The notes under the pieces were generated by a model, which was given only the letters and a program-made list of their open reading frames with translations, was not told where the DNA came from and searched no databases. From positions 7,219-71,218 of IMG/VR virus record IMGVR_UViG_3300045988_059494: 64,000 nt of DNA. One strand, given 5' to 3'. The position numbers were made by a program, and so were the translations under genes. Shown piece after piece: positions 1-64,000 of the stretch (positions are counted from its first letter, which is position 1; the number at the start of each line of letters is the position of its first letter). This DNA is from a virus.

Positions 1-302
1 ATAAACATCCCGCAAACTACTGCTTTAATAAACACTATACTCGGTAATAAAGCTAGTTTGATGGCAACTAAAGCCTGGGCTTCCGCGTTAGGAAACATCA
101 AAAGCAAAGACGTGCCTACGCAGTTGCCGATAAGTATGGTTGTTAGCATCTTTATGTCTTGTAATGAAGAGTGATAAAATCCTATCGCGCCAGTGTATAA
201 CTTAAAATCCATATTTAATATACTTAATAATCCAATGGAGAATAAGAAAGCGCCAGCGATGCCTCCTATTTGTAGGTAAATATAGCTTGCTATTGCTATC
301 AT
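1..302 (-). CDS. membrane protein, 3' end cut by window edge (ATG at 300-302)
   Basis: Open minus-strand frame from ATG preceded by GGAGGAATA SD; hydrophobic, TM-rich translation; not in ORF track because it has no stop inside the window. Confidence 0.4.
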   Translation of the reverse strand, partial: MIAIASYIYLQIGGIAGAFLFSIGLLSILNMDFKLYTGAIGFYHSSLQDIKMLTTILIGNCVGTSLLLMFPNAEAQALVAIKLALLPSIVFIKAVVCGMF

Positions 303-321
303 TATTCCTCCAAGAATTGAA

Positions 322-918
322 TTAGACAATATCTTCATTTTCTAACTCCAAATCTTCTATGTCATCCTCGTTATCTGTATCATCATAATACACTTGGCAA
401 CAACAATTAGGATGATACGGAGGGAGGATTACCTCATCTACTGGCCACTCACCTGCATATTCAGCGCAGCCGCCATCACAATCTCCGCCACTATTCTCAA
501 CAATAGCAAGTTGACTAAGTGTACCTACTTTATTAAACATAACAGCATTTTTAACAATCTGCGTTTCGTTTCTTAGTAGTTTATCATATTTATCAATTAA
601 ATATGCTTGCATCGCTGTTTTATTAGAATATTCTGATGCTTTATTCCAGTGTTCTGCGATTCTTTCATTCAAGGTTTTATTATCTTTATTATATGTTAAA
701 GATAAAATATCCTTGACTTCAAAATCCTTTGTTCTAGAATAAATTCGTTTTAACTCACCCGAAGTTGTGCTATAAGTTTGAGCAAGGGAGTCATAAAACA
801 ACTGTTGTGTTTTATCTAATAAAGTCTTTGATTGTTCCGGTTTATTACTATATGCAATAACTTGTTGAACAATTTGATTTAGGCTGGATTCTACTCCAGC
901 CTAAATCTTATCATTCAT
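322..918 (-). CDS. MuF/SPP1 gp7-like minor head protein domain; N-terminal extension contains in-frame TAG at codon 6
   Basis: C-terminal PPYHPNCCCQ motif typical of MuF/gp7 family; ORF track 322..801 starts at TTG but the frame stays open upstream to ATG at 916-918 (MNDKI-TAG-AGVESSLNQIV...). Confidence 0.5.
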
Positions 919-943
919 TGAGGCAACTTCTTTCTTGATCTAC

Positions 944-1438
944 TCACGCTTCTTCATGGCACACCTCATGCAAATCAATAATACGTTGATTGCGGCTGCC
1001 GCGCATAGGTAAGGTTAAATCGCGTTCAGCTTGAATATATGGGCCATCAATCAAGAAATCCGCGTTATTAAAGATTTCTCGCATATTTAAGTCTGAGAAG
1101 ATTGCGAGATTTTCATAGGTATTACCTGTCCAAATATAAATCTTAGTATCCGGTAATTCCTTCTTTACTGTTGTTACGATCAATCTAGTAAGGAAAGAGT
1201 TTTCTGGGCAAAGAGGTTCTCCGCCCATAATACAAAGATTTCTATGCACACCATTAGCGCGCAGTCCTTTAATAATGGAGTCGAGAGTTCCTTGAGTGAA
1301 CTCTCTACCTCCACTGAAATCCCATGTTTCTGGATTGTGACATCCTTCACAGCGGAAAGGACAACCTTGGACAAAGAAAGATAAGCACACGCCTGGCGCG
1401 GCTGAAAAGTCATCATAAATAATTCCTGCGTACTGCAT
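944..1438 (-). CDS. nrdG: anaerobic ribonucleotide reductase activating protein (radical SAM)
   Basis: CxxxCxxC-type cluster (FVQGCPFRCEGCHNPETW), 164 aa, directly downstream of NrdD, GGAGG SD. Confidence 0.85.
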   Translation of the reverse strand: MQYAGIIYDDFSAAPGVCLSFFVQGCPFRCEGCHNPETWDFSGGREFTQGTLDSIIKGLRANGVHRNLCIMGGEPLCPENSFLTRLIVTTVKKELPDTKIYIWTGNTYENLAIFSDLNMREIFNNADFLIDGPYIQAERDLTLPMRGSRNQRIIDLHEVCHEEA

Positions 1439-1441
1439 GAG

Positions 1442-3670
1442 TTATTCCTCCAATCGACCTGAATGTTTTACTCTATCATTGGCTTCGGCAACTTTACCCG
1501 CATTAAAGGCAGTTGTATAGTTACCGGTTAGATAGCCTGTAACACGTCGAAGCTGTTGAATATGGTGACTTCCGCAAACTGGGCAGTGATCATTAAACTC
1601 GTCCATATAACCACACTCAAGACAGGTGTCGTTAGGAACGTTAATGGCAAAATACGGAATATCATGTTCCATAGCATAAAGTACCAAAGTTTCTAGAGCG
1701 TCAATGTTATTCTTAACGCCACTATCAAGTTCAACGTAAGTAATGCAACCAGCAGAAGAATAACCTGTCAACTGGCTTTCAATATCAATCTTCTTAAAAG
1801 GTGACATCTTCTTCCATACCGGAACATGAATAGAGTTAGTGAAATAATCTCTATCACTTACGTTTGGAATTGCTCCATACTTATCCTTAAACTTCGTCAT
1901 AGCAGTGTAACAGAGGTTCTCCGCAGGCGTATAATAAACGCCAAAGTTTAACTGATACTGTTGTTTAAAAGTCGCACATCTATCTTGGAAGAGCTGCTCA
2001 ATCTTCTTAGCTAGTTCCATACCCTGCGAAGTAGTATGATCCTGACCAATAAGAATTTGTAGCGTTTCTGCAAGACCTAATTGACCAATAGCAAGAGTAC
2101 CATGCTTTAATGCACTACGGGTTGTCTTGCCATCATAGCCAGCCATTACGCCATTTTCATACATGAACTTCGCGGATTCCGCAGGCTGAGAGCAGATATA
2201 ATCAAATCGTTCTAGAAGCATATCCTTAGCTTCATGAATTTTCTGGTCAAGTAGAGACATAAAACAATCAATGGCGTTTGCGTCAGGGTATGCGGCATTT
2301 GCTGCTTCTTTTGCTTCCATAGCAAGAGTAGGCATGATGATAGTTACAGGGCAGATATTACCTCTACCATCTTTTGTTTGACCCATGCCATTAATATCCC
2401 AACCATTCGCGGTGCGGCAACCCATCGTGCTAAAATAGGTCTTGGGATCATTCGGGTCATATCCTGCGTTACCAGACCAATCAACGTTAGCATAGTTAGG
2501 ATAGAGTCTAGTTGCAGTAGATCTTAGAGCCAGTCTGAACAAATCATAGTTCGGATCACCTGGCTTTTGATTGACACCTTTCATACATTGGAAGATACCA
2601 CATGGGAAGATAGAAGTTTTATGTAGTTTACCGAGTCCCTCAATAGAGACATCAAGTAATGCTTTAATTACCATTCTACCTTCGGGCAAAGTGCAAGTGC
2701 CATAGTTAATAGATGTGAATGGCAGCTGATTACCAGAGCGAGACTGAAGAGTATTAAGATTATGATACATACCTTCTACAGCTTGATGCACTTCTTTAAT
2801 AGTCATATCCAGAGCATATTGATATGCTTTATCATAAATCATATATTCATTATCTTCAATTCCAGCAGTATCTGGGATATGGTCAAACAGCTCTTTATCG
2901 GAGACATTCTCAATATACTTTAAACCTTCAATATAGTGTTTTCTAAAACTCTTTCTCACATAAGGAACCATTGTCCAATCAAGGTGGGTAGCACTTACTC
3001 CACCAAATTGCTGGAGAGATTCAAGCTGGAAAATCACTGCTACCAACTGAAACGCAGTATTCACTGAGCCTGCGGGTCTTACATCAGTTTGTCTAGTGTT
3101 AAATCCATCAGCAAGCAAGTGATCAAAAGGAATAGATAGACAGTTGTGCATACCAACTGCATATGCGGATAAATCATGGATATAAATTTCGTTATTGCGG
3201 TGATTATTGCGAGCCATATCAGATACACAATAATCAAGCGCATATTTCTTCATCTGAAGGTCTGAACTTGCGCCAACACGACCTCCAAACGATAGCTCAT
3301 CAACATTAGCATTTTGTCGTTCAATAGAAGAGCCGCTAACTTTTTCAGAGAATGCTTGAATAAAGTCATCATTACTAGAGCGTACCATTTCTCTCTTATA
3401 TCTATATCTGATATAAGCCTTGGCAACATCTTTTCTTTCAGAGCGCATTAAGAAATTCTCAATCATATCTTGAATTTCTTCAACCGAGATAATATCATCC
3501 GCAGTCTTTACGCTATATTTAATTTCATCGGCAATATCTTTCGCCGTATCTTCTTCATACAGAATGCCATCAACCTCGATAAAAGCCTTGTTGATAGCAT
3601 TTACAATTCTTTGCTTATCAAATGGTACAAGGATACCATTTCTTTTCTTTACTTGTAGCAATAGAAACAC
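1442..3670 (-). CDS. nrdD: anaerobic ribonucleoside-triphosphate reductase
   Basis: N-terminal ATP-cone (KRNGILVPFDKQRI), C-terminal glycyl-radical and Zn-ribbon region (CLECGY...CPVCGS, RRVTGYL); 742 aa. Confidence 0.9.
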   Translation of the reverse strand: MFLLLQVKKRNGILVPFDKQRIVNAINKAFIEVDGILYEEDTAKDIADEIKYSVKTADDIISVEEIQDMIENFLMRSERKDVAKAYIRYRYKREMVRSSNDDFIQAFSEKVSGSSIERQNANVDELSFGGRVGASSDLQMKKYALDYCVSDMARNNHRNNEIYIHDLSAYAVGMHNCLSIPFDHLLADGFNTRQTDVRPAGSVNTAFQLVAVIFQLESLQQFGGVSATHLDWTMVPYVRKSFRKHYIEGLKYIENVSDKELFDHIPDTAGIEDNEYMIYDKAYQYALDMTIKEVHQAVEGMYHNLNTLQSRSGNQLPFTSINYGTCTLPEGRMVIKALLDVSIEGLGKLHKTSIFPCGIFQCMKGVNQKPGDPNYDLFRLALRSTATRLYPNYANVDWSGNAGYDPNDPKTYFSTMGCRTANGWDINGMGQTKDGRGNICPVTIIMPTLAMEAKEAANAAYPDANAIDCFMSLLDQKIHEAKDMLLERFDYICSQPAESAKFMYENGVMAGYDGKTTRSALKHGTLAIGQLGLAETLQILIGQDHTTSQGMELAKKIEQLFQDRCATFKQQYQLNFGVYYTPAENLCYTAMTKFKDKYGAIPNVSDRDYFTNSIHVPVWKKMSPFKKIDIESQLTGYSSAGCITYVELDSGVKNNIDALETLVLYAMEHDIPYFAINVPNDTCLECGYMDEFNDHCPVCGSHHIQQLRRVTGYLTGNYTTAFNAGKVAEANDRVKHSGRLEE

Positions 3671-3725
3671 CCCTTGTATTTATTTTTTAGACGGATACTA
3701 TATTTGGTATTTTTGATAGGCAAAT

Positions 3726-4280
3726 TTAACAAAACTGCCCAGCGATAAGATCAATAGCTTGAAAAAAGTTTCCTATATCTTGGTTTGCAAGTACCTGATA
3801 ATCAATATCCGTTAGATCGCTAAAATCTTGCTCGTCTGCGGAAAAGCGTCGAATAATTTCTTTAACATCTGGATCCTCTTCTCTTTTAAGCTGACGAAGC
3901 AAACGCTCTTTATCGCTAGCCTGTACATAATATACGGTTAAGTCAATAAGACCATCCTCCATAAGACAACGGATACCTTCTGGATTAAAGACACCAACAT
4001 TGATTTTGTCTTTTGATAAACTCGATAAAGCAGTGCCATAATGCCAGCCATTAAACTCTGTCGCTTCTAGCATATCACCATTTAATACCTTGGTAGTAAA
4101 TTCATCCACTGTCAAGAAATAATAGTTAACGCCATAGCGCTCTCCCTGTCGTGCAGGACGAGTAGTGCAACTAATGATCTCGTTAAATTTATCGGGGTAA
4201 CGTTTAACGAGAGCGTGAAGGATACTATCCTTCCCGCTTCCCGCCTTGCCGCAAATAGCAATTATTTTAGTTTTCTCCAT
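3726..4280 (-). CDS. guanylate kinase-like / deoxynucleoside monophosphate kinase
   Basis: P-loop GKAGSGKDS plus CTTRPARQGERYGVNYYF guanylate-kinase signature; probable start at MEKTK (track ORF 3726..4331 overlaps the upstream gene). Confidence 0.6.
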   Translation of the reverse strand: MEKTKIIAICGKAGSGKDSILHALVKRYPDKFNEIISCTTRPARQGERYGVNYYFLTVDEFTTKVLNGDMLEATEFNGWHYGTALSSLSKDKINVGVFNPEGIRCLMEDGLIDLTVYYVQASDKERLLRQLKREEDPDVKEIIRRFSADEQDFSDLTDIDYQVLANQDIGNFFQAIDLIAGQFC

Positions 4281-5673
4281 TATCTTCTTCCTCTCCTGTT
4301 GCTCGCTCGCTTCTAAGGATAAGCGAACCATCTGCTAATACCTCGTCAATATGATACAACTGATGTCTACCAGAACTTGCATACTTCTTGGTTACAAATT
4401 CATCACCACGACGAATACCCTGTACAACAATCATATTACCGCGATTGAACCAAGATTTCTCAATGACAGTCTTAGTACCATCACTATTTCGGCGGAATGT
4501 CTGTCTATCAAACAGCGAAAAATATTCCTGTCTAAACTTAACAGATACTACGCCAGTCGTTGTCAAGAGATATACAACACTCTTGGTTTTATTCTTTGCA
4601 ATACAAGTTCCGCAAATGCGGTTGAGCTTGTAAATTGGAATAAGAGATGCGCCTTTCTTGAAAGTCTTCTCAATAATCGGTTCCTCAGGAAGAGAAAAGA
4701 AGTTAACTAAACCATACTTAGCAGTATTTACATTACTTAATTCATGGTCGTGATAATAGAAGCAAAGAACTTCCATTTCCCAAGACGAGATGTTGCCACT
4801 AGCATACTTCTCCCAATCTTGCATAAAGATACGAGAGTTCAACTCATCAAGAATACTATCCTTATTCTCTTTAATCCAATCTCTAAAAATATCCATATAA
4901 CTCTGATAAACTTTATCCCAAGCCTTAATATTGATATACCAAGACTCGAGTTCACCATCAAGAAGTCCTTCACAATCAATCTCAGTCAAGAAATTAATCG
5001 CTCTTACATCAAGATGGTATCTCTCATGGTCAAATGGATCTTTACATTCAGCCTTTAAATATCTATTAAACTCAAATACTCGCTTTGGTAAAGCAAAAGT
5101 ATCATTCTTTGGAATTAAATCATAACGAATAAGACCCGGCATATTCTGCAAAGTTAATCGTTTCTTTTTGTCGCAAGTTAGCCACAAATATTCTACCATA
5201 GTCTTCTTGCGGTCTTTGAATTGATCGAACGCACCACCCTTAATAAGAGCAATCATAGCTTGCTTATTAGGAGCTATTCTATAATAGAAATCTATCATAG
5301 ATGCATATGGGCGATTTGCAATAATAGTCTTAATCAAATCGTTATTGACATTTGTTAAACCCTTTAAGCCAAACAAAATCTGATTATTCTCTGTATCGGG
5401 TTTAAAGCCAAGCTCAGAATGGTTAATATCAACAAGAGATACCTTAATACCCTTGTTACGAATTTCGCCAATCGCCTTTGCTAACTTTGTATAATCTGAC
5501 TGCTCGCTCTCATTTTCATCAATAGCACCACTATTAACGATAAGATATGCCGTATTCCAATACACAGGATTGAAATGTGTAGCAAGATAAAGAGTCTGCA
5601 TACCAACGAAGCTATAAGCAAGAGCATGAATAACGGAAAAACTATCGTGTTTACCCACTATTTCTAGTGGCAC
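4267..5673 (-). CDS. dnaE: DNA polymerase III alpha (DnaE) C-terminal portion (downstream half of split gene)
   Basis: Begins inside the conserved DnaE motif (GKHDSFSVIHALAYSFVGMQTLYLATHFNPVYW ~ NKSHsaAYa..YqTaylKahYP); the 6821..9334 ORF ends inside the same motif. Confidence 0.6.
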   Translation of the reverse strand: MPLEIVGKHDSFSVIHALAYSFVGMQTLYLATHFNPVYWNTAYLIVNSGAIDENESEQSDYTKLAKAIGEIRNKGIKVSLVDINHSELGFKPDTENNQILFGLKGLTNVNNDLIKTIIANRPYASMIDFYYRIAPNKQAMIALIKGGAFDQFKDRKKTMVEYLWLTCDKKKRLTLQNMPGLIRYDLIPKNDTFALPKRVFEFNRYLKAECKDPFDHERYHLDVRAINFLTEIDCEGLLDGELESWYINIKAWDKVYQSYMDIFRDWIKENKDSILDELNSRIFMQDWEKYASGNISSWEMEVLCFYYHDHELSNVNTAKYGLVNFFSLPEEPIIEKTFKKGASLIPIYKLNRICGTCIAKNKTKSVVYLLTTTGVVSVKFRQEYFSLFDRQTFRRNSDGTKTVIEKSWFNRGNMIVVQGIRRGDEFVTKKYASSGRHQLYHIDEVLADGSLILRSERATGEEEDNGEN

Positions 5674-6820
5674 AGACTATCTTTTACTATTAGCTTTTAA
5701 CTAATAGGATACCATTTCGGTTTTCAGTTGCTTCGTTTCCTAAAACAACGCTACGTACCAATAGTAGCCCTACTCCCAGTCTAACCCGGGATAGTCGTTA
5801 CAGGTTTCTTAAAGGATAAACAAGGTTATTATCTTTGAATGACTCTCCAATATTTATTCTTCTAACAGTTTCTTTAGAAGAACCATATAAATCAATTATT
5901 TCTTGGTAGGTCATATCAGTATGAAGCAGCGCATCTTTTATCTTGTCTGCCCTTATCGCTCTAACGTCTCTTTTTCGAATGGGATAAGTTGGATATAATC
6001 CTTTTTTTAATGTTCCAGCATTTATTTTCTTTACTGTGGAATATCCCATATCAAGTTGTTTAGCAATTTCTGCTAAAGATAAAGTAGAATTCGTTAGTAG
6101 TTCAATTAATTCGTCATAATCTGAATCATTCTTGTAATATTTATAGAGAGGATAATTTTGATTTTTGTCATAGAAATACAATCCATTATTGATGCTTGAA
6201 ATAAATGAAGCACTAATATTATACTTCTATTCTAACTCATAATAAGGAATACCTTCCTAGATTTCTTTTTTCAAAGAAGCTATTTGATCTTGTGATAAAA
6301 TAGAATTTCTAATTCTACTACCACCGCCAAGATCAGAATTATATCCCTCTCCATCTCCTCTAAAACTATTCTTTTCTTTTATCCAAAACTGTTCTCTTTC
6401 ATTCACAATATTTATATCATCTGTATAAATCTATTCTAAAACTTCAATTTCAAAATTGTCTATACCATATTGACGCATTTTACTGTGAATTAAATCGTTA
6501 TAAGAACTAGATTTAGAGTTTAAAGCACAAGAACGATGTTCTCTTATACGACGTTTTAAATTATTTGTTTGGCCAACATATTTGTGACCATTTATCTTGT
6601 TTGTGTAACAATATATGTAATACATTATATACCTCCATAGCATAATGTATTACCATGTTATCCTTTAAGACTTCCCACGGGATTATCATGGCAACACAGT
6701 TAGGATACTTTTTATATCCTCTATGTTACTTTAGAATTCCCCGTTAGCAATTAACAATTTTTGTCCAAAATTTTTAATTACCCTCGTGGTAAGCGAGTAA
6801 AATATCTAGGGGCAAGCATT
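5660..6820 (-). mobile_element. candidate group I intron (or free-standing HEG insertion) interrupting dnaE, carrying a GIY-YIG ORF
   Basis: ~1.16 kb between DnaE halves. Putative 5' exon ends GGT AAG TAT (GKY) followed by intron G; putative 3' end ...AUAGUG before GGT AAA CAC. A junction GKY|GKHDS would restore the conserved DnaE motif. Confidence 0.35.
5798..6643 (-). CDS. GIY-YIG homing endonuclease with 3 in-frame TAG codons
   Basis: N-terminal YIYCYTNKINGHKYVGQTNNLKRRIREH (GIY-YIG), middle EQFWIKEKNSFRGDGEGYNSDLGGGS, C-terminal HTH region; track ORFs 6431..6643 and 5798..6181 are in frame, separated only by TAGs. Confidence 0.7.
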
Positions 6821-9334
6821 TCACCCCATCTGCGGACCGAGACCAAATTTCCAGACATACTTACCTAGCTTCTCGGATTTCGCCGTATCCAAAACTTTCT
6901 GATGAAGCTCTGGAATTTTATTCATCTGTTTCTTACCAACAATCTTTCTTGCGGCATTCGCTTCAGCCAGACTAAAGTTACAAATATCTGGATCCCGCAA
7001 CATTTTCATTAGCTGCTCCTGAGAAGGAGGCACACCATAAGAAGATAAAAAGTAAGGTTCCAAAGTTTTCTGTTCTTGTTTAGTCAAGCCATTATTGTCC
7101 ATCTCTTTATACCAAAGAGAAATATCATGCTTATAACGAACATACTTTTCCATCGGAGTTTCTGCGCCCGGTTCAGAAGCCATAAGACGCATCAAACCAT
7201 TGGCATCCGCCATCTCTAACGGGTTATGCGGACGAATTTTCTTAGCTGCCTGTGCGCCTACTGCGCTATCAAACTGAAAACAACCAATTACATCATTGTT
7301 AGCCAGAGCGTTCCACATAGCTTCATCATCTTGCGGCAGGATAGATGGATGTAGATACTTATTATAGACCTCTCTAAGAGTTAAGTTTTGCTCAATAACT
7401 TTATCTGCTTGAAGCAGTTCAATGGTCTGAATGATAATATCCTGTACACTTGTTAGCAGGAAGTCATACTTTACGGAACCTGCGGCCTCTTGGTCATGCA
7501 GATCCCACTGTGTAATTAACGCGCCCTTAGGAGTTCGCATAACCGCGGCAGAGTCATAGATGTTTTCATCAAAAAGGATAACGCCAGAAGCGTGACTACT
7601 TCTTTTATTAACCATGCCTTGAATACGAATAATAATATCAAGCAAGCCTTCATACTGCGAAACCGCGGTTACAAATGCTTTAACAGGCTTTCTGCCTTTC
7701 TCTTGATTACCATTTACAACATCTTCAATCGGCCACAGGAAACCGCGCTCTTGAGGAATCAAAGAACTCAAGTATTGTGCTTCATCAACATCAATACCGT
7801 CGGGATATTCCTCAGAACGATAACCTCTACACGCAGTCAAGATTGCAGATTTTGTACCCTCTGTACCGAAAGTGCAAACCTGAATAAGACCAAGTTCTCC
7901 TCTTTCCTTGCGGATTTCGGCAAAAATCTTCTGAATTTTAGACGGCGCCAAGTCAAGATCAATATCGCCTAACTCAACACGTTCATCGTTAATGTAACGC
8001 CAGAAAGGTAAGTCCCACTCGAGGGGATCAAGCTGAGTAATACCAAGGAGATAATGGTTTAAAGCTGCACACGCAGAACCACGACCTGCGCCGACTGTAC
8101 TGCCGCAATTCCAGAACAAATCTACATAGTGCTTCAATGTATTAGGATATGCGAACATACAAGTCTGCAATTTCTCGCCAATGACTCTCTTTACTCTTGC
8201 TTCTTCTTCGAGTCTTTCCCAATACTCTTTCTTGTGGATAAGACCTTTCTCCTGCATTGCAATGATGCACTCCTGAATCCAATATTTCTCTTGCTCGTTA
8301 TCAGATTCAATCAAGGAAGTTAGTACCTTATAATCATCACGGAAAGTATCCATCATATCCGCGGGAACGCGAGACCAGTCGCTGCAATTATAATGAGTTA
8401 CTGCTACTTCTGGGACAGACTGATGCTTCTCAAGAGAATAAAACTCAATCTTATCCTTGATCTCATTAGAATTGTCATAGATAGAGTAAACTGTATCTAA
8501 GTCAAAGCTAGACAAAAGTAAATCAGTTGTCTCTTGTTCAGTCATAAGATATGTGAATTCATAGAATGAATCAACTTCTCGCTCACCACCCTTAGAATTA
8601 AGATAAGACTTGTGAACATATCTATCTTCTTTAGTTAGATAATGAGCATCCGTACCAACGCACATCTTTACATCAAATACTTGGGCAATTTTGAGCATTC
8701 TCTTGTTTGCAGTAACCTGATCACTGTTGCTTGCAGGAGCACACTCAACATAGAAGTTATCCTTGCCAAAAACGCTAATACAAAATTCCATAAAGTCAAT
8801 AATCTGTCTATGGTAACGATACGCATTATCAGTATCATTAGCTTTTTCGCAAGCATCGAGGTTAAGAATAGAATTACCTAATTCACCACCAATACACGCA
8901 GTCGTGCCGATAATGTCTCCCTTAAATCTCTGCATAACTTCCTGTAATTCTGATTTCAAAAGCGGGACTCGTTCCATACCACGATCATAGTAACTATTAG
9001 TCCACGCAATAGAAGACAGCTCTTTAAGACCTCTGTATCCATGCTCATTCTTTGCAAGCAAAATAAAATGATAATACTTTTGTCCCATATCTCGAGTATC
9101 GGTAAGATAAATCTCATTACCCAATGCTACAGTAAACTCAGGATGAGTTTCCTGAAGTTTCTTTGCATACTTATTTACTCGCATATGTGAACTTAAGGAT
9201 TCGTGATCTGTGATGGCAATACCAGTCAAACCAAGCTCAATAGCCTTATCAATTAGCTCTTCTGGATGATTGATACAATCGAGAAGGCGCAAATTACTAT
9301 ACTCAGTATGAGCATGGTTGTTAAAATAACTCAT
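6821..9334 (-). CDS. dnaE: DNA polymerase III alpha (DnaE) N-terminal portion: PHP domain plus polymerase core
   Basis: N-terminal PHP motif HAHTEYSNLRLLD...GIAITDHESL; 837 aa; ends within the conserved GKYGFNKSH-like motif. Confidence 0.8.
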   Translation of the reverse strand: MSYFNNHAHTEYSNLRLLDCINHPEELIDKAIELGLTGIAITDHESLSSHMRVNKYAKKLQETHPEFTVALGNEIYLTDTRDMGQKYYHFILLAKNEHGYRGLKELSSIAWTNSYYDRGMERVPLLKSELQEVMQRFKGDIIGTTACIGGELGNSILNLDACEKANDTDNAYRYHRQIIDFMEFCISVFGKDNFYVECAPASNSDQVTANKRMLKIAQVFDVKMCVGTDAHYLTKEDRYVHKSYLNSKGGEREVDSFYEFTYLMTEQETTDLLLSSFDLDTVYSIYDNSNEIKDKIEFYSLEKHQSVPEVAVTHYNCSDWSRVPADMMDTFRDDYKVLTSLIESDNEQEKYWIQECIIAMQEKGLIHKKEYWERLEEEARVKRVIGEKLQTCMFAYPNTLKHYVDLFWNCGSTVGAGRGSACAALNHYLLGITQLDPLEWDLPFWRYINDERVELGDIDLDLAPSKIQKIFAEIRKERGELGLIQVCTFGTEGTKSAILTACRGYRSEEYPDGIDVDEAQYLSSLIPQERGFLWPIEDVVNGNQEKGRKPVKAFVTAVSQYEGLLDIIIRIQGMVNKRSSHASGVILFDENIYDSAAVMRTPKGALITQWDLHDQEAAGSVKYDFLLTSVQDIIIQTIELLQADKVIEQNLTLREVYNKYLHPSILPQDDEAMWNALANNDVIGCFQFDSAVGAQAAKKIRPHNPLEMADANGLMRLMASEPGAETPMEKYVRYKHDISLWYKEMDNNGLTKQEQKTLEPYFLSSYGVPPSQEQLMKMLRDPDICNFSLAEANAARKIVGKKQMNKIPELHQKVLDTAKSEKLGKYVWKFGLGPQMG

Positions 9335-9351
9335 ACACTTCCTCCTTTAAT

Positions 9352-9392
9352 CTTTCTATAATAATTATATCATATTTTATAATAAAAAGCAA
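9352..9392 (-). promoter_or_regulatory. conserved AT-rich promoter block upstream of dnaE
   Basis: tctataataattatatcatattttataataaaaag on plus strand = TATAAT-containing motif on the coding strand; member of the repeated family. Confidence 0.4.
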
Positions 9393-9396
9393 TTCA

Positions 9397-10558
9397 TCAA
9401 TCTTTCAACACCAAAGTTAATTTCTGCGCCGCACGAGTACAAGCTGTGTAAAGCCACCGAGCATGATCTGCTTGTCTTAATACTTCCTCGACTACTAATA
9501 CCTTATCATACTCGCTACCTTGGGATTTATGAGTCGTGATACAATAGCCATAGTCAAATTGCTCCGGTCGCAACTGCTTAGGAAACAGTCGAAAGTTTTC
9601 TCGATTTACTGTTGTTTCTTTGGTGGTAATAAGTTTCCAATCCATCAAGAGGTCATGAAATGTCTGATCTCTCTTATCAGCATTATCAATCGTCTCAGGG
9701 GTAAAATCAATTAAACACATAGGATTAAGCCACTTATTTGGGACGGTAGCAATCTTATCAATAGTACCAATAGTGCCATTGACGAGAGCGTCTCCAGTCT
9801 CAGTAATCTTATCCCAGTTGTTTTTAAGACAAATAACTTTATCTCCAACAATAGGATTAGGAATGTCTTCACCATAGCGCATATTGCGGTAATAATTATT
9901 TAATGTATGACGAGTAATATTTTTCCCGCAAAGAATCTGATCTGCCCATGTAAACATACCGTCACACATCTCTCTATGACGCACAATATTGATTTCAGTG
10001 CCTTTATAAGGCTTGATAAGTTTACCTTCTCGAATATCTGCGGACAGACGAATAATCTCGCTTTCTGCAGCCTGGCGCATAATTTCATCGAGGAAGATGT
10101 GCGGACGTTCAAGAATGCCATTTTCTTCGCCAATAGGCGGTAACTGACCGGGATCGCCGCAAGCAATTACATAAATGCCATGCGACAGCAGCAAATTCCA
10201 CATAGGCTTAGGTAGCATAGATACCTCGTCAACTACGATAATATCATAATCAGAAATATTATCTTTAGGGATATGAATAAAGCTGCCATCTGCGCGCGGA
10301 ACAGATTTATACAAGAGTCTATGTGCAGTCATAGCAGTGGGACAACCCTTATTTCTTAGTACCTGTGCAGCTTTGCCGGTATAAGCGATATATCCAACTC
10401 TTTCGGGATCAATATCGAGAGCGGAGATAATAAACTTGATAAGAGTAGATTTACCTGTTCCTGCTTTCAGGCGTAGCCAGCGATCACGGTATAATTTTCG
10501 TTTGCGTGATATCTGGCTACAGCAATTTTCAAACCCTCTTCTTGTTTTTTAGTTAATT
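9397..10558 (-). CDS. RecD/Dda-like superfamily 1 helicase; needs -1 frameshift or ~8 nt hop at GCC TGA just before Walker A
   Basis: ATG at 10556-10558 gives MELTKKQEEGLKIAVARYHANENYTVIAGYA then TGA. The Walker A (AGTGKSTLIKF) and the rest of the helicase (track ORF 9397..10332) are in the -1 frame, with no start codon of their own. Confidence 0.55.
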
Positions 10559-11088
10559 CCATCGGGTTTTACTTCCTCCTTTTCTTTTAAATTTAATTCA
10601 TCTATTGTCCACATATTATCATGCAATTCTTTATGACAATTAGAACATAATAATATACATTTTTTACTTTCTTCAACTGCTTCTTGCAACTTAAAGTGGT
10701 CATTACTTATAGTAAAATCCTTTTGTGATGGGTCTAAATGATGAAATTCTAATGCTTTTAGGCATTTACTATAGCCGCATCTTACACATTGACCTCCGCG
10801 TTGCTATTTTATTTTAGACAGAAAGGCCCCTCTTGTTAGCTAAATTCCTTCTGACATACAGTCATAACAACAACTTCTCTAATTAGCCGCAGCACTTTTA
10901 GGGGTGAAAGTTTTTCCACATATAGGGCATTTTTTTTCTTTCAGACCCGAGGCTCCTGTAATTTTTCTCTCTTGATTACGTTGCTTTCTAGCTTGATACA
11001 TACAAGCATCACTACAATATTTTTTTGTGGATTTTATAGCTTCAAACTCTTTTCCACAAACTGTGCATATATTTGTCATAAAAATCAT
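10549..11088 (-). CDS. HNH homing endonuclease with 3 in-frame TAG codons
   Basis: C-terminal CGYSKCLKALEFHHLDPSQKDF...LLCSNCHKELH (HNH); track ORF 10879..11088 ends at TAG and the frame continues; paralog of 53357..53896 with a TAG at the aligned position. Confidence 0.65.
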
Positions 11089-11123
11089 TCCTTCTATATA
11101 TAGTAACTTATCAGATTCTATAA

Positions 11124-11261
11124 TATATAGAAATATATGTAGATAAATTTACTTGATTTGTCCAAGGGTTTTATCAAACTGCGTACCACTAATTACAGTA
11201 TATGCTTCTCCGTTATGGTATCTATCAACGGCAATCTTGAGTCCTTCCTCTTGTTTACGTG
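11124..11261 (-). pseudogene. diverged duplicate of the helicase N-terminus (46 codons), truncated exactly before the Walker A position
   Basis: MELTRKQEEGLKIAVDRYHNGEAYTVISG... ~75% identical in protein to the 10558 copy but divergent in DNA; flanks the HNH gene. Confidence 0.4.
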
Positions 11262-11464
11262 TTAGTTCCATTTTCCTTCTCCTTAATTGCTGCATCTACT
11301 TTAGCTTTTAAATTATATAAATGCTCCAATCCCACATCATAAAGTAATCTGGTATCCATCGGCAATGTAATCAAATCGCCATTTAGTTCATGTGAGAGTT
11401 GCTTATGTAGTTGTGCCATTTCTGAAATATTCATGCTAGTTAAATCTACATATAAAATATTCAT
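11255..11464 (-). CDS. hypothetical protein (69 aa)
   Basis: ORF track only; overlaps the helicase-fragment copy in another frame. Confidence 0.3.
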   Translation of the reverse strand: MNILYVDLTSMNISEMAQLHKQLSHELNGDLITLPMDTRLLYDVGLEHLYNLKAKVDAAIKEKENGTNT

Positions 11465-11558
11465 ACCGCTTTTCCTTTCAAAAAATAGTAAACCCTATTT
11501 TGGTTTCTGCGGACGACCGTCTAGGTGCCGGGCCAGTCCGCAGTTTCCATCAATCTAT

Positions 11559-13142
11559 TTAAAAGAAATACTCTTGACGATTTATGATTTCATAGTTCTG
11601 AATAATTAGCTGTGGTGTCACGCTATTGAAATACTTGTTTACCTCCGCCTTGCCAACGAGATTAATTGTAACACAACCATTCTCGCTAAACAAACTTTCT
11701 AGTTCTTCTTCGCTAGACTTAAACTTGATACAGGTTACTCCATTAGATAACTGTATCTTTAAAGTGGGATTTCGATCTCTAGACATTAAGGTAATCATAT
11801 CTTTAGTGATAGATAAATGTTCTACCGCGATAAGCGGCTCATCTACATTCTGTCCCCAAAGATTCTTCATATTACCCAGCTCTAAGATTTCTTTAGGTCT
11901 AATATCATTGGCTGAATGAATAAAGTCTACCTTGTAGCTAGGTGAGAACTCAATATCTTTAAGAGTTGTATCTGCGTACTCAACAAAAGCATCAAAATTT
12001 TCATCTAAGATACCAAAGCCAAACGCATTAGGATGTCCTTCCGCGAGATAGATTAAACCGCTGTCTCGGCAGAAACCTCTAAAATCATTGAGTTTAGATT
12101 TCTCATATCCTCGTGCAGAGCCACTCCAAGCCTTTTTACCATCTTCATCTACTTCAACAAGTAGAGCAACAGGACGTTGGTATTCTGCCATTAACTTGTT
12201 GGCAATTAGACCGGTAATACCTCTATCAAAAGATGGATGTTCTAACTTAACAAGTAAGATTTTATGATCTAAAAGATTATTTTCTTTGATAATACTTTTA
12301 ACCTGTTCAACTGCGGCATCTTGGTTCCTAGTCTGGCGGTTTTTAACATTAGTGCAAGTCCGCAAACTTTGGTCTAATCTTGTCTCTTGCTGGCCAGCGC
12401 ATCCTCGTTTAGTAGAGGGCACCAGATCAAAGGCTTTCCAATTCAACATAGATTCGAATAATAAAGTCTTTTCTTCTAACGTGCCTACTCGCGTAATCGA
12501 GTTAATTAAAGGAACAATGTAGAACGCTACGCCTATTGGAGTGGGATTGTCACCTAATTGATAATGGTTTTTTTCTGCCATACCCTTGATAAAAGGATTT
12601 TGAAGCTGACTTAAACCAGTTTGAACAAGATAATGGGTTTCAAAATCTCGCAAATCCATCATATCTCCAACAAGACCAACTGCAACCATATCTAAGAACT
12701 GATCTGCCTTTTGTTCACTGGTTGGAAGTAAAGAATCAATAAACTGGCATAACTTATACACAACACCAACACCAGATAATGACTTAGTTGGATAATCACA
12801 TAACTGATTATTTACAATACACGCATATTCAGAAATCTTTTCTGCTTGGTGGTGATCCAGTACAAGAACTTCAACTCCTTTATTATGCAACATCTTATGA
12901 ATATCATAATCATTTGAACTCGAGTCTGGAGCAATTACCAGTGTTGTTTCTGGTGGAATAAGAGCTGGATTAATTCCGTGCATTTTGCCATTATGGAAAC
13001 TATAAGAGATATGCTCAATAGCAGATGGAATAATTGCATGAATGTAATTCAATAGTAAGGCTGCTGAAGTATAGCCATCGCAATCACTATCTACTTGCAC
13101 ATGAATATGGAAACCATCTTTATGTAACTGGTTAAACAGCAT
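11559..13142 (-). CDS. RecJ-like DHH-family single-strand DNA exonuclease
   Basis: DHH motifs HVQVDSDCDGYTSAA, DHH-like HHQ, GGGH-like region; 527 aa. Confidence 0.65.
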   Translation of the reverse strand: MLFNQLHKDGFHIHVQVDSDCDGYTSAALLLNYIHAIIPSAIEHISYSFHNGKMHGINPALIPPETTLVIAPDSSSNDYDIHKMLHNKGVEVLVLDHHQAEKISEYACIVNNQLCDYPTKSLSGVGVVYKLCQFIDSLLPTSEQKADQFLDMVAVGLVGDMMDLRDFETHYLVQTGLSQLQNPFIKGMAEKNHYQLGDNPTPIGVAFYIVPLINSITRVGTLEEKTLLFESMLNWKAFDLVPSTKRGCAGQQETRLDQSLRTCTNVKNRQTRNQDAAVEQVKSIIKENNLLDHKILLVKLEHPSFDRGITGLIANKLMAEYQRPVALLVEVDEDGKKAWSGSARGYEKSKLNDFRGFCRDSGLIYLAEGHPNAFGFGILDENFDAFVEYADTTLKDIEFSPSYKVDFIHSANDIRPKEILELGNMKNLWGQNVDEPLIAVEHLSITKDMITLMSRDRNPTLKIQLSNGVTCIKFKSSEEELESLFSENGCVTINLVGKAEVNKYFNSVTPQLIIQNYEIINRQEYFF

Positions 13143-13318
13143 CTTAGCGGCTTGTTCTATATTATCTAATAGCAGTGGAGATAAGTTATCTTCCTCTGTT
13201 ACATTAAGATAATGAGCGATGTCTTCAAACTTAATACCTCGATTAGTAAGAACCTATTCAATCGCTGAATAGTTTTCTTGAATAGGTTTGATTAACTGAT
13301 AATCCATGATTAACCTCC

Positions 13319-14425
13319 TTAATTTTTAGGAATAATTCGCGAAGCTAATAGCTTCTCAAAGACTTCCGGACCTTCATCTATCGGACTCGCCTTATAAGGA
13401 GAAATCATAGCTTTATCGAATATAGCGGTTACTCTAATAGAGTTATTATACTTGTTATAGAAATGAATTAATTTAGCTTTTAATCGCTTAAACTCGTCAT
13501 CTCCAATTTCTTGGAATTGTCGATCAAGAGCAATTACAATATCTCTCGCTCCAACCTGCTTTAATAAATCAACTTGATAGCTTGATAAGCTACTTCCGCA
13601 AATTGCCACAGAAATATCATTCTCATGACCATAGTAAGACTGATACATAAGGCAAGATTTCTCAGACTCGAAGATAATCGCTGCGTGCATCTTAGCAATA
13701 TTATCTTTACTATTGTTGAGATTATATAGATTCATACTAAGAGGATGATTATACAGCTTCTTGCCAATCAATAGAGGTCTATACTTGCCATATCGTTCAG
13801 CTTCATCTTCTGCTAATGAACGACCTCTTATGCCAATTAAACGATTATTAATGTCGAAGTGCGGGATTGTGATCTGCTCACCGCCAGGATAGTAGCCAAT
13901 AAGATTCTTCTTGCTCACCTCATCGCTAATTCCTTCTTGTTCCCAACTTTCTATTCTTGGATAGGCGAAACGACTAAGAATAATTGGGTCATATTCTTTT
14001 AGTTGATTGGTAGATTTTTTTTCTGCCATCCGCAAATTATGTCGCTTAAACACTTCCCAATCTTTCAGTTCTGGCTGTTCGTCATCTCGTTGTTCTACAC
14101 CGTCAAAGCCAAAGTATGATGCAATATAATCCATTGCATCATACATCTCCCACTTCAAGTCCTTTTGATTTTTCATTACCTTAATACACAAATCAAAAAT
14201 ATCGAAGGTAGGATCTACACACCCAGTGTAGCATCTGAACAATCTTGTATTTGTGTAATAATAGAGCTTGCGAGAACCCTCTCCCGGCAGATTATGACAG
14301 ATAGTTTGGGAGATAAGCCCGCCATCTGTATATTCAGGCTCACCTCCCCAGGCTTCAATTAAATCATATATCTGTTCAAGTTCAAGTTTCTCCTTTAGCT
14401 CGTCTTTATCATAGTAACGCGACAT
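13319..14425 (-). CDS. DNA primase (DnaG-like, Zn-binding plus TOPRIM)
   Basis: Zn-ribbon CHNLPGEGSRKLYYYTNTRLFRCYTGC followed by TOPRIM-like region; sits between DnaB and the ssDNA exonuclease. Confidence 0.75.
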   Translation of the reverse strand: MSRYYDKDELKEKLELEQIYDLIEAWGGEPEYTDGGLISQTICHNLPGEGSRKLYYYTNTRLFRCYTGCVDPTFDIFDLCIKVMKNQKDLKWEMYDAMDYIASYFGFDGVEQRDDEQPELKDWEVFKRHNLRMAEKKSTNQLKEYDPIILSRFAYPRIESWEQEGISDEVSKKNLIGYYPGGEQITIPHFDINNRLIGIRGRSLAEDEAERYGKYRPLLIGKKLYNHPLSMNLYNLNNSKDNIAKMHAAIIFESEKSCLMYQSYYGHENDISVAICGSSLSSYQVDLLKQVGARDIVIALDRQFQEIGDDEFKRLKAKLIHFYNKYNNSIRVTAIFDKAMISPYKASPIDEGPEVFEKLLASRIIPKN

Positions 14426-14589
14426 CAGTCTACAATAGAAAGACGAGTTACAGTGCCACGCAGACCATAAGATGTGTTGATAATCTCCATGACATACTGA
14501 TACGGATTCTTCTTTGCGTCTGCGCCCTTACGAGTTGCAACGAGTGCGTCAAACTGCTTCTTATTCATCTGATAACCGATCTTCATAAT
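14424..14589 (-). CDS. small hypothetical protein (54 aa)
   Basis: MKIGYQMNKKQFDALVATRKG...; stop TGA overlaps primase ATG (TGATG). Confidence 0.3.
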
Positions 14590-14598
14590 TTTCTCTCC

Positions 14599-16143
14599 TT
14601 AATTTTTATTATCCCATGCACTGGGTTCATCGTCTATAATAACCCGCAGATCCTCGATGCCTACCATCTCGTGATGCCAAGTGGTACAGAACTGAGGATG
14701 AATACGACAAGTTCCTAAGTCTGCGGTACACCATAGGAATACTCCTTTATAGGCTCCTCGTCTATTTTTATATACTGACATTTTAATATTTGGTCTTTGA
14801 AGATTTGGATTTGCTTCCAAAATAGGCTCTAGCTTTACCAAGTCTTCCTCTGACACGCCTAACAAAATCATACCTACGTCAATTCTATCTGCGATACTTT
14901 TAGCACCACGCAACAAGTTCTGATCTGGGGTTTCACTATCTTTATAATCACCATTTAGCTGAGTAGCTGACATAATAAAGACACCATACTTATTCGCCAA
15001 ATCTTTTAGTCGAGCAGATAACATAAACAGGATATTATCTTCTCTTAATCGAACTCCGCCACTTCTTCGTGAAATTTCTTCTAGAATTTTTAGCGAGGTC
15101 TGAATATAATCAAACAAGACGTATTTCACATCATGCTCGCGAATATTCTTCTTAATTTTGTTTTCGACATCCTGCAACGAGAAATCCGGCAATTCTTCAA
15201 CCCAAATTGGACTTTCTTGAATAATCTTACCGGCTTCTACTACGCGTTCTCTTTCTCCTTCAAGATACTGACCATTTAAGATATGATCCTCATTAACAGA
15301 AGAAAGAAAAGCTAACATCATAGTTTGAACCTCTTCTTTATCTTGCTCTGTTGCAATAAATAAAGTAGGTTGTGATGCACCATTTTTTATCCAACCAAAT
15401 TGTTCGTGATAAATTCTATTACAAGCGAAGTTACAGGCATCCGCAATTAGACTTCGTGTCTTACCAATACCAGTAGCCGCAGATCGTAAGTAAAACTTCT
15501 TTAATCTTGCACCTCTTGTTACCGTGTTGATAAGTGGTCCATAAAGAGGAATACCGACTTCAGGATGCTCTTCCAAACGCTCGATCAAATCTATAATACC
15601 ATCGCCTGCCTGGTATCCCAAGCCTAAATCATCTTCGATATATTTGCTTTTGATTTCATCAATGCGTTTATCAATAGTAGTAGCTATATCAGTCAATGAA
15701 GTTGCATCAAGCCAATCCTCTTGTCGTTGGCGCTTCTTAGTATCGAGTAGATTATCTGGATCGTAAAGCTCGCTTACATTTACGCCATAACTATCATATG
15801 CTCGCAGCAATGAAAACTTCTTCATTCTGCTATAATAGTAATTGAAAGTATCCTGTCGAGCATTCTGTGATGCTTCTAGAAGATATTCAACGCCTTTATT
15901 CTGCTTAAAAATAGCGTCAAATTTCGGTCGATTCGCAAGATAATCAATAATTGCGTCAATATTCACCTGGCTTCCTGTCTGATGAATATTATACATACTA
16001 CCGAATACAATCTTGTGGAAGTTCTCTACAAAGTCATCTTCGTGGATTATATACTTATCTGTATCATCGAGAATCGCGGCATTATTAAAGACACATCCAA
16101 TGATTTGAGTGATAGCAGCAGTATCAACAAAGCTACTATTCAT
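14599..16143 (-). CDS. replicative DNA helicase (DnaB-like)
   Basis: 514 aa, N-terminal DnaB-type domain, C-terminal RecA-like ATPase (GIGKTRSLIADACNFA, Walker B ILFMLSARL region). Confidence 0.8.
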   Translation of the reverse strand: MNSSFVDTAAITQIIGCVFNNAAILDDTDKYIIHEDDFVENFHKIVFGSMYNIHQTGSQVNIDAIIDYLANRPKFDAIFKQNKGVEYLLEASQNARQDTFNYYYSRMKKFSLLRAYDSYGVNVSELYDPDNLLDTKKRQRQEDWLDATSLTDIATTIDKRIDEIKSKYIEDDLGLGYQAGDGIIDLIERLEEHPEVGIPLYGPLINTVTRGARLKKFYLRSAATGIGKTRSLIADACNFACNRIYHEQFGWIKNGASQPTLFIATEQDKEEVQTMMLAFLSSVNEDHILNGQYLEGERERVVEAGKIIQESPIWVEELPDFSLQDVENKIKKNIREHDVKYVLFDYIQTSLKILEEISRRSGGVRLREDNILFMLSARLKDLANKYGVFIMSATQLNGDYKDSETPDQNLLRGAKSIADRIDVGMILLGVSEEDLVKLEPILEANPNLQRPNIKMSVYKNRRGAYKGVFLWCTADLGTCRIHPQFCTTWHHEMVGIEDLRVIIDDEPSAWDNKN

Positions 16144-16670
16144 GTATCTTCCTCCTGTTCATCTAAGAATGTAAATAATTGCCGCGTATGCTTCATCGGT
16201 TCTCGCTTAGGAGGAACAATGTGAACTTCTCTTACTGGCAAATTATATTTCTGAATTTCTACTCCTTGATTGCGTTGCTTAGCTTCCCATAAAGCTCTCC
16301 AATAATTGAACGCTTCATCATAGACATATGGGATAATACCGATACCACCATTAGCTTTTTCGATCGAGTTTCCTCGTATCTCAAAGAAATACTTCAATGT
16401 CTTTCTCATGCCAGAATAGGTATAATTATTATCCTTTCTAAAGGTCTCCATCTGTTTTCTAATTTTAACAGAGATACTGTTAATTCCAAATAAGCTCTTG
16501 ATATATGTTTCTAATTCTTTCTTATCTTTCTCTTCTTGACTTTGATTTTCTTCTACGCTCTTCGCGCACGATTCATGAGCGTAACGTCTAGGATTTGGTT
16601 TCACAAATGGTTCCATATTAGCGTCAAACATTTTGCCACAATATAAACATTTGACCATATGCTTTGCCAT
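16140..16670 (-). CDS. hypothetical zinc-ribbon protein
   Basis: CLYCGKMF...CAKS motif; 176 aa. Confidence 0.35.
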   Translation of the reverse strand: MAKHMVKCLYCGKMFDANMEPFVKPNPRRYAHESCAKSVEENQSQEEKDKKELETYIKSLFGINSISVKIRKQMETFRKDNNYTYSGMRKTLKYFFEIRGNSIEKANGGIGIIPYVYDEAFNYWRALWEAKQRNQGVEIQKYNLPVREVHIVPPKREPMKHTRQLFTFLDEQEEDT

Positions 16671-16698
16671 AATATTACGCTCCTTTCTTTATTACTTT

Positions 16699-16730
16699 TC
16701 TATATATATTATATCAAATTTATGATAAAA
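16699..16730 (-). promoter_or_regulatory. conserved extended -10 promoter (coding strand TTGATATAATATATATAGAAAAG)
   Basis: TGnTATAAT about 35 nt upstream of the ATG at 16670; family member. Confidence 0.5.
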
Positions 16731-16734
16731 AATC

Positions 16735-16766
16735 AAAGGAGAGTATTATTTATAATACTCTCCTTT
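16735..16766. terminator. perfect-hairpin bidirectional intrinsic terminator
   Basis: AAAGGAGAGTATTAT/ATAATACTCTCCTTT inverted repeat with flanking A and T runs. Confidence 0.6.
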
Positions 16767-16769
16767 ATA

Positions 16770-17744
16770 TTAGCCAGCGATCAGAAGCTCCAAGTCGTGA
16801 ACAATAAGATCAATCTGTTCAGCTTGCTCAGGAGAACATTCTCCGACTTTCTTTCCTTTACCGAGATACTTGTCAACAATAGCTGTAATCTTTGCGGCAT
16901 TGGACTGATTTGCAGACATCAGCTCACCAACAAGCTCCTGAAAACGAGCTGTCAGTTGGTCAAAATCATAAGCAACATCTTCCGTAACAACCTGTGTTGC
17001 TTCGTTAGAGATGAACTTACCACCGGTTTCTTCTGCCTGCTTGTCAATAGCTCCCGCGATCGCACTTACTAAGTTATCGTAAGTAAATTCAATAGAATTG
17101 GGGATATACTTGAAACGAGAACCTGCTACGTAACGAGGAGTACCTCTCATAAAGAGGCGAGTTTGGACACCTTCATCAGTATTTACGGAAGTAGAATAAC
17201 CAATGATGTCACAAGTTCTTTCGCAAATCAAACGACCTCTCTTATCAAGAGTAGGAACAATCTGATTATACTCATTGCCTTCCTCGTCTTTAAATACCTT
17301 ATCGGTAGAGTGAGAAATAAGAATTAGACCATAATTCAACTGGAGAATCTTGCGGATCGCCTCGTCAAATTCGGTACCAACCATGGAATAACCCTTACCA
17401 TAAGCAAGGTCGGCGATGGTATCAACGCCTTCGCGGTTGCAAATATACTTCTCGCAATAGCTGTAAGCAATATCCGCGGTGTCGATAACAATGGTCTGGA
17501 ACTTCTCCTGTACTTCTGGAGTTTTTAACTCTGTAAATAGCTTCTTAAATTCGCCCCAGCTATTGATCGGCTGGGCGTATACACCTGGCAGTGCATTATA
17601 ACCTTTCTCAAAAGCGAGAAGCAGTGCTCCCGGAAACTTACTGGCAATCGTAGTCTTACCAGACTTAGGAGTGCCATAGAACAAAACGGAATATCCTCTT
17701 AGATCTCTTGATACTTCATGCGGTTTAAGGTCTAGCAAACTCAT
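16770..17744 (-). CDS. RecA-fold ATPase (Sak4-like recombination/annealing ATPase)
   Basis: Walker A GTPKSGKTT; 324 aa; adjacent to a putative SSB. Confidence 0.55.
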   Translation of the reverse strand: MSLLDLKPHEVSRDLRGYSVLFYGTPKSGKTTIASKFPGALLLAFEKGYNALPGVYAQPINSWGEFKKLFTELKTPEVQEKFQTIVIDTADIAYSYCEKYICNREGVDTIADLAYGKGYSMVGTEFDEAIRKILQLNYGLILISHSTDKVFKDEEGNEYNQIVPTLDKRGRLICERTCDIIGYSTSVNTDEGVQTRLFMRGTPRYVAGSRFKYIPNSIEFTYDNLVSAIAGAIDKQAEETGGKFISNEATQVVTEDVAYDFDQLTARFQELVGELMSANQSNAAKITAIVDKYLGKGKKVGECSPEQAEQIDLIVHDLELLIAG

Positions 17745-17821
17745 AAATGATTTTTCTCCTTTATATATTCTTTTATTTAATGAGGAATTAAAAGGGGGTA
17801 GATTAACTACCCCTTATTCAA

Positions 17822-18775
17822 TTAGAAGTTGTAGTCGCCCTTCGCAGGAGTTGCAGCCTTAGTTGCGCCACCGGTCAATGCGTTACCACGAGAAGCCTGA
17901 TACTCGTCCTGACGTCGCTTGATTTCAGCAAGGTGAACCTCACGGTTAGAAATCATTTCAGCAAACTCGGATGCGAGCAGGGTATCTTCGCTATCCCACT
18001 CATAAATTTCTGGCTGTGCCCAGTTGATTACCAGATCACGCTGAGAAGAACGGCTTTCCTTGACGATTGCCTCGCCAAAAGCGTTTTCCTCCTCAATCTT
18101 ACGAACAATAGTTCGAGATACCTGAATACCCTGAACACGAGTAAATACCGGATTGCTACTAGAAGCACCGAGATTTTCAAAGTAATCAAGCGCCTTTGCT
18201 GGAGCATGAGGCTCGTAAACACTGAACTCAACAGGGAGCAGTGCATTGCGGAAATCAAATACACAACCCTTAACAATTACCTTTTCCGGAGTATTGCGCT
18301 CTTCATCTGCCTCAATGCGACGAACATTGGTAATTACCATATCAGTGTTGAAAGTTGCGCGGCTCTTCGGCTCACACAGCTCCTGTACCTGATGAACAAA
18401 GCCACCCTCATTGCGGCGAATAGAGACGAGCTTGTCATCCTTATCATACCACTCATTCAGACCAATGGCAGTATCAATACGAACCTTACCCGCATTTTCC
18501 TTACCATGTTCCATAACAGAACCAATCTTACCACTGATGATAGACTGAAGAACATTGAAAGTGTTGTTGGGCTTACCCTTGGCAGTTACCGCAGTAACAT
18601 AAGTGAAATGAGTCTGCACGACATTGAGCAGTTCATCGTCTGTTGCAACACTCAAAATACCGCTAATAAACTCAGTACCCGGATTCTTAGAGTTTGGGCC
18701 ACTCTTCTTCATTTCCAGCTTGTGCTCGTAAACATAACCCTCTACGTGGGACTCATTCTTCATTTTCTTAGCCAT
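17822..18775 (-). CDS. putative phage single-strand DNA-binding protein (DUF2815-like)
   Basis: 317 aa, Gly/Ala-rich C-terminal tail, gene-order association with the Sak4-like ATPase; inference. Confidence 0.4.
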   Translation of the reverse strand: MAKKMKNESHVEGYVYEHKLEMKKSGPNSKNPGTEFISGILSVATDDELLNVVQTHFTYVTAVTAKGKPNNTFNVLQSIISGKIGSVMEHGKENAGKVRIDTAIGLNEWYDKDDKLVSIRRNEGGFVHQVQELCEPKSRATFNTDMVITNVRRIEADEERNTPEKVIVKGCVFDFRNALLPVEFSVYEPHAPAKALDYFENLGASSSNPVFTRVQGIQVSRTIVRKIEEENAFGEAIVKESRSSQRDLVINWAQPEIYEWDSEDTLLASEFAEMISNREVHLAEIKRRQDEYQASRGNALTGGATKAATPAKGDYNF

Positions 18776-18791
18776 TCTTATTATTCTCCTT

Positions 18792-19172
18792 TTAATTCTC
18801 GTTCAAATTGTTTTTATAGCTGTTAATATCAAAGTTCTTACCTTTTTCAGTCAAGCTATAAATGACAGGGTTCTTGCCATACTTATCTACAAATCCATCA
18901 GTTACGAGCTTTCGAATAGCTCCAGAGATCTTACGAGATGAAATAACCATTCCATCTGCAATATCTTTTGCTTTCCAACTTGTGACATCACAGGACTGTA
19001 AGTATTCCAAAATTGCCAGTCCGCTCTCTGTGAACATTGGCTTCTCCATATCTTGCTGCTCACGCAACAGATTATAGACGTCCTGAACCTCGTCAGGAAG
19101 ATTTACTGGCTCCTTACAATTCTGTACGAGCCAATCGAAATATTCAATAAAACTCTTATACTTATTATTCAT
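18792..19172 (-). CDS. winged-helix DNA-binding protein
   Basis: MarR/PadR-like wHTH region (ISSRKISGAIRKLVTDGFVDKYGKNPVIYSLTEKG). Confidence 0.4.
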   Translation of the reverse strand: MNNKYKSFIEYFDWLVQNCKEPVNLPDEVQDVYNLLREQQDMEKPMFTESGLAILEYLQSCDVTSWKAKDIADGMVISSRKISGAIRKLVTDGFVDKYGKNPVIYSLTEKGKNFDINSYKNNLNEN

Positions 19173-19244
19173 TTATTCATTTCCTTTATTTCTTATGTAT
19201 ATATAATACAATAAAAAAGAAGTTATGTCAATTAGCGCTATCCA

Positions 19245-19883
19245 TCATGCTTCACAAAGAATTAACTCTTGTGCGTACGGAAGAGTTTCAATCCACTTGC
19301 AGAACTCTCTCCATTCGGGGAGACGATGATCGTGACGCTGAACATAAATATTCTTTAGGCAACGATAATTCGTGGTCATGCGCGCAGTAAGCTCAAATCC
19401 CGCGGGATTCGTATAAAGAATTTCAAGATATAATCGTTTCATCTGTTCGGTCAATTCGACAACAAGAGCAACCCTATTGTCCTTTACAGCCCGCGCTCTT
19501 GCTTGATCAAGCGCGTTATAACGAGTGATCTTCTCTTCCATAATATCAATAACACGAGGATCAACATATTCATTATACTGCTCTCGCACATCAAACTTGG
19601 TAATGCGGTGCATCGTACTTTGAGAACTTACAAACTCCAAGAAGCGGTATCTCTCAGCCTCTACCCACATTTTATTAGAGCAGGTTAAATCAAAAGCTAC
19701 TCTAATACCAGTCATAAACTGATTATGTGCGCCATTGCCACTCGATGCTGCTTTTGATAGTCTAGTGCCACGCTTTATATCCTACTCTGTTGCTTCACGC
19801 ATTTCCGCGGTCGTGCGCATTGGATAGCCTGCCGCAACCAAACTCTCTTCAATGTCATAAATCTTTACATTATTTACTTGCAT
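19245..19883 (-). CDS. ThyX-like (flavin-dependent thymidylate synthase family) protein with altered catalytic motif; in-frame TAG at codon 34
   Basis: Aligns with ThyX (WVEAERYRFLEFVSSQSTMHRI vs WFRHRIASYNELSGRY). ATG at 19881-19883; track ORF 19245..19715 is the part after the TAG. Confidence 0.4.
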
Positions 19884-20188
19884 TATTATTCTCCCACTGT
19901 ATTAGAATAGCCTACGACGTTAAAATTGCTAGCTAACCAACAATCTAAATCATCTACAACGGCGACGCATCTCTTGCCTCTAAAGTTATCTATATAGTAT
20001 GAATAGCTAATAAATCCCAAGTTTGATGGAAGCGGCCCCACTTCTGTGATAAATCGTTTTACCTGAGAAGAAGGAGCATTACCAACAAATAAAATTTGCT
20101 TATCGGGATTTTCTTTAGCAAGCTAATTAGCATATCGCATTAAGGTAGCTGTTTTACCAGCTCCTCTATTTGTAATTACCTTAAACAT
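19865..20188 (-). CDS. P-loop NTPase, hypothetical; in-frame TAG at codon 22
   Basis: GGAGG SD, MFKVITNRGAGKTATLMRYAN-TAG-LAKENPDKQILFVGNAP...; no ORF in track because of the TAG. Confidence 0.45.
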
Positions 20189-21099
20189 TAGGAGCCTCCT
20201 CTGGTACTATTTAGACCATAATCTTTTGTTTTATAGAACTCAATCCAATAAGTCTCTCGCTCATTCAACTAAGCTCGAGGCACTTCTTCCAAAACTTCGA
20301 ACATGAAATTATGCTGTCCAGATTTTTGCATTGCCTAATATAACTTATTAGTCGCTGGACCGTAAGCTAAAGAAGTTTTAATGTGTTGCCTAAAACGCTC
20401 TTTAATATCAACAGATTGGCCAATATAGGCCTAACCAGTGATTAGATTAGTAATCTTATAGATACCACAGACTTTAGAGGCTTTTGGAAATAACTTACTC
20501 ATAAGTGCATCATAAGATGGCTTATAATAAGTTTCCCAAATTAGCTTATCAATAGCTTCTTTCTTGAAGAAACGAGTCTATAATTCTCGCAACAGACTTA
20601 TATCATTAACACTTAAATCATCAATAGTTAGTCGATAATAGTCCTAATTTGCGGCACTCTCTTCTTGACGCTATTGAGCTTGGATATACGCTAACTATTT
20701 AGCTTCTAACTGCTCCAGTTTGTCTTGTTCTACTAGAACCTACTAGGCAATTTCCGCGAGTTCTTTTTCCTTTTGCTGTTCAAACTCTTGATAGACTTTT
20801 TCTAATTTTTCAGTTTCTCGCGCATATATTGTCTTTGCGCTCTCTTTGGCTTGCTGCTCTGCGTTTTCCCGCATTTTAGTAGCTGTATCAATTAAAGAGT
20901 TGATAACTTCATTCTACTAATCTATATTAGCTTTTAGCTACATTAAATCTAGATTATGTCGTTCAATATCTGATTCAATGCGCTCATTTTCTGCCTATCG
21001 CTCTCTATTTATTGATACTACTTTAAGCCGATCATTGCGGAGGTGGACAGTATATCCTGCCAAAGCAGCAATAATTAAACCTAATAGTAAATATATCAT
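20188..21099 (-). CDS. TM helix + coiled-coil + C-terminal GIY-YIG domain protein; 13 in-frame TAG codons
   Basis: MIYLLLGLIIAALAGYTVHL (TM), Q/E-rich coiled coil, then GIYKITNLITG-TAG-AYIGQSVDIKERFRQH...ETYWIEFYKTKDYGLNSTRGG (GIY-YIG). Single frame from ATG 21097-21099 to TAA if TAG is sense. Confidence 0.6.
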
Positions 21100-21110
21100 A
21101 ATTAAAAGAA

Positions 21111-21140
21111 GTCGGTAAGAGATATTCTCTTACCGACTCT
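21111..21140. terminator. hairpin terminator
   Basis: AGTCGGTAAGAG/CTCTTACCGACT inverted repeat after the 21148 gene stop. Confidence 0.5.
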
Positions 21141-21147
21141 CAATTTA

Positions 21148-21408
21148 TTACTCCTGTGCGTCAGGATCGAAAGCCATGCCCTTGTCGGTCAAGCGGAGAT
21201 ACTTAACCTTCTGATGGGAGCCATCGGCAAGCTCAACCTCAGCCGGCTCACGAACGCCAAGATCCTTGCGCTGTAGAGCAGATGTAAAGATGCCATCAAC
21301 CTGGCGCTTCTCAAGACCAAGAACCTCAGCGATGTCAGCCGCGGTCAGATCCTTGCCAGCATTGTCCTTCAGATAATCAAAAACCTTACGAGTGTTTTCC
21401 TTCATCAT
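21148..21408 (-). CDS. hypothetical protein (86 aa)
   Basis: ORF track. Confidence 0.3.
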   Translation of the reverse strand: MMKENTRKVFDYLKDNAGKDLTAADIAEVLGLEKRQVDGIFTSALQRKDLGVREPAEVELADGSHQKVKYLRLTDKGMAFDPDAQE

Positions 21409-21433
21409 AATAATTTTTCCTCTCTTAATACAT

Positions 21434-21634
21434 TTATTTATTTTTCGATGCTATCATTGCATCAATTTCCAGTAAAGCATTTATCCCGTCCGGTAGAGCC
21501 ATAATTTGATTAGTAAGAGATATGATTCTAGCTTCAGCACGAGATTTTGCTTCTTTCGAAGCATTTTCATCTTGGTGAATAAGTTCGCATTTGTAGATTT
21601 CGTCCGCAAACTTCTTCATCTGTTTTCGGGTCAT
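21434..21634 (-). CDS. hypothetical protein (66 aa)
   Basis: ORF track. Confidence 0.3.
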   Translation of the reverse strand: MTRKQMKKFADEIYKCELIHQDENASKEAKSRAEARIISLTNQIMALPDGINALLEIDAMIASKNK

Positions 21635-21705
21635 ATAATCTGTCCTTTAACTTTTCTATTGCTTCCTGATTACATTATATATTATATCAGAAAATATTTT
21701 TTAAG

Positions 21706-22854
21706 TCAACAAAAAATTTCTGATATTACGCAATCTTTCGCATCCTTATCATCTCTCTTACACTTGAAAACAGGATGCCGCAGAGTGTGTTCTTTCTTGT
21801 CAACTTGCATACAATCAAGAGCTACAACCGTACCAAGCCATAATTCGGGATGTTCAGTCATCTCTCTTTTATTGTCATCAGTTAATCCAGAGCTAACTGT
21901 ACCTAAGTCAATAAGTTCACCTTTATCATTGTATGCGCCAATTCTAATTGCGGTTTTCCAGCCAAGAAAATAAGGTTTGGTTACTGGTCTATAAATATGA
22001 GGATTATGAACATAATCTTCATAATACTGACCTTCGCTTAATAGCCAAGTATATTCATCATCTTGGTTTTGCTCACCGCGCTCTTCCCAATAAGGCCAGG
22101 TTTCTAGCTCCTTACCAGTATATTCTTTAGTAGCATCGCAAAAACCCGTACAAATTAGGTCAATAGAATCCATCTGTTTAACTTTAATAGTAGACCAAGC
22201 GGGTCTTTTACCAGGACTATATGGATAGTCTTTCTTCTTTAAGACTACGCCCTCACCGCCAGATTTTAAGATACGAGAGATTTCAGCTTCCATATCTTCG
22301 TCAACACGAGTAGCAAGTCTCAAGAAACTATACTGGTTGAGATTATGTTTCTTCCAGATTGCTGCAAGAATTTTATAGCGCAAATCCGCAGGTGAGTTAA
22401 TAAGGTTGACACTATCATATGCAATAATGTCATGCACATAGTAATGAATTGGAGCGTCTTTCTGTCTCTTGATAGCAAGAGTTGGAAGACAACCCATAAT
22501 ACTTACAGTATCTTTCGATGTACCACCGGGAACATAAATTTCTCCAATGAGAATTGTTCCCGCGGGAAGGCAGTTCAATGCTTCTTTTAGGTGAGGTACA
22601 TTGTCACTTTTTTCTGTAAGAATACCAGATACTTTACTTACCGTGCGACCAAAAAGATAACAATGATTTTCGGTTTTTACAAACTGATAAAAGGCTCCGT
22701 CGATCTTCTCTTCAAGAAAATATTCTCCATTAGAGCATACTTCAGAAAGCATAGATTCCTTGCCTGCTGGGAGCTTCCAAATAAGCATCGGCTCAATCAT
22801 TAGCTCCTCTGCTTCGGGATACAACTCATGTATCTTTTCTTTATCAAAACTCAT
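21706..22854 (-). CDS. ATP-dependent DNA ligase
   Basis: KxDG adenylation motif (EEKIDGAFYQ), 382 aa. Confidence 0.8.
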   Translation of the reverse strand: MSFDKEKIHELYPEAEELMIEPMLIWKLPAGKESMLSEVCSNGEYFLEEKIDGAFYQFVKTENHCYLFGRTVSKVSGILTEKSDNVPHLKEALNCLPAGTILIGEIYVPGGTSKDTVSIMGCLPTLAIKRQKDAPIHYYVHDIIAYDSVNLINSPADLRYKILAAIWKKHNLNQYSFLRLATRVDEDMEAEISRILKSGGEGVVLKKKDYPYSPGKRPAWSTIKVKQMDSIDLICTGFCDATKEYTGKELETWPYWEERGEQNQDDEYTWLLSEGQYYEDYVHNPHIYRPVTKPYFLGWKTAIRIGAYNDKGELIDLGTVSSGLTDDNKREMTEHPELWLGTVVALDCMQVDKKEHTLRHPVFKCKRDDKDAKDCVISEIFC

Positions 22855-22947
22855 TTATTGTTATTACCCTTTCTTTTATATAAATATAATATAATAATTA
22901 AAAAGAAAAGTCAATAAAAGAAAGAATGGCGTAGCCATTCTTTCTTA

Positions 22948-25311
22948 TTATACTTGCGTAATAGAGATAGTCTGATCGTTATTCTTCAGCATGATATTAC
23001 CCATAGAAGCTCTTCCAAGAGTGGGAATATCCTTACCACTGATAACAATAGAAGATTTATTGCCATTGATGAGGAGATTATCAGTTTCCTTAATAATCTC
23101 CGCACCCGCAATTTCTTCCTTATAGCACATCAGACCCTTACCTCCACGATTCTGGAGTGTAAGTTCATCAATCTTAATTTTCTTGCCTAAGCCATTCTTA
23201 GAAACAATAGCAAGATAGTCTGCGGGATCTGTGATCGGTAAAGCCGCAATTACACTATCTCCATCATTTAGTTTCATGCCCTTTACACCTTGCGCTGTGC
23301 GAGAAGAAATGGGCATTTCCGCAGTTCCAAAGCGAATGGTCATACCATTTTTAGTTACAAGAATCATCTGCTCTTGATTAATAAATGTAACATCTACGAG
23401 TTCATCATCGCCCTTGAAGCTAATTGCAATAATGCCAGTACGCTTCATTTTATCGTACTCATTTAACGGAACCTTTTTAATAGTGCCGTTTTTGGTAGCA
23501 AAGAAAATAAATTTCTTATCTGTATCTCTTGTTAGAGTAGTAAATGCCATAGGTACTTCGCCATTCTCAAATTCAATTAAGCTAGAGATAGGCGCACCAT
23601 TAGACGCATTAGTACCCTCTGGAATATTGTCTACCAGTATACGATACATCTTACCCTTAGACGAGAATACCATTAAAGTATCCTGAGTATTAGTTCTCTG
23701 CGAAAAGACAATAATATCTCCAGTCTTAACGCCAACAGTATTGCGTTTCTGCGCTTTAAAACTCTTAGCATCAATTCTCTTGATAGTGTTCTTTTTAGAA
23801 ACTACTACAACGCAGTCCTTTGGTTCGACTACTACCATCTCTTTTTCCTGCTTAGGAATATCGACATTGAGAAGTTTAGTTCTACGAGCGTCACCATAAG
23901 TATCTCTTAACTTAGAGATTTTCTCGATAAGAACTTGGTTGCGGATTTCCTTATTAGTTAAAAGGTTGACGCACTCCTCGATAAAAGCTCTCTTTTCTTT
24001 CAACTCATTTACAAGTTCTTCCTTGTCAATGCGTGTTAATTTGCCGAGCTTCATATCAAGAATTGCATTTGCCTGCACTTCATCAACGGTAAGAAATTCC
24101 ATCAACTTAGTGCGGGCGTCTGCGCGACCAGCAGATTGCTTGATAAGCGCGATTACGTCGTCAATTTTATCAACTGCCGCAATTAGACCTTCCAAGATAT
24201 GTGCTCTTGCTTCTGCTTTTTCTTTATCAAAGGTTGTCGCATTGATTAACACATTTTCCTGATGGTCTACATAAGCTCGCAGCAGATCCACCATAGAACA
24301 TAACTTAGGTGTACCATTGACAATATAGTTCATATTATAAGATAGTGTAGACTGCAAATCAGTCAGCAGAAACAGCTTGTTCAAGGCTTTAGATACAGAA
24401 ACACCATCTTTAATATGAAACACCAGTCTATTCTGACCGATATTAGACTCATCATCAAAATCGTCAATCATCTCGCTCAGAACATCAATATTCTTTTCGA
24501 TCTGCTCTTTAATCTTGTTACGATAAGTTCGATAAGGGATGCTTGTAAAAATGATGTCTTGCCCATCAATCTCGTAATCACCTTGAATTTTAAGTGATAC
24601 ATTAGACTTGCCAGATGCAAAAGCAGTCCGCACATCCTTAATATTAAGAACCGTGCCGCCGAGAGGGAAATCTGGACCGGGAATATAAGACAATACTTCA
24701 TCAATAGAAAGATTGCCCTTTTCAATTAGCGCAATCGCAGCGTTACATACCTCAGTAAGATTGTGCGGCGCGGAATTATGTGCCATTGAAATACCAATAG
24801 CTTGACGGCCATTGCAGATAGCATTAGGGAACAATGACGGGAGAATAACTGGCTCCTGGAACTCACCATTATAAGTTTCTTTTGTTGGAACAACTTTCTT
24901 AGCAAAGTCATTCATCATTAGATCAGTAAACTTAGATGGCTTAGCTTCAGTATAACGAGAAGACGAAAACATATCATTGCTCTCTTGCGTACCCAACTGT
25001 CCCTGTCCTGTAACAAGAGGATAGCGCATAAGAAATTCCTGCGCCATCTTACGAAGAACGCCATAACAAGCAATATCGCCATGGAAATAAGAGGTTGCAA
25101 GCGTAGAGCCAATGATAGCATTACACTTCTTTGTTTTACTCTTGCTATCCATTTTTAAGTAATCTTCCATAGTCCACAGGATTTTTCGTTGAGCGCTAAG
25201 GAGTCCATCCTCTGCGGCAGGGATGGCTCGATCAGTCAAGACTTCTTCTGCATATGTCAAGAAATTATCTTTCGCTTCATCAAGAATATCAACTTCAGTA
25301 ATCAAACTCAT
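22948..25311 (-). CDS. type II DNA topoisomerase, GyrA/gp52-like breakage-reunion subunit
   Basis: 787 aa; QRKILWTM, active-site Tyr region; follows the GyrB-like subunit. Confidence 0.85.
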   Translation of the reverse strand: MSLITEVDILDEAKDNFLTYAEEVLTDRAIPAAEDGLLSAQRKILWTMEDYLKMDSKSKTKKCNAIIGSTLATSYFHGDIACYGVLRKMAQEFLMRYPLVTGQGQLGTQESNDMFSSSRYTEAKPSKFTDLMMNDFAKKVVPTKETYNGEFQEPVILPSLFPNAICNGRQAIGISMAHNSAPHNLTEVCNAAIALIEKGNLSIDEVLSYIPGPDFPLGGTVLNIKDVRTAFASGKSNVSLKIQGDYEIDGQDIIFTSIPYRTYRNKIKEQIEKNIDVLSEMIDDFDDESNIGQNRLVFHIKDGVSVSKALNKLFLLTDLQSTLSYNMNYIVNGTPKLCSMVDLLRAYVDHQENVLINATTFDKEKAEARAHILEGLIAAVDKIDDVIALIKQSAGRADARTKLMEFLTVDEVQANAILDMKLGKLTRIDKEELVNELKEKRAFIEECVNLLTNKEIRNQVLIEKISKLRDTYGDARRTKLLNVDIPKQEKEMVVVEPKDCVVVVSKKNTIKRIDAKSFKAQKRNTVGVKTGDIIVFSQRTNTQDTLMVFSSKGKMYRILVDNIPEGTNASNGAPISSLIEFENGEVPMAFTTLTRDTDKKFIFFATKNGTIKKVPLNEYDKMKRTGIIAISFKGDDELVDVTFINQEQMILVTKNGMTIRFGTAEMPISSRTAQGVKGMKLNDGDSVIAALPITDPADYLAIVSKNGLGKKIKIDELTLQNRGGKGLMCYKEEIAGAEIIKETDNLLINGNKSSIVISGKDIPTLGRASMGNIMLKNNDQTISITQV

Positions 25312-25325
25312 AAAATCACTCCTTA

Positions 25326-27224
25326 TTACTCAAAATTGAAACCTAATTCATTAGCATTATCATAGATATACTGCTTGCGAGGTTCCACTGCACTACCCAT
25401 GAGAATATTTAATAGTTCCGTGGTTTTCTCTGCATCAGAGATAGAAATACGTTTATATCTCTCATTCATAAAACATACTTTCTGCAAGTCCTCAGGATTT
25501 AACTCACCAAGACCCTTCGCGCGAAGTAGGTCGTATGAACCGGTATGAGTATTCTTCCATTCGGTCAGTTCATCTTCTGTGTAACAGTAATACTCATTTC
25601 CCTTATGACGAATAATATACAATGGAGTTACAGCTCTGTATAGCTTACCGGCTTCCACAAGAGGACGCATATAAGTATAGAAGAAAGTAATCAGCAGCAA
25701 CTCAATGTCTGCGCCATCACTATCTGCATCAGAAGTAATAACAACCTTGTCGAAATTCATCTTGTTAACATCAAAAGAAGAACCAAATCCAGCACCAATT
25801 ACGCGCACAATGTCAGACATCTCTTGGTTGGCAAGAATTTTTTCTACCGCAGTTTTAAGCGGAGATACGATTTTACCACGCAACATATAGATGCAATCTG
25901 TCTTCGGATTGCGGGCTTCTACTGCGGAGGCGCCTGCAGACAAACCCTCTACTACCAGAAGATTGCGGTTTTTGGGATTCTTATTCGTGCAATCAATAAA
26001 CTTATTACTGATTTGCATTTTTGCCTTTAAACCGGTTTCTTTCTTACCCTTTACACCACGAGCAGCATCACGCGCTTTACGTGCTGCTTCTCTAGCCTTA
26101 CGCGCATTAAGAGCCTTATCCGCGATCTTCTTGACATCTTTTTCATTCGCTGCGAGCCAATACTGAAGCTCTTCAGCGATTGCCGAGGTAAATGGCTTCA
26201 TGTCAAGTTTAACTACTCTACTCTTGGTCTGCGCATCATATGCTACACCCGGCGCAGTTACGTTGAATGCGATATATACGCCTTCTTGACAATCTTCACC
26301 CGTGAGATTTTCGTCCTTGTCTTTCAGCCAACCTTTCTCACGGAAGAACTTATTCATTTCTCTAGTGAGAATAGTCTTTACCTGCGTAATATGCGGACCT
26401 GAATCTGTAAGACCAGTATTTACATACGGAACAATGGTTGCGGAATAAGAATTTGTGTAGGTCAGAACTAAATCCAGCTTGTTCTTGTTATCAGAAAAGT
26501 TGAAGTTCAGACGGTTTTTCAAAATCTCCTTGCCCTGTACTGCCTCGTCCACAAGATCCATTAGACCATTCTTAGAAGAGAAAATTACCTGCGGCTTACC
26601 TTCTACATTTAGCTCGATAGTAAGACCAGGACACAAGCACGCAATTACCTTAAACAAATTGAGAATGGTATTCATATCTACTTCTGGATGAGTGAAGAAC
26701 TCTTCACTTGGCTGCCACTGAACAAGAGTACCAGAAGGATAATTCTTATTATCCCATGCACCACATTCACGCTTCTCAAAGACGCCTTCCTTGAACCAGA
26801 TATGTTCATACTTACCATCTCTATGACTGATTACTTCGAGCCAATGAGAAAGATAAGTGGTCAGCTTACTGCCGATACCGTTCAAGCCAAGAGCTGTACC
26901 TTCATAAACGCCATCATCAGAATACTTACCAGAAGTATTGAGTACGCTAAAAGATGCTTCAAGAACGGTCTTTCCATCGTCTCGCTTGGCATTAGGAATA
27001 AAACCCTGACCATTATCTTCCACGATAATAGTATTATCTTTCTTAATAGTCACGTTAATTTTATTACCATGCCCAGCTTTAAATTCGTCAACTGCGTTAG
27101 ATACAATCTCAATCAACAGCTGAGTAGAGTACTCAGTACTGCCGACGTAAACACCTGGCCGCAGTCTTGTAAATTCAAGAGGCGAGAGTGACTCAATTGA
27201 CTTCTCATCATATAGTTTTCCCAT
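25326..27224 (-). CDS. type II DNA topoisomerase, GyrB/gp39-like ATPase-TOPRIM subunit
   Basis: GHKL ATPase motifs (EIVSNAVDE, DNGQGF), TOPRIM (LLVVEGLSAG); 632 aa. Confidence 0.85.
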   Translation of the reverse strand: MGKLYDEKSIESLSPLEFTRLRPGVYVGSTEYSTQLLIEIVSNAVDEFKAGHGNKINVTIKKDNTIIVEDNGQGFIPNAKRDDGKTVLEASFSVLNTSGKYSDDGVYEGTALGLNGIGSKLTTYLSHWLEVISHRDGKYEHIWFKEGVFEKRECGAWDNKNYPSGTLVQWQPSEEFFTHPEVDMNTILNLFKVIACLCPGLTIELNVEGKPQVIFSSKNGLMDLVDEAVQGKEILKNRLNFNFSDNKNKLDLVLTYTNSYSATIVPYVNTGLTDSGPHITQVKTILTREMNKFFREKGWLKDKDENLTGEDCQEGVYIAFNVTAPGVAYDAQTKSRVVKLDMKPFTSAIAEELQYWLAANEKDVKKIADKALNARKAREAARKARDAARGVKGKKETGLKAKMQISNKFIDCTNKNPKNRNLLVVEGLSAGASAVEARNPKTDCIYMLRGKIVSPLKTAVEKILANQEMSDIVRVIGAGFGSSFDVNKMNFDKVVITSDADSDGADIELLLITFFYTYMRPLVEAGKLYRAVTPLYIIRHKGNEYYCYTEDELTEWKNTHTGSYDLLRAKGLGELNPEDLQKVCFMNERYKRISISDAEKTTELLNILMGSAVEPRKQYIYDNANELGFNFE

Positions 27225-27226
27225 CT

Positions 27227-27730
27227 TTAACCTCCATACATATCTAATACTTGCTGTTCAGTAATTTTGCCCGTGGCTAATTGATCAGCAAGCTCATTAA
27301 ATAGTGTTCCATTATGTCCTTTTACATATCGTAAATCTATTTTTAATCCTTCTTTTGATGTAAGTCTATCATATTCAAGAATTAAATCCTTGTTTTCTAA
27401 CGGCTTGTTGCCGGCGCGAACCCAGCCATTTGCCTCCCAGTTCTTAATCCAATTAGTGAAACTGTTCACGCAATACATAGAGTCGCTATAAACAACAGGA
27501 ACAAAGAAATCACCATCTTTAGCTCCATAGTTATTGATAGCCCACAAGATAGCGGACATTTCCATTCTATTGTTTGTAGTGCCTTCAGCTCGTTCTGAGT
27601 ATGCGGCAATTACCTTATAAGTTTCTGGATCCTGATACGGCTCGGCTTCACAAACTACAACACCGAAACCACCTTTAGCGTTTTTATCGCCGTTCTTCAA
27701 GGTCGAACCATCTGTATAAATCACAATCAT
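27227..27730 (-). CDS. ribonuclease H
   Basis: MIVIYTDGSTLKNGDKNAKGGFGVV RNase H start; likely start at the internal ATG (track ORF begins upstream inside the promoter block). Confidence 0.7.
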   Translation of the reverse strand: MIVIYTDGSTLKNGDKNAKGGFGVVVCEAEPYQDPETYKVIAAYSERAEGTTNNRMEMSAILWAINNYGAKDGDFFVPVVYSDSMYCVNSFTNWIKNWEANGWVRAGNKPLENKDLILEYDRLTSKEGLKIDLRYVKGHNGTLFNELADQLATGKITEQQVLDMYGG

Positions 27731-27830
27731 AGCGAATACCTCAAATACTTCATTTATTTTTAAGTTCTCCTTTTCCTTTTCTGTATATATAATATCATAT
27801 TTTTTATAAAAAATCAAATTAAAAACAAAT

Positions 27831-27864
27831 AAAAGCTCGATAGACGAAAGTCTATCGAGCTTTT
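27831..27864. terminator. hairpin terminator
   Basis: AAAAGCTCGATAGAC...GTCTATCGAGCTTTT. Confidence 0.55.
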
Positions 27865-27910
27865 ATTATTAGATCGTTGAATCTTCATCAGAAGGGTATG
27901 TCATCTACTA

Positions 27911-28120
27911 CTATGCATTATACATAGCTAGATCGTAGGTAATCCCACCCTTTTTATGATCTGACTTACTCATATTAAGATAGAATGAGCAAACTATCCC
28001 ATGAGCTGACCAAGGTAAACCAACCAACGCACTAATCCAAGGTAAAGACCCCAGATATCCTAAGTGCACGCAATAAAACGCTAACAAAATACCAGAAAGA
28101 GTTACGACCCATAATAGCAA
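27911..28120 (-). CDS. putative holin (two TM segments); ends with TAG TAG TAG
   Basis: Hydrophobic 69 aa ORF immediately downstream of the amidase gene; TTG start per track, start uncertain. If TAG is sense it gains a 15-residue charged tail ending at TAA (~27871). Confidence 0.4.
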   Translation of the reverse strand: MLLWVVTLSGILLAFYCVHLGYLGSLPWISALVGLPWSAHGIVCSFYLNMSKSDHKKGGITYDLAMYNA

Positions 28121-28193
28121 GCGAATATCGCAAATTAACTATTTAGAAAACTCTTTCTTAGATTTTTGTCTATGCTTTTTTTGCTAAGTTGAT

Positions 28194-28937
28194 TTAGTTT
28201 TGCTTTTCAGCATAGCGCTTCAATACAGTAACGAATTCGCCGCGAGTCAGGAAGCTTTTTGGCATCAATTGACCCTTTTCGTTACCTTTAATTAGACCTT
28301 GCTCCTGTGCCCATTTCATTGCCTCTTGTTCCCAAGTCATAGGCTTTAGATCTCTTTGCGCAAGGTAAGTATCCATCATTTTATTAAATTGATCCTGTGT
28401 CACAATTTCTTCCTCCTTTTTAATTGGTGCAGTTGCGGTCAGACGCTTTTTGAAATCAATCCACTTGCTTTCATCGCGTACCCAAGGTTCTGGACAACGC
28501 TTACCAGTTACGTCATAATGTCTAATGACATGGTCTGCCGCAATATTATACTTCTTCATTAACATCTTTACTAGTTCAACTGTACGATTTACTGTTGCTT
28601 CGGTAATGACATATTTACCATTTACAATATCGCTGCACATCTCGACGCCAATAGAATTTCGGTTTGTACAGATATTTCGATATGGGTGATGTGAAGACTC
28701 TAAAGAGCCGCCACAATGCCAAGCACCATCTGAATCCTTTACAGATTGAACTACGCTATTTTCATCTACAAAGTAGTGTGCGGAAGCCTGACGATTAGCT
28801 CCAGAGAAATAGTTGCCATTACCAGCTGCTGTATCTCCGTTATTCGCAGTATAGTGGACTACAATATATAGAATAGAGTTACCACTACGCCCACTATAAT
28901 AATTAGATGAATGAGCGGGAATAAATTTTATTTCCAT
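28194..28937 (-). CDS. N-acetylmuramoyl-L-alanine amidase (endolysin; amidase_2/PGRP fold plus C-terminal domain)
   Basis: YIVVHYTANNG...AHYFVD...VGVEMCSD signature; 247 aa. Confidence 0.8.
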   Translation of the reverse strand: MEIKFIPAHSSNYYSGRSGNSILYIVVHYTANNGDTAAGNGNYFSGANRQASAHYFVDENSVVQSVKDSDGAWHCGGSLESSHHPYRNICTNRNSIGVEMCSDIVNGKYVITEATVNRTVELVKMLMKKYNIAADHVIRHYDVTGKRCPEPWVRDESKWIDFKKRLTATAPIKKEEEIVTQDQFNKMMDTYLAQRDLKPMTWEQEAMKWAQEQGLIKGNEKGQLMPKSFLTRGEFVTVLKRYAEKQN

Positions 28938-29062
28938 TAATGGTTCACCTCCAATGTGAATTAAGTTATTTAGTTTTATCTTAGTAACAATTAATTAAAT
29001 CTTAGTTGTTGCTAAGGATATAATTAAAGCCAAGAGTTTTTTTCAAACTCTTGGCTTAACTA

Positions 29063-30433
29063 TTAAATTTTATCAGCAATCGCCGCAATCTTGCTTCGAT
29101 AGATATTCTTAAGAGTGACTTCACCATAACTGTCTTGTCCTCTAAAGATTTTAGAGACACGTTTCATACCGTTATTAGCTCCAGAAAAATGAATGTCATC
29201 TACCTGGGTTTTTTCGTCACCATCAATAATACAAATACAATCTTCGCCAACTCGCTGTAAAGCTAGTTTCATAAGTGTGCGATCTAGGTTTTGAGCTTCG
29301 GAAATATAGATACCTGCGCTCATTCCTGTTGTATCATATCCACGAATATCGGAAAATGGTAGAAGAATTAGCTTGCCGTCCGCGATCATTTTTTCAACAG
29401 CTTCTCTGCCTCCAAATTTACTACTTAGCAAATTACCGATCTGAGAATCTAGTAGTTTTTCATCTTTTGTTCCAGGATAATAACCCAATTTAGCAGAATT
29501 TGCTGTGGCAATAGTGTTACAAAATACGATAATTTTATCTAGCTCTCCGGCTTCTAATTTTGCCATTAAATAAGCAAGAGAAACATAAGTTTTTCCGCTA
29601 CCAGCAGGGCCTTTTACTAAAGTCAACTTATTATTTCGTAAACTATCAAATAACATTTTTTGATAGATGTCATCTTGATATGGGACAATCTTACCAAACC
29701 ATTTAGATTTAATGGGCTTTGAAACAAGATATTTGAATTCATCACCTGTCCAAACCCGCAGGTCTACAATCTTATTGTCTTTATCTTTAATAATGAGATA
29801 CTGTCCCGGCAGTAAACCAAAGTTATTATCTGCCTTTTGATAGAAGTCATTTAACTCATTATCATCTAAGACTACTTCTACATAACCTGTATAGTTATCA
29901 GCATCTTCATTCACGCTTTCTATCATTCCGTGACCAAGAAATTGATTTGCGATATGTTTAAGACTAAGATCGTTAGTCACGAATACAATATCTTCATTCT
30001 TATCTCTTGCGATTGCATCAGACAAGATTCTGGTGTCATCAGTAATATCAAATCCCTTTTTAAGAATGACCTTTTCGTAACAAATCTTATGCGGGACTAC
30101 TTCATATCTATCTGGATATTTCTCAAATAGATGTAACAAGAGACGAGCGGAATATTTTACATCAGCGTCTTTATTAGATGCTGTCTTAATTCTTTCAAGC
30201 TCTTTAAGTGTAATAGAGGATACTAAAAATGGCTTAGTATCTTGCTCAAACAACTCTTCTCCTCCCAACAATAGAGAGCAAGTATCATAAAAATAAGTGT
30301 CTGTTGGGAAGCGAAATTCATTATACATATTCATTGTCCTCTTCGGTTGTGGTAGTGAATCCGATTGTTCTAGTTTGAGTTTTCTACTCACTAAGTTCAC
30401 TAATGGTAACATTGTGTCGAACAATCCTTTCAT
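29063..30433 (-). CDS. PhoH-like ATPase with N-terminal PIN domain (YlaK-type)
   Basis: Walker A GPAGSGKTY, PhoH core; 456 aa. Confidence 0.7.
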   Translation of the reverse strand: MKGLFDTMLPLVNLVSRKLKLEQSDSLPQPKRTMNMYNEFRFPTDTYFYDTCSLLLGGEELFEQDTKPFLVSSITLKELERIKTASNKDADVKYSARLLLHLFEKYPDRYEVVPHKICYEKVILKKGFDITDDTRILSDAIARDKNEDIVFVTNDLSLKHIANQFLGHGMIESVNEDADNYTGYVEVVLDDNELNDFYQKADNNFGLLPGQYLIIKDKDNKIVDLRVWTGDEFKYLVSKPIKSKWFGKIVPYQDDIYQKMLFDSLRNNKLTLVKGPAGSGKTYVSLAYLMAKLEAGELDKIIVFCNTIATANSAKLGYYPGTKDEKLLDSQIGNLLSSKFGGREAVEKMIADGKLILLPFSDIRGYDTTGMSAGIYISEAQNLDRTLMKLALQRVGEDCICIIDGDEKTQVDDIHFSGANNGMKRVSKIFRGQDSYGEVTLKNIYRSKIAAIADKI

Positions 30434-30592
30434 TTATATTAGCTTTAACGAGTTCTGTTAGTGCGCTGATGATTTCAGTAACACTAGTTAATAAGGTGGT
30501 ACCCACAGTGATCAAAAGAACTCCCGTAAGATATATAATAATATTGTCAATAAAACCACCTCTTATTTATAATGATAAATAAAAAGGAATTT

Positions 30593-31102
30593 TTAATTAT
30601 CGTTGGCCTTACGTCTAAAACGCTTTACAGATTCAATCGCTTTATCTTGACCAATAATATATTTATTTAACATATCTTCCTCTTTATCAAGAGCTGATTT
30701 AATCGCGGAAAGGCGAGATTCAATACGCGCAATATTGTGGTGGAAGGCGTTAGAGGGGTCAACTTCCGCAGAAGTTTTAGCACCGAAACCTAATACCTCT
30801 TGATAGAATTGCTCGCGGGCATTGAGCTTATTTTCCTCTTTCTCATAAGAGTATTTAAGAGCTTGAATTCTTGCTTTTGATAGGGCGATGTTGTAGCCTA
30901 CTTTTTTAGAATAAAAACCTTCATCTTGCTTGCTTAAAATAGCTGTACCATAAAAATTTTTTCCATTATAATTGATTATTACAAAAGTTATGCCTTGTTC
31001 TTCGCAATATTCTTTTACAACTACAGGAGCTTTATATATAGATTTAATTAGTTTCATTATTTGATTCTCCTTATCTATCTCTTTATCTATATAATAGCAC
31101 AT
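30593..31102 (-). CDS. hypothetical protein; N-terminal domain paralogous to 55243..55575
   Basis: Shared pattern V..V....G.A.........F....G..IAL.KA between the two ORFs. Confidence 0.3.
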   Translation of the reverse strand: MCYYIDKEIDKENQIMKLIKSIYKAPVVVKEYCEEQGITFVIINYNGKNFYGTAILSKQDEGFYSKKVGYNIALSKARIQALKYSYEKEENKLNAREQFYQEVLGFGAKTSAEVDPSNAFHHNIARIESRLSAIKSALDKEEDMLNKYIIGQDKAIESVKRFRRKANDN

Positions 31103-31196
31103 TTTTATAGATAAATCAAATTTGGCCTAATTACTAAAAAAAATTGCTGGGCCTATGCGCACGGAAACTCGGAGCCTGACGACGCTGGCGATAAAA

Positions 31197-31226
31197 AAAG
31201 AACCTCGTCTATATAGACGAGGTTCT
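31197..31226. terminator. hairpin terminator
   Basis: AAGAACCTCGTCTATATAGACGAGGTTCTT palindrome. Confidence 0.55.
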
Positions 31227-31231
31227 TAAAA

Positions 31232-32719
31232 TTAGTTCTTATCAGCGATCTTTCCGCCAAGGAAGCCAGCCAGCATAGCCTTTACATCAATGCCGAGAGA
31301 CTCACTCAGTCCCTCAGAAATCTGAGCGACATTATTGATAATATCTCCAGAGAGCTTGCTTGTGTTATCACCAAACATCACAATCTTATCAACATTGGTA
31401 TACGCCTGACCAGTTGCTTCTGCGATAGCCGGGAGCTGCTGGAAGTACATCTTGAGGGCTTCCATCTGCATATCCATCTTAGCAGCTTCACCATACTGCT
31501 TCATGGCTTCTGCCTTCTTCATAAGACCTTCAGCTTCTGCCTCAGCCTTTGCCTGAATAGCAGCTGCCTCTGCTTCACCACGAGCCTTTGCAGCTGCGGC
31601 TTCAGCCTCACCCTGAATACGAATAGCTTCTGCGGTTGCACGCTGTGCTTCAGCTCGCTGCTCTGCTTCAAAACGTTCAGCTTCTGCGGTCTTCTGACGC
31701 TCATAGAGGTCAGCCTCAGACTGCTTCTGCGTTGCGTAGAGTCGCGCATCAGCTTCCTGCTGAGCGGCATACTTCTTAGCCTCAGCGGTCTTCTTTACCT
31801 CAGCTTCCAGAGCACGTTCCTTGATAGTAACTTCGCGTTCCTTAAGGTCGATTTCCTTCTCCTGACGAGCAATATCTGCGTCAGCCGCTGCAACGTCACG
31901 CAGCTTGCGCTGGTTCTCAGACTCGATTTCCATAGCAGCATTAGCCTGAGCCTGCTTAGTATCGGATTCCTGCTTCAGCTGAGCCTTCTGGATAGCAAGA
32001 CTATTATTGCGCTTAGCAATCTCTTCCTCAGCCTTTACACGAGCGTCATTAGAAGCCTTAGCATTTTCTGCTTCAGCGACTGCAATCTCACGCTGGGCAT
32101 TAGACTTAGCAATAGCAGCATCCTTGCGAATCTGCTCGACATTATCAATACCAAGGTTGGTGATAACATCATTGTCATCAGAGAAGTTCTGAACATTAAA
32201 GGAAACCAGTTCCAGACCGAAACGAGCCAGATCAGGCACCGCATTTTCCTGTACCTTTTCGGAGAATGCCTTGCGGTCGCCAACCATCTCGGTCAGCTTC
32301 ATCTGACCTACAATCTCACGGATATTACCTTCAAGGAGATCGTTAATCTTCTGAGCAATCTCCGCACGGGATACATTCAGAAAGTTCTGTGCAGCAAGAG
32401 CAATCATTTCATCGGTCTGTCCTACTCGTACAGAAACAGTGGAGTCAACGCGTACATTGATGTATTCCGCGGTGGGAACAGCAGATCCTGTCTTTACGTC
32501 GATCTGAATAGCGCCAAGTGCCAGCTTATCCATTCGCTCAAGGAAAGGAATTTTAATACCAGCCTTGCCAGCAAGCACTCGCGGTTTCTTGTGCATACCA
32601 GAAATGATATATGCCACATCCGGCGGAGCCTTTACATAGCTCGAAACAAGAAATACGATAATCGCAAGCACGATAATCGCTACGGGAACAAAGGGAAGGA
32701 TAGTAGTTAGAATTTCCAT
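31232..32719 (-). CDS. SPFH/band-7 (flotillin-like) membrane protein
   Basis: N-terminal TM, SPFH domain, long Ala/Glu-rich coiled coil (EAERFEAEQRAEAQRATAEA...); 495 aa. Confidence 0.7.
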   Translation of the reverse strand: MEILTTILPFVPVAIIVLAIIVFLVSSYVKAPPDVAYIISGMHKKPRVLAGKAGIKIPFLERMDKLALGAIQIDVKTGSAVPTAEYINVRVDSTVSVRVGQTDEMIALAAQNFLNVSRAEIAQKINDLLEGNIREIVGQMKLTEMVGDRKAFSEKVQENAVPDLARFGLELVSFNVQNFSDDNDVITNLGIDNVEQIRKDAAIAKSNAQREIAVAEAENAKASNDARVKAEEEIAKRNNSLAIQKAQLKQESDTKQAQANAAMEIESENQRKLRDVAAADADIARQEKEIDLKEREVTIKERALEAEVKKTAEAKKYAAQQEADARLYATQKQSEADLYERQKTAEAERFEAEQRAEAQRATAEAIRIQGEAEAAAAKARGEAEAAAIQAKAEAEAEGLMKKAEAMKQYGEAAKMDMQMEALKMYFQQLPAIAEATGQAYTNVDKIVMFGDNTSKLSGDIINNVAQISEGLSESLGIDVKAMLAGFLGGKIADKN

Positions 32720-32757
32720 GTGTTTACTCCTTAATATTAAATTATTTATAAATGCAA

Positions 32758-33327
32758 TTAAAGCATTTCAATACATTTCTTTGCCTGCTGTTCCATATCT
32801 TCGATTACAGTATCAAGATGAACGGGATAGCAGTTATGTGAATCAACGCCTACGTGGTAGATGAAAGGAATTTCATTATAGAAGTTGGTAGTCTGATGTG
32901 TGTGTCCAAAAAGATTGCAAGTCACCTGCTTGAGGGATTCTTGCTCAAGATTGCCGGTCAAAGTTGGATAATGCGATGCGTAAAAATGATACTTGCGATA
33001 AGTGAAAGCGTAAGCATCAAATACCGGAATATTTGCTTTAAGATATGCTTCGCGTCTAGCGCGAGTATCGTGATTACCGCCAACAATGAGTTTCTTACCA
33101 TTCATGCGGTTTAGCATTTCAATACCTTTTTCAAGGTTTTCGCTTCCACCAAGCATTAGGTCGCCGCAGATAATCAAAGTATCATCTGGAGAAACAAGCT
33201 CATTATTTCGTGTAATAATAGCTTCATTCATCTCTTCGACACTATCAAAACCGCGAGCCTTCCAGATAAATTCCTTATCATGGTTCAAGTGGTAGTCGCT
33301 AGAAACATAAATATTCAGTGTTATCAC
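32758..33327 (-). CDS. calcineurin-like metallophosphoesterase (candidate 2',3'-cyclic/3'-phosphatase for RNA repair)
   Basis: DxH...GDxxxxG...GNHD motifs; adjacent to the polynucleotide kinase. Confidence 0.6.
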   Translation of the reverse strand: MITLNIYVSSDYHLNHDKEFIWKARGFDSVEEMNEAIITRNNELVSPDDTLIICGDLMLGGSENLEKGIEMLNRMNGKKLIVGGNHDTRARREAYLKANIPVFDAYAFTYRKYHFYASHYPTLTGNLEQESLKQVTCNLFGHTHQTTNFYNEIPFIYHVGVDSHNCYPVHLDTVIEDMEQQAKKCIEML

Positions 33328-33406
33328 TCCTTTTGATTAGTTAATAAAGTAGTCTATTACTCTTGCTAAATCTTCTACTACTGCATAGCTAAACCCTCCT
33401 CTGCAT

Positions 33407-33922
33407 TCAATCTTTTCTCTCGTATCCATGCACATTGATTTTAATATCCGAAAAGCCCCACTTAGTCTTAGGAAGCTCCTTTGCGCTCGGGATCGAAAAT
33501 CCTTTCTTCATATTCTTGATTGCCGAATCCGGCACTCTAGCGAAACCACTACGCTGCGCATTGCGCTTAATTGCAACATCAAGAGGAACATCAATAACCT
33601 CAAAGGTTAGCTTAGTGTGCGGATCTGCTGCCAGTCGACCAAGCAACTTAGCTCGAGAAGCAGGACTGATATGCGTTGCATCAGCAAATACAACATCAAT
33701 ACCAAGTTCCATAGCTTCATTGATCTGTCGCACGAACTCATTGAATACTTCGGTTTCCTTATCGAAGTAGCCATCGTGATCGTTTAAGAGGGACTTCCGC
33801 ACGAAATCTCTGGAAACTACACAAGTGGTGCGGTGATCATCTTCCAGTCGAGCAATCTCTTGCTCGACCCAAGTGGATTTACCACTACCGGGTATACCTA
33901 CCATTACTTTAAGTTCAGTCGT
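33407..33922 (-). CDS. polynucleotide 5'-kinase (P-loop, T4 Pnk kinase-domain-like)
   Basis: VMVGIPGSGKST Walker A; probable start MTTELK with GGAGG SD (track ORF extends upstream). Confidence 0.65.
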   Translation of the reverse strand, partial: TTELKVMVGIPGSGKSTWVEQEIARLEDDHRTTCVVSRDFVRKSLLNDHDGYFDKETEVFNEFVRQINEAMELGIDVVFADATHISPASRAKLLGRLAADPHTKLTFEVIDVPLDVAIKRNAQRSGFARVPDSAIKNMKKGFSIPSAKELPKTKWGFSDIKINVHGYERKD

Positions 33923-34007
33923 CATTCTTCGTACCTCCATATCTAGTTCACAAAAGATACCTTGCCAATGAATACATCTTGTATTTGGTGCACTACAGCG
34001 TTTGCAA

Positions 34008-34232
34008 TCATTCTCCCGTTGCAATGTTATTTACCTTTCTTATAAGGCGCTTAGCCGCGTTCTGCGACATATTTGTTTTTATACCATGACAATATGCCGT
34101 ATAGCGATTACAGTATTTGCATTTCTTTATCCACGTGTCATCAAGCAAATTAGAAAAACGATCTTTATCTTCTAACTCATGGACGCCAAAGAAACATAGC
34201 CATCTCATAGCTTTTTCCCTCCCAAATCTCAA
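34008..34232 (-). CDS. hypothetical small protein (74 aa)
   Basis: ORF track. Confidence 0.3.
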   Translation of the reverse strand: MRFGREKAMRWLCFFGVHELEDKDRFSNLLDDTWIKKCKYCNRYTAYCHGIKTNMSQNAAKRLIRKVNNIATGE

Positions 34233-34249
34233 TAAAAGGATCCCACATC

Positions 34250-34435
34250 TTAAATAACCCCTCTCATTCTTCGATTAGCTTCTGCCATAACCCACGCAAT
34301 ATCTTCATCAGATACTTCGGTTTCAAACTCGATCGAACAATTCTCTCCTTTTGCTCTTGCTTCAAGAATGATGTTAACCGCATCCTCGAGATCTTGCTGA
34401 TGTTCAGCAAACGAAAGAAAAGGGAGAGTATACAT
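34250..34435 (-). CDS. hypothetical small protein (61 aa)
   Basis: ORF track. Confidence 0.3.
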   Translation of the reverse strand: MYTLPFLSFAEHQQDLEDAVNIILEARAKGENCSIEFETEVSDEDIAWVMAEANRRMRGVI

Positions 34436-34605
34436 ATTATTCCTCCTTAATAAACCGATAGATAATATTCATAGACTCTTCAACTGTACACATCTCACTA
34501 TTGGCAAGTGCGCCACTCCAATCGAGGTCGTCAATAATTGCGTCAAGGCGCTTCCATGCTTCAAGAGCCTTGTTCTTATCAATCATATTTATTTTCTCCT
34601 CTCTT

Positions 34606-34642
34606 TCACTTTCTATATATATTATAATATATATTTATAAAA
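34606..34642 (-). promoter_or_regulatory. conserved AT-rich promoter block
   Basis: ctttctatatatattataatatatatttataaaaaaa (plus); family member. Confidence 0.45.
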
Positions 34643-34644
34643 AA

Positions 34645-34674
34645 ATCAAAGGTTCTATTTCTAGAACCTTTGAT
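34645..34674. terminator. hairpin terminator
   Basis: ATCAAAGGTTCTA/TAGAACCTTTGAT. Confidence 0.55.
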
Positions 34675-34680
34675 TTTTAT

Positions 34681-35199
34681 TTAATTGGTTTGCTCAGTAA
34701 AATAGACTTGTGAAAGTCCACCAATGTCATCAATCTCGTAACTATCTACTTTTAATGACCAATCTTCCCATAAGTCCTGATGCGCTAACAAGAAAGCCAA
34801 TGGATCTTTTCGAAAAGTTTTATAGTCTTCGTCAGACAGCTCAAGATCTCCATTGTAATATCCGCCTCGTAGATGGCCAGTAACATAATCTACTTCTGCG
34901 GTTACATTAACTTTATGAGTTACCTCAGCCGGAGTATCAAGAGAGATATAATATTTTTTGCCATTGATTTTCTTCCAGAATGAATAATTACTCTTTGGAT
35001 AGCCGACTTTTCTTTCTAGAATATCTTCCTTGGTATTAGACTGCAATATAATGACCGGGTTTCTACGCGGGTCTTGACCAATTGGGTGGAAATCTACCCC
35101 ATCCGCGCCAGTGATTTCAAGCCATTCTTTCCATCCTGTTTCTCTTTGCCATTCAGCCATAATTATTCCTCTTCGCTCTGGATTAGGGATTCGATACAC
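34681..35199 (-). CDS. hypothetical protein (172 aa)
   Basis: ORF track. Confidence 0.3.
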   Translation of the reverse strand: MYRIPNPERRGIIMAEWQRETGWKEWLEITGADGVDFHPIGQDPRRNPVIILQSNTKEDILERKVGYPKSNYSFWKKINGKKYYISLDTPAEVTHKVNVTAEVDYVTGHLRGGYYNGDLELSDEDYKTFRKDPLAFLLAHQDLWEDWSLKVDSYEIDDIGGLSQVYFTEQTN

Positions 35200-36005
35200 T
35201 TGCGATTTTCGCCGACAAACACGGGAATGTGTTTCTCAATAATCCATTCAGAACGAGTATACTCAATTCCATCGGGAGTTACATCTTGGACCTGAGTCTT
35301 AATACAACAAGAGCCACGCTGATAGGAAATGGGATAACTATCCCACTCAATACCAATATCAGAGAGCATCTTCTTGATTTGGATGCAAGATTTACCTTGA
35401 AGCTCTTTATGAGAGAAATTAGCCTGGCCTACCATCTGGATAGAATTGCGGATTGCATCTGACTGGCGCCAATAAATGAGGTTGGTGACCTCTTCCTTGG
35501 GGATATTGAAGCAACGGGCATCGAACATAGCGCCTTTAGACTTGGCGGTAATTAAAGCTCTCATATACTCTTGATGCTTTTGCTGAATTTCAACGTCTTG
35601 CGGAATTAAGCCAGTTTTCCAACAGGTCTCTTCATCGAGAACGAGTGCATCAAAAGCCTTATTAAAAGCCATAGTCGCCATAGATGCGGCGACAGAGCAC
35701 ATCTTCTGAACCTCATAATCAAACCATGCGGAGCTATTCAGTCGTTTATAATCTACAAGGATAAGAGTAATTTCATCACTCTGGGTATATCCAAGTACAC
35801 AACCTTGAATATTTTGGCACAGGTATCTCATAGTTTCTTGCATAGCAGTTCCAAGAATATGATCGAAAGGCTTGTTAAAACCACGAGTGAAAGTGTGGAA
35901 AGCCTTGCCATCAATGCGGATTGCGACAGGAGTTCTGCGCATCAGTCTAGCCTTAGGAACCGCTTCATAAAACTCTTTCATGCGCATACCAAGTTTATCA
36001 GTCAT
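35163..36005 (-). CDS. Thg1-like protein (tRNA-His guanylyltransferase family, 3'-5' nucleotide addition)
   Basis: N-terminal VAIRIDGKAFHTFTRGF...GYTQSDEITLIL matches Thg1/TLP palm-domain motifs; 280 aa. Confidence 0.75.
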   Translation of the reverse strand: MTDKLGMRMKEFYEAVPKARLMRRTPVAIRIDGKAFHTFTRGFNKPFDHILGTAMQETMRYLCQNIQGCVLGYTQSDEITLILVDYKRLNSSAWFDYEVQKMCSVAASMATMAFNKAFDALVLDEETCWKTGLIPQDVEIQQKHQEYMRALITAKSKGAMFDARCFNIPKEEVTNLIYWRQSDAIRNSIQMVGQANFSHKELQGKSCIQIKKMLSDIGIEWDSYPISYQRGSCCIKTQVQDVTPDGIEYTRSEWIIEKHIPVFVGENRKCIESLIQSEEE

Positions 36006-36152
36006 TCTTTGCTTGCTCCTTCCATTTCTTTCGCTTTTTGTTTAAGTTCCTCAATACTTGTTCCAAGAAGAGCGAAGAAAGTTTCATCGTCCATTTTGGC
36101 GAGATCTCGTTCCATGTTTTCGAGAGTCTTAGATAGCTTACGTAGCTTCATT
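36003..36152 (-). CDS. small hypothetical protein (49 aa), translationally coupled (ATGA overlap) to the Thg1-like gene
   Basis: MKLRKLSKTLENMERDLAKMDDETFF... Confidence 0.3.
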
Positions 36153-36419
36153 AGTCTTTATCCTTTCCGAAAATAGAGGTATTATTATTAAAGAAGCTAC
36201 CGATCCAACCAAGAGTACCTGCACACAGCGGGATCATATCCTTAGTGAACCATGCTACATTGAACATAGTATTCAAACCAGTAGCGAGAATATTACCAAT
36301 CGTGATTGAAGCAATCCAACCACCAAGATAAGCGAACCAAAAATATACGAATGGCTCAATTACAATTAGGAAAACGATACTTACCAACGCACCAATCACA
36401 GACAGAAAATCATCAAACA
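36151..36419 (-). CDS. small membrane protein
   Basis: Hydrophobic; probable start MFDDFLSVIG inside track ORF 36151..36504. Confidence 0.3.
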
Positions 36420-36571
36420 TCCGATTACACTCCTTACGATAAAATAAATAAAATAGACAATAGAGATCATAAGCGCCCACGAACCTATAATAAGTCCTCC
36501 CCAAATGGCAAGTCGAGAGCCGATCCCAACGACTAAGAATATGCTAATAAATAGCATAGATAAAAGTAGTA

Positions 36572-37480
36572 TTAGAAATAACATTTCTGTTTTCGATGCC
36601 CCTTTTCGTAGCAGTAATCTTTGCAATGTTTCGCAGCGGTGTCAGGTCTATGTTCCTTAGGCTGATCGCAATCTAAAGAACCATGCTTATGACATCTACA
36701 AGCAGCATGGCCGCGGAACCATTCACGATAGAAATGTTTACAGTCGTAACATTCTTTGTTCTTCAGTTTTCTCTTTCTCGATCTTTTCGTAGCTACATCA
36801 ATAGTCTGTCTATGTACAGATTGGACTTTTGCCGTTAATCCTCTCTTCATTAACCTATTCAGATTAACTGGCGTGTAGTTAATTACATCAGAGCAAACAT
36901 TCAGATGTCGGTCATCATCTTTGTGACAACGATCATGGATATGACCATGAATGTTGAATACCCAAGGCATCATAGGAAGCGGCTCATGCGATAGAATAAG
37001 TTTCTCACCAATCATGAGAGGCCCTTCATAGATCTCGTCAAACAGATTGTTGTCCGCGCTCACTTCCCAATAAACGAAAGGAGCGTGAAAATCATATATC
37101 TCACTGATAGAATACTTACAACCGGGATATAGCTGCTTCATTTTATCAAGAGCTTCAGATTTACTCCAAAGCTCTGTATCATAAATTCTCTTGACAATCT
37201 TGCGCTCGTAGTTACTGCGGCCGGCATCATGGTTTCCCATAATAAGTACCTTATAACCACGAAGTTTAGCGCACACAGCTGGGTCGCCGCAATCTCCAAG
37301 AATAATGAGCGTATCCTTCTTACCAACTTTACTATTGATAAGTTTAACTTGTTCTTCCGCGGAGGGACGTTCTGGCATACCTGCTACAATCTCTTCATCA
37401 TTGAAGTGAGGATCAGAGTAGATATATACCGTGCCTTGAGCGTGCCAGTGGTCAAAGATCTTATAGAGTCCAGGGATCAT
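36572..37480 (-). CDS. metallophosphoesterase with C-terminal Cys/His-rich zinc-binding tail
   Basis: YIYSDPHFNDEE...LIILGDCGD...GNHD motifs; C-terminal CYDCKHF...CRCHKHGSLDC. Confidence 0.55.
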   Translation of the reverse strand: MIPGLYKIFDHWHAQGTVYIYSDPHFNDEEIVAGMPERPSAEEQVKLINSKVGKKDTLIILGDCGDPAVCAKLRGYKVLIMGNHDAGRSNYERKIVKRIYDTELWSKSEALDKMKQLYPGCKYSISEIYDFHAPFVYWEVSADNNLFDEIYEGPLMIGEKLILSHEPLPMMPWVFNIHGHIHDRCHKDDDRHLNVCSDVINYTPVNLNRLMKRGLTAKVQSVHRQTIDVATKRSRKRKLKNKECYDCKHFYREWFRGHAACRCHKHGSLDCDQPKEHRPDTAAKHCKDYCYEKGHRKQKCYF

Positions 37481-37565
37481 TACAAAACCTCCTTAGTTAA
37501 ATCAATCGCATTATCTGCAATAAATGGATAATCTAAATCAAATAAGATATAACAGCCATTACTTT

Positions 37566-37612
37566 TCATTCTTCTTTATTTTATGTATATATAATAACAT
37601 ATATTTTATAAA
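37566..37612 (-). promoter_or_regulatory. conserved extended -10 promoter block
   Basis: Coding strand TTTATAAAATATATGTTATTATATATACATAAAATAAAG. Confidence 0.45.
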
Positions 37613-37616
37613 AAAT

Positions 37617-37640
37617 AAAGGGAGCTTAAAGCTCCCTTAA
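37617..37640. terminator. hairpin terminator
   Basis: GGGAGCtttaaGCTCCC. Confidence 0.5.
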
Positions 37641-37649
37641 AATCTATAT

Positions 37650-38384
37650 TCACCACGGAAAAGTAGGCATCGGCTCTACCTTATGGAGATTACGCTGGTG
37701 ACGTCCCATAATGTTGGCGAAGGTGTTGTAGTCAGGTACATTGCCAAATACAAGAAAATCATCTAGCTCTTTGTAGGTAAAACCAAGATTATCTTCGTCA
37801 GTTTTTCCACTAAGACCATCTTCCGGTACTTTGTTAATAAACTCTTCCGGCAAGCCCAGTTCTCTACCAATAGCAAGAACTTCCTTTACTGTAAGGTTCG
37901 ACAGAAGAGAGAAATCACCTGCGGAGTCGCCAAACTTAGTAGAATAACCAATAAAATCCTCGCTCTTGTTGCAGGTATTTGCTACTCTACCATGTTCAAG
38001 CGCAGCAATAGCATAAAGCACTGTCATGCGGACGCGGGCAGGAGAGTTAGAAGTAACTTGGGGATTGTTTTTAACCGTACTATCAAAATCATACCCCTCA
38101 TCAATAGCATGATATAAGGATTCACAGACATCGCCAATATTGATTTCGTAACTCCGAATACCGAGATAATCAATTACTTTATTGGCAATGTCGATGTCAT
38201 GCTGATTGCCCTGCGGCATCTTTACACCAATTACCCTATCTTTTCCGAGCGCTTTAACGAGCAGGGCCGCAGTTACGGTGCTATCTTTACCGCCAGAAAT
38301 ACCTACGATTGCCTTGCAATCTGCGCCATTCTGCACAAAATAGTGCTTAGTCCAATCTAAAATCTTAGGAATTACTTTCTCCAT
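37650..38384 (-). CDS. nadE: NH3-dependent NAD+ synthetase
   Basis: PP-loop SGGKDST motif, 244 aa. Confidence 0.8.
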   Translation of the reverse strand: MEKVIPKILDWTKHYFVQNGADCKAIVGISGGKDSTVTAALLVKALGKDRVIGVKMPQGNQHDIDIANKVIDYLGIRSYEINIGDVCESLYHAIDEGYDFDSTVKNNPQVTSNSPARVRMTVLYAIAALEHGRVANTCNKSEDFIGYSTKFGDSAGDFSLLSNLTVKEVLAIGRELGLPEEFINKVPEDGLSGKTDEDNLGFTYKELDDFLVFGNVPDYNTFANIMGRHQRNLHKVEPMPTFPW

Positions 38385-38833
38385 GTTTTGAGTTCTCCTT
38401 CTGTTTCAAGTCTATTATATACTTCTCTCAATATTGCGAACGCATTACCAAGTCCAGCGCGATCATCGAGCAAAATATTGTAATAAATTTTTCGTGCTGG
38501 GATATGCTTTTCTGGTGGAAGAATATCTTCATTGATATAGTCAAATGGAATATTATTGTCGCGTAAATATTTTTCAATATACGGATAACGCTCTTCCGCA
38601 GAGGCGGTAAATACAACGAGCTTGGCATATGGTTCCCATGCCCGCAGCAAGTTAATTACGCCATCATAGCGCCACTGTTCATCTTTGAAATTATGGACAG
38701 TATAATCAAAGTCAAATGCTATGATTATACTGCCATACTTCTTATATTCGCTATATAGTCTTTCAGCGGCATTATGAGTGTAGATATATGGATCACATAA
38801 AACCTTCTCGGTAGAGTCTTGCTCTAATATCAT
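38372..38833 (-). CDS. HAD-superfamily phosphatase
   Basis: Motif I FDFDYTV; 153 aa. Confidence 0.5.
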   Translation of the reverse strand: MILEQDSTEKVLCDPYIYTHNAAERLYSEYKKYGSIIIAFDFDYTVHNFKDEQWRYDGVINLLRAWEPYAKLVVFTASAEERYPYIEKYLRDNNIPFDYINEDILPPEKHIPARKIYYNILLDDRAGLGNAFAILREVYNRLETEGELKTWRK

Positions 38834-40517
38834 GTAATGTATCCTCCTTAATCATAGTGCCATTACGGAAAATGGGCTGAAGCAGATTGTCTTCACCAAG
38901 GTGCTCATTCCAAGTCAGCTCATCTTCATAATTCTGACCATCAAGAGAAACTCGGCAGCAACCCTTTTGAGATCTCTTCCAGCTAAGCGCTTTAGGCTGC
39001 TTATAGATCATAATAGGCTTGCCATTTGCATCTTCTGCGTAAGTAGCTTTTACCGCGATGCCGAAAGTATCTCGCGTATAAGGGTTAAACTTACCATCTT
39101 CCTCAAGGCACATGAACGAGAACGAACCCACGCCAAGTGAAGTATTATTGATAGCAAATCCATTATTCACAAGGCGATGGTAAATGCGGGCGCAACGCTG
39201 AGGGGTAATACTGTCGCCGTAGATTGCTTTGATATGGGGATCAAGAACCTTATAACCCTTGCTATTGATGGTGCCACCGAAGATGTCCCATAGGCGCCAA
39301 ACAGTGCCCTTATCCTCAGAGGTCAGTTCATAGTTTTCAATCAGTTTGACGTTATAACCCTCAATGTACCAATATTTGCAATCAGTACAAGCGCCGCGCT
39401 CATTAGTCCATTCGACTGTAATGTCAGCAAGAGCATACTCTCCATTGTAAGAGAAAATCTGCTGAGTGTCCTTCTCTAAGTCTCGCTCAAAGAACTCAGC
39501 AATAAATTCATTGGGATCATCTTTCAGCTGTTCCCACTCTTGCTCGTCGAGATAGATAATTTCCTTACCCGCGATAATCTCTACAGGATCGCCGCTATCG
39601 CCACGAATAGAAAGGCAACCATCATGCGCCATAATTTCGTCTTTTAACTGCGGAAGGATCTTATCTACGAGTCTCCAATAGTCATAACTATCAGATACCA
39701 TAGAGAAATTGTGGTGAGGATAAATCTCTGTTAGAAGTCTGCGGATGTGGGTAATCTCATCACCATCAACCGCGTAATTAGAACACATAACACTGTGCTC
39801 TGTAGAGATTGCGCCATAAGCAACAGGCTCAGTAGCGCAATCGCAATTATAGTTCTTCTCAAGCCACATGATTGCGGGTACAGTAGCAGTATTCAAGAAA
39901 GAAAGACACCAACCCGCAGAACTCTTAATCGCGGATTCCGCAGACTGCTGACCGCGCATAGAAAAATCGCCAAGCAGTCGAGCAACAGAAACATCATCAT
40001 CGCAACTAATATCGTGATACTTCTGCACAATCTGCCGATACCGATAGCCGACTTCCGCGGATACCTGCGTGTGCCACATGGTTGCAGACAGCAGAGTTTC
40101 AATGGTATTTACAAGCCAAACAAAGTTTGGATGGGTATTAGTAATCTCAATCTGCGGAACTCCAATCGCAGTTCTAGTACCTTCCGGGACAGCGGAGATT
40201 TCAAGCGGCAAATAACCGAGCCGATGCAGTTCTCTAATCTTATCAGACTGGAAAGCACCTTTACCGAGCGTGGCATTGAGCACACGTTCATACTCGGTTA
40301 CTACCTCGTCTTCCGAACGATTAAAGAAGCTATCGTTGAAGCCTGCAATAAGATATTCTTTAATAAAGGCTTGCAGACCAAAGAGAGTAACTTTATCAAC
40401 TCCCTGCAGCCTACTCATACGAGGAGTATAGTAACTAACCATCTTAGTTAATCCCGCAGGATACTGTTCATGGTGAGTGCTCTTATAGAAATCAATCATT
40501 AAAAGAGGATTAAACAT
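38793..40517 (-). CDS. nicotinamide/nicotinate phosphoribosyltransferase (NAMPT/PncB family)
   Basis: MFNPLLMIDFYKSTHHEQYP N-terminus typical of the NAPRTase family; 574 aa. Confidence 0.75.
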   Translation of the reverse strand: MFNPLLMIDFYKSTHHEQYPAGLTKMVSYYTPRMSRLQGVDKVTLFGLQAFIKEYLIAGFNDSFFNRSEDEVVTEYERVLNATLGKGAFQSDKIRELHRLGYLPLEISAVPEGTRTAIGVPQIEITNTHPNFVWLVNTIETLLSATMWHTQVSAEVGYRYRQIVQKYHDISCDDDVSVARLLGDFSMRGQQSAESAIKSSAGWCLSFLNTATVPAIMWLEKNYNCDCATEPVAYGAISTEHSVMCSNYAVDGDEITHIRRLLTEIYPHHNFSMVSDSYDYWRLVDKILPQLKDEIMAHDGCLSIRGDSGDPVEIIAGKEIIYLDEQEWEQLKDDPNEFIAEFFERDLEKDTQQIFSYNGEYALADITVEWTNERGACTDCKYWYIEGYNVKLIENYELTSEDKGTVWRLWDIFGGTINSKGYKVLDPHIKAIYGDSITPQRCARIYHRLVNNGFAINNTSLGVGSFSFMCLEEDGKFNPYTRDTFGIAVKATYAEDANGKPIMIYKQPKALSWKRSQKGCCRVSLDGQNYEDELTWNEHLGEDNLLQPIFRNGTMIKEDTLHDIRARLYREGFM

Positions 40518-40535
40518 TTATGCAAAACTCCTTTA

Positions 40536-41345
40536 TTAAAGAATAATAGGATCGACAGTGATGAGATCAGTTGGGAAAGTACCAGCAAGAGAGTTGGTTG
40601 TAAAGATATGCTCAACCAGTCCACTCTTGATTAGGTCTCCTTCCATGATAGTGGTTTCGCAATGAGTAATAAAGAGATAAATGTTCTTCGCACCCTCAGC
40701 CTTAAGTGCCTTAGCGGAATGGAAGAAGGTGCCGCCGCGCGAACAAATATCATCAACAATGAGAATATTTTTACCTCTTACAGCTTCCTTGTTGATAATA
40801 TCAATGCCTTTAATGTTACCAGTCGCCCAATCGCGCTTCTTCATGCCGAAACTATAAGGACGATTAAACTGTTCAGAATATCTCTTCATTGCTCCCTCAT
40901 CAGGATAATACATCACAAGATCCGGATCGTTAATTGTGTTGATCGCACGCTCAACAAAAGGAGTGTTATCACGATTCTCGATACGATCAATAAGTGCCAG
41001 ACTTACATTGCTGTGTGCATCATAGACAACTACCTTAGAGAAATTGAGCGAGTTGATAATGCCTGCGAAGCTCTTGAGAGTAAAAACATCATTAGGACTC
41101 TTTACTCTGTCCATGCGGGCGTGCGGACAGTAGGGCATATAAAGCGAGATACTATCATTGCAATAGTGGTTCTTTAAGCAAATAAGCGAGAATAATTCTG
41201 CATCGTTTTCATAGTCCCATCGTATTGCGGAAACAAAAGTATGACTCAGCTTCGGGGGTTCTAAATGCAAAGTCCCATCTGGAAAATGACTCTGAATAAC
41301 TGGCAGCCAAGTTCCAGGGTAATGGAAAGTTTTAACAGAAAGCAT
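40536..41345 (-). CDS. prs: ribose-phosphate pyrophosphokinase (PRPP synthetase)
   Basis: PRPP-binding ILIVDDICSRGGTF motif; likely start MLSVKTF. Confidence 0.8.
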   Translation of the reverse strand: MLSVKTFHYPGTWLPVIQSHFPDGTLHLEPPKLSHTFVSAIRWDYENDAELFSLICLKNHYCNDSISLYMPYCPHARMDRVKSPNDVFTLKSFAGIINSLNFSKVVVYDAHSNVSLALIDRIENRDNTPFVERAINTINDPDLVMYYPDEGAMKRYSEQFNRPYSFGMKKRDWATGNIKGIDIINKEAVRGKNILIVDDICSRGGTFFHSAKALKAEGAKNIYLFITHCETTIMEGDLIKSGLVEHIFTTNSLAGTFPTDLITVDPIIL

Positions 41346-41361
41346 AAATATTCTCCTCTCC

Positions 41362-41874
41362 TTACACAATTTTAATCTGGCAAGACTTCATTACTGCCAG
41401 AGCTGCTTCATGCGCTTCCTTGGTAGTACCGGCACACCAATCCTTATGGCACACAATTTCTCTATTGGGATAGAGTGCTCGAAGGATCAGCGCATTCGAT
41501 ACAACACAAATGTCAGTGCAAACACCGCAAATCTCAATCTGCGCAGTATCCTTTACCGGCATATTCTTCCACATAAAGGTACCAAAAGTATCCTTATCAA
41601 CCACATAAAGGTTCTTAATTGCAGAAGCCGCGTCTGTCAGCTCTGGAACAATATCCCAACCCTCGGTATTCTTCACACAATGCTGAACCGGCAGGTACTT
41701 GCCTTCAAGAGTATTGAGGTAATCATCATCGTGGGTGTCACGAGTAAAGACAACCATATCGTAGTCCTTAATATGATCGGCAATGTTCTTTGTCGCAGTC
41801 TGAGCAGCTTCAGAACCAAGTGCGCCGGTCACAAAATCGTTCTGCATATCAATTACAATAAGAATTTTCTTCAT
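41362..41874 (-). CDS. isochorismatase-family nicotinamidase (PncA-like)
   Basis: MKKILIVIDMQNDF start with catalytic Asp; Cys in ICGVCTDICV. Confidence 0.65.
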   Translation of the reverse strand: MKKILIVIDMQNDFVTGALGSEAAQTATKNIADHIKDYDMVVFTRDTHDDDYLNTLEGKYLPVQHCVKNTEGWDIVPELTDAASAIKNLYVVDKDTFGTFMWKNMPVKDTAQIEICGVCTDICVVSNALILRALYPNREIVCHKDWCAGTTKEAHEAALAVMKSCQIKIV

Positions 41875-41898
41875 AGGGAAAACTCCTTTCCTTATTCT

Positions 41899-41935
41899 TT
41901 ATGTATATATTATATCATAATTATTTATAAAAATA
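41899..41935 (-). promoter_or_regulatory. conserved extended -10 promoter (coding strand TTATGATATAATATATACATAAAGAA)
   Basis: TGaTATAAT 37 nt upstream of ATG 41874, with SD AAGGAAAGGAG between. Confidence 0.55.
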
Positions 41936-41937
41936 AA

Positions 41938-41961
41938 AGAGAGCCTTTGAACAAGGCTCTC
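41938..41961. terminator. hairpin terminator
   Basis: AGAGCCTTtgaacAAGGCTCT. Confidence 0.5.
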
Positions 41962-41967
41962 ATATCT

Positions 41968-42357
41968 TTAATCCAGACCAATAGGTTTAATATCAAGCAC
42001 CCTATCCGGATACATACTCCAGTTTTTCCAATTCCTCTTGCTTGCCTGCATTTCTGCGAGCCGCTTATTAGCTTCTACCATATCAGCCATATAGAGTAGA
42101 TTGTCACTATTGATGTTATTTTTTTCAGTTAGTGCAGCAATAGTCTGTCTCTGGATTTCAAACGATGCTTCAAAGTTTTTATATTCCATGCTATAAGAAA
42201 TAGCAACAAGCAGAATAACTAAGGTCGTCGCGCCACAAAAAACTGCACCGAGCGCCGCAATCCAATCGTATTCATGGCCAAATACCTTGATAGAAACGAT
42301 AAGTAGCATTACAAACAGCATCGCTGCGATAAGTGCAACAATCATCCAATTAACCAT
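41968..42357 (-). CDS. membrane protein, hypothetical
   Basis: N-terminal TM helices; 129 aa. Confidence 0.3.
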   Translation of the reverse strand: MVNWMIVALIAAMLFVMLLIVSIKVFGHEYDWIAALGAVFCGATTLVILLVAISYSMEYKNFEASFEIQRQTIAALTEKNNINSDNLLYMADMVEANKRLAEMQASKRNWKNWSMYPDRVLDIKPIGLD

Positions 42358-42518
42358 TTATATTCTCCTTTATGCAAATAATGTAATATACGCAAATGCA
42401 ACCGCTAAATTGCCAAACAGAAACCCTGCTTGATATGCGGTTGCCGGATCTGCTTGGTCAGCACCAATGGCCCGACCAAGAATAATTACAGCAATCCATA
42501 GGATGAAAGAAATAATCT

Positions 42519-43784
42519 TCATACTTCCTGTGCTTCCTCCATATCCGGTGCATTTTCAGTCTCCTTAATGATGCCTTCAAGTACCTTAAACTCGTAGGTC
42601 TTAGACTTGAAAGCAGTGAAGGAACGACGATTTACAATACGAATTACAACGCCTTCCTTGACATGAGTTTTGCCAATTGGGTCTGCAAGATCCTCGAAGT
42701 AATCATTGATGCGCTTCAACAGATCATCTACGGTAGTAAACTCAAAGTTGTCAATCACTGGTACTCGATTAAAGCCATGCTCATCACACCATGCAGTAAT
42801 CTCGTCAGGAGTCCACTCACGCTCGCCGTTCTCAGAAGTGATGCGGTAAATCCACATATGAGACTCACCCGGCTCGCATCCATAAGAGAAAATAGAACGC
42901 TTGCCGAACTGTTTCTGGAAAGCCTTGTCTTTCAGCTTCGAGTTATCGCCAATCGGCATGATAGTATCTCCATCGCCGAGACCATAGTAACCTACAACCT
43001 CGTAAAAGACTTCCATACCCGGCTCAAGGAACGGCTTCAGCGCCTCGTGATGCGGCAGTCGGAACTTATTATCACCGTAGTAGCCACCATCATCCTCAGA
43101 GACTACACAACGACGAGTACCAAGTACATAAGCCTGCTTAGTACGCTTCTTCATATGAAACAGGCGACGGAAGAAACCATTCGGCAGCTCCGCAACAGTA
43201 TTCATAGAACGCTGAGAAGTACCATGCATTTTAAGAGTCATGTTTAGCTGATCGCCCGGACGGAACGCATCAAGATTGTAAGCAAGCTGTGCAGTATCAA
43301 TGTGCATTGCAAAATCCGGATATACAACGCCCTCTGCCTTACGACCCTTATAAGAGGTCTTAGCCACAGTCTGCGGATACTTGCGCTTCGGGATATACTT
43401 GCGGCAGAACTCTTTATCATTGACGGTATTTACCTTATCACCATCCTCCCAGTGCTGATCGCCAAATACTTCATAGACATGGTCAAGAGAAATGACAATA
43501 CCAGAACTCTGGTTGCCACGGAGCTTAATTGCCCGGATGTGAGAGCTATTTTCCAAATATCCGCCTTGAGGAGTGCCATCGAGATTTTTTCGATATAAGG
43601 TGAAAGCATCGCCGAACCATCTCTCAATCTCTCCGTCTGTAGGAAGATAAAGCACTAACTCATTTTCTTTCATGTTGGACCCAACAATAACTCCTTCATT
43701 AAAACAATCTGCAAGCCACAGATTATCAGAATTGGGATCTTTATGCAGATTATTCAATTTTGTCACTAAAGCATAGTAAGCCAT
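42519..43784 (-). CDS. ATP-dependent RNA ligase (Rnl2-like nucleotidyltransferase with N-terminal extension)
   Basis: Motif I KMHGTS (KxHGxN), motif IV EGVVIR, motif V FKSK; 421 aa. Confidence 0.7.
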   Translation of the reverse strand: MAYYALVTKLNNLHKDPNSDNLWLADCFNEGVIVGSNMKENELVLYLPTDGEIERWFGDAFTLYRKNLDGTPQGGYLENSSHIRAIKLRGNQSSGIVISLDHVYEVFGDQHWEDGDKVNTVNDKEFCRKYIPKRKYPQTVAKTSYKGRKAEGVVYPDFAMHIDTAQLAYNLDAFRPGDQLNMTLKMHGTSQRSMNTVAELPNGFFRRLFHMKKRTKQAYVLGTRRCVVSEDDGGYYGDNKFRLPHHEALKPFLEPGMEVFYEVVGYYGLGDGDTIMPIGDNSKLKDKAFQKQFGKRSIFSYGCEPGESHMWIYRITSENGEREWTPDEITAWCDEHGFNRVPVIDNFEFTTVDDLLKRINDYFEDLADPIGKTHVKEGVVIRIVNRRSFTAFKSKTYEFKVLEGIIKETENAPDMEEAQEV

Positions 43785-44499
43785 TTAACTCATGTTCCTC
43801 CTCTTTACTAATTCGTTTATATATAAAACCTTTATATGTGTTTCTCTGCCCATTTAATACTCGATAAATTGCTTTATCAGTTTTTGCATCTGGACAAAAT
43901 TCTCTATATGCTGAAATTGCAGTAGGAAAAATAGCTAATAATTGACCATCTTTATCATACTTCGCAATCGGCTATCTTCTTGCTTCCAACGCCTTTTTCT
44001 TTGCATCTTCTCGATGACCATCTTGATAGGCTTGTTTTAATTTTTCACTTCGCTCTTTTTTTAAGGAAGGATTGTCGATAAACTTCTATTTTAGAGAGTT
44101 GCTAATCTTTTCGTTTCTTTTGTTACTATAAGTTCGATTTTTAGCAGCTAGAGTCATATGCTGTCGATACTCTGGATCTTCCCATAGCGACTTAACAGAC
44201 TCGCCTATCTGTTTTCTAACTTCTTCCGTTTGATAGTTTCCGCCTGGAGAGACATTGTAACCAAAACTTGTATCTAAAAGATTTAATTCTTTGATTGTGT
44301 CTATTTCTTTTTGTCGAATTAAATCTTCATTATCGGATTCTAATATCACTTCTTTAGTTACATTTTCCCAGCCATATTTTTCAATAGCGTAGCCGACACG
44401 CTATCCTTTATATCTCCCCGATGCTCGCTGTTCAATGGAATTTCTAGTAATTCCGCAGTATTTCTTCCCATTTGGGAAAGTGTATAAATAACAAATCAT
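43750..44499 (-). CDS. GIY-YIG homing endonuclease (I-TevI-like architecture) with 3 in-frame TAG codons
   Basis: AGGAGG SD; MICYLYTFPNGKKYCGITRNSIEQRASGRYKG-TAG-RVGYAIEKYGWENV (GIY-YIG), NUMOD-like repeats, C-terminal DNA-binding tail; track ORF 44086..44349 is the middle fragment. Confidence 0.65.
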
Positions 44500-44595
44500 C
44501 TAGATAACCTCCTAAATCTTTCTACTTATATTAAAAATTACTAGGAGGTTATTTAGAAGTTTTGTCCAAACTTTCTTCCTTATAATAAGCTCTTA

Positions 44596-44772
44596 TCTTA
44601 TTCATCTACATCCTTATAGGAAACAACTTCCACATTCTCAAGTTTGGTTGCAATAGATACCTTGCCGGTATAGATTACCACAACCTTGGTCTTACGATTT
44701 ATGCCAATGATCTTGCCGGTGTAACCACCAGCCACATTAACAATAGTACCCTTGCATACATAAGGCATCATA
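44596..44772 (-). CDS. small hypothetical protein (58 aa)
   Basis: Strong SD AGGAGGTTATAATATG; MMPYVCKGTIVNVAGGYTGKIIGINRKTKVVVIYTGKV. Confidence 0.35.
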
Positions 44773-44792
44773 TTATAACCTCCTCTTGTTAA

Positions 44793-45186
44793 TTAAAGCG
44801 TAATGTCAATTCCTTTATCGTGCAAGATGCGGATACACTCTTGCAGATAGTTGTCATCATGTTCAGGATAAATCATATTACCCTGCTTTGCGGCTTCATA
44901 AATCTCCTTATATCGGAAATCAGAAATCCATGTATCTTCACCCAGTGTAGCACCTCGCCAGTTAGGATCCTTCCAAATCTTATCTGGGTGATAACCACGC
45001 GCTTCCATCTCGTCCATAATGAGATAGTGATAAGCTACTAAAAGCGCGGGATCGTGAGTAAACGCATAATCTACAGTAGCGTGTTTCTTACCCCAACCCT
45101 TTCCCCGAAGCGCTGCACATTCTCGATGCTGACCAAGAAGGCGCTGTCGATCGAGATGTGGAATTAACTTTTGATGCCAGATACGC
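44793..45186 (-). CDS. pyrimidine-dimer DNA glycosylase (T4 DenV / endonuclease V family)
   Basis: MRIWHQKLIPHLDRQRLLGQHRECAALRG resembles the DenV N-terminus; likely start at the internal M of track ORF 44793..45311. Confidence 0.55.
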
Positions 45187-45192
45187 ATTATA

Positions 45193-45588
45193 TCACTCCT
45201 TAATAACTTCTTGCCAATGGTGATAGAGATAGGCACTTCCGCACAAAGGTTCAATTCCCTCTCGTTCAACAATACGATCGCCATCTCCAGTCTTAAGAAT
45301 GAAACAACCACTTTTAATCATAGAAAGTAGATCGCCCTGATAGAAATGGCAACCAATATATCGCATATCTCTCGCAGGAACAACCTTTACTTTATAGCCA
45401 CCTTCAAGCGTGTAAAGATCACCATAAGAATAGTCATCTTCCAACTTACACTCTACCCAATCATCAGAATAGCTAGAGAAAAATAATCCCGCGGGTTTGT
45501 CCAAATGCCCAAAGAATCTAAAGTTCTCAATACCTCCGCAATCGTTGACTAAATCTTTCAGCTTGAAATAATCCTGCAAATTTTTCAT
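45193..45588 (-). CDS. hypothetical protein (131 aa)
   Basis: ORF track. Confidence 0.3.
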   Translation of the reverse strand: MKNLQDYFKLKDLVNDCGGIENFRFFGHLDKPAGLFFSSYSDDWVECKLEDDYSYGDLYTLEGGYKVKVVPARDMRYIGCHFYQGDLLSMIKSGCFILKTGDGDRIVEREGIEPLCGSAYLYHHWQEVIKE

Positions 45589-45756
45589 TACTTTTCCTCC
45601 TCTTTACAAGAACATTTCCGACAAGAGAAAAATAATATCTTTCTATCTTTCTTGTGGCAGTAATACTCATAATCAGGATGGTCGAACATATCATTACGCC
45701 CGTCTCCTAAATCTCTAACCTCAAGATATTTACAGCCTTGCATTTATCTTTCCCTC

Positions 45757-45795
45757 ACTTTCTATATATATTATATAATAAATATATAATATTTT
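45757..45795. promoter_or_regulatory. conserved AT-rich promoter block (possibly serving the plus-strand islet)
   Basis: ttctatatatattatataataaatatataatatttt. Confidence 0.35.
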
Positions 45796-45889
45796 CAAAT
45801 TACTCTTATTGTTTGGTCAAAAGCTGATATACTTCTATTATCATTTTTTAGATAACAATAGAGAAAATAATGAAAGGGGCAGATTGTCT

Positions 45890-46153
45890 ATGTATTCTCA
45901 GATGATGAGTGGAGAAAAAGTAACTCCCTATTTAGTGCGTTTAGTAGCTGATACTGAAGACGAGATTGCCACCCTTCCTACCCACTATGCCCCTGGCAGT
46001 ACCTGCGAGGTTATTGCAACCTCTAGTGTTTATAGATTGAATAACCAGGGTCAATGGATTAAACAAAAGTCAAGTAGTGGCGGAGGCGGTGGGACAGTTG
46101 TCGTTGATGGCAGCTTAGCCGATATTTCTGACATTGATAATTTATTTGGTTAA
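45890..46153 (+). CDS. hypothetical protein with Gly5 linker (plus-strand islet gene 1)
   Basis: SD AAAGGGG; MYSQMMSGEKVTPYLVRL... Confidence 0.4.
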   Translation: MYSQMMSGEKVTPYLVRLVADTEDEIATLPTHYAPGSTCEVIATSSVYRLNNQGQWIKQKSSSGGGGGTVVVDGSLADISDIDNLFG

Positions 46154-46164
46154 GGAGTGAAAAA

Positions 46165-46422
46165 ATGAGCGTTGCATTAGAAAAGCTAATTGACCTTAAC
46201 CTGTTATCACACTATGACACCAAACTGAAAAGCTGGGTTAAGGAATAGATTGATAACGCTACAAGCGCAGAAATCACTACAAGAGCAGAACTTCCCGAGG
46301 TCGGTGAAGAAGGAAAGATCTATTTTGTAGAAGATGCTATTTTGATTTACACTTCCGAAGGTCGCTATCAAGAGATCGGTGGAACTGGAAGTCCGCAAAC
46401 AATTACTTGGAAAGATTTTTAA
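46165..46422 (+). CDS. tail-fibre N-terminal-motif minigene with in-frame TAG at codon 27 (plus-strand islet gene 2)
   Basis: SD GGAGTGA; MSVALEKLIDLNLLSHYDTKLKSWVKE-TAG-IDNATSAEITTRAELPEVGEEGKIYFVEDAILIY; shares a motif with 55749, 56266 and 57509 proteins. Confidence 0.45.
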
Positions 46423-46426
46423 TTAA

Positions 46427-46462
46427 AAGGGTCGAAGTTAAATACTTCGACCCTTATTTTTT
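46427..46462 (+). terminator. hairpin terminator with T-run
   Basis: AAGGGTCGAAGTtaaatACTTCGACCCTT TATTTTTTT. Confidence 0.6.
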
Positions 46463-46671
46463 TATTCAACAAATTGGAAAAACTCGGTATGACTGCCTAC
46501 ATCATATCTTGTGCCGTCCGCAGTCTCCCACCCACGCATATAATAAATCTTATAATTGGGGTTCATATCCTTGACAGCTTTAGTAATACATTTATACACC
46601 TCTTGTTTAGAAATATTCTCAGCAATAGTAATGCGCTCGCCATTGCTTCTATCGAAATATAATGTACCCAT
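46462..46671 (-). CDS. hypothetical protein (69 aa)
   Basis: ORF track. Confidence 0.3.
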   Translation of the reverse strand: MGTLYFDRSNGERITIAENISKQEVYKCITKAVKDMNPNYKIYYMRGWETADGTRYDVGSHTEFFQFVE

Positions 46672-46673
46672 AC

Positions 46674-47465
46674 TTAAAGCTCCTTCTGGATTGCGGCTTT
46701 CACGATATTATACTGCACATCATCAAGCAGTTCATCGACCTCAGGATCGCAAGACTTACCTACTTTCTCACAAAATGCGTCCGCAGTTACAAGAACATCT
46801 TCCATCGCACTGTTGGCAGAAATGCGCGCTTGCTCAAGATTAAAATATCCCTGCTTAACTGCGACAAGAAATTCTGGATTGCGGGGATGCAGACAATCTT
46901 CGTAAGACTCGCCCTCAGTGTAACGATGGATATACTCCTGTACTCTCAGTAGATGGTGCAGCTGTTTTGGATCGTAGCCATATTTAGCGAGAACTGCGAC
47001 TTTACTAGGGTACTCATGTTCCATCGCATGGTACTTCTCCATAGCAATACCCTTCATGGTTTTTACCGCACTATAAGGGGAATAATGCGCGATTTTCTCG
47101 CGCTCCGCAGTCAGTCTATTCCACTCATCTGCGAAAAGCGGATTTACCCACAGATAAGGAGTGAACAGGATCTCGATGAAATTGAGATTTTGCTTGCGGA
47201 AAGTAGAGAACATCAGGCGAATATCTTTAAGGTCAGTATGCTCATCGTTGGCACGAACATGAGTGGTACTAATAGGTTTCTTATTGAAAACAATCTCCTT
47301 AAAGGTAGGAGTGAGGATCAGTTTGGTATCCACATCGCTGGTCGGGATCTGCAAGCCATAATTTTGAGAACCTTGGAGGAAGATACCTACGATACGAGAG
47401 TTATCAAATCTCTCTTTTGCTTCCTCCAGATGGTCATGAACACGCTGCATAATTTTATTTTCCAT
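46674..47465 (-). CDS. Pol-beta-superfamily nucleotidyltransferase (GS-x9-SDVD motif)
   Basis: GIFLQGSQNYGLQIPTSDVDTKL matches the minimal NTase / OAS / CD-NTase-type active site; probable start MENKIMQ with GGAGG SD. Confidence 0.5.
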   Translation of the reverse strand: MENKIMQRVHDHLEEAKERFDNSRIVGIFLQGSQNYGLQIPTSDVDTKLILTPTFKEIVFNKKPISTTHVRANDEHTDLKDIRLMFSTFRKQNLNFIEILFTPYLWVNPLFADEWNRLTAEREKIAHYSPYSAVKTMKGIAMEKYHAMEHEYPSKVAVLAKYGYDPKQLHHLLRVQEYIHRYTEGESYEDCLHPRNPEFLVAVKQGYFNLEQARISANSAMEDVLVTADAFCEKVGKSCDPEVDELLDDVQYNIVKAAIQKEL

Positions 47466-47793
47466 TATCAATAGCCTCCATTTCTTTAACATATCTCTCG
47501 GGAATAGGATGCGCGGTAATGAGCGTATCCTTACCTCTCCAGATGTAGATGTTGCCTCGATATATTCTGATAGAGCAAGTGTTTGTTTGATTTCTTTTGT
47601 TCTGCAAGTAAGAGAAAAATCGCGGAAACTTCTGGAATTGATTAATCGTTGCACCGGAGCGTTTAGCTTGCTTAGCTAGCTTTTTAGCTTCTGCAAAACT
47701 AGTGCAACCGTCGGTTCGCTGAACAATACGCTCTTTGCTATGTCTTGTAATTCGTCCCATTACTTTACACCTCTTCCTCTCTTTTTGTAGCAT
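47455..47793 (-). CDS. hypothetical protein (112 aa)
   Basis: ORF track. Confidence 0.3.
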   Translation of the reverse strand: MLQKERKRCKVMGRITRHSKERIVQRTDGCTSFAEAKKLAKQAKRSGATINQFQKFPRFFSYLQNKRNQTNTCSIRIYRGNIYIWRGKDTLITAHPIPERYVKEMEAIDNGK

Positions 47794-48010
47794 CTAAATA
47801 AATTCGAATGGTATCCGCCTTACTCTCAAGAGTATTTGCTTCCTCAATGAGATGCTGTGCTTGCCAGTATAGCGCAGTAGCGAATTTATCTAGCTCCTCT
47901 CTTGACTTATCGAAAAGACCCGGATACTCTGCTTCGAGGTCTTCCAAATCCTCCTCTTGATACCATTTTAGACCAAGTTCTGAAAACTTACCCATTAAAT
48001 CTTCCTCCAA
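47765..48010 (-). CDS. hypothetical acidic protein (81 aa)
   Basis: ORF track. Confidence 0.3.
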   Translation of the reverse strand: MEEDLMGKFSELGLKWYQEEDLEDLEAEYPGLFDKSREELDKFATALYWQAQHLIEEANTLESKADTIRIYLDATKREEEV

Positions 48011-48177
48011 GTAAAATGATTGTAATAAACTATTTCATTACAAGTAGGACAAACTGTCAAAAGTCGGCCAGTGCCAACCCCACGGGTAACTTCATTAAAC
48101 CTACAATGAAAAACGCACTTGCACTTTTCGCATTTAACCCGATAACCAATATATCTATGCTTCCTAATAATAACCAT
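47995..48177 (-). CDS. zinc-ribbon protein (60 aa)
   Basis: CEKCKC...CPTCNE. Confidence 0.3.
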   Translation of the reverse strand: MVIIRKHRYIGYRVKCEKCKCVFHCRFNEVTRGVGTGRLLTVCPTCNEIVYYNHFTWRKI

Positions 48178-48503
48178 TATCTAATCTCCCTCCATCCATT
48201 TTTCTCAATGACCACTCTCATATTCTGAACGCCGACAGGATTCATACTATGTATATGAAAGCTATATCCAGTATCTACAATACCTTTAGCTTCTAGCCAA
48301 TCGAGTAACTTGATATAGTCCCCGCCTTTAGATACATAGTCACCAGCATCATGATCAAGGTCAATCAAGATATTGTCATCTGTCATGTTATGTTCATAGT
48401 GCCAAATTGCAGTTTTAGCTGCTTCTACGCTTTTAGCCCAGATATATCCAACTGGAGCTGGTCTTGTATCATCAATCCATAACTTCATGCAATAAGTCTC
48501 CAT
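48177..48503 (-). CDS. hypothetical protein (108 aa)
   Basis: ORF track. Confidence 0.3.
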   Translation of the reverse strand: METYCMKLWIDDTRPAPVGYIWAKSVEAAKTAIWHYEHNMTDDNILIDLDHDAGDYVSKGGDYIKLLDWLEAKGIVDTGYSFHIHSMNPVGVQNMRVVIEKNGWREIR

Positions 48504-49288
48504 CTACAGCTAAAATAGGATTTGCCATTTAAGCAAGCTCGCTTAATTTTCTTAGCGATATTATTCCCATTGATGGTATCCTGCTGCTTTACATCAACCT
48601 TTGTAGTAATAAGCCATTCGGCAGCTGCCTGCAAGTTATCAAAATGGTTGATTACTGCTTTCTTCTTGTTTATAATACAAACAGTTCCGACAGGAAATTC
48701 TACTTCGTTCAACTTAACAGAAGGAGCTACTTCCTCTTTCTTTTTAACACCCATTTTCTCTCGCAGCTTCTCAATAGAGATAGAATCAGTAATCTTAACG
48801 ACCTTAGCCAGCATCATCGCATCATCAAGAGAGTTATGAGTCTGAATTGCTGCATCGTCAATCAAGAGCTTATAGGCTCTAATCAAAGCGCAATCCTTAA
48901 TTTTAGTTCTCTTACTGAACCATTTAGCCGCATTTCTCATATCGCCGCATACGTAGCCCATCATAGTGCGTGCTTTCATAGAAATCGCATTATGGAATGT
49001 ATGGCGCAGATATTCAATATCAGCATTACCCCAAGCATAGAACTCTGGCATATCATCAACACCATCAAAAGTCCAGTCATAGAATTCTTCAAAAGCCTTG
49101 TCTGCGGATGGTGCGCTTTTCAGCATATCTACCGTGAGACCTGTCAGCTTAGTGATAAATTCAGTGACTTTATTAAAATTACTGGGAGCCACAAGCGAGT
49201 AAAAAGTCTTGCCATCTTCCCGCACGCAGCCAATCGAAATAATCTCTCCCGCGAACTGAGTAGCTTCAAAGTCAACAAAATACTTCAT
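48485..49288 (-). CDS. DnaQ-like DEDDh 3'-5' exonuclease (probable proofreading subunit)
   Basis: Exo I motif FVDFEATQFAGEIISIG; HNSLDDA-like Exo III; 267 aa. Confidence 0.7.
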   Translation of the reverse strand: MKYFVDFEATQFAGEIISIGCVREDGKTFYSLVAPSNFNKVTEFITKLTGLTVDMLKSAPSADKAFEEFYDWTFDGVDDMPEFYAWGNADIEYLRHTFHNAISMKARTMMGYVCGDMRNAAKWFSKRTKIKDCALIRAYKLLIDDAAIQTHNSLDDAMMLAKVVKITDSISIEKLREKMGVKKKEEVAPSVKLNEVEFPVGTVCIINKKKAVINHFDNLQAAAEWLITTKVDVKQQDTINGNNIAKKIKRACLNGKSYFSCRWRLIA

Positions 49289-49326
49289 AAATTCATTTAC
49301 CCTCTTTCTTTACTTTCTATATATAT

Positions 49327-49350
49327 TATATGATATTTTTATAATAAAAT
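49327..49350 (-). promoter_or_regulatory. conserved promoter block
   Basis: Coding strand TATCATATAATATATATAGAAAG. Confidence 0.4.
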
Positions 49351-49351
49351 A

Positions 49352-49380
49352 AAGGAGAGCTATTAATCTAGCTCTCCTTT
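49352..49380. terminator. hairpin terminator
   Basis: AAAGGAGAGCTAttaatcTAGCTCTCCTTT. Confidence 0.6.
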
Positions 49381-49384
49381 ACCA

Positions 49385-49486
49385 TTATTCTTGCTTACAT
49401 GGCTCTCTGAAGTAGCCACAGCCGCACTACTTTACCCACGGAGCATTTGCGTGTCCGCACTTTGGACAGATCCAACCTGTCTACAT
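49385..49486 (-). CDS. zinc-ribbon minigene with TAG at codons 2 and 20
   Basis: SD GAGGTGA; M-TAG-TGWICPKCGHANAPWVK-TAG-CGCGYFREPCKQE-TAA. Paralog of 49756..49911, where the aligned codons are CAA and CAG. Confidence 0.5.
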
Positions 49487-49488
49487 GA

Positions 49489-49752
49489 TTACTCACCTCG
49501 CATTTTATCATAATATGCGCCCCAGTCTACGGGACCATTATCAGAGGTGTCGCGGAAAATGTTGCTCCAAAACTCTTCATAAGTGGCATCAGAGATATTC
49601 GGATTGACAGCTTCAATAAGAGCAACACCATACTCACCTACAATGAGGTCAATAAAATTCTCTCCGCAATCAAGAATATTGCTGAGTTCAACTGCTTTCT
49701 TGTTATAAAGCGCGAGATTATGTGCGTGCTTAATAAAGTTTTCTTTATTCAT
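49489..49752 (-). CDS. hypothetical protein (87 aa)
   Basis: ORF track. Confidence 0.3.
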   Translation of the reverse strand: MNKENFIKHAHNLALYNKKAVELSNILDCGENFIDLIVGEYGVALIEAVNPNISDATYEEFWSNIFRDTSDNGPVDWGAYYDKMRGE

Positions 49753-49755
49753 GTG

Positions 49756-49911
49756 TCACTTCTCCTTATCTTGTATTGGTGAAGTATTGATAGCCATATC
49801 ATAGATATTACTACAAGTGACTTGATTGTCCTAAAAGTCAAAACAAGAGCACTGCGGCACCCAAGGTGCGTTTACTCTCTTACACCGAGGACAAAGCCAA
49901 CCTTCTTGCAT
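49756..49911 (-). CDS. zinc-ribbon minigene (standard-code paralog); ends at TAG (codon 27) or, if TAG is read through, at TGA ~49756
   Basis: SD GGAGG; MQEGWLCPRCKRVNAPWVPQCSCFDF-TAG-... Confidence 0.45.
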
Positions 49912-49926
49912 TATGATTTTACCTCC

Positions 49927-50934
49927 TTAAAAATCCCAAGCGTTGCCATTAATGATGGCTTTAGCATATTTGTTATTAGACATTCCGGGAGCATTAGACA
50001 GCTCATTCCGCAGAATAGTAAGAGTATCTTCGTCAATACCCTTAAGCAGAGAGATAGCCATAACTTCAGACAGATTACTAATTACCTGCTCCAGTTTTGC
50101 AATTCTATCAAGAGTACGATAAGAGAACAGACACTCAATGCCGGTTTTATCAGTAATGTTACGAAAACAATGGCAGAAAGAAACGAGTTTCTTGTTATCA
50201 TGCGCCATTGCCATCTCAATCTTCTCAGAATAGTCGATATTCACCATTGCAAAACGATCAAGACTTGCTCTATCCAAGCAATAGCGACCAGTGTAGTTAT
50301 TATCGGCACCTGTACCAACCGTGTTACCGGCAGCGATAACTCTAAAGTTAGGGTGCGCATTAACTTTACCGGTGGGGAAATCGAAGTATCTATTCGCGAT
50401 GGCCGCGTTCAAAATGATCAGAGTCTCGGGGATAGACGCATCCATCTCGTCCAAGAAGAACAGGCCGCCCTTCGTAAAAGCCTTATAAAACTGGGTTTCC
50501 TGATAATTGCCATTGGCATCAATGAAGCCAGTGAGTTTGTACTCCTGCGTAACGGCATTGGTGAAGTAAAAATCCAGACCCAGAGCTTCCGCAACCTGCT
50601 GACAAATGACATTCTTGCCGGTGCCTGCTTTACCAGTCAGATATACTGGAATATCCAGATTAACAATATTGGCTACTTCATCGAACTTCTCATGCGTAGT
50701 GCCGACAATCTTATGAATACCTTCGGGAGAGCGAATTTCATGAATTTCGGGGAGAAAACCATAAGTCTGATGGATCTTTTCCTCGATCTTAGGATACAGC
50801 TGATCGAGAACTTCGTCCGCATTAACATCAACTACGGCATTAGTCACCGCCTGCATCATTGCTTTAAGCATCTTCTCGTTATCCATATTAGCATACCTCC
50901 ATGTATTTAAGAATTTCTTCAATGTTGTTACCAT
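49927..50934 (-). CDS. MoxR/CobS-like AAA+ ATPase
   Basis: Walker A GKAGTGKNV, Walker B FFLDEMD; 335 aa. Confidence 0.65.
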   Translation of the reverse strand: MVTTLKKFLNTWRYANMDNEKMLKAMMQAVTNAVVDVNADEVLDQLYPKIEEKIHQTYGFLPEIHEIRSPEGIHKIVGTTHEKFDEVANIVNLDIPVYLTGKAGTGKNVICQQVAEALGLDFYFTNAVTQEYKLTGFIDANGNYQETQFYKAFTKGGLFFLDEMDASIPETLIILNAAIANRYFDFPTGKVNAHPNFRVIAAGNTVGTGADNNYTGRYCLDRASLDRFAMVNIDYSEKIEMAMAHDNKKLVSFCHCFRNITDKTGIECLFSYRTLDRIAKLEQVISNLSEVMAISLLKGIDEDTLTILRNELSNAPGMSNNKYAKAIINGNAWDF

Positions 50935-51706
50935 GATCTGTAATCCATTCTCTGTTGATAATATAAGTATCTTTTTCCTTTAAGCAAGTTTTAATCTGTT
51001 CTAATGAGACTGGTCTACCATATCCACAAGAGAAATCTTCTTCCATACTAGGGCAAGTCTCTAGATACTTAAAACCAATACGCCTAAACATACTGGGGTG
51101 AACCATAGGGAAACAAATCTTTTGCAGACTAAAGCGTTCATTGAAATTTTTGATATTTACAGTAGGAAAAATTATCTGTCTACCTTTGACAGAAGGAATA
51201 AATCCTATCGAGAGCTTGGTCTGAATTCCAGCAAGTTCAATAAGGTTAATAGCAGATACAAGAGCTGCGCCCGCACTTTCTAGCTCTTCCGCTTCTACCA
51301 TAGCCGCGCCACCAGTGGCATAGATAATAGAAATAGTTTTCTTCTTTCTATTGATTTTCTCTACTGAAATCATAGACTTCGGCAAGCCCATTAGCGCATT
51401 TGGTACATTAGGCACGAAACCTACAACCTGATTAGTTGCAATCGGCTTAGGAATAAGATTATACATCTTACTAACTAACTTTTTGTTCTTTATCAGATTA
51501 CTCTTGATATTCTTAACTGGATCATTATATCCATAAATCAAGAGAGATTCAGCTTCCTCATAAGTATTTGTACCGCTCCAATTCGAGTTACCAGTCGTTT
51601 GAGAACTATGTTCATCTCTCATAAACTTATTGTTTGGTCGTTCTTTAAGCGTGTTCATAAGCTCAAAAATGCTGCTAAATTCTTCTTTATACATATTATA
51701 AGACAC
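50888..51706 (-). CDS. hypothetical protein (272 aa) between the AAA+ and vWA genes
   Basis: ORF track. Confidence 0.3.
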   Translation of the reverse strand: MSYNMYKEEFSSIFELMNTLKERPNNKFMRDEHSSQTTGNSNWSGTNTYEEAESLLIYGYNDPVKNIKSNLIKNKKLVSKMYNLIPKPIATNQVVGFVPNVPNALMGLPKSMISVEKINRKKKTISIIYATGGAAMVEAEELESAGAALVSAINLIELAGIQTKLSIGFIPSVKGRQIIFPTVNIKNFNERFSLQKICFPMVHPSMFRRIGFKYLETCPSMEEDFSCGYGRPVSLEQIKTCLKEKDTYIINREWITDHGNNIEEILKYMEVC

Positions 51707-51738
51707 TCTTATAAACTTCCTTTCCTATTTCCTTATGT

Positions 51739-51775
51739 ATATATTATATAATAATTATTTATTATTTTCAAATAG
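51739..51775 (-). promoter_or_regulatory. conserved promoter block
   Basis: Coding strand AATAATTATTATATAATATATACATAAGGAA. Confidence 0.45.
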
Positions 51776-51780
51776 AAAAG

Positions 51781-51816
51781 AAAAAACGAGGAAATATTTC
51801 TATTTCCTCGTTTATA
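51781..51816. terminator. hairpin terminator
   Basis: ACGAGGAAATAtttcTATTTCCTCGT. Confidence 0.55.
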
Positions 51817-53391
51817 TTAGTGAATCTGCGCGTAGCGCTCACTGTCCAGCTTCTCAAGAACAAGAGCAAGTCCGTCCTTGCCGCTCAGAATCTGCTGGAT
51901 CATAACAGGGCTGAAACCACTTACGTAGCTAAAGCCGTCCCCAATCGCGGGAATGTTGTTATTACGCGCGTTCAGGTTCCAAAAGACACAACTCGGCATC
52001 TTGTAGCCACACCGCGCCCACTTAGCCTTCATGTCTTCAAACAGAGTGTTGATCCGCTGCATTTCCATGCCACGACCCCAGCCGCCAGTAACATGGTTAC
52101 TCGTTACACAGCGATCAAATTCCATATCAGAAAAGATATATACACGCTCAGGCATATCTTCTGCACGAACAGACTGCTTCATAGCGGTCGCAAGCAGCAT
52201 ATCGAAAACAGCTTCGATATTAGTATTCGCACCCCAATCCGCACTCACGCAGCGGCACAGCTTATCCGTAATGTCTGCACCCTCGAACTTTACCAGCTTC
52301 GGAGAGCCAGAAAAAGTAATGAAGTGGTTAGCAAACGGACCGTGCGCCTTATCTGCAATGTATGCGCCCATAGAAACAGCCGCTTCCATAGGAACACCAG
52401 ACATAGAGCCAGAAACATCGACAACTGCGATGCCGTTCTCTACATTGTCGCCATAGAAATTGGGCAGATTATCCCAATACTTCTGGAGCATTAGACGCTC
52501 AGAGTCTTCCAGACTCTTACGGCGAGAGCTGAAGGCACGATGAGCAATGTCATGCGGATACAGCGCACCAGCGTTAACGGTAGTTTCAGTATCCTTAGCA
52601 AAAGCCTCATACTTTGCCTTAATCATATCGCGACGCGCAAATGCGTTACGATAGATAATACCTGCACGAGAAGGAATTTTATCAAACTCAATCTCGTCCC
52701 AACGGTTTTCAGACATAAGGCGTTCGACAATGCGGATGCGCTCGCGCAGTACAGACAAGGTCTTGCGGTACTCCTTCGGAGTCATATGGAAATGATTACG
52801 AGAGATCGTCGCCAGACGACGCGACTCCTTAGAAGAAGTGTTCTCAGACTTCAGCCACTTAGCAAGAAGCGACGGAGTTTTACAAGAAACATCGAGCGCA
52901 AGCTGATGTCTCATAATCTTGAAAGCCTCATCTTCCAGAGGAGTGTCGACAAAGACGTAGAAATCATCCCAACGACCATACTCGGGCACGAACTTCAGGT
53001 TACGGCGCATTGCTGCGGTTTCATTGAAGGCAAGCCAACGAGAAACCACGCGGAAGAAACGACGTTCTCCCTGTCCACCACGCACATCGCGCAGATAAAA
53101 CAGACACTTCAGTGCATGAGCCTCGTCCTCATCAAAAGCAGCCTTGAACAGAGTGATGCAATCTGCATCGGTGCGCTGACGATAAGCGCCTCCAAGCGCA
53201 AAAAGATCCATAAGTCCATTTAGCGTAGACTTATGAGTAATAGCGCCATTCTCAGTCAGAGTGAAGTTAGTGTCCTGCTTCATAGCGTTCATAAAAGTAT
53301 TCATTGTATCAATCTCCTTTTGATTTTTAGTCGCTCCCTTGGACAAGGGAGATAGTTTATTGATAATGTTCTTCTGCGTGACAATTTGCAC
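51817..53391 (-). CDS. CobT-like protein with C-terminal vWA domain (MIDAS DVSGSMSG)
   Basis: vWA motif AVVDVSGSMSG; 524 aa; partner of the MoxR-like ATPase. Confidence 0.5.
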   Translation of the reverse strand: MQIVTQKNIINKLSPLSKGATKNQKEIDTMNTFMNAMKQDTNFTLTENGAITHKSTLNGLMDLFALGGAYRQRTDADCITLFKAAFDEDEAHALKCLFYLRDVRGGQGERRFFRVVSRWLAFNETAAMRRNLKFVPEYGRWDDFYVFVDTPLEDEAFKIMRHQLALDVSCKTPSLLAKWLKSENTSSKESRRLATISRNHFHMTPKEYRKTLSVLRERIRIVERLMSENRWDEIEFDKIPSRAGIIYRNAFARRDMIKAKYEAFAKDTETTVNAGALYPHDIAHRAFSSRRKSLEDSERLMLQKYWDNLPNFYGDNVENGIAVVDVSGSMSGVPMEAAVSMGAYIADKAHGPFANHFITFSGSPKLVKFEGADITDKLCRCVSADWGANTNIEAVFDMLLATAMKQSVRAEDMPERVYIFSDMEFDRCVTSNHVTGGWGRGMEMQRINTLFEDMKAKWARCGYKMPSCVFWNLNARNNNIPAIGDGFSYVSGFSPVMIQQILSGKDGLALVLEKLDSERYAQIH

Positions 53392-53896
53392 ATAGTAATA
53401 AACATTTATCTACTTCTTCATAAAGTTTATCTATATTGTCGAGTGTTACTCCAATTTCGGCTATACCGAAATCTTTTTGGGTTGGGTCAAGATGGTGAAA
53501 TTGTAAAGCTCCTTCGCATTTATCATAACCACAACGCTCACATTTTCCGCCTTTATAAAGAATTAGCTAGTGTTTGATGGCTTTTTGACGAGCCTTACCG
53601 CTATCTTGGCTTGGAGAGCAATCATAACAATAAATGCGATTATTGACTTTTGTTTTATATTTCTTCCCACAAATCGGGCATATCTTCTCAATCTCTTCTT
53701 GAGCAATATTGGGATTAGTACATTTACCACACGACTAAGTGGGCCTGCTACTTGTTAAACTTGAACCTCTAATTTCCTTTTCAGTTCCACAGTCACATCT
53801 GCATTTCCAATAGGTCTTACCATTGCGGTTTGGCGCTCTTTCAATAACGACTAACTTACCAAAACGCATACCAGTTAAATCTCTTAAATTTGGCAT
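53357..53896 (-). CDS. HNH homing endonuclease with 2 in-frame TAG codons (paralog of 10549..11088)
   Basis: SD GGGAGG; CERCGYDKCEGALQFHHLDPTQKDF...LLCANCHAEEH; the TAG in KAIKH-TAG-LILYKGGKCERCGY aligns with the TAG in SKIK-TAG-QRGGQCVRCGY of the paralog. Confidence 0.65.
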
Positions 53897-53979
53897 TTTA
53901 ATTCCTCCCTTACTATATATAAGAGAAGACCTTAATAGACAAACGGATTTTGTCCAATGTTAGTTTATCTTTTTGTCTA

Positions 53980-54055
53980 TGGAGCAAACGGCTGGATTCG
54001 AACCAGCGATCACGGGGTTGCAGCCCGCTGTCTTAATCCACTTGACTACGTTCGC
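53980..54055 (-). tRNA. tRNA-Cys(GCA)
   Basis: Hand-folded cloverleaf: acceptor GCGAACG/CGTTTGC, anticodon loop CUGCAAC, T-loop GGTTCGAATCC, U73, encoded CCA. Confidence 0.7.
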
Positions 54056-54075
54056 ATAAGAGCGGCAAAAGCCGC

Positions 54076-54327
54076 TTAATCGGTCATTAAGACTACATTG
54101 GAAATATGTGTAAGATATGTTACATCATCAATCTTGATTTGAATAGTGTCACCATCGTCAAAGTCTTTCCAAGACTGAACTGTGCCATCAACTACTGTGC
54201 CATCTGGCATCGAGATAATTGCTCTATTAAAATAGAAATTAGTATCTAAAATCTGACGGTTTCCGCATCCAGTTAAGCAGAATGCTAAACCCGCAGCTGC
54301 AACCAGCGCCACAATCTTCTTTTTCAT
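54076..54327 (-). CDS. small lipoprotein
   Basis: MKKKIVALVAAAGLAFCLTGCGN signal peptide with lipobox; the track ORF extension overlapping tRNA-Leu is spurious. Confidence 0.5.
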   Translation of the reverse strand: MKKKIVALVAAAGLAFCLTGCGNRQILDTNFYFNRAIISMPDGTVVDGTVQSWKDFDDGDTIQIKIDDVTYLTHISNVVLMTD

Positions 54328-54354
54328 TGTTTTATAACCCTTTCTGTAAGTTAA

Positions 54355-54436
54355 TGGTAGGCGAGGAGGGACTCGAACCCTCACGCATAAGCAGCAGATT
54401 TTGAGTCTGCCGTGTCTACCATTCCACCACTCGCCC
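54355..54436 (-). tRNA. tRNA-Leu(CAA), type II
   Basis: Acceptor GGGCGAG/CTCGCCT (G1-U72), anticodon loop CUCAAAA, long variable arm, A73, CCA. Confidence 0.65.
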
Positions 54437-54560
54437 ATAGGAGAAGAGAATTATCGCAAGAAGAAGCGAACATTATTCTTCTTTTGATAATCCATCTCAG
54501 CCTGATAAACGCCCTTGAAGAAGTGTCTTACCTTATTCAGCATTATTAAATCCCTCACTT

Positions 54561-54596
54561 TCTATAAATATTATATCATAATATTTATTTTATTGC
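54561..54596 (-). promoter_or_regulatory. palindromic promoter variant TATAAATATTATATCATAATATTTAT upstream of the tRNA-Leu/Cys unit
   Basis: Near-perfect 26-bp palindrome containing TGATATAAT on the coding strand; near-identical copies at 61326 and 62419. Confidence 0.5.
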
Positions 54597-54640
54597 AAAT
54601 TTTTCATTTATTGCTTTCATTGTAAATAATCCAGGACTGC

Positions 54641-55093
54641 TTAGCAGCTATCCTTTTCGTCCATCTTCGCCCCGCAGTACCTGCAATAGTAGCTATCACT
54701 ACTCTCTGCGTTTCCGCATTCGCTACAAGTGAGTACGCCATCATCATGGTGAATCCATCTCCCATGCACCACTGGGACGACATCGGCGGTAGGAAGCGCC
54801 TTAATCCTCTCTGCGTACCAACTCGGATAATGCGCTTCCGGCGCTTCGCTGAAGATTGTATTCAGCGCGGCTTCTTTCGTGATGTATTTAGCCATCAACT
54901 GACTTCCGTCCAAATATTCCCGCAGTAGCGGACAGTGCGCCGCCGGGACCGCCGTGCAGAATCCGCCGACCGCAGTACAGTTCCCGTTATCCTTATGCCT
55001 AAAGCGGCAACGCAGGCAATTAACATTTTCCATCACATTTCCTCCTCCATCGGCATCCGTTACAGGCCACATGAACCAGCGTGTAGTTTCCAT
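54641..55093 (-). CDS. Cys-rich hypothetical protein in a locally GC-rich segment
   Basis: 150 aa with CLRCRF, CTAVGGFC, CSECGN, CRYCG clusters; composition differs from the surroundings. Confidence 0.35.
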   Translation of the reverse strand: METTRWFMWPVTDADGGGNVMENVNCLRCRFRHKDNGNCTAVGGFCTAVPAAHCPLLREYLDGSQLMAKYITKEAALNTIFSEAPEAHYPSWYAERIKALPTADVVPVVHGRWIHHDDGVLTCSECGNAESSDSYYCRYCGAKMDEKDSC

Positions 55094-55111
55094 ATTTCTC
55101 GTCTAATTTGT

Positions 55112-55205
55112 TGGCGGAGGGCGAGAGACTCGAACTCTCACGCCGTTGTTCACGGTTACTAGCGGTTTTCAGGACCGCTCCCTTGCCAATTAGGGTTAGC
55201 CCTCC
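55112..55205 (-). tRNA. tRNA-Ser(UGA), type II
   Basis: Acceptor GGAGGGC/GCCCTCC, anticodon loop CCUGAAA, long variable arm, G73, CCA. Confidence 0.65.
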
Positions 55206-55242
55206 GTATAGAGCAGTTTTATATCCTGCTCAGGATAGCAGC

Positions 55243-55575
55243 TTATGTAGTTTCAAGGAACTCTTGTTCAGCTTCCATAACTTCACGCAGTTCATGCGCA
55301 GCCTTATTCTCATAATCAGCCATATCAGAATAATGAGCAACCGCATCATCATAAATGCGTCTAGCCTCAAGTTTCTTCGCCGTTGCGCGCTTCATACGCT
55401 TGCGGGCAATCTTTTCCGCACACCGCAGAGCAGCAATCTGCTTACCCTTCTCCAGTGAAAACTCGTCATCTGCATGGCATACTGCAACGCCTCGCACTAC
55501 TCTGCCTGCGTAGGTGGAAACCGCAATTACACGAGAACCATTGGTATAAAACTTGTACTTCTCAATCGGATACAT
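55243..55575 (-). CDS. hypothetical protein; paralog of the N-terminal domain of 30593..31102
   Basis: ORF track; shared motif. Confidence 0.3.
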   Translation of the reverse strand: MYPIEKYKFYTNGSRVIAVSTYAGRVVRGVAVCHADDEFSLEKGKQIAALRCAEKIARKRMKRATAKKLEARRIYDDAVAHYSDMADYENKAAHELREVMEAEQEFLETT

Positions 55576-55726
55576 AACTTGTAACTCCTTTTCTCATTTA
55601 CTATATATATTATATAATAAAATTTCATATATGTCAAAGATCATCTAAGCTAGCTTAGTATCGACCCTTATCATATTTCCTTTTGTTTATATACATATAA
55701 TACAATAATTTTTGAGAAAAATAAAA

Positions 55727-55758
55727 AATAGGATAAAGCCTAATGGCTTTATCCTATT
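55727..55758. terminator. hairpin terminator
   Basis: AATAGGATAAAGCCtaatGGCTTTATCCTATT. Confidence 0.55.
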
Positions 55759-56213
55759 AAATCAGAGAAATTGCCCCAAGCAACAGATGCAGTAGGAGAA
55801 CCCCACGATCCATCACCTTTAAGGTACTTATCAGTATCTCCTGCTTGAGGTGCTGGTACTAAACCTCTCGTGCCCGCGGCCGTAGAGGAAGCCCCAGTCA
55901 TAGTATCTACATTGTTTTGAACTACTGTCCAGTCACTTGCTTTATAGCTAGAGCTATAATCACTGATACATATAATCATATCACCTATTTCAAGTTTGCC
56001 CAAAGAAGCAATCTCGAAAGAAGCATTAGCTTTATATGTCCAACCAATTTTGTAGTTCTTTAGACCAGTAAGATCGGCAGCACTAGAGACGACACCTTTA
56101 AAGACTAGAGAAGAAGAAACCGCGGTTTGCAATGCATTGACCGCGGCTCTTGCTTCTTCATCTTTAAGGGAGTAAATGGTACTGCCGAGTTTAATTTTGG
56201 AAATATCCGCCAT
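55749..56213 (-). CDS. tail-fibre-like protein (short)
   Basis: N-terminal ADISKIKLGSTIYSLKDEEARAAVNALQ motif shared with the 56266 gene. Confidence 0.4.
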   Translation of the reverse strand: MADISKIKLGSTIYSLKDEEARAAVNALQTAVSSSLVFKGVVSSAADLTGLKNYKIGWTYKANASFEIASLGKLEIGDMIICISDYSSSYKASDWTVVQNNVDTMTGASSTAAGTRGLVPAPQAGDTDKYLKGDGSWGSPTASVAWGNFSDLIG

Positions 56214-56265
56214 TTACTCACCATCCTTTATTTTCATAAACGAGTTTTAGCTCGCTAGTGCTAAA

Positions 56266-57486
56266 TTACTTAACAGTAACTTCCTTAGAGGTAACTACTA
56301 CGTCGTCAACATCAAGTTCAACAGCACCGCCGGTAAACTTGGTCTTGTCAGTATCTACGCCAGCCTTATCGTAAGATACGCCGGTAACAACCTGAGTCTT
56401 AGTGCCTGCGAAAGTAGCATTAACATCGACTTCATTACCAGCAAAGGTAGCTGCAAATTTATCGCCAGTAAATACTGGAGCTGTAGCAGTAGCGCTAGTA
56501 ATACCAGTTACAACATCGGTTGCAGTTTCAGCGAGTTCTGGAAGAGCACCTGCATCAAATGCACCTTCTGTGTAAGAAGCCTTTGCACCCTGAACGAAAG
56601 TAGGAAGTGCGTTCGCAGTAAAGCTAAAACTTAAAGTCTCAGTGGTATCATCAACGTTAGCGCTCCAAGTAGCCTGAGAACCTTGAGTAAAAGTATCATC
56701 GCCGTTGGTAACAAAAGTATCCTTAGCCTTAGACGGCAGAGAACCAACAGAAGTTACCTTTTTAATGCTATCCTTAGCTGGGGTTACGGTTACGTTTGGT
56801 GCAGACACAGAACCGGAAATTTGAACACCGTTTTCAGCATCCTTAGCAATACTAACAGTACCAGCAGCAGTTGTAGTACCGGTTACAGTACCTGCTGGAG
56901 TATAATCACTCTTGGTTAGAGTAGCATCAGTTGCGGTCTGAGTAAGACCAACCTCAATAGAACCTGCGGCATTACCCTTAGCCTTCAGACCGATAATAAT
57001 CTGGCCAGCTACGGTACCAGTAGCGGAATCCTTCTTAGATAGAGCACCAAGACCCATATCCGCAGCAAGGGTATCAAGGTTAATATTAGCAGACAGATTC
57101 TGAGTACCAATGGTAACAGTCTTTAAAGCATAAATGCTCTCATCGCCAAGCTCATGCCATGTAGCCGGCTCACCGCCATATACATACTCCTTAACACCAA
57201 TGATGATTACATCACCAGCAACCGGATTGGTAATGTCAGCAAAAGCACTAACAACACCACGGAAGTGCATAGAACCTGCAATACCGGCAATAGCGGCCTG
57301 AACCTGAGCGCCAGTTACAAGACCTTGCTCCTTAGCACTAACGCCAGCCGCAACGTCCTTCTTAGCAGCATTACCAAGAGTAGCAAGAAGCTCACGAGCC
57401 TCAGCATCCTTTAGATAATAAGTCTGATCTCCAATAGTTAGTTTGGAAACAACAGGAACATTCTTAGGATCAAAAATAGCAGCCAT
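56266..57486 (-). CDS. tail fibre / structural protein (Gly-Ala-Thr-Val rich)
   Basis: 406 aa, low-complexity beta-rich composition; N-terminal KLTIGDQTYYLKDAEARELLATL motif; SD AGGAGG. Confidence 0.5.
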   Translation of the reverse strand: MAAIFDPKNVPVVSKLTIGDQTYYLKDAEARELLATLGNAAKKDVAAGVSAKEQGLVTGAQVQAAIAGIAGSMHFRGVVSAFADITNPVAGDVIIIGVKEYVYGGEPATWHELGDESIYALKTVTIGTQNLSANINLDTLAADMGLGALSKKDSATGTVAGQIIIGLKAKGNAAGSIEVGLTQTATDATLTKSDYTPAGTVTGTTTAAGTVSIAKDAENGVQISGSVSAPNVTVTPAKDSIKKVTSVGSLPSKAKDTFVTNGDDTFTQGSQATWSANVDDTTETLSFSFTANALPTFVQGAKASYTEGAFDAGALPELAETATDVVTGITSATATAPVFTGDKFAATFAGNEVDVNATFAGTKTQVVTGVSYDKAGVDTDKTKFTGGAVELDVDDVVVTSKEVTVK

Positions 57487-57508
57487 AAATTAATTTCCTC
57501 CTATAAGA

Positions 57509-58021
57509 TTATTTGAAGATAGCTGTTTCATCTTCTAAATTAACTGTAGCGCCAACTTTGGCGTTCAGTACATCTGTAATCGCTTTTTGCGTCATGGTAC
57601 CATCGGTATTTTCTCCACTGCCAGAGTAAAGTTTCATAACACCTGCGGTTTCCGCGGACGCTACGGGAAGCGAACCCGGTCCAATACCAACAAACTCAAC
57701 ACCATTATAATAATATAAAGCATTTGAATTATTGGCATCAATATAAATTTTATTTTCATTAGGAGTGATTTCTTGAGTGCCATCAACATCTTTGAAAATC
57801 TTTTCACCAATGAAATAAGCGCGTTGGAAGATAGTATTCTCATACTCAAGACTTCCATAAGTTGACACGCCATCGCCAACAATCACGCAAAGGCCTTGCT
57901 TAGCAGTATCTACTAAACAAATTTCGCCCTTTTCGGGAATAAAACTATCCTTTACCTTCTCGTAATTGTAATCATTATCACGGCGCATCTTTAAGACAAT
58001 CTAAATTGTTTTAACAGCCAT
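57509..58021 (-). CDS. fibre-like structural protein with in-frame TAG at codon 7
   Basis: SD AGGAGGTTAAGGCATATG; MAVKTI-TAG-IVLKMRRDNDYNYEKVKD...; track ORF 57509..57988 is the post-TAG part. Confidence 0.45.
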
Positions 58022-58026
58022 ATGCC

Positions 58027-58242
58027 TTAACCTCCTATTGTTATAGGAGCGCCGCCGGCGTCCAAAATGATTGTATCAGTATCCTCAATCGCGGGAGAAG
58101 TGATCTATACTCGAGTACTGTTATCAGTATCCAAGAAAATCAGACGATTACCCTCATCTGTCGTGAAAATCAACTAGCCCTCTTTAATCGGGATGCTATC
58201 GAGATTGGCAAAAGAACCTTTAAGAACTACTAAATCAGCCAT
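58027..58242 (-). CDS. fibre-motif minigene with 2 in-frame TAG codons
   Basis: SD GAGGAGGGATTTATAAGAATG; MADLVVLKGSFANLDSIPIKEG-TAG-LIFTTDEGNRLIFLDTDNSTRV-TAG-ITSPAIEDTDTIILDAGGAPITIGG. Confidence 0.4.
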
Positions 58243-58374
58243 TCTTATAAATCCCTCCTCTCACATAGATATAAAAATTGTAGCAAGTCATTTTCCCATA
58301 TTTGGCCCGAAAAATTCTAAAGCCACTTTGCATTTGCACCGAGCGCGGTCCGATGCCCACATATATGCAACAAA

Positions 58375-58403
58375 AAACCCTGTCATTATATAATAATGAC
58401 AGG
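58375..58403. terminator. hairpin terminator
   Basis: ACCCTGTCATTATataATAATGACAGGGT. Confidence 0.55.
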
Positions 58404-58415
58404 GTTTATATTTAC

Positions 58416-59528
58416 TTACACACCAAACTTGTTAATCATCAAGTCGTTTACCTTAGTAAGTGTGAGAGAAAGAACGGAGGTGGAATTGAGCCACTGTTTC
58501 TTAGCAATCTCTGCATCGTCGTCTGGCAGCTCATCAAAAGCATCCCACGGCAACGATAATGCGACCTTATCAGGATCAACACAAAGCACGCCATTCTCAG
58601 CAACGACATCCTTCACATCGAATTTAACGTGGTAGCAGAACTCTTTATTGTAAAATTCACAATATACCCATCCCGCAGAATACAGGTTAACTCTGTAACT
58701 ATATTTGGTATTAGTCCAACCATTAGAAAGTCTAACGGTAATATCATAAGCGACATCACGCTCATAATTGATATTCAGATCCATGAGAGTTTCCTCGAGA
58801 GGGTATCCCTGCTTAAGATCAAAAGCAATAGCCCGCAAACAGTCGAAAGTGATATTCGACATCTGAGACAGCTTAATAATCTTATCAATCTCGTCGTCCC
58901 AGCCAGTGCCGAGCTTATCAGTCATGTAAGCACGAATTTCCTCAGGTGCAGGACAAGTAATCTCGAAATGATAATGGAAACGACCAGGTCTATTAACAAG
59001 AAACTCATTGAGGTCACGCGGATCGTTGCAGGTGATAACGAACAATTTCTTGCCATTATCAATACCGTCAAATAGACTAAGCATTTCTATCTGCGGATCA
59101 CCGTCATCTGTCTTGCGGAAAGTCTTTTCGAACTCGTCGAAAATGATTGTTACCTCTTGCTGAATAGAGCTAAGAAAATTGCTGATACCGGGCACAGCCG
59201 CATCAACAATAATAACAGGCATATCATTTTCAATAGATTTGCTAGCAATCATTCGAGCGAGCAAAGACTTACCAATACCCTTCTTACCAGAAAGAATAAC
59301 ACCAAAGTTTCTTTCGCTAATCTGAAACGATTTAAGGATTTTATCTGCCTTGCGGGCATGGTCGCCATAAATCGTGCCCTCATTGATTACAAGGTCATCA
59401 TGCTTGGTAAGCCAAAAACCCATCTGCGGATGGAAACCGACTGTGTAGGTTGCAGCAGGTAATTCTTTGTATGTCTGAACATCTTCGCCATATACCTGAT
59501 AGCGAGAACCTGCATTTACAATATTCAT
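58416..59528 (-). CDS. AAA-family ATPase
   Basis: Walker A GKKGIGKS, Walker B IIFDEFE; 370 aa. Confidence 0.55.
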   Translation of the reverse strand: MNIVNAGSRYQVYGEDVQTYKELPAATYTVGFHPQMGFWLTKHDDLVINEGTIYGDHARKADKILKSFQISERNFGVILSGKKGIGKSLLARMIASKSIENDMPVIIVDAAVPGISNFLSSIQQEVTIIFDEFEKTFRKTDDGDPQIEMLSLFDGIDNGKKLFVITCNDPRDLNEFLVNRPGRFHYHFEITCPAPEEIRAYMTDKLGTGWDDEIDKIIKLSQMSNITFDCLRAIAFDLKQGYPLEETLMDLNINYERDVAYDITVRLSNGWTNTKYSYRVNLYSAGWVYCEFYNKEFCYHVKFDVKDVVAENGVLCVDPDKVALSLPWDAFDELPDDDAEIAKKQWLNSTSVLSLTLTKVNDLMINKFGV

Positions 59529-59552
59529 ACTCTACTTCCTTTCAAATGTATA

Positions 59553-59626
59553 TGGTGCGGGGCCGCGGATTCGAACCGCTTTTTCAGCCTTTTAACGCTG
59601 ATGGTCTACTTATAGCCTAGCCCCGC
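59553..59626 (-). tRNA. atypical tRNA-like gene with an apparent 8-nt anticodon loop (GUUAAAAG); anticodon unresolved (UAA, AAA or quadruplet)
   Basis: Acceptor GCGGGGC/GCCCCGC, T-loop GGTTCGAATCC, A73, CCA; anticodon stem UCAGC/GCUGA encloses 8 nt; weak D-stem. Confidence 0.4.
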
Positions 59627-59629
59627 GTA

Positions 59630-59706
59630 TGGTGGTTCTTCAGAGGCTCGAACTCTGGATCGTCCCGTTATGAGCGGGATGCTGTGACCAACTCAGCTAA
59701 AGAACC
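59630..59706 (-). tRNA. tRNA-Met(CAU) (or Ile-lysidine type)
   Basis: Acceptor GGTTCTT/AAGAACC, D-stem GCTG/CAGC, anticodon loop CUCAUAA, CCA. Confidence 0.65.
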
Positions 59707-59752
59707 ATATGACGGCATTAAAGCCGCCAGGAGTCCGTAAAGAAGGAGAAAA

Positions 59753-59826
59753 TGGCACCGGTTGGTAGAATTGAACTACCGTCAGAGGAGTCAGAATCCT
59801 CTGTACTACCATTATACTAAACCGGT
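59753..59826 (-). tRNA. tRNA-Gln(CUG)
   Basis: Acceptor ACCGGTT/AACCGGT, anticodon stem GAGGA/TCCTC with loop UUCUGAC, T-arm GGTAG/CTACC, G73, CCA. Confidence 0.6.
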
Positions 59827-59830
59827 AAAT

Positions 59831-59916
59831 TGGTGCCGCCAGCGGGACTCGAACCCGCACGGTTCTACACCGGGGGATTTTAAGTCCCCTGTGTCTACCA
59901 GTTCCACCATGGCGGC
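59831..59916 (-). tRNA. tRNA-Leu(UAA), type II
   Basis: Acceptor GCCGCCA/TGGCGGC, anticodon loop CUUAAAA, long variable arm, A73, CCA. Confidence 0.65.
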
Positions 59917-59924
59917 ATACTTTC

Positions 59925-60278
59925 TTATTCATAACCTACTGCATCATACATTGGAGCATAACTTTTCACATGACGATGAGTAATAACTCCAATACAAGTT
60001 TCTTTGTCATCTACTTCTTTAATGTAAATAGAAGCCTGATCACTTGTGATTGCGGCACGACCTCGTGGATTTGTTACACGCTTCGCGCACTCTTCGACGT
60101 GCTTCATATCAATAGTATTGATCTCAATACGCTTGTTTCTACCAATGATTACAAAAATAGGTTTATTATTTACTAACAAAGGCTTTGTATCAATGATCCG
60201 TCCGCACCATCTAATTGAATATTCTTCGTGAACATCTGTAACAATCAGATGGGTCTTAATCATAACATCTTCTGTCAT
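59925..60278 (-). CDS. hypothetical protein (117 aa)
   Basis: ORF track. Confidence 0.3.
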   Translation of the reverse strand: MTEDVMIKTHLIVTDVHEEYSIRWCGRIIDTKPLLVNNKPIFVIIGRNKRIEINTIDMKHVEECAKRVTNPRGRAAITSDQASIYIKEVDDKETCIGVITHRHVKSYAPMYDAVGYE

Positions 60279-60538
60279 GCTTTTAACCTCGCAAAGAAAG
60301 CTAATACATCATCATCTGCTTGAACTTCTACAATATCCTCTGAACGAGGTGCTGGAGTTGATTGATGGAATGGGTGTTGCTCCTTCCAACAATCTAAGAA
60401 ATGTTTCTTGATGTAGCTCTCCGAACTGAAAGCCTTATGACAAGTTGGACAAATATACATATCTCTCTTCCTCTTAACAAATATCATCCATTGTTGGGTC
60501 ACTAATTTCAATACCTGCGAAGATTTCGCAATCATCAT
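60275..60538 (-). CDS. small C2H2/C2HC-like zinc-finger protein
   Basis: YICPTCHKAFSSESYIKKHFLDCWKEQH. Confidence 0.35.
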   Translation of the reverse strand: MMIAKSSQVLKLVTQQWMIFVKRKRDMYICPTCHKAFSSESYIKKHFLDCWKEQHPFHQSTPAPRSEDIVEVQADDDVLAFFARLKA

Positions 60539-60918
60539 AGGTCATATTCCGCATAAACTCAATCTCGATTGCTTCTCGCTCGAGAGTTTCAATATCCTCT
60601 TGATATTCATAAATCATGTTCATGATATTGTGAATAGCGCCAAACACTTCATCGAAATTATCCACGGTAATGTTAATTCCTTTTGCAATCTCGATTTGTT
60701 GCTGTAGACGAGCAATCTCTTTATGAGCAGAAGTCTTGCTTTCCCGCAATTTGCTTGCTATTGATTCAAGCTGTTCTTGACTAAATCTCCTAATCTTTTC
60801 ATAAGGAGCTTCTGCAATATCATAAACATGAGTATTACGAGAGTAATTTGCGAGAGGAATAAAATCCTCATTGTGACGAACAAAGAAGTTAAGATATTGT
60901 GACATATACATTCTCCTC
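60474..60918 (-). CDS. hypothetical protein
   Basis: Probable start MYMSQYLNFF with SD AGAGGAG; the upstream part of track ORF 60474..61115 overlaps tRNA genes and is spurious. Confidence 0.35.
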
Positions 60919-60927
60919 TCTTTCGTG

Positions 60928-61042
60928 TGGTTGGAAGCACAGGATTCGAACCTGTATCTCGCGTCCCATACGATAAAATTGCTGTTACAGCCTATTACTA
61001 GGCTAAATCTTACGCGCGTGCTGTCTCTTACACTAACTTCCA
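60928..61042 (-). tRNA. tRNA-like gene with ~40-nt insertion in the anticodon-loop region (possible intron-containing tRNA or pseudo-tRNA)
   Basis: Canonical T-arm ACAGGTTCGAATCCTGT, acceptor TGGAAGT/GCTTCCA, A73, CCA, D-arm GTG..CAC. The putative anticodon stem CGCGT/ACGCG encloses 47 nt that include a hairpin AGCCTAgtaaTAGGCT. Confidence 0.3.
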
Positions 61043-61044
61043 AA

Positions 61045-61120
61045 TGGCTGGGATGGTGAGACTCGAACTCACGAATTCCGGGGTCAAAGCCCGTTGCCTT
61101 ACCGCTTGGCGACACCCCAA
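61045..61120 (-). tRNA. tRNA-Gln(UUG)
   Basis: Acceptor TGGGGTG/CATCCCA (one G-U), D-stem GCC/GGC, anticodon loop CUUUGAC, G73, CCA. Confidence 0.55.
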
Positions 61121-61322
61121 TATTTACAAGACGCTAACGGGCATAACCAATTCCTTTTCGTCCTTTTGTCGGTTCCCCATATGCTCACTGTCCAAAAGAA
61201 CTAGGTTTCTTAAGACCGTGGTCTTAAAACCATAAATATCTCTTATATTTATTCAAATTAGTAGCACAAAAGTTTGCTGATATAGCGTCTTAATCCACGA
61301 TTTGTGGTTGACCTTGCCGGCC

Positions 61323-61360
61323 TATATAAATATTATATCATAATATTTATTATTTTTCAA
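61323..61360 (-). promoter_or_regulatory. palindromic promoter variant upstream of the tRNA unit
   Basis: cctatataaatattatatcataatatttattattttt; near-identical to the 54561 and 62419 copies. Confidence 0.5.
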
Positions 61361-61599
61361 ATCAAGACCCACGGAAACTCAAGCTAATTACTCCATATCT
61401 CCCACTTGTTTCCGTCTTAAAGAGATATATCATAGTCTGGAGGTAATACACTTACCAATAAACATTCTTGTATTCAAGTAAATAGAAGAATTTGCTGTAT
61501 GGGTCTTTTCCATAACATAGGAAAGGAGTGATACATAACCCCATTTAATGGGGAAGTGGCCGTAACTATAAGGGATAACCTTATCTAAGCTCTGGCAAG

Positions 61600-62223
61600 T
61601 TACGAGGTTTCACCGTATTTCCATTTGTATCCATAAGCAGTTTTTCGTTTGCCATTGCATACAGCAGCTATATGCCCTGAATGTTGTTTGCCCAAACGAT
61701 CATAAGCAGCTTTAATTGAAGGGAAAATATTCAAAATTTGATTGGTATTTTTATCTATCTGTATAACAGGCTTAATAATACCTAAACGACTTTTAATACT
61801 TCGCTCTTCTTTGGAAATACCATATTGATTTAACACCTTTGAACAAGTGTCCGTAGAATAATTCAAAATTTTTGCAACTTCTTTAATATTTAATCCTTCT
61901 TTATATAAAGAATATATTAAATCATAGTCACAATATCTCTTTCCATCGCCGCCAAGGGTTGCATTATATCCATTCTTGAAAGAACGTTTTTGTTCAATCC
62001 AATAAACTTCTCGTTCTTCTGGATTATCCGTTTCTTCAATTAGCTCAATATGGAAATGTTCAACCCCATATTTCCGCATAGCAGAATATAATGGACGCTT
62101 TTCGTTACGCTCTTTGAAAGCATCTCGACAATGTTCCTTAAAGCGTTTCTCGATAGAGAATTCAGTTTTACCGACATAAATTTTACCATTTATGTCATTA
62201 GTGATCTAATAGATGTATGCCAT
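61600..62223 (-). CDS. GIY-YIG homing endonuclease with in-frame TAG at codon 6
   Basis: SD AAAGGAG; MAYIY-TAG-ITNDINGKIYVGKTEFSIEKRFKEHCRDA...RKYGVEHFHIELIEE...YWIEQKRSFKNGYNATLGG; track ORF 61600..62079 is the post-TAG part from an internal Met. Confidence 0.65.
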
Positions 62224-62306
62224 AACTAAATGACTCCTTTCTTTTTATTTTGATATAATTAGCATTACCCGTCTTTTACCGCGTGGAGGTTTATATCACA
62301 AAAGAC

Positions 62307-62378
62307 TCGGAGTGACAGGATTCGAACCTGCGACCTCGATACCCCAAATATCGCCGTCTACCGCTGACTTACACCCCG
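62307..62378 (-). tRNA. tRNA-Pro(UGG), CCA not encoded
   Basis: Acceptor CGGGGTG/CACTCCG (one G-U), anticodon stem CGATA/TATCG with loop UUUGGGG, T-loop GGTTCGAATCC. Confidence 0.55.
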
Positions 62379-62418
62379 TTATAAAGACACATATTGTAAT
62401 ATGTGTCTTTCCTTATCT

Positions 62419-62450
62419 TGTATAAATATTATATCATAATATTTATACAA
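62419..62450 (-). promoter_or_regulatory. palindromic promoter variant upstream of tRNA-Pro
   Basis: tataaatattatatcataatatttatacaaaat. Confidence 0.5.
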
Positions 62451-62452
62451 AA

Positions 62453-63313
62453 TCAAATTGTTGTAACAAAAGCATTATATCCCTTGTTAGCTAGATCATG
62501 AACTACTCTTGCTGCGTTAGTCTTCACAGAAAACGCACCAACTTGTACCTTCCAATAGCTACCAACCTTGCGGACATAAGCGTTTTTATATCCTGCATTG
62601 ATTGTGTCTGGAAGAGCTTTAATCTTAGCCAAAAATGCGTTTGCATTAGCTTTCTTGCTAAATGCGCCAAGCTATACTCTATAAATAACTTTTGGCTTTA
62701 AATAAACAGCCATTACATTATCAACAGGACGATTAGTAAATGCTTTTGTGATACACTTACCATCGTGTAATACCTTGGTACTTCCACCTCCATCAAGGTT
62801 AATAGCATAATCAACCTTGAGAGTCTGCAAGAAAGATTGCATTTGCGAGAAGTTCATACCTGGAGATTCAATAGCTACAATAAAGATATTCTCTTTATTA
62901 TAAGCTAAAATAGTTCTTCTAGCTTTGTAGTTAATCTCAGAAGCAATAGTAATAGGAACTGCGGCGCCGGCCTTAATCAAAACTGGATAGCCACTTACGA
63001 AGTCTTCAAACTTCTCTTGACCAATTACACCGTATCTTAGCTCTCCATTTATAGTTCCAAATCCTTCTCTGTAAGAAGAATTAGAGCTAATGATTTTTCC
63101 TTCATCAGAATAATTCAAGATAGTTGAACCATTGCTCATGTTAAAGAAACCACCATTTGAAATAATAGAAGGCTTAACAGCGCAGCTATCATAATAGGCT
63201 TTCAAAGTCTAACGAGGCTATTGACATAATGCCATATCAAACTTTGAAATCTCTGTCTTAGGGATTTCTACAACAGTGATATAAGAATAGTTAGTTGGAT
63301 TATAAATCTTCAT
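62453..63313 (-). CDS. cell-wall-associated protein: phosphodiester-glycosidase-like (NAGPA, NLDGGGST) domain plus C-terminal SPOR domain; 3 in-frame TAG codons
   Basis: SD AAGGTGA; MKIYNPTNYSY...ALCQ-TAG-PR-TAG-TLKAYYDSC... (track ORF 62672..63205), then ...VIYRV-TAG-LGAFSKKANANAFLAKIKALPDTINAGYKNAYVRKVGSYWKVQVGAFSVKTNAARVVHDLANKGYNAFVTTI-TGA (SPOR). Confidence 0.5.
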
Positions 63314-63375
63314 TTTATCACCTTCCTTAATATTTATAAAAGAGAAGATAATTAAATTAAAGAAATATCCCCAAA

Positions 63376-63451
63376 TGGTAGTCCAGATAAGACTTGAACT
63401 TATGCCCTTTCGATTATCAATCGAACGCTCTACCGACTGAGCTACTGGACT
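63376..63451 (-). tRNA. tRNA-Ile(GAU)
   Basis: Acceptor AGTCCAG/CTGGACT, D-arm GCTCAGTCGGTAGAGC, anticodon loop UUGAUAA, A73, CCA. Confidence 0.7.
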
Positions 63452-63454
63452 ATA

Positions 63455-63542
63455 TGGCGCGGAGGGAGAGATTCGAACTCTCGGACCCTCGCGGGTCACT
63501 AGTTTTCTAGACTAGCGCCTTAAACCGCTCGGCCACCTCCAC
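63455..63542 (-). tRNA. type II Ser-like tRNA (G73, long variable arm) with unusual anticodon loop CUAGAAA (formal anticodon AGA)
   Basis: Acceptor GTGGAGG/CCTCCGC (one U-G), anticodon stem CTAGT/ACTAG; same architecture as tRNA-Ser(GGA) but with A at position 34. Confidence 0.45.
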
Positions 63543-63619
63543 TTATTATCAAGACTCTATTATAGTCTAATTAACGGTTAGATGCTCAATAAGCTAAAGA
63601 ATTGCTGTTAGAGTCTTAA

Positions 63620-63696
63620 TGGTATGCTATATTGGACTCGAACCAATGACCCTCGGTTTAGAAGACCGATGCTCTGTCCAACTGAGCTAATAGCAC
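63620..63696 (-). tRNA. tRNA-Arg(UCU)
   Basis: Acceptor GTGCTAT/ATAGCAT, D-arm GCTCAGTTGGACAGAGC, anticodon loop CUUCUAA, CCA. Confidence 0.65.
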
Positions 63697-63960
63697 TTAT
63701 TTCATTCGATATTTAAGCCAATCTCTGTAGGCTTCTTCTCTCGTAGGTGTTGGTTCATCTTTCCAGAACCAATAGCTTTTACGTTCTTTCCATCTATTAA
63801 CAGAGATATGATAGAACTGTTCAAAAGAACTTGGAACAAGAGAGCAATAATCACAAATATCCCACTGACAAGTATATTTCTTGTAAGCAGAATTCGATAA
63901 GTCGAGGTTAATGTTTCTATTAAGCGCCCGCCGCACTTTACGATTAGCAATCTTCTTCAT
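63697..63960 (-). CDS. hypothetical protein (87 aa)
   Basis: ORF track. Confidence 0.3.
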   Translation of the reverse strand: MKKIANRKVRRALNRNINLDLSNSAYKKYTCQWDICDYCSLVPSSFEQFYHISVNRWKERKSYWFWKDEPTPTREEAYRDWLKYRMK

Positions 63961-64000
63961 GCCACGGTTATGATCCTTCCAAACCGGTTGTTTCCGATAT

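Follow-up and report, generated by a model that had tools for sequence, protein, structure and literature searches.

A five-gene viral cassette probably encoding an undescribed version of phage NAD+ rebuilding after bacterial NAD-destroying defences

The locus studied here raises the question of which precursors and which intermediates a virus might use to rebuild NAD+ in its host. In the window, that is, the whole 64,000-nucleotide (64-kb) stretch of viral DNA that was analyzed, five consecutive ORFs occupy the minus strand at 37650-41874, with the same coordinates as in an initial annotation made from the sequence alone. The families proposed there for all five genes were confirmed by profile matches or, for the HAD protein, by motifs. 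The cassette and its flanking signals are as follows:

41939-41961, minus strand: upstream terminator-like hairpin, 9-bp stem GAGAGCCTT/AAGGCTCTC, then TTTTATTTTT
41883-41917, minus strand: candidate promoter and ribosome-binding site (RBS) of the cassette, read directly off the sequence
41362-41874, minus strand: PncA, nicotinamidase, 170 aa; isochorismatase/nicotinamidase family (PF00857, E = 3e-25)
40536-41345, minus strand: Adps, Prs-like protein, 269 aa from its ATG; PF14572/PF00156 (mechanical ORF 40536-41369)
38793-40517, minus strand: Namat variant, 574 aa; NAMPT_N and NAPRTase domains, NF006629 match
38372-38833, minus strand: small capless HAD-family phosphatase, 153 aa; four HAD motifs, no Pfam match
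37650-38384, minus strand: NadE, single-domain NH3-dependent NAD+ synthetase, 244 aa; TIGR00552
37618-37638, minus strand: downstream terminator-like hairpin, 9-bp stem AAGGGAGCT/AGCTCCCTT, then TATTTTTTAT

These genes probably represent an undescribed version of phage NAD+ rebuilding after bacterial NAD-destroying defences, and we lean toward the view that the block is one transcription unit coding for a deamidated variant of the NARP1 system. The terminator-like hairpin at 41961-41939 would end the preceding transcription unit immediately ahead of the cassette, and the hairpin at 37638-37618 lies 12 nt past the NadE stop codon, at the cassette end. Upstream of the first gene, an extended -10 element (TGATATAAT, TGnTATAAT) was observed at 41917-41909 and GGAG, its candidate RBS, at 41886-41883; that these are the start signals of the cassette is offered as a suggestion only, and a generic promoter scan gave no cassette promoter signal above chance. 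The likely true start of Adps is the ATG at 41345, behind the RBS GGAGAGGAG, the mechanical ORF beginning at TTG 41369. Phage Phass-1 has counterparts of all five genes (34-49% identity) in the window's order, as do 13 loci among the first 80 from IMG/VR; in three further loci their order is shuffled. Thus, the grouping is conserved and not a matter of chance.

NARP1 consists of Adps and Namat (Osterman et al. 2024, bioRxiv 10.1101/2024.02.11.579819; Namat structures 9W5X/9W5W, PMC12774641) and builds the dinucleotide directly from ADP-ribose (ADPR), with no adenylyltransferase required. In the window, a Prs-like gene (PF14572) likewise adjoins a Nampt-like one (PF18127/PF04095), in line with the published definition, and both fall into the NARP1 clades. 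The Prs-like protein scored 93.6 bits against TIGR01251, under the curated Prs cutoff of 113, and matched phrog_619 with E = 5e-68. It showed 136 bits and 38% identity to the validated SPbetaL1 Adps (136-163 bits to phage Adps proteins including this one) versus 59 bits to E. coli Prs, from which it is as distant as validated Adps itself. The ARMDR, FTLK and DDICSxGGTF motifs are common to it and Adps, and no columns discriminating it from the Adps of canonical NARP1 operons were found. By these comparisons, it belongs to the Adps clade of NARP1 rather than to housekeeping Prs, and its predicted activity is that of an ADP-ribose pyrophosphokinase converting ADPR to ADPR-PP. The same features argue against a PRPP-based Preiss-Handler route, which we regard as unlikely, in which the Prs-like protein would supply PRPP, the NAMPT-family variant would form NaMN, host NadD would convert it to NaAD and phage NadE would complete NAD+.

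The 574-aa protein scored 431 bits against NF006629 (cutoff 405) and 397 bits against the solved SPbetaL1 Namat (9W5X/9W5W), compared with 145 for Xcc NAMPT and ∼123 for human NAMPT; clade membership was also examined by NJ trees, in which the placement of the Phass-type branch was unstable. The catalytic residues H241, R304 and D306 are kept. Its nicotinamide pocket, however, shows six changes (H187G, G213N, D215A, S239G, A242S and G356K in SPbetaL1 numbering), so that G183, N209, A211, G235, S238 and K430 of the window protein stand in place of the H, G, D, S, A and G of canonical Namat; these six positions are the only strictly discriminating columns between the two Namat types among 489. 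The nicotinamide-binding Asp215 (human NAMPT D219) and Ala242 are thus absent, being replaced by Ala211 and Ser238, and the Ala was confirmed pairwise (NTAT in the window versus GTDT). Five of the six columns map to human NAMPT H191, G217, D219, S241 and A244. Nicotinamide contacts are documented for SPbetaL1 D215 and A242 and for the D219 equivalent, H191, G217 and A244 are listed inhibitor-resistance positions, and S241 is one that we take to be a pocket position. By its sequence, the protein is not a NAMPT and departs from canonical Namat as well; it is a variant of the Namat clade whose pyridine pocket has been remodelled. The possibility raised in the initial annotation, that phylogeny might reveal a quinolinate or other PRTase, holds in a modified sense only: the protein is not a NAMPT, yet it stays within the Namat clade. 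We propose that it acts as a nicotinate:ADPR-PP transferase yielding deamido-NAD. In a low-confidence alignment, the GTD of NAMPT and Namat corresponds to GTS in E. coli NAPRT.

These pocket changes bear on a second alternative, for which we see only a small chance, that canonical NARP1 (nicotinamide and ADPR-PP to NAD+) runs in parallel while PncA and NadE boost the entry and exit of the host Preiss-Handler pathway. Both Adps and Namat are homologous to NARP1 proteins, and hosts normally possess PncB and NadD. However, Asp215 hydrogen-bonds nicotinamide in SPbetaL1 Namat, where D215A lowers activity 8-fold, and in human NAMPT D219A inactivates the enzyme and D219S switches substrate affinity; the same Asp-to-Ala change thus cripples both enzymes on nicotinamide. 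Moreover, PncA in the same operon would compete with Namat for nicotinamide. The neighbourhoods of Namat genes point in the same direction. PncA and/or NadE adjoin all 95 viral homologs with Ala215/Ser242 and all 79 bacterial Namats of this type (PncA in 74), but none of ∼108 Asp215-type homologs, which is hard to explain for an independent add-on, and the linkage persists across at least four gene orders. It should be noted that Namats with Ala215/Ser242 may have arisen only once, so that this perfect correlation may represent one event followed by long co-retention rather than many independent ones.

Nicotinate use in the PRPP-based route would be equally compatible with the altered pocket and with the linkage to PncA and NadE, and this route also gains from the PRPP activity that SPbetaL1 Namat retains in vitro and from the altered selectivity clamp of the window protein. 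The protein has an insertion of ∼85 aa at residues 319-402. In its clamp helix, 9 aa are inserted and a Pro, beside a Tyr, occupies position 396; with Tyr396 lost and the helix so extended, use of ADPR-PP is not guaranteed. On the other hand, the clamp residues R36 (SPbetaL1 R40), F at 392 and T398-R399-D400 are kept, and two sub-clades of the Namat variant have the canonical GS[FY]TYQYxTRD motif.

The two ends of the proposed deamidated route are PncA and NadE, and the suspicion in the initial annotation that their presence implies deamidated, Preiss-Handler-like intermediates was well founded. The closest solved relative of PncA is the P. horikoshii nicotinamidase (1ILW/1IM5, E = 1e-15). In PncA, the catalytic residues (D9, K94, C123) and the metal ligands (D46, H48, H65) all have aligned counterparts in 1IM5, giving the Asp-Lys-Cys triad and Asp/His/His metal site of a Preiss-Handler nicotinamidase, and their conservation across 150 cassette homologs was 95% or higher; the predicted reaction is nicotinamide to nicotinate and NH3. 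NadE scored 162 bits against TIGR00552 (cutoff 63.65), is a single domain without glutaminase and has an SGGxDS loop that was conserved in 145 cassette homologs. It is predicted to convert deamido-NAD to NAD+. Its closest solved relatives are the NH3-dependent 2E18 (2e-31) and 3FIU (9e-31), and the near tie with the latter, an NMN synthetase from Francisella annotated as NadE, counts against the deamido-NAD reading. It favors a third alternative in which the variant makes NaMN, or a Francisella-like NadE converts NaMN to NMN, and a host NMN adenylyltransferase completes NAD+. We consider this even more circuitous route very improbable: the top match, 2E18 (P. horikoshii), belongs to the archaeal-type NH3-dependent subfamily, whose M. 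jannaschii member is NaAD-specific with no NMN synthetase activity, and NMN synthetase co-occurs with NadM, whereas neither NadM nor NadR was found in the window.

In the HAD protein, motifs I-IV (DxD, S/T, K and DD) lie on a Rossmann-like core and all four were invariant in 38 homologs. Its gene sits in the operon slot that is filled in sister cassettes by a Macro ADPR-1''-phosphate phosphatase, and the two almost never occur in one cassette. Among 75 variant-type viral cassettes, ascertained through Namat, Macro Appr-1''-p phosphatase was present in 45 and HAD in 11. We propose that it is a phospho-ADPR (ADPR-1''-P) phosphatase feeding Adps, although the HAD family is found in unrelated contexts too, which counts against this role. 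Macro phosphatases in such cassettes make sense only with ADPR as a substrate, which again disfavors the PRPP-based route. The PncA-Adps-Namat-NadE cassette is also chromosomal in many gut Clostridia (Lachnospiraceae, Ruminococcus, Oscillospiraceae and Clostridium), where it lies beside NrtR. This ADPR-responsive regulator, taken together with Macro, counts as support for ADPR input; classical pncA-pncB-nadD-nadE operons are likewise under NrtR control, which favors the PRPP-based route.

The deamidated NARP1 route predicted from these sequences would proceed as follows. Host NADase defence would convert NAD+ to ADPR and nicotinamide. Adps would use ATP to pyrophosphorylate ADPR to ADPR-PP, and PncA would deamidate nicotinamide to nicotinate, releasing NH3. 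The Namat variant, in whose pocket the amide-binding Asp is missing and Ser, Asn and Lys are new, would join nicotinate and ADPR-PP to nicotinate adenine dinucleotide (deamido-NAD), which NH3-dependent NadE would convert with ATP to NAD+. HAD probably dephosphorylates phosphorylated ADPR, most likely ADPR-1''-phosphate from aRES-type defences, and its product would enter the Adps step. The nicotinate detour has an extra ATP cost relative to canonical NARP1, which counts against this reading. No PF01467, NadR, Nudix or Macro domains (ORFs of at least 66 aa) and no PncB-type, NadD-type or NadM proteins were found in the 64-kb window. The initial annotation was therefore right that no adenylyltransferase is evident, and right to link the locus to phage NAD+ reconstitution. 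However, the Adps/Namat clades speak against the NARP2-like route via ribose-5-phosphate, PRPP and NMN/NaMN that it proposed, and a host- or neighbour-supplied adenylyltransferase need not be invoked, because ADPR already has the AMP half.

Comparison with known systems shows what is shared and what differs. The window shares with NARP1 the catalytic His and Arg, most adenine-clamp residues, the lack of an NMN adenylyltransferase and the phage-borne location, but differs in the remodelled pocket, the clamp helix insertion, the obligately linked PncA and NadE and the predicted transferase product (deamido-NAD instead of NAD+). NARP1-AP (Adps-Adpp-Namat), which counters aRES by a Macro ADPR-1''-phosphate phosphatase (bioRxiv 10.64898/2026.01.28.702374), likewise has a phosphatase gene inside the operon, and sister cassettes of the deamidated variant carry a Macro in the exact HAD slot, whereas in the window this Poa1p-like Macro is absent and the predicted phosphatase has an unrelated capless HAD fold. 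The classical Preiss-Handler operon nrtR-pncA-pncB-nadD-nadE, for example, in Clostridium acetobutylicum (PMC2330246), has the same PncA start, NadE end and implied deamidated intermediates, and bacterial cassette copies also adjoin NrtR; however, where that operon has PncB and NadD, which take nicotinate through NaMN to NaAD at the expense of PRPP and ATP, the cassette has Adps and the Namat variant (nicotinate and ADPR-PP to NaAD, predicted). NARP2 (Nampt and Nmnat of Vibrio phage KVP40) and NARP3 (PnuC and NadR) (PMC13464706) are also phage-encoded NAD+ restoration systems, but both require an NMN adenylyltransferase, and the NAMPT-family protein of the window groups with Namat, outside the NARP2 clade, and adjoins Adps. 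Finally, bacterial nrtR-prs-nadV operons of Shewanella and Acinetobacter (PMC2330246) and the one tested bacterial NARP1, from Paenibacillus foliorum (Namat 72% identical to SPbetaL1, using nicotinamide; PMC12774641), share a dedicated Prs paralog beside a NadV-like gene under ADPR-responsive NrtR, but these operons are without PncA and NadE. We found no description of this deamidated NARP1 variant in the literature.

If the reading is correct, NAD metabolism would gain a new enzymatic step, with the NARP1 scaffold retuned from nicotinamide to nicotinate, and a second phosphatase, without homology to the Macro type, may act against the aRES-type defences that canonical NARP1 fails to overcome. 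We give roughly even chances to the broader proposal that the undescribed reaction of nicotinate and ADPR-PP to deamido-NAD amounts to a fourth route of NAD+ reconstitution (made up of PncA, Adps, a nicotinate ADPR-transferase and NadE, HAD and Macro being interchangeable phospho-ADPR phosphatases), which gut Clostridia would use for NrtR-controlled recycling of ADPR and nicotinamide and which phages would have captured repeatedly as counter-defence. Such a tie between a phage counter-defence module and a widespread gut-bacterial chromosomal operon would bear on ADP-ribose and niacin recycling there. For annotation, Ala215/Ser242 together with Gly187/Gly239 (SPbetaL1 numbering) would tell the two Namat types apart. 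At present, the proteins of both types carry the labels "nicotinamide phosphoribosyltransferase" and "ribose-phosphate pyrophosphokinase".

The five-gene NAD+ block that the initial annotation placed at positions 37650-41874 was recovered, as five consecutive ORFs in the following order:

minus strand, 170 aa: PncA, a nicotinamidase-type isochorismatase (PF00857, E=3e-25)
minus strand: Prs-like protein (PF14572/PF00156)
minus strand, 574 aa: NAMPT-family protein (PF18127 and PF04095; NF006629, 431 bits against a cutoff of 405)
minus strand, 153 aa: HAD protein, without a Pfam match
minus strand, 244 aa: NadE (TIGR00552, 162 bits against a cutoff of 63.65)
41961-41939 and 37638-37618, on either side of the block: terminator-like hairpins with 9-bp stems

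The first ATG of the cassette is preceded by a TGATATAAT element and GGAG, and the most likely start codon of the Prs-like gene is the ATG at 41345, which follows GGAGAGGAG; a generic promoter scan gave no excess over shuffled expectation. The window is a portion of a large phage, with genes for NrdD/NrdG, Pol III alpha, DnaB, gyrase A/B, DNA ligase, PhoH, an endolysin and 12 tRNAs, and it has a relative at 96-97% identity in a 144.5-kb IMG/VR contig. Its endolysin with an S-layer-homology domain (28194-28937, minus strand) and its anaerobic ribonucleotide reductase NrdD/NrdG (944-3670, minus strand) fit an anaerobic Firmicute host, and a prophage-like relative found in Dysosmobacter segnis (L252) is in line with this. 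At the nucleotide level, megablast with the block as query matched none of 50,697 phage genomes; protein-level searches were needed. Related loci were gathered by three IMG/VR scans and one GTDB genome scan, and their ORFs were searched with the window proteins; it should be noted that some loci of different scans share contigs.

NARP1 has been defined on exactly the Pfam pair seen in the second and third genes, namely Adps, a Prs homolog that pyrophosphorylates ADP-ribose (ADPR) to ADPR-pyrophosphate (ADPR-PP), and Namat, a Nampt homolog that joins ADPR-PP and nicotinamide (Osterman et al., bioRxiv 10.1101/2024.02.11.579819). The 574-aa protein scored 397 bits against SPbetaL1 Namat (9W5X/9W5W), 145 against Xanthomonas NAMPT and ~123 against human NAMPT. 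The Prs-like protein scored 136-163 bits against phage Adps proteins, among them the validated one of SPbetaL1, and 59 bits against E. coli Prs, the same distance as that of validated Adps to Prs. No Prs model reached its curated cutoff with this protein, which shares ARMDR, FTLK and DDICSxGGTF with Adps, where Prs has ARQDR, ITAK and DDMIDTGGTL. Judged by sequence, the pair is thus NARP1, and the PRPP-based route proposed initially is not favoured, because both proteins score with Adps/Namat, above Prs and NAMPT. When all other ORFs of the 64-kb window down to a length of 66 aa were scanned with Pfam, there was no match to an NMN/NaMN adenylyltransferase, NadR, Nudix or Macro domain. The adenylyltransferase is therefore absent from the window, as had been reported, and the supply by the host or a neighbouring gene that had been invoked would not be required, since NARP1 dispenses with this enzyme and predicts exactly such an absence. 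NARP1, NARP1-AP, RyDEP, NARP2, NARP3 and bacterial NARP1 have already been described; within the searchable literature, subscription-only papers excluded, we found no mention of PncA, NadE, a HAD phosphatase, nicotinate, deamido-NAD or NaAD in the context of NARP1 or ADPR-PP.

We then compared the pyridine pockets of 124 aligned viral Namat homologs (SPbetaL1 numbering). All 95 homologs with adjoining PncA and/or NadE had Ala215 and Ser242 (variant), whereas all 29 without them had Asp/Glu215 and Ala242 (canonical). A canonical query retrieved 79 further Namats, every one with the canonical signature and none with PncA/NadE within 8 kb. Among the best 80 bacterial matches, 79 carried the variant signature, and PncA and/or NadE adjoined each of these 79 (PncA itself in 74). 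Both Ala215 and the zero co-occurrence of PncA/NadE beside Asp215 enzymes clash with a canonical NARP1 to which PncA and NadE were added independently, an explanation that we regard as quite improbable. Only 6 of 489 columns strictly separated the two Namat types (H187G, G213N/R, D215A, S239G, A242S and G356K/R), and the changes at 187, 215, 239 and 242 were common to every variant sub-clade, including the Clostridium and Phass-type ones. A similar search for columns discriminating Adps of variant and canonical cassettes found none.

In the SPbetaL1 crystal structure, nicotinamide is hydrogen-bonded by Asp215 and Ala242 lines the pocket, and D215A lowers the activity 8-fold. The human NAMPT equivalents of the discriminating columns are H191, G217, D219, S241 and A244. 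S241 presumably has a role in the nicotinamide pocket. For human NAMPT, the recorded effects are a switch in substrate affinity for D219S, inactivation for D219A and, for H191R, G217R and A244M, a block of the inhibitor that sits in the nicotinamide tunnel. In pairwise alignments, NTAT of the window protein stands opposite GTDT of two solved Namats and of one NAMPT, and STEHS opposite ATEHS; GTS of E. coli NAPRT (PncB) falls on GTD in a low-confidence profile alignment (3.4% probability), used at motif level only. The Asp of GDFSMRG was considered as the equivalent of human D219 and rejected, as it occupies position 188 and the true equivalent is Ala (NTAT against GTDT); the nicotinamide-specific reading of the window Namat was rejected with it.

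Retained in the variant are the catalytic His, Arg306, Asp308, clamp residue 40, aromatic 392 and T398-R399-D400. In the main variant clade, to which the window belongs, 9 or more residues are inserted into the clamp helix, and the canonical GS[FY]TYQYxTRD is intact in the Phass-type and Clostridium sub-clades. Compared with the solved Namat, residues about 319-402 (39310-39563) form an ~85-residue insertion, which has no Pfam match and is limited to those homologs, of either pocket type, that are about 573-578 aa long. In the first tree the variant Namats were one clade, with unstable placement of the Phass-type branch, and multiple origins were rejected on this basis. With a possible single origin of the clade, the perfect correlation between pocket and PncA/NadE would reflect long co-retention and not many independent events.

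On the basis of these sequence features, we consider it rather probable that the cassette uses nicotinate: the pocket lost the amide-reading residue and gained Ser, Asn/Arg and Lys/Arg, which fits anionic nicotinate, and of the operon partners one would make nicotinate and one amidate deamido-NAD. PncA, in which both the triad D9/K94/C123 and the metal-binding D46/H48/H65 are preserved, would convert nicotinamide to nicotinate; Adps would convert ADPR to ADPR-PP; the variant Namat would join nicotinate and ADPR-PP into deamido-NAD; and NadE would convert the latter to NAD+. The Clostridium acetobutylicum operon pncA-pncB-nadD-nadE (PMC2330246) begins and ends with the same genes, whereas Adps and the variant Namat would stand in for PncB and NadD as a nicotinate-to-NaAD module. 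The benefit of such a detour is speculative: diffusible nicotinamide might be trapped as the nicotinate anion, the irreversible ATP-driven last step might keep NAD+ from inhibiting the transferase, or the cassette might be adapted to hosts with purely Preiss-Handler salvage. An NMN-synthetase route is very hard to credit, as its one basis, the similarity of NadE to Francisella NadE, is tied with that to conventional NadE.

All five genes recur in identical order in phage Phass-1 (34-49% identity). Among the first 80 listed loci found with HAD, Adps lay beside HAD in 45 (Namat too in 40 of those), the order Adps-HAD-Namat occurred in 20, and all five genes in 16 (13 in the window order and 3 shuffled). 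The order is Adps-Namat-HAD in Bacillus phage Megatron and Namat-HAD-Adps in crAss-like phage cr126_1. Directly downstream of the latter operon lies an SPFH gene (L004, 6420-7211), and an SPFH/flotillin-like protein is encoded a few kb downstream of the window cassette (31232-32719, minus strand).

HAD motifs I-IV of the 153-aa protein (D41, D43, K115, D123 and D124) were invariant in 38 homologs, and its AlphaFold2 model had a pLDDT of 85.6. Variant cassettes without HAD encode a 157-aa Macro protein between Namat and NadE (PF01661, E=7e-7), of a family named "Appr-1-p processing" or "phosphatase" in 929 phage records. Distinct viral variant Namats were accompanied by Macro only in 44 cases, HAD only in 20, both in 1 and neither in 21; the Namat-ascertained subset gave 45, 10, 1 and 19, respectively (Fisher's exact p=2e-4 for Macro against HAD, the observations not being phylogenetically independent). 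Canonical NARP1 loci had Macro in 13 cases, HAD in 11 and both in 0. The Macro protein of NARP1 operons is Adpp, an ADPR-1''-phosphate phosphatase by which NARP1 overcomes aRES (bioRxiv 10.64898/2026.01.28.702374). Because HAD and Macro alternate across cassettes, the window HAD is probably a non-homologous analog of Adpp, with an even chance that its specific substrate is ADPR-1''-phosphate. The ADPR-1''-phosphate phosphatases of these cassettes, the Adps identity and the kept adenine-clamp residues all clash with a PRPP-based Preiss-Handler route finished through host NadD, which is compatible with the nicotinate pocket signature and which we consider unlikely.

Adps and Namat were absent from 36 of the first 80 HAD-found loci, and radical-SAM genes flank HAD in 18 of those. 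HAD is translationally coupled between two radical-SAM proteins in 18 phage loci (L061-L069 and similar), and a metallophosphoesterase adjoins it in 8 loci. One metagenomic HAD homolog belongs to a megaphage locus that has no NAD genes, and another lies inside a bacterial cysDN/cysH sulfate-assimilation operon; PAP phosphatase activity of HAD is only a lead.

The best 80 GTDB genome matches (L249-L328) were almost all from Lachnospiraceae, Ruminococcus, Oscillospiraceae and Clostridium, in many genomes of which a PncA-Adps-Namat(Ala215)-NadE cassette is chromosomal. Housekeeping genes surround it in R. flavefaciens, C. sartagoforme and one Lachnospiraceae genome; in Dysosmobacter segnis and C. 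tagluense, the locus resembles a prophage that is related to the window. NrtR (NUDIX and NrtR_WHD) was encoded on the same strand within about 150 bp in 51 of the 80 bacterial loci and within 2.5 kb in 57, and beside none of 248 viral loci. ADP-ribose releases NrtR from DNA (PMC2330246), in agreement with ADPR as the input of the pathway. In part of the bacterial copies, NadE is long and glutaminase-fused or is not linked. Phosphatases occurred in these best 80 as Macro (5/80) or HAD (1/80). Viral and bacterial Namat sequences were interleaved in the tree, which implies repeated phage-bacterium exchange and also enrichment of the cassette for a phosphatase by phages.

On either side of the NAD cassette (32758-37480 and 42519-49288, minus strand) are genes that together resemble an RNA/tRNA-repair set:

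32758-33327, minus: metallophosphoesterase
33407-34024, minus: AAA_33 P-loop kinase
35163-36005, minus: Thg1-like tRNA-His guanylyltransferase
36572-37480, minus: second metallophosphoesterase
42519-43784, minus: RNA ligase
46674-47654, minus: nucleotidyltransferase
48177-48503, minus: cREC_REC cyclic-phosphate-processing domain
48485-49288, minus: RNase T-like exonuclease

An RtcB ligase lies between Adps and Namat in 7-11 related cassettes (among L104-L113). A tRNA-like gene of the 12-tRNA cluster (59553-59626, minus strand) has an 8-nucleotide anticodon loop, GTTAAAAG, for which ARAGORN gave the four-base anticodon taaa. DNA polymerase III alpha is encoded in two ORFs (6821-9334 and 4267-5673, minus strand), between which lie a GIY-YIG ORF (6431-6643) and a helix-turn-helix ORF (5798-6181); the gene looks split by a homing-endonuclease insertion. 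Finally, a DUF2828/DUF7788 protein (51817-53391) and an AAA/STAND-like ATPase (58416-59528), both on the minus strand, are encoded among tRNA and structural genes.

Follow-up and report, generated by a model that had tools for sequence, protein, structure and literature searches.

A conserved 40-nt module splits a tRNA-shaped phage gene, best read as a partner RNA of a Ro60-like protein, in an array whose UAG reader appears to be an ordinary tRNA(CUA)

The Y RNAs of bacteria and phages are encoded beside Ro60 and mimic tRNA (PMC4201824). Lak megaphages have been reported to contain enigmatic tRNA introns (PMC6784885), a precedent that counts in favour of an intron at the locus described here. 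We analysed a 64,000-nt stretch of viral DNA (the window; IMG/VR record IMGVR_UViG_3300045988_059494, positions 7,219 to 71,218), which takes in 13 genes of a tRNA array with at least 26 members, carried by a distantly Herelleviridae-like phage of gut Bacillota, roughly 145 kb in size. The joint explanation that we favour, as probable rather than firm, is that UAG is read by a tRNA(CUA) encoded outside the window, and that the gene at 60928..61042 encodes a tRNA-mimicking RNA of a Ro60-like protein.

ARAGORN, run on the whole window without the intron option, found 12 tRNA genes, all on the minus strand; with the intron option it placed a thirteenth at exactly 60928..61042, with a 40-nt insert and a score of 106.8 (Table 1). 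The Rfam tRNA model confirmed 11 of the window's tRNA genes, and neither program gave a CUA anticodon in the window. With the ARAGORN threshold lowered to 90% and introns of up to 300 nt permitted, the only additional calls there were low-scoring and overlapping, and none was a CUA tRNA. A sequence-only reading of the window, made by hand-folding, had listed ten ordinary tRNAs, none with CUA, and three atypical genes. All ten were recovered by ARAGORN and Rfam, no CUA tRNA had been missed, and the three odd genes lie exactly where that reading had put them. All three occur again in genomes of related phages, which rules out chance and sequencing artefacts. The best Rfam match of tRNA-Ser(UGA) was tRNA-Sec, sub-threshold at 36 bits. 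Contig L052 (ENA k119_87904, 144,639 bp) is 99.986% identical to window positions 49925..64000.

Table 1. Features of the window discussed in the text.
Feature	Coordinates	Strand	Basis
Phosphoesterase	36572..37480		Pfam Metallophos; PHROGs phosphoesterase
RNA ligase, DRB0094-like	42519..43784	-	Pfam RNA_ligase; NCBIfam RNA_lig_DRB0094, weak; PHROGs RNA ligase
Nucleotidyltransferase	46674..47492		PHROGs nucleotidyltransferase
cREC protein	48177..48503		Pfam cREC_REC
RNase T-like exonuclease	48485..49288		Pfam RNase_T
Ro60-like protein gene (Pfam DUF2828 + DUF7788; PHROG 850 'RNA-binding protein')	51817..53304	-	Pfam; PHROGs 3e-123
tRNA-Cys(GCA), canonical	53980..54055	-	ARAGORN + Rfam
tRNA-Leu(CAA), canonical	54355..54436	-	ARAGORN + Rfam
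tRNA-Ser(UGA), 94 nt	55112..55205	-	ARAGORN 107.9
tRNA with 8-nt anticodon loop GUUAAAAG (59589..59596), A73, encoded CCA	59553..59626	-	
tRNA-Met(CAU), canonical	59630..59706	-	ARAGORN + Rfam
tRNA-Gln(CUG), canonical	59753..59826	-	ARAGORN + Rfam
tRNA-Leu(UAA), canonical	59831..59916	-	ARAGORN + Rfam
tRNA-shaped gene (acceptor, D and T arms, A73, CCA), anticodon arm split by 40-nt module	60928..61042	-	ARAGORN with intron option only
Inserted 40-nt module	60972..61011	-	Fold, covariation, covariance model
tRNA-Gln(UUG), canonical	61045..61119	-	ARAGORN + Rfam; 2 nt upstream of module-bearing gene
GIY-YIG homing endonuclease gene, one in-frame TAG	61600..62223	-	Pfam GIY-YIG on L052-called product
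Minimal HDV-like (theta-type) ribozyme candidate	62236..62306	-	Rfam HDV-F-prausnitzii, 25.3 bits vs threshold 44, full-length match
tRNA-Pro(UGG), no encoded CCA	62307..62378	-	ARAGORN + Rfam
tRNA-Ile(GAU), canonical	63376..63451	-	ARAGORN + Rfam
Class II tRNA-Ser(AGA), loop CUAGAAA (63504..63510), anticodon A34-G35-A36	63455..63542	-	ARAGORN 120.8; Rfam 54 bits
77-nt spacer tRNA-Arg(UCU)/tRNA-Ser(AGA), module as two end halves	63543..63619	-	Covariance model, MFE fold
tRNA-Arg(UCU), canonical	63620..63696	-	ARAGORN + Rfam

At tRNA-Pro(UGG) a mobile cassette separates the 3′ end of the tRNA from its ancestral G73-CCA; four siblings (L054-L057) read ...CACUCCG-G-CCA, with no cassette. The ribozyme candidate begins at the first base past the tRNA and, by eye, has P1 GUCUUUU/AAAAGAC, P2 UGAUAUAA/UUAUAUCA and P3 ACC/GGU, with CUAA preceding the P2 3′ strand. 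Indel mapping showed that the candidate and the GIY-YIG gene form a 745-nt cassette (61563..62307) absent from L053-L057.

In the split gene, where about 40 extra nucleotides had been noted at the anticodon loop, the anticodon-stem halves CGCGU and ACGCG lie 47 nt apart. The gene is kept after tRNA-Gln(UUG) in relatives. The module runs AAGAUU, a hairpin (UAGCCUA-GUAA-UAGGCUG, 60988..61005), UAA, CAGCAA (60979..60984) and a U-rich tail; at its core, CAGCAA follows a covarying hairpin of 7 bp capped by a GNNA loop. When 28 homologous modules were compared, 98.5% of hairpin cells were paired, all seven pairs showed double changes, and none of 500 shuffles did as well. A covariance model matched 60976..61008 with 42.9 bits (E = 8e-8), and no Rfam family matched the module. 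The same module splits many tRNA genes of related phages and of Clostridia genomes, where the genome scan covered one stem variant and the taxon counts are biased samples. A T-arm motif lies downstream of at least 158 module sites, and of none in a reversed-sequence control. The module marks out a family that includes both tRNA genes and tRNA-like ones.

We found that the module is linked to the gene for the Ro60-like protein. From its AF2 model (pLDDT 78) the window's protein is predicted to fold like Ro60: its first nine Foldseek matches in the PDB are all Ro60 structures, a phage Ro60 among them. The protein is 38% identical (E = 2e-106) to the product of the gene found after module-bearing tRNAs in genomes of Clostridia. 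Among the matches listed, a DUF2828 gene is present at 51 of 64 bacterial module loci, and 92 of 96 modules at such loci lie on the same strand as that gene, 75-2564 nt upstream of it. Phage loci have both the module and the DUF2828/DUF7788 gene in 22 cases, neither in 12, the module only in one and the gene only in six. In the window the two genes are 7.5 kb apart and not adjoining; in the relatives L020 and L026 the module-bearing gene lies 138 and 677 nt upstream of the Ro60-like gene. Because the module stands just upstream of the DUF2828/DUF7788 gene in bacteria and the protein is predicted to have the Ro60 fold, the best reading of 60928..61042 is a new Y-RNA-like RNA that mimics tRNA and is a partner or substrate of the Ro60-like protein. 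The module itself is unlike known Ro-binding helices, and Rfam YrlA matched neither the window gene nor the bacterial loci. A candidate for a second RNA partner of the Ro60-like protein, with its termini paired, is the 77-nt spacer between tRNA-Arg(UCU) and tRNA-Ser(AGA), which L001 and L052-L057 conserve. Its end halves (AAGACUC-UAA-CAGCAA ... GAGUCUU-GAUAA) resemble a divided module, its termini pair in the MFE fold, and the covariance model matched 63599..63642 in this region (22 bits, E = 0.006).

The main rival, which partly overlaps the favoured explanation and which we regard as possible but clearly less probable, is that the module is a new class of short, protein-dependent tRNA intron. 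An endonuclease would cut it from the 5′ strand of the anticodon stem, RtcB (in bacteria) or the phage DRB0094-type RNA ligase with end-healing enzymes would seal the exons, and the Ro60-like protein would assist splicing as a cofactor or chaperone. The resulting decoding tRNA would carry the anticodon AUG here, and CUA, UGG, AGG, UUG or UAG in relatives. Indeed, in-silico excision gave canonical tRNAs for 100 of 136 unique module-bearing genes among the matches listed, with scores up to 128 and at least 15 specificities. The insertion site is fixed (after nt 28-31), the length is narrow (38-46 nt), and canonical anticodon loops, such as CUGUUAA, CUGAUAA, CUGUAAA and CUUAAAA, stand beside the module. 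Most module-bearing genes also retain perfect anticodon arms, which argue for real tRNAs needing excision rather than mere scaffolds, and against the favoured explanation. RtcB, of the tRNA-splicing ligase family, is encoded close to bacterial loci (RtcB and WYL/WCX proteins are close by in 12 loci among the matches listed), and the phage has an RNA ligase, a protein with a cyclic-phosphate-processing domain and a phosphoesterase. However, we identified no endonuclease candidate, and a search for an intron-less orthologue that would fix the splice sites found none. Group I introns are longer than this insert, whose position is also non-canonical for a bulge-helix-bulge intron. In-silico excision raises the ARAGORN score of the window's gene to 114.3 ('AUG'). 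The spliced product would be a poor tRNA: it has G32 and, in its AUG anticodon, A34, lacks the G-1/C73 of His, and carries A73 where Gln would have G73. Syntenic orthologues differ in anticodon, so decoding is not conserved at the locus, and an anticodon arm is missing altogether from some module-bearing RNAs (for example L217 7397..7485, L083 and the long-stem elements).

The 8-nt anticodon loop seen by hand was borne out. Only 3 nt separate this tRNA from the preceding tRNA-Met, and the gene that comes next is that of an nSTAND3/AAA ATPase; ARAGORN called it 'tRNA-?(Leu|Phe)(taaa)' with a score of 106.1. It is conserved only within this phage clade, in about 12 distinct sequences, one of which has the loop GUUAGAAG. 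We think it very unlikely that this tRNA and the module-bearing gene are functionless pseudogenes decaying in a fast-evolving array. Scores under standard models are low (31.3 bits against a threshold of 29 with the Rfam tRNA model for the 8-nt-loop tRNA, no match for the module-bearing gene), the 8-nt-loop tRNA has a T stem of only 4 bp and either A or G as its discriminator, and from relative to relative the module-bearing gene drifts in its anticodon region. However, phages whose neighbouring ATPases share just 72% identity have 8-nt-loop tRNAs that differ at only about 3-5 of 74 positions, and the 7-66 pair of this tRNA shows a compensatory double change from C-G to U-A across the clade. 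Likewise, wobble and compensatory changes keep the stems of the module-bearing gene within the lineage, and in phages and bacteria alike the structure of its module is strongly constrained. The 8-nt-loop tRNA is strongly conserved and clade-specific; its anticodon is of the Leu type (UAA, or UAG in one relative), with one extra nucleotide on the 3′ side. By analogy, it could be frameshift-prone, nuclease-resistant or non-decoding.

The third atypical gene, described earlier as a serine-type class II tRNA with A34, was recovered by both programs, and its 'displaced CUA', considered as a UAG reader, is merely C32-U33-A34 of a normal AGA loop. In related phage loci there are 25 Ser(AGA) genes and one Ser(GGA) gene, and the CUAGAAA loop is invariant in all 25 despite very different bodies. 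For the UCN box, this gene is the standard serine tRNA of the phage group. In contrast to the bacterial counterpart, which has G34, its A34 is predicted to pair exactly with UCU, the dominant Ser codon of the phage (419 of 650 UCN codons in the window's genes, 64%).

The window has 45 in-frame TAGs in about 17 genes, 13 of them in one 303-codon gene, and its genes terminate only in TAA or TGA. The TAG-bearing genes encode mostly homing endonucleases, an endolysin, a small membrane protein and other late-type products, and NAGPA+SPOR and GIY-YIG domains appear in products called across TAG. In-frame alignment opposite orthologous codons was found almost only for TAG, not for TGA or TAA. At the endolysin TAG sites orthologues have CAG or CAA, and Gln is enriched about 7-fold opposite TAG, in a modest number of sites where Lys and Glu codons also occur; TAG is most likely a sense codon for Gln. 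A canonical tRNA(CUA) with the loop CUCUAAA (ARAGORN 120.7; Rfam tRNA 51.4 bits) lies at L052 3749..3839, 2.44-2.53 kb past window position 64000, and is present in all five other near-identical contigs. Its body is Gln-like (U1, G73, D arm GGUGUAAUGGUUAGCAC) with a long variable arm; given that arm and G73, charging by SerRS is formally possible. From these sequences, the UAG reader is an ordinary CUA-anticodon tRNA beyond the right edge of the window, and none of the three atypical genes. The sequence-only reading had anticipated a suppressor outside the window, of the Gln or Ser type, and the Gln-like body and the orthologous codons fit. Its fallback, that an odd tRNA reads UAG, is unneeded and unsupported in this phage.

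8-nt anticodon loops can alter decoding, and in relatives with a 72-73% identical ATPase the best excision product of the module-bearing gene has the loop UUCUAGG (CUA; ARAGORN 124-126); nevertheless, we give very little credence to UAG being read by the 8-nt-loop tRNA, by Ser(AGA) through CUA at loop positions 32-34 or by an alternatively processed module gene, since a canonical CUA tRNA in the same genome leaves no need for such a reader, no excision of the window's insert, in this lineage either, yields CUA, the relatives' product would form only with an anticodon stem of 6-7 bp or a connector of 2 nt, a normal Ser(AGA) family has CUAGAAA as its invariant loop, and UAA(A), or UAG(A) in one relative, in the 8-nt loop pairs with Leu codons and not with UAG.

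Returning to the module-bearing gene as an RNA partner of the Ro60-like protein, the module would be the handle by which this protein grips tRNA mimics, by analogy with Ro60 binding Y RNAs. The RNA ligase, cREC protein, phosphoesterase, nucleotidyltransferase and RNase T-like exonuclease form a predicted RNA end-healing and sealing toolkit. During infection the Ro60-like RNP may serve in the quality control and repair of tRNA or RNA, and would work alongside the RNA ligase and end-healing enzymes of the phage.

We searched the window for tRNA genes with ARAGORN and found 12, all on the minus strand; a 13th, a tRNA-like gene interrupted by a module of ~40 nt (a hairpin with a GNNA loop, then CAGCAA), surfaces with the intron option. 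The Rfam tRNA model backed 11 of the window genes. The sequence-only reading had listed ten ordinary tRNAs, none of them with a CUA anticodon, and three atypical genes. ARAGORN and Rfam bear out the ten, and ARAGORN places the three oddities at exactly the same coordinates (with the intron option for the module-bearing gene); the inventory is therefore as it had been described. CUA occupies positions 34-36 of a 7-nt loop in none of the 13 genes, relaxed ARAGORN thresholds included, and a check with the intron option for a canonical CUA tRNA that might have been missed turned up none. In a megablast search the region matched none of 50,697 phage records, and the nearest cultured relatives, Herelleviridae, were seen at the protein level only (~40% identity). 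An exact-match search of IMG/VR with the 3′ end of an odd tRNA returned nothing. The tRNA-Ser(UGA), 94 nt long, has tRNA-Sec as its top Rfam match (36 bits, sub-threshold, above the general tRNA model), as do the tRNA-Ser(UGA) genes of relatives. A promoter-like sequence, ATAAATATTATGATATAATATTTATA, with the extended -10 element TGATATAAT, recurs in near-identical copies upstream of the tRNA clusters.

Coordinates of the features discussed, in the window or in related loci (L052, contig near-identical to the window; L003 and L016, related phage loci; L192, L217 and L243, bacterial loci)
Feature	Location	Strand	Detail
Twelve tRNA genes	window	-	ARAGORN: Cys(GCA), Leu(CAA), Ser(UGA), 8-nt-loop tRNA, Met, Gln(CUG), Leu(UAA), Gln(UUG), Pro(UGG), Ile(GAU), Ser(AGA), Arg(UCU)
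TAG-richest gene	window 20188..21099	-	13 TAGs in 303 codons
NAD salvage-like set	window 36572..43784	-	beside RNA ligase gene
Ro60-like protein gene	window 51817..53304	-	DUF2828/DUF7788
Promoter-like repeats	window 54570..54600, 61320..61355, 62415..62450	-	near-identical sequence
tRNA-Ser(UGA)	window 55112..55205	-
8-nt-loop tRNA	window 59553..59626	-
Gene used for exact look-up	window 59925..60278	-	117-aa product
Module-bearing gene	window 60928..61042	-	insert 60972..61011; covariance-model match 60976..61008
Cassette	window 61563..62307	-	745 nt
Ribozyme candidate	window 62236..62306	-	minimal HDV-like (theta-type)
tRNA-Pro	window 62307..62378	-
NAGPA+SPOR endolysin gene	window 62453..63313	-	TAG-bearing
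tRNA-Ser(AGA)	window 63455..63542	-
Arg-Ser spacer	window 63543..63619	-	77 nt; covariance-model match 63599..63642
tRNA(CUA), putative suppressor	L052 3749..3839		window-equivalent 66440..66530
Twister match	L052 5103..5160		type P1
6-nt-loop tRNA	L052 5497..5571		loop 'tt'
tmRNA examples	L003 5086..5431, L016 6708..7023		tags DNNYFDSHMAA or DNDYFENYLAA
tRNA-Cys(ACA), example	L003 7391..7464
Shared-backbone arrays	L192 4870..5600; L243 4950..5390; L217 7160..7490		Lachnospiraceae genomes

All window genes lie on the minus strand. When only TAA and TGA are taken as stops, 45 in-frame TAGs fall within 17 genes that reach 100 codons or more, and the terminal stop is TAA or TGA in 62 of the 62 window genes of that length. 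Most TAG-bearing genes encode homing endonucleases (GIY-YIG and HNH), the endolysin or a small membrane protein. In public assemblies the called genes run across these TAGs, with Pfam domains on either side. The TAG sites of the endolysin are CAG or CAA in relatives, Gln in the window stands opposite relatives' TAGs at ~7 times background, and the stop codon found aligned in frame between the window and relatives is almost always TAG, not TGA or TAA. From these three observations, which comprise a modest count of informative sites, Gln (code 15) is the most likely meaning of TAG, an assignment with precedent in TAG-recoded gut phages (PMC10607447).

The sequence-only reading had expected the amber suppressor, a tRNA-Gln or tRNA-Ser with CUA, outside the window. 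Exact look-up of the 117-aa product of a window gene led to six contigs, 65-145 kb in length, of which five measure 141-145 kb. One, L052 (ena:ERZ27261405:k119_87904, 144,639 bp), is 99.986% identical to window 49925..64000 and runs on past the window end, where it carries 13 further tRNA genes. Among them, 2.4-2.5 kb past the window, is a canonical tRNA(CUA) of 91 nt with the loop CUCUAAA (ARAGORN 120.7; Rfam tRNA 51.4 bits), and it is present in 5/5 sibling contigs, which supports that expectation. Its body is Gln-like (U1, G73, D arm GGUGUAAUGGUUAGCAC) with a 20-nt variable arm; the orthologous codons point to Gln, one of the two expected identities. The phage thus resembles TAG-recoded gut phages (code 15; phAss-1, crAss-like, Lak), with TAG in lysis, late and mobile genes and a tRNA(CUA) of its own, and differs from them in the Gln-like body with a 20-nt variable arm and in a suppressor gene that lies outside the window. 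The answer on recoding is an ordinary one: as the known rule for TAG-recoded phages has it, this phage encodes a tRNA(CUA) itself. Scans limited to a window may overlook the suppressor by a couple of kilobases.

Several side observations come from the tRNA arrays beyond the window and in relatives. Just past the window end L052 encodes an atypical tRNA with a 6-nt anticodon loop and without CCA, also present in the related locus L001 and in the siblings L053-L057; in other relatives, the position that siblings fill with tRNA-Asn(GUU) has an 8-nt-loop variant ('tgtt'). The L052 array, again just past the window, also contains a sub-threshold type-P1 twister match (31.3 bits, E = 0.0014) upstream of tRNA-Ser(GCU). 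A tmRNA lies within the tRNA array of L003-L017, between Arg(UCU) and Lys/Ser(AGA); the window's lineage is without it.

The atypical serine gene had been described as a class II, serine-type tRNA with A34 and with CUA displaced by two positions in the loop. The class, A34 and the letters hold: ARAGORN gives a long variable arm, a 3-bp D stem with a long D loop, G73 and U33, and the Rfam tRNA score is 54 bits. Numbered through, CUAGAAA reads C32-U33-A34-G35-A36-A37-A38: the 'displaced CUA' is just the opening of a normal loop with the anticodon AGA. In 57 related phage loci we counted 25 Ser(AGA) genes and 1 Ser(GGA); the loop is invariant, and the acceptor, D, variable and T arms diverge widely with compensatory changes. 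UCU makes up 419 of the 650 UCN codons in the window, so the A34 serine tRNA exactly matches the phage's favourite serine codon. Further A34 tRNAs in the phage group are Cys ACA, Leu AAG, Ile AAU, Thr AGU and Pro AGG. The tRNA-Cys(ACA) lies between tRNA-Ile and tRNA-Pro in L003-L012, and its A34, if deaminated, could read UGA too. A Pfam scan of window proteins, which covered part of the 36-64 kb stretch, gave no match to a deaminase for A34 to I34. In bacteria tRNA_ANN other than Arg-ACG is nearly absent, yet tolerated in four-codon boxes (bioRxiv 10.64898/2026.05.15.725136). The gene is like eukaryotic tRNA-Ser(AGA/IGA) and the rare bacterial tRNA_ANN in having an AGA anticodon for a four-codon box, a setting that tolerates unmodified A34 (same source); unlike these, it comes from a phage of bacteria and has replaced Ser(GGA) almost completely in this phage group. 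Ser(AGA), like the suppressor, is a known kind of tRNA; odd in a bacterial setting, it is commonplace among these phages and is unrelated to UAG. A34 serine tRNAs are the norm here, not an annotation error.

The second oddity is the tRNA with an 8-nt anticodon loop, and ARAGORN returned the same loop as had been folded by hand: GCGGGGC-UA-GGCU-AUAAGUA-GACC-A-UCAGC-GUUAAAAG-GCUGA-AAAA-GCGG-UUCGAAU-CCGC-G-GCCCCGC-A-CCA. The loop GUUAAAAG, in an otherwise tRNA-like cloverleaf, is kept in relatives. Within this clade the gene always lies 3 nt after tRNA-Met and just ahead of an nSTAND3/AAA ATPase gene; a 16-nt anticodon-arm pattern run against IMG/VR matched this clade and, by chance, coding sequences only. 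Between phages whose ATPases are 72% identical, ~3-5 of its 74 positions differ, fewer than in neighbouring tRNAs. Relatives show one compensatory 7-66 change from C-G to U-A and a discriminator base of A or G, and one has the loop GUUAGAAG, in which the variable base makes UAA into UAG, both Leu anticodons. Judged by its sequence, the loop fits a U33 turn, UAA at 34-36 and an extra 3′ base, as in SufB2-type frameshift suppressors. The single extra loop nucleotide recalls the +1 suppressors sufD, sufJ and SufB2, and its place 3′ of a standard triplet recalls SufB2; those are laboratory mutants, whereas this is a natural, conserved phage gene with a Leu-type anticodon on a class I body. A scan of the window for ORF pairs joined by a +1 shift at TTTA/UUUA gave ordinary gene junctions only; no split ORF requires such a shift, and we dropped the idea of a need for quadruplet decoding.

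That one of the atypical tRNAs decodes UAG non-canonically is very unlikely, and the canonical tRNA(CUA) leaves no need for it. The 8-nt-loop tRNA is unable to pair with UAG, the Ser(AGA) loop is normal, and deletion of all possible segments from the module-bearing gene yielded no CUA product in this phage.

The tRNA-Pro is without an encoded CCA, where the siblings L054-L057 read ...CACUCCG-G-CCA. A 745-nt cassette, absent from L053-L057, sits between its nucleotides 72 and 73, and consists of a minimal HDV-like (theta-type) ribozyme candidate followed by a GIY-YIG homing-endonuclease gene. The candidate begins at the first base 3′ of the tRNA; it scores 25.3 bits in Rfam against a gathering score of 44, and P1, P2, P3 and CUAA can be traced by eye. 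By its placement, the putative ribozyme would cleave exactly at the new 3′ end of tRNA-Pro, and would let a mobile element occupy the tRNA gene without destroying the tRNA. Theta ribozymes are known to abut CCA-less phage tRNAs in genomes rich in DRB0094 ligases (PMC10879173). The present case shares with these the CCA-less tRNA, the TAG-recoded phage and a DRB0094-type RNA ligase; it differs in that the candidate forms the leading edge of a GIY-YIG cassette, and the terms 'endonuclease', 'homing' and 'GIY-YIG' are absent from that text.

The third oddity, the module-bearing gene, contains a tRNA-like domain with normal acceptor, D and T arms, A73 and CCA, and the extra ~40 nt reported at the anticodon is present as a 40-nt insert, with 47 nt separating the anticodon-stem halves CGCGU and ACGCG. 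These 47 nt fold as AAGAUU/AAUUUU plus a hairpin, UAGCCUA-GUAA-UAGGCUG, with UAACAGC bulged. In relatives, too, tRNA-Gln(UUG) is followed by a gene built this way, with a different ARAGORN anticodon label each time; in their alignment the insert is the conserved element. The module comprises a 6-7-bp hairpin with a GNNA loop, a 3-4-nt linker, CAGCA(A) and a U-rich tail. It also splits Tyr, Leu, Asn, Ile, Phe and Pro tRNA genes that are clean in every other respect, and does so invariably within the anticodon stem's 5′ strand. Across 28 modules 98.5% of cells pair, double changes occur in 7/7 pairs, and 0 of 500 shuffles were as good. Exhaustive segment deletion with rescoring gave an 'AUG' anticodon for the window's lineage (score 114) and CUA, UGG, AGG, UUG and UAG for relatives; decoding is therefore not conserved at this locus. 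The window exons are Gln-like (U1-A72, G2-C71, G3-C70, G10, U35, G36 and the suppressor's D stem) but have A73 and G37. We dropped the ARAGORN identities 'His(AUG)', 'Pro(AGG)' and 'Pyl(CUA)' for module-bearing genes because they move with the arbitrary choice of intron boundary. Standard tRNA finders overlook or mislabel such odd genes, with arbitrary anticodons and false 'Pyl/CUA' calls among the results.

The module is widespread. A GTDB scan (one genome per species; a 17-base pattern representing one stem variant) gave at least 120 loci; among the matches listed, the module lay within a tRNA-like gene in 64 of 120, mostly in Lachnospiraceae and other Clostridia, including two isolate scaffolds >500 kb, and modules were often in tandem. 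Counting all loci fetched, a T-arm motif follows at least 158 module sites within 100 nt; the reversed-sequence control gave 0. In-silico excision gave canonical tRNAs of at least 15 specificities in 100 of 136 unique genes (among the matches listed plus phage loci), some deletion-scan calls in bacterial loci being visibly mis-spliced. In unique module-bearing genes the insert follows nt 28-31 and is mostly 38-46 nt long; some module-bearing RNAs are without an anticodon arm. Rfam returned tRNA matches only for 18 bacterial module loci. Literature searches on phage tRNA introns, on tRNA introns with Lachnospiraceae and on DUF2828 yielded nothing relevant. As a side observation, three Lachnospiraceae loci (L192, L217 and L243) have arrays of module-bearing tRNAs with a common backbone (AGGGCUAUAGCUCAG...UAGCCCU) and varied anticodons (CUU, GUU, UCU, GAU), each with a module-bearing leader RNA ahead and tRNA-like RNAs without an anticodon arm within; in-silico products elsewhere among the loci include UCA and UUA anticodons.

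Clustering of the ORFs around bacterial modules revealed one dominant family, in 51 of 64 loci among the matches listed; for 92 of 96 modules the gene follows on the same strand at a distance of 75-2564 nt; among the same matches, such a gene occurs in only 2 of 56 chance-hit loci. The family is DUF2828 plus DUF7788 and is 38% identical (E = 2e-106) to a window protein. RtcB and WYL/WCX regulators are near the module in 12 bacterial loci (among the matches listed). Of phage loci of at least 19 kb, 22 have both module and gene, 12 neither, 1 the module only and 6 the gene only. The module-bearing tRNA lies 138 nt (L020) and 677 nt (L026) upstream of the gene in two related loci, and 7.5 kb from it on the same strand in the window.

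By sequence the window protein has Pfam DUF2828 and DUF7788 only, no TROVE, and neither phmmer nor a profile search against PDB sequences found Ro60; PHROGs labels the family 'RNA-binding protein', and it has >8000 homologues at E <= 1e-10. An AlphaFold (AF2) model built on 50 homologues had a pLDDT of 78 (a single-sequence model, at 37.5, was useless). In Foldseek, the nine best PDB matches of this model were all Ro60 (1YVR, 2NVO, 9L5Y, 9NEN and others), from Xenopus, Deinococcus, human and Thermus phage phiLo, at full length with E = 3e-7 to 2.5e-4 and a TM of just 0.37-0.49. The model has the Ro60/TROVE architecture of a helical-repeat ring followed by a vWA domain with MIDAS, and DVSGS is present in the sequence; the likeness to Ro60 is one of predicted structure, from the alignment-based model and Foldseek, not of sequence. 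RNA-repair-type genes in the window encode the DRB0094-type RNA ligase, a cyclic-phosphate-processing (cREC) protein, a phosphoesterase, a nucleotidyltransferase and an RNase T-like exonuclease. Separately, ORFs beside the ligase gene suggest by eye an NAD salvage set (nicotinamide phosphoribosyltransferase-like, PRPP-synthetase-like and nicotinamidase-like, with an NAD synthase by Pfam).

A covariance model of the module matched the window at the module-bearing gene (42.9 bits) and, more weakly, at a second site (22 bits, E = 0.006) that overlaps the spacer between tRNA-Arg(UCU) and tRNA-Ser(AGA). The spacer starts AAGACUC-UAA-CAGCAA and ends GAGUCUU-GAUAA, the two halves of a module; in its fold the termini pair, as in Y RNAs, round an anticodon-arm-like hairpin, UCUAA-CCGUUAA-UUAGA. 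It is conserved in sibling genomes and is a candidate second partner RNA for the Ro60-like protein. In relatives a tmRNA gene takes its place.

The simplest reading is that module-bearing genes are probably Y-RNA-like partners, or substrates, of an unrecognised Ro60-like family. Bacterial and phage Ro60 genes are flanked by tRNA-mimicking Y RNAs (PMC4201824), and Ro60 and Y RNA genes often lie within RtcB repair operons (PMC7790460). The non-coding RNAs YrlA/YrlB and Yrn1, bound by Ro60/Rsr, share a tRNA-like domain; their genes lie beside, often upstream of, one for a ring-plus-vWA protein, frequently where RtcB and RNA-repair genes cluster, and phages have them too (PMC4201824, PMC7790460). 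Comparably, the Ro60-fold gene has module-bearing genes upstream of it in most of the bacterial loci listed and co-occurs with them in phages. The differences are that the protein is DUF2828/DUF7788, not annotated TROVE and without a sequence-level link, and that the RNA is a full cloverleaf with its own acceptor ends and CCA, interrupted by a hairpin and CAGCA, whereas Y RNAs have a permuted tRNA-like domain and a Ro-binding terminal stem. In the window gene the 5′ and 3′ ends form no such Ro-binding helix, the module being an internal hairpin with CAGCA; most module-bearing genes retain canonical anticodon arms. The YrlA family (RF02553) matched neither the window gene nor the 18 bacterial loci, and the GNCGAA motif is absent.

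The main rival, compatible with the Ro60-Y RNA reading, is a protein-dependent tRNA intron. Like known tRNA introns, the module interrupts the anticodon arm, leaves, in silico, a canonical tRNA after precise removal and has an RtcB-type ligase gene nearby; unlike the bulge-helix-bulge (BHB) introns of archaea and eukaryotes and the group I tRNA introns of bacteria, it is 38-46 nt long, lies in the 5′ strand of the stem rather than at position 37/38 and has its own hairpin and CAGCA. We saw no splicing endonuclease for the module among scanned proteins, and no intron-less orthologue that would fix the splice sites among the 1324 tRNAs of the fetched loci. A more elaborate proposal, which we consider improbable, is that the module marks a widespread, unrecognised ribonucleoprotein of Clostridia and their phages, in which the Ro60-like protein would hold real tRNAs as interrupted, inert precursors, freed by protein-catalysed excision and ligation. 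The held tRNAs would have at least 15 specificities, Lys, Asn, Asp, Tyr and Ile included, and by in-silico prediction some would read stop codons (CUA, UCA, UUA); RtcB or DRB0094 would seal the exons, for example once anticodon nucleases drain the tRNA pool. The 'enigmatic' introns of Lak megaphages, ~93 nt long and 3′ of the anticodon, differ from the module (PMC6784885 supplement).

The insert was also compared with intron and ribozyme classes already known. Group I tRNA introns have a self-splicing core of at least 200 nt and are sited in the anticodon loop; the insert has 40 nt, lies in the 5′ strand of the stem and matches no Rfam intron family. Nor did it match any other Rfam family (at E <= 10 only a T-arm fragment of the gene did); the module contains no hammerhead, twister, pistol or HDV core; inspection showed no consistent pairing of CAGCAA with exon or splice-site sequence in the style of an internal guide. 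As to a BHB intron, no motif was evident by inspection, the exact junctions not being fixed, and tRNA_int_endo had no Pfam match among the scanned window proteins; RtcB is encoded near the bacterial loci.

If the reserve-tRNA proposal were true, it would amount to bacterial protein-dependent tRNA splicing or a reserve-tRNA mechanism, and the CUA product of relatives could gate the phage's switch to the code in which TAG is sense. On the simplest reading, the module-bearing gene points to a new variation on Ro60-Y RNA pairs. It ties the large, uncharacterised DUF2828/DUF7788 family, through predicted structure, to Ro60 and to a covarying RNA module in tRNA genes; it makes protein-dependent splicing of bacterial tRNAs a possibility; and it offers a concrete candidate RNA partner for a new Ro-Y RNA branch in abundant gut Firmicutes and their phages.
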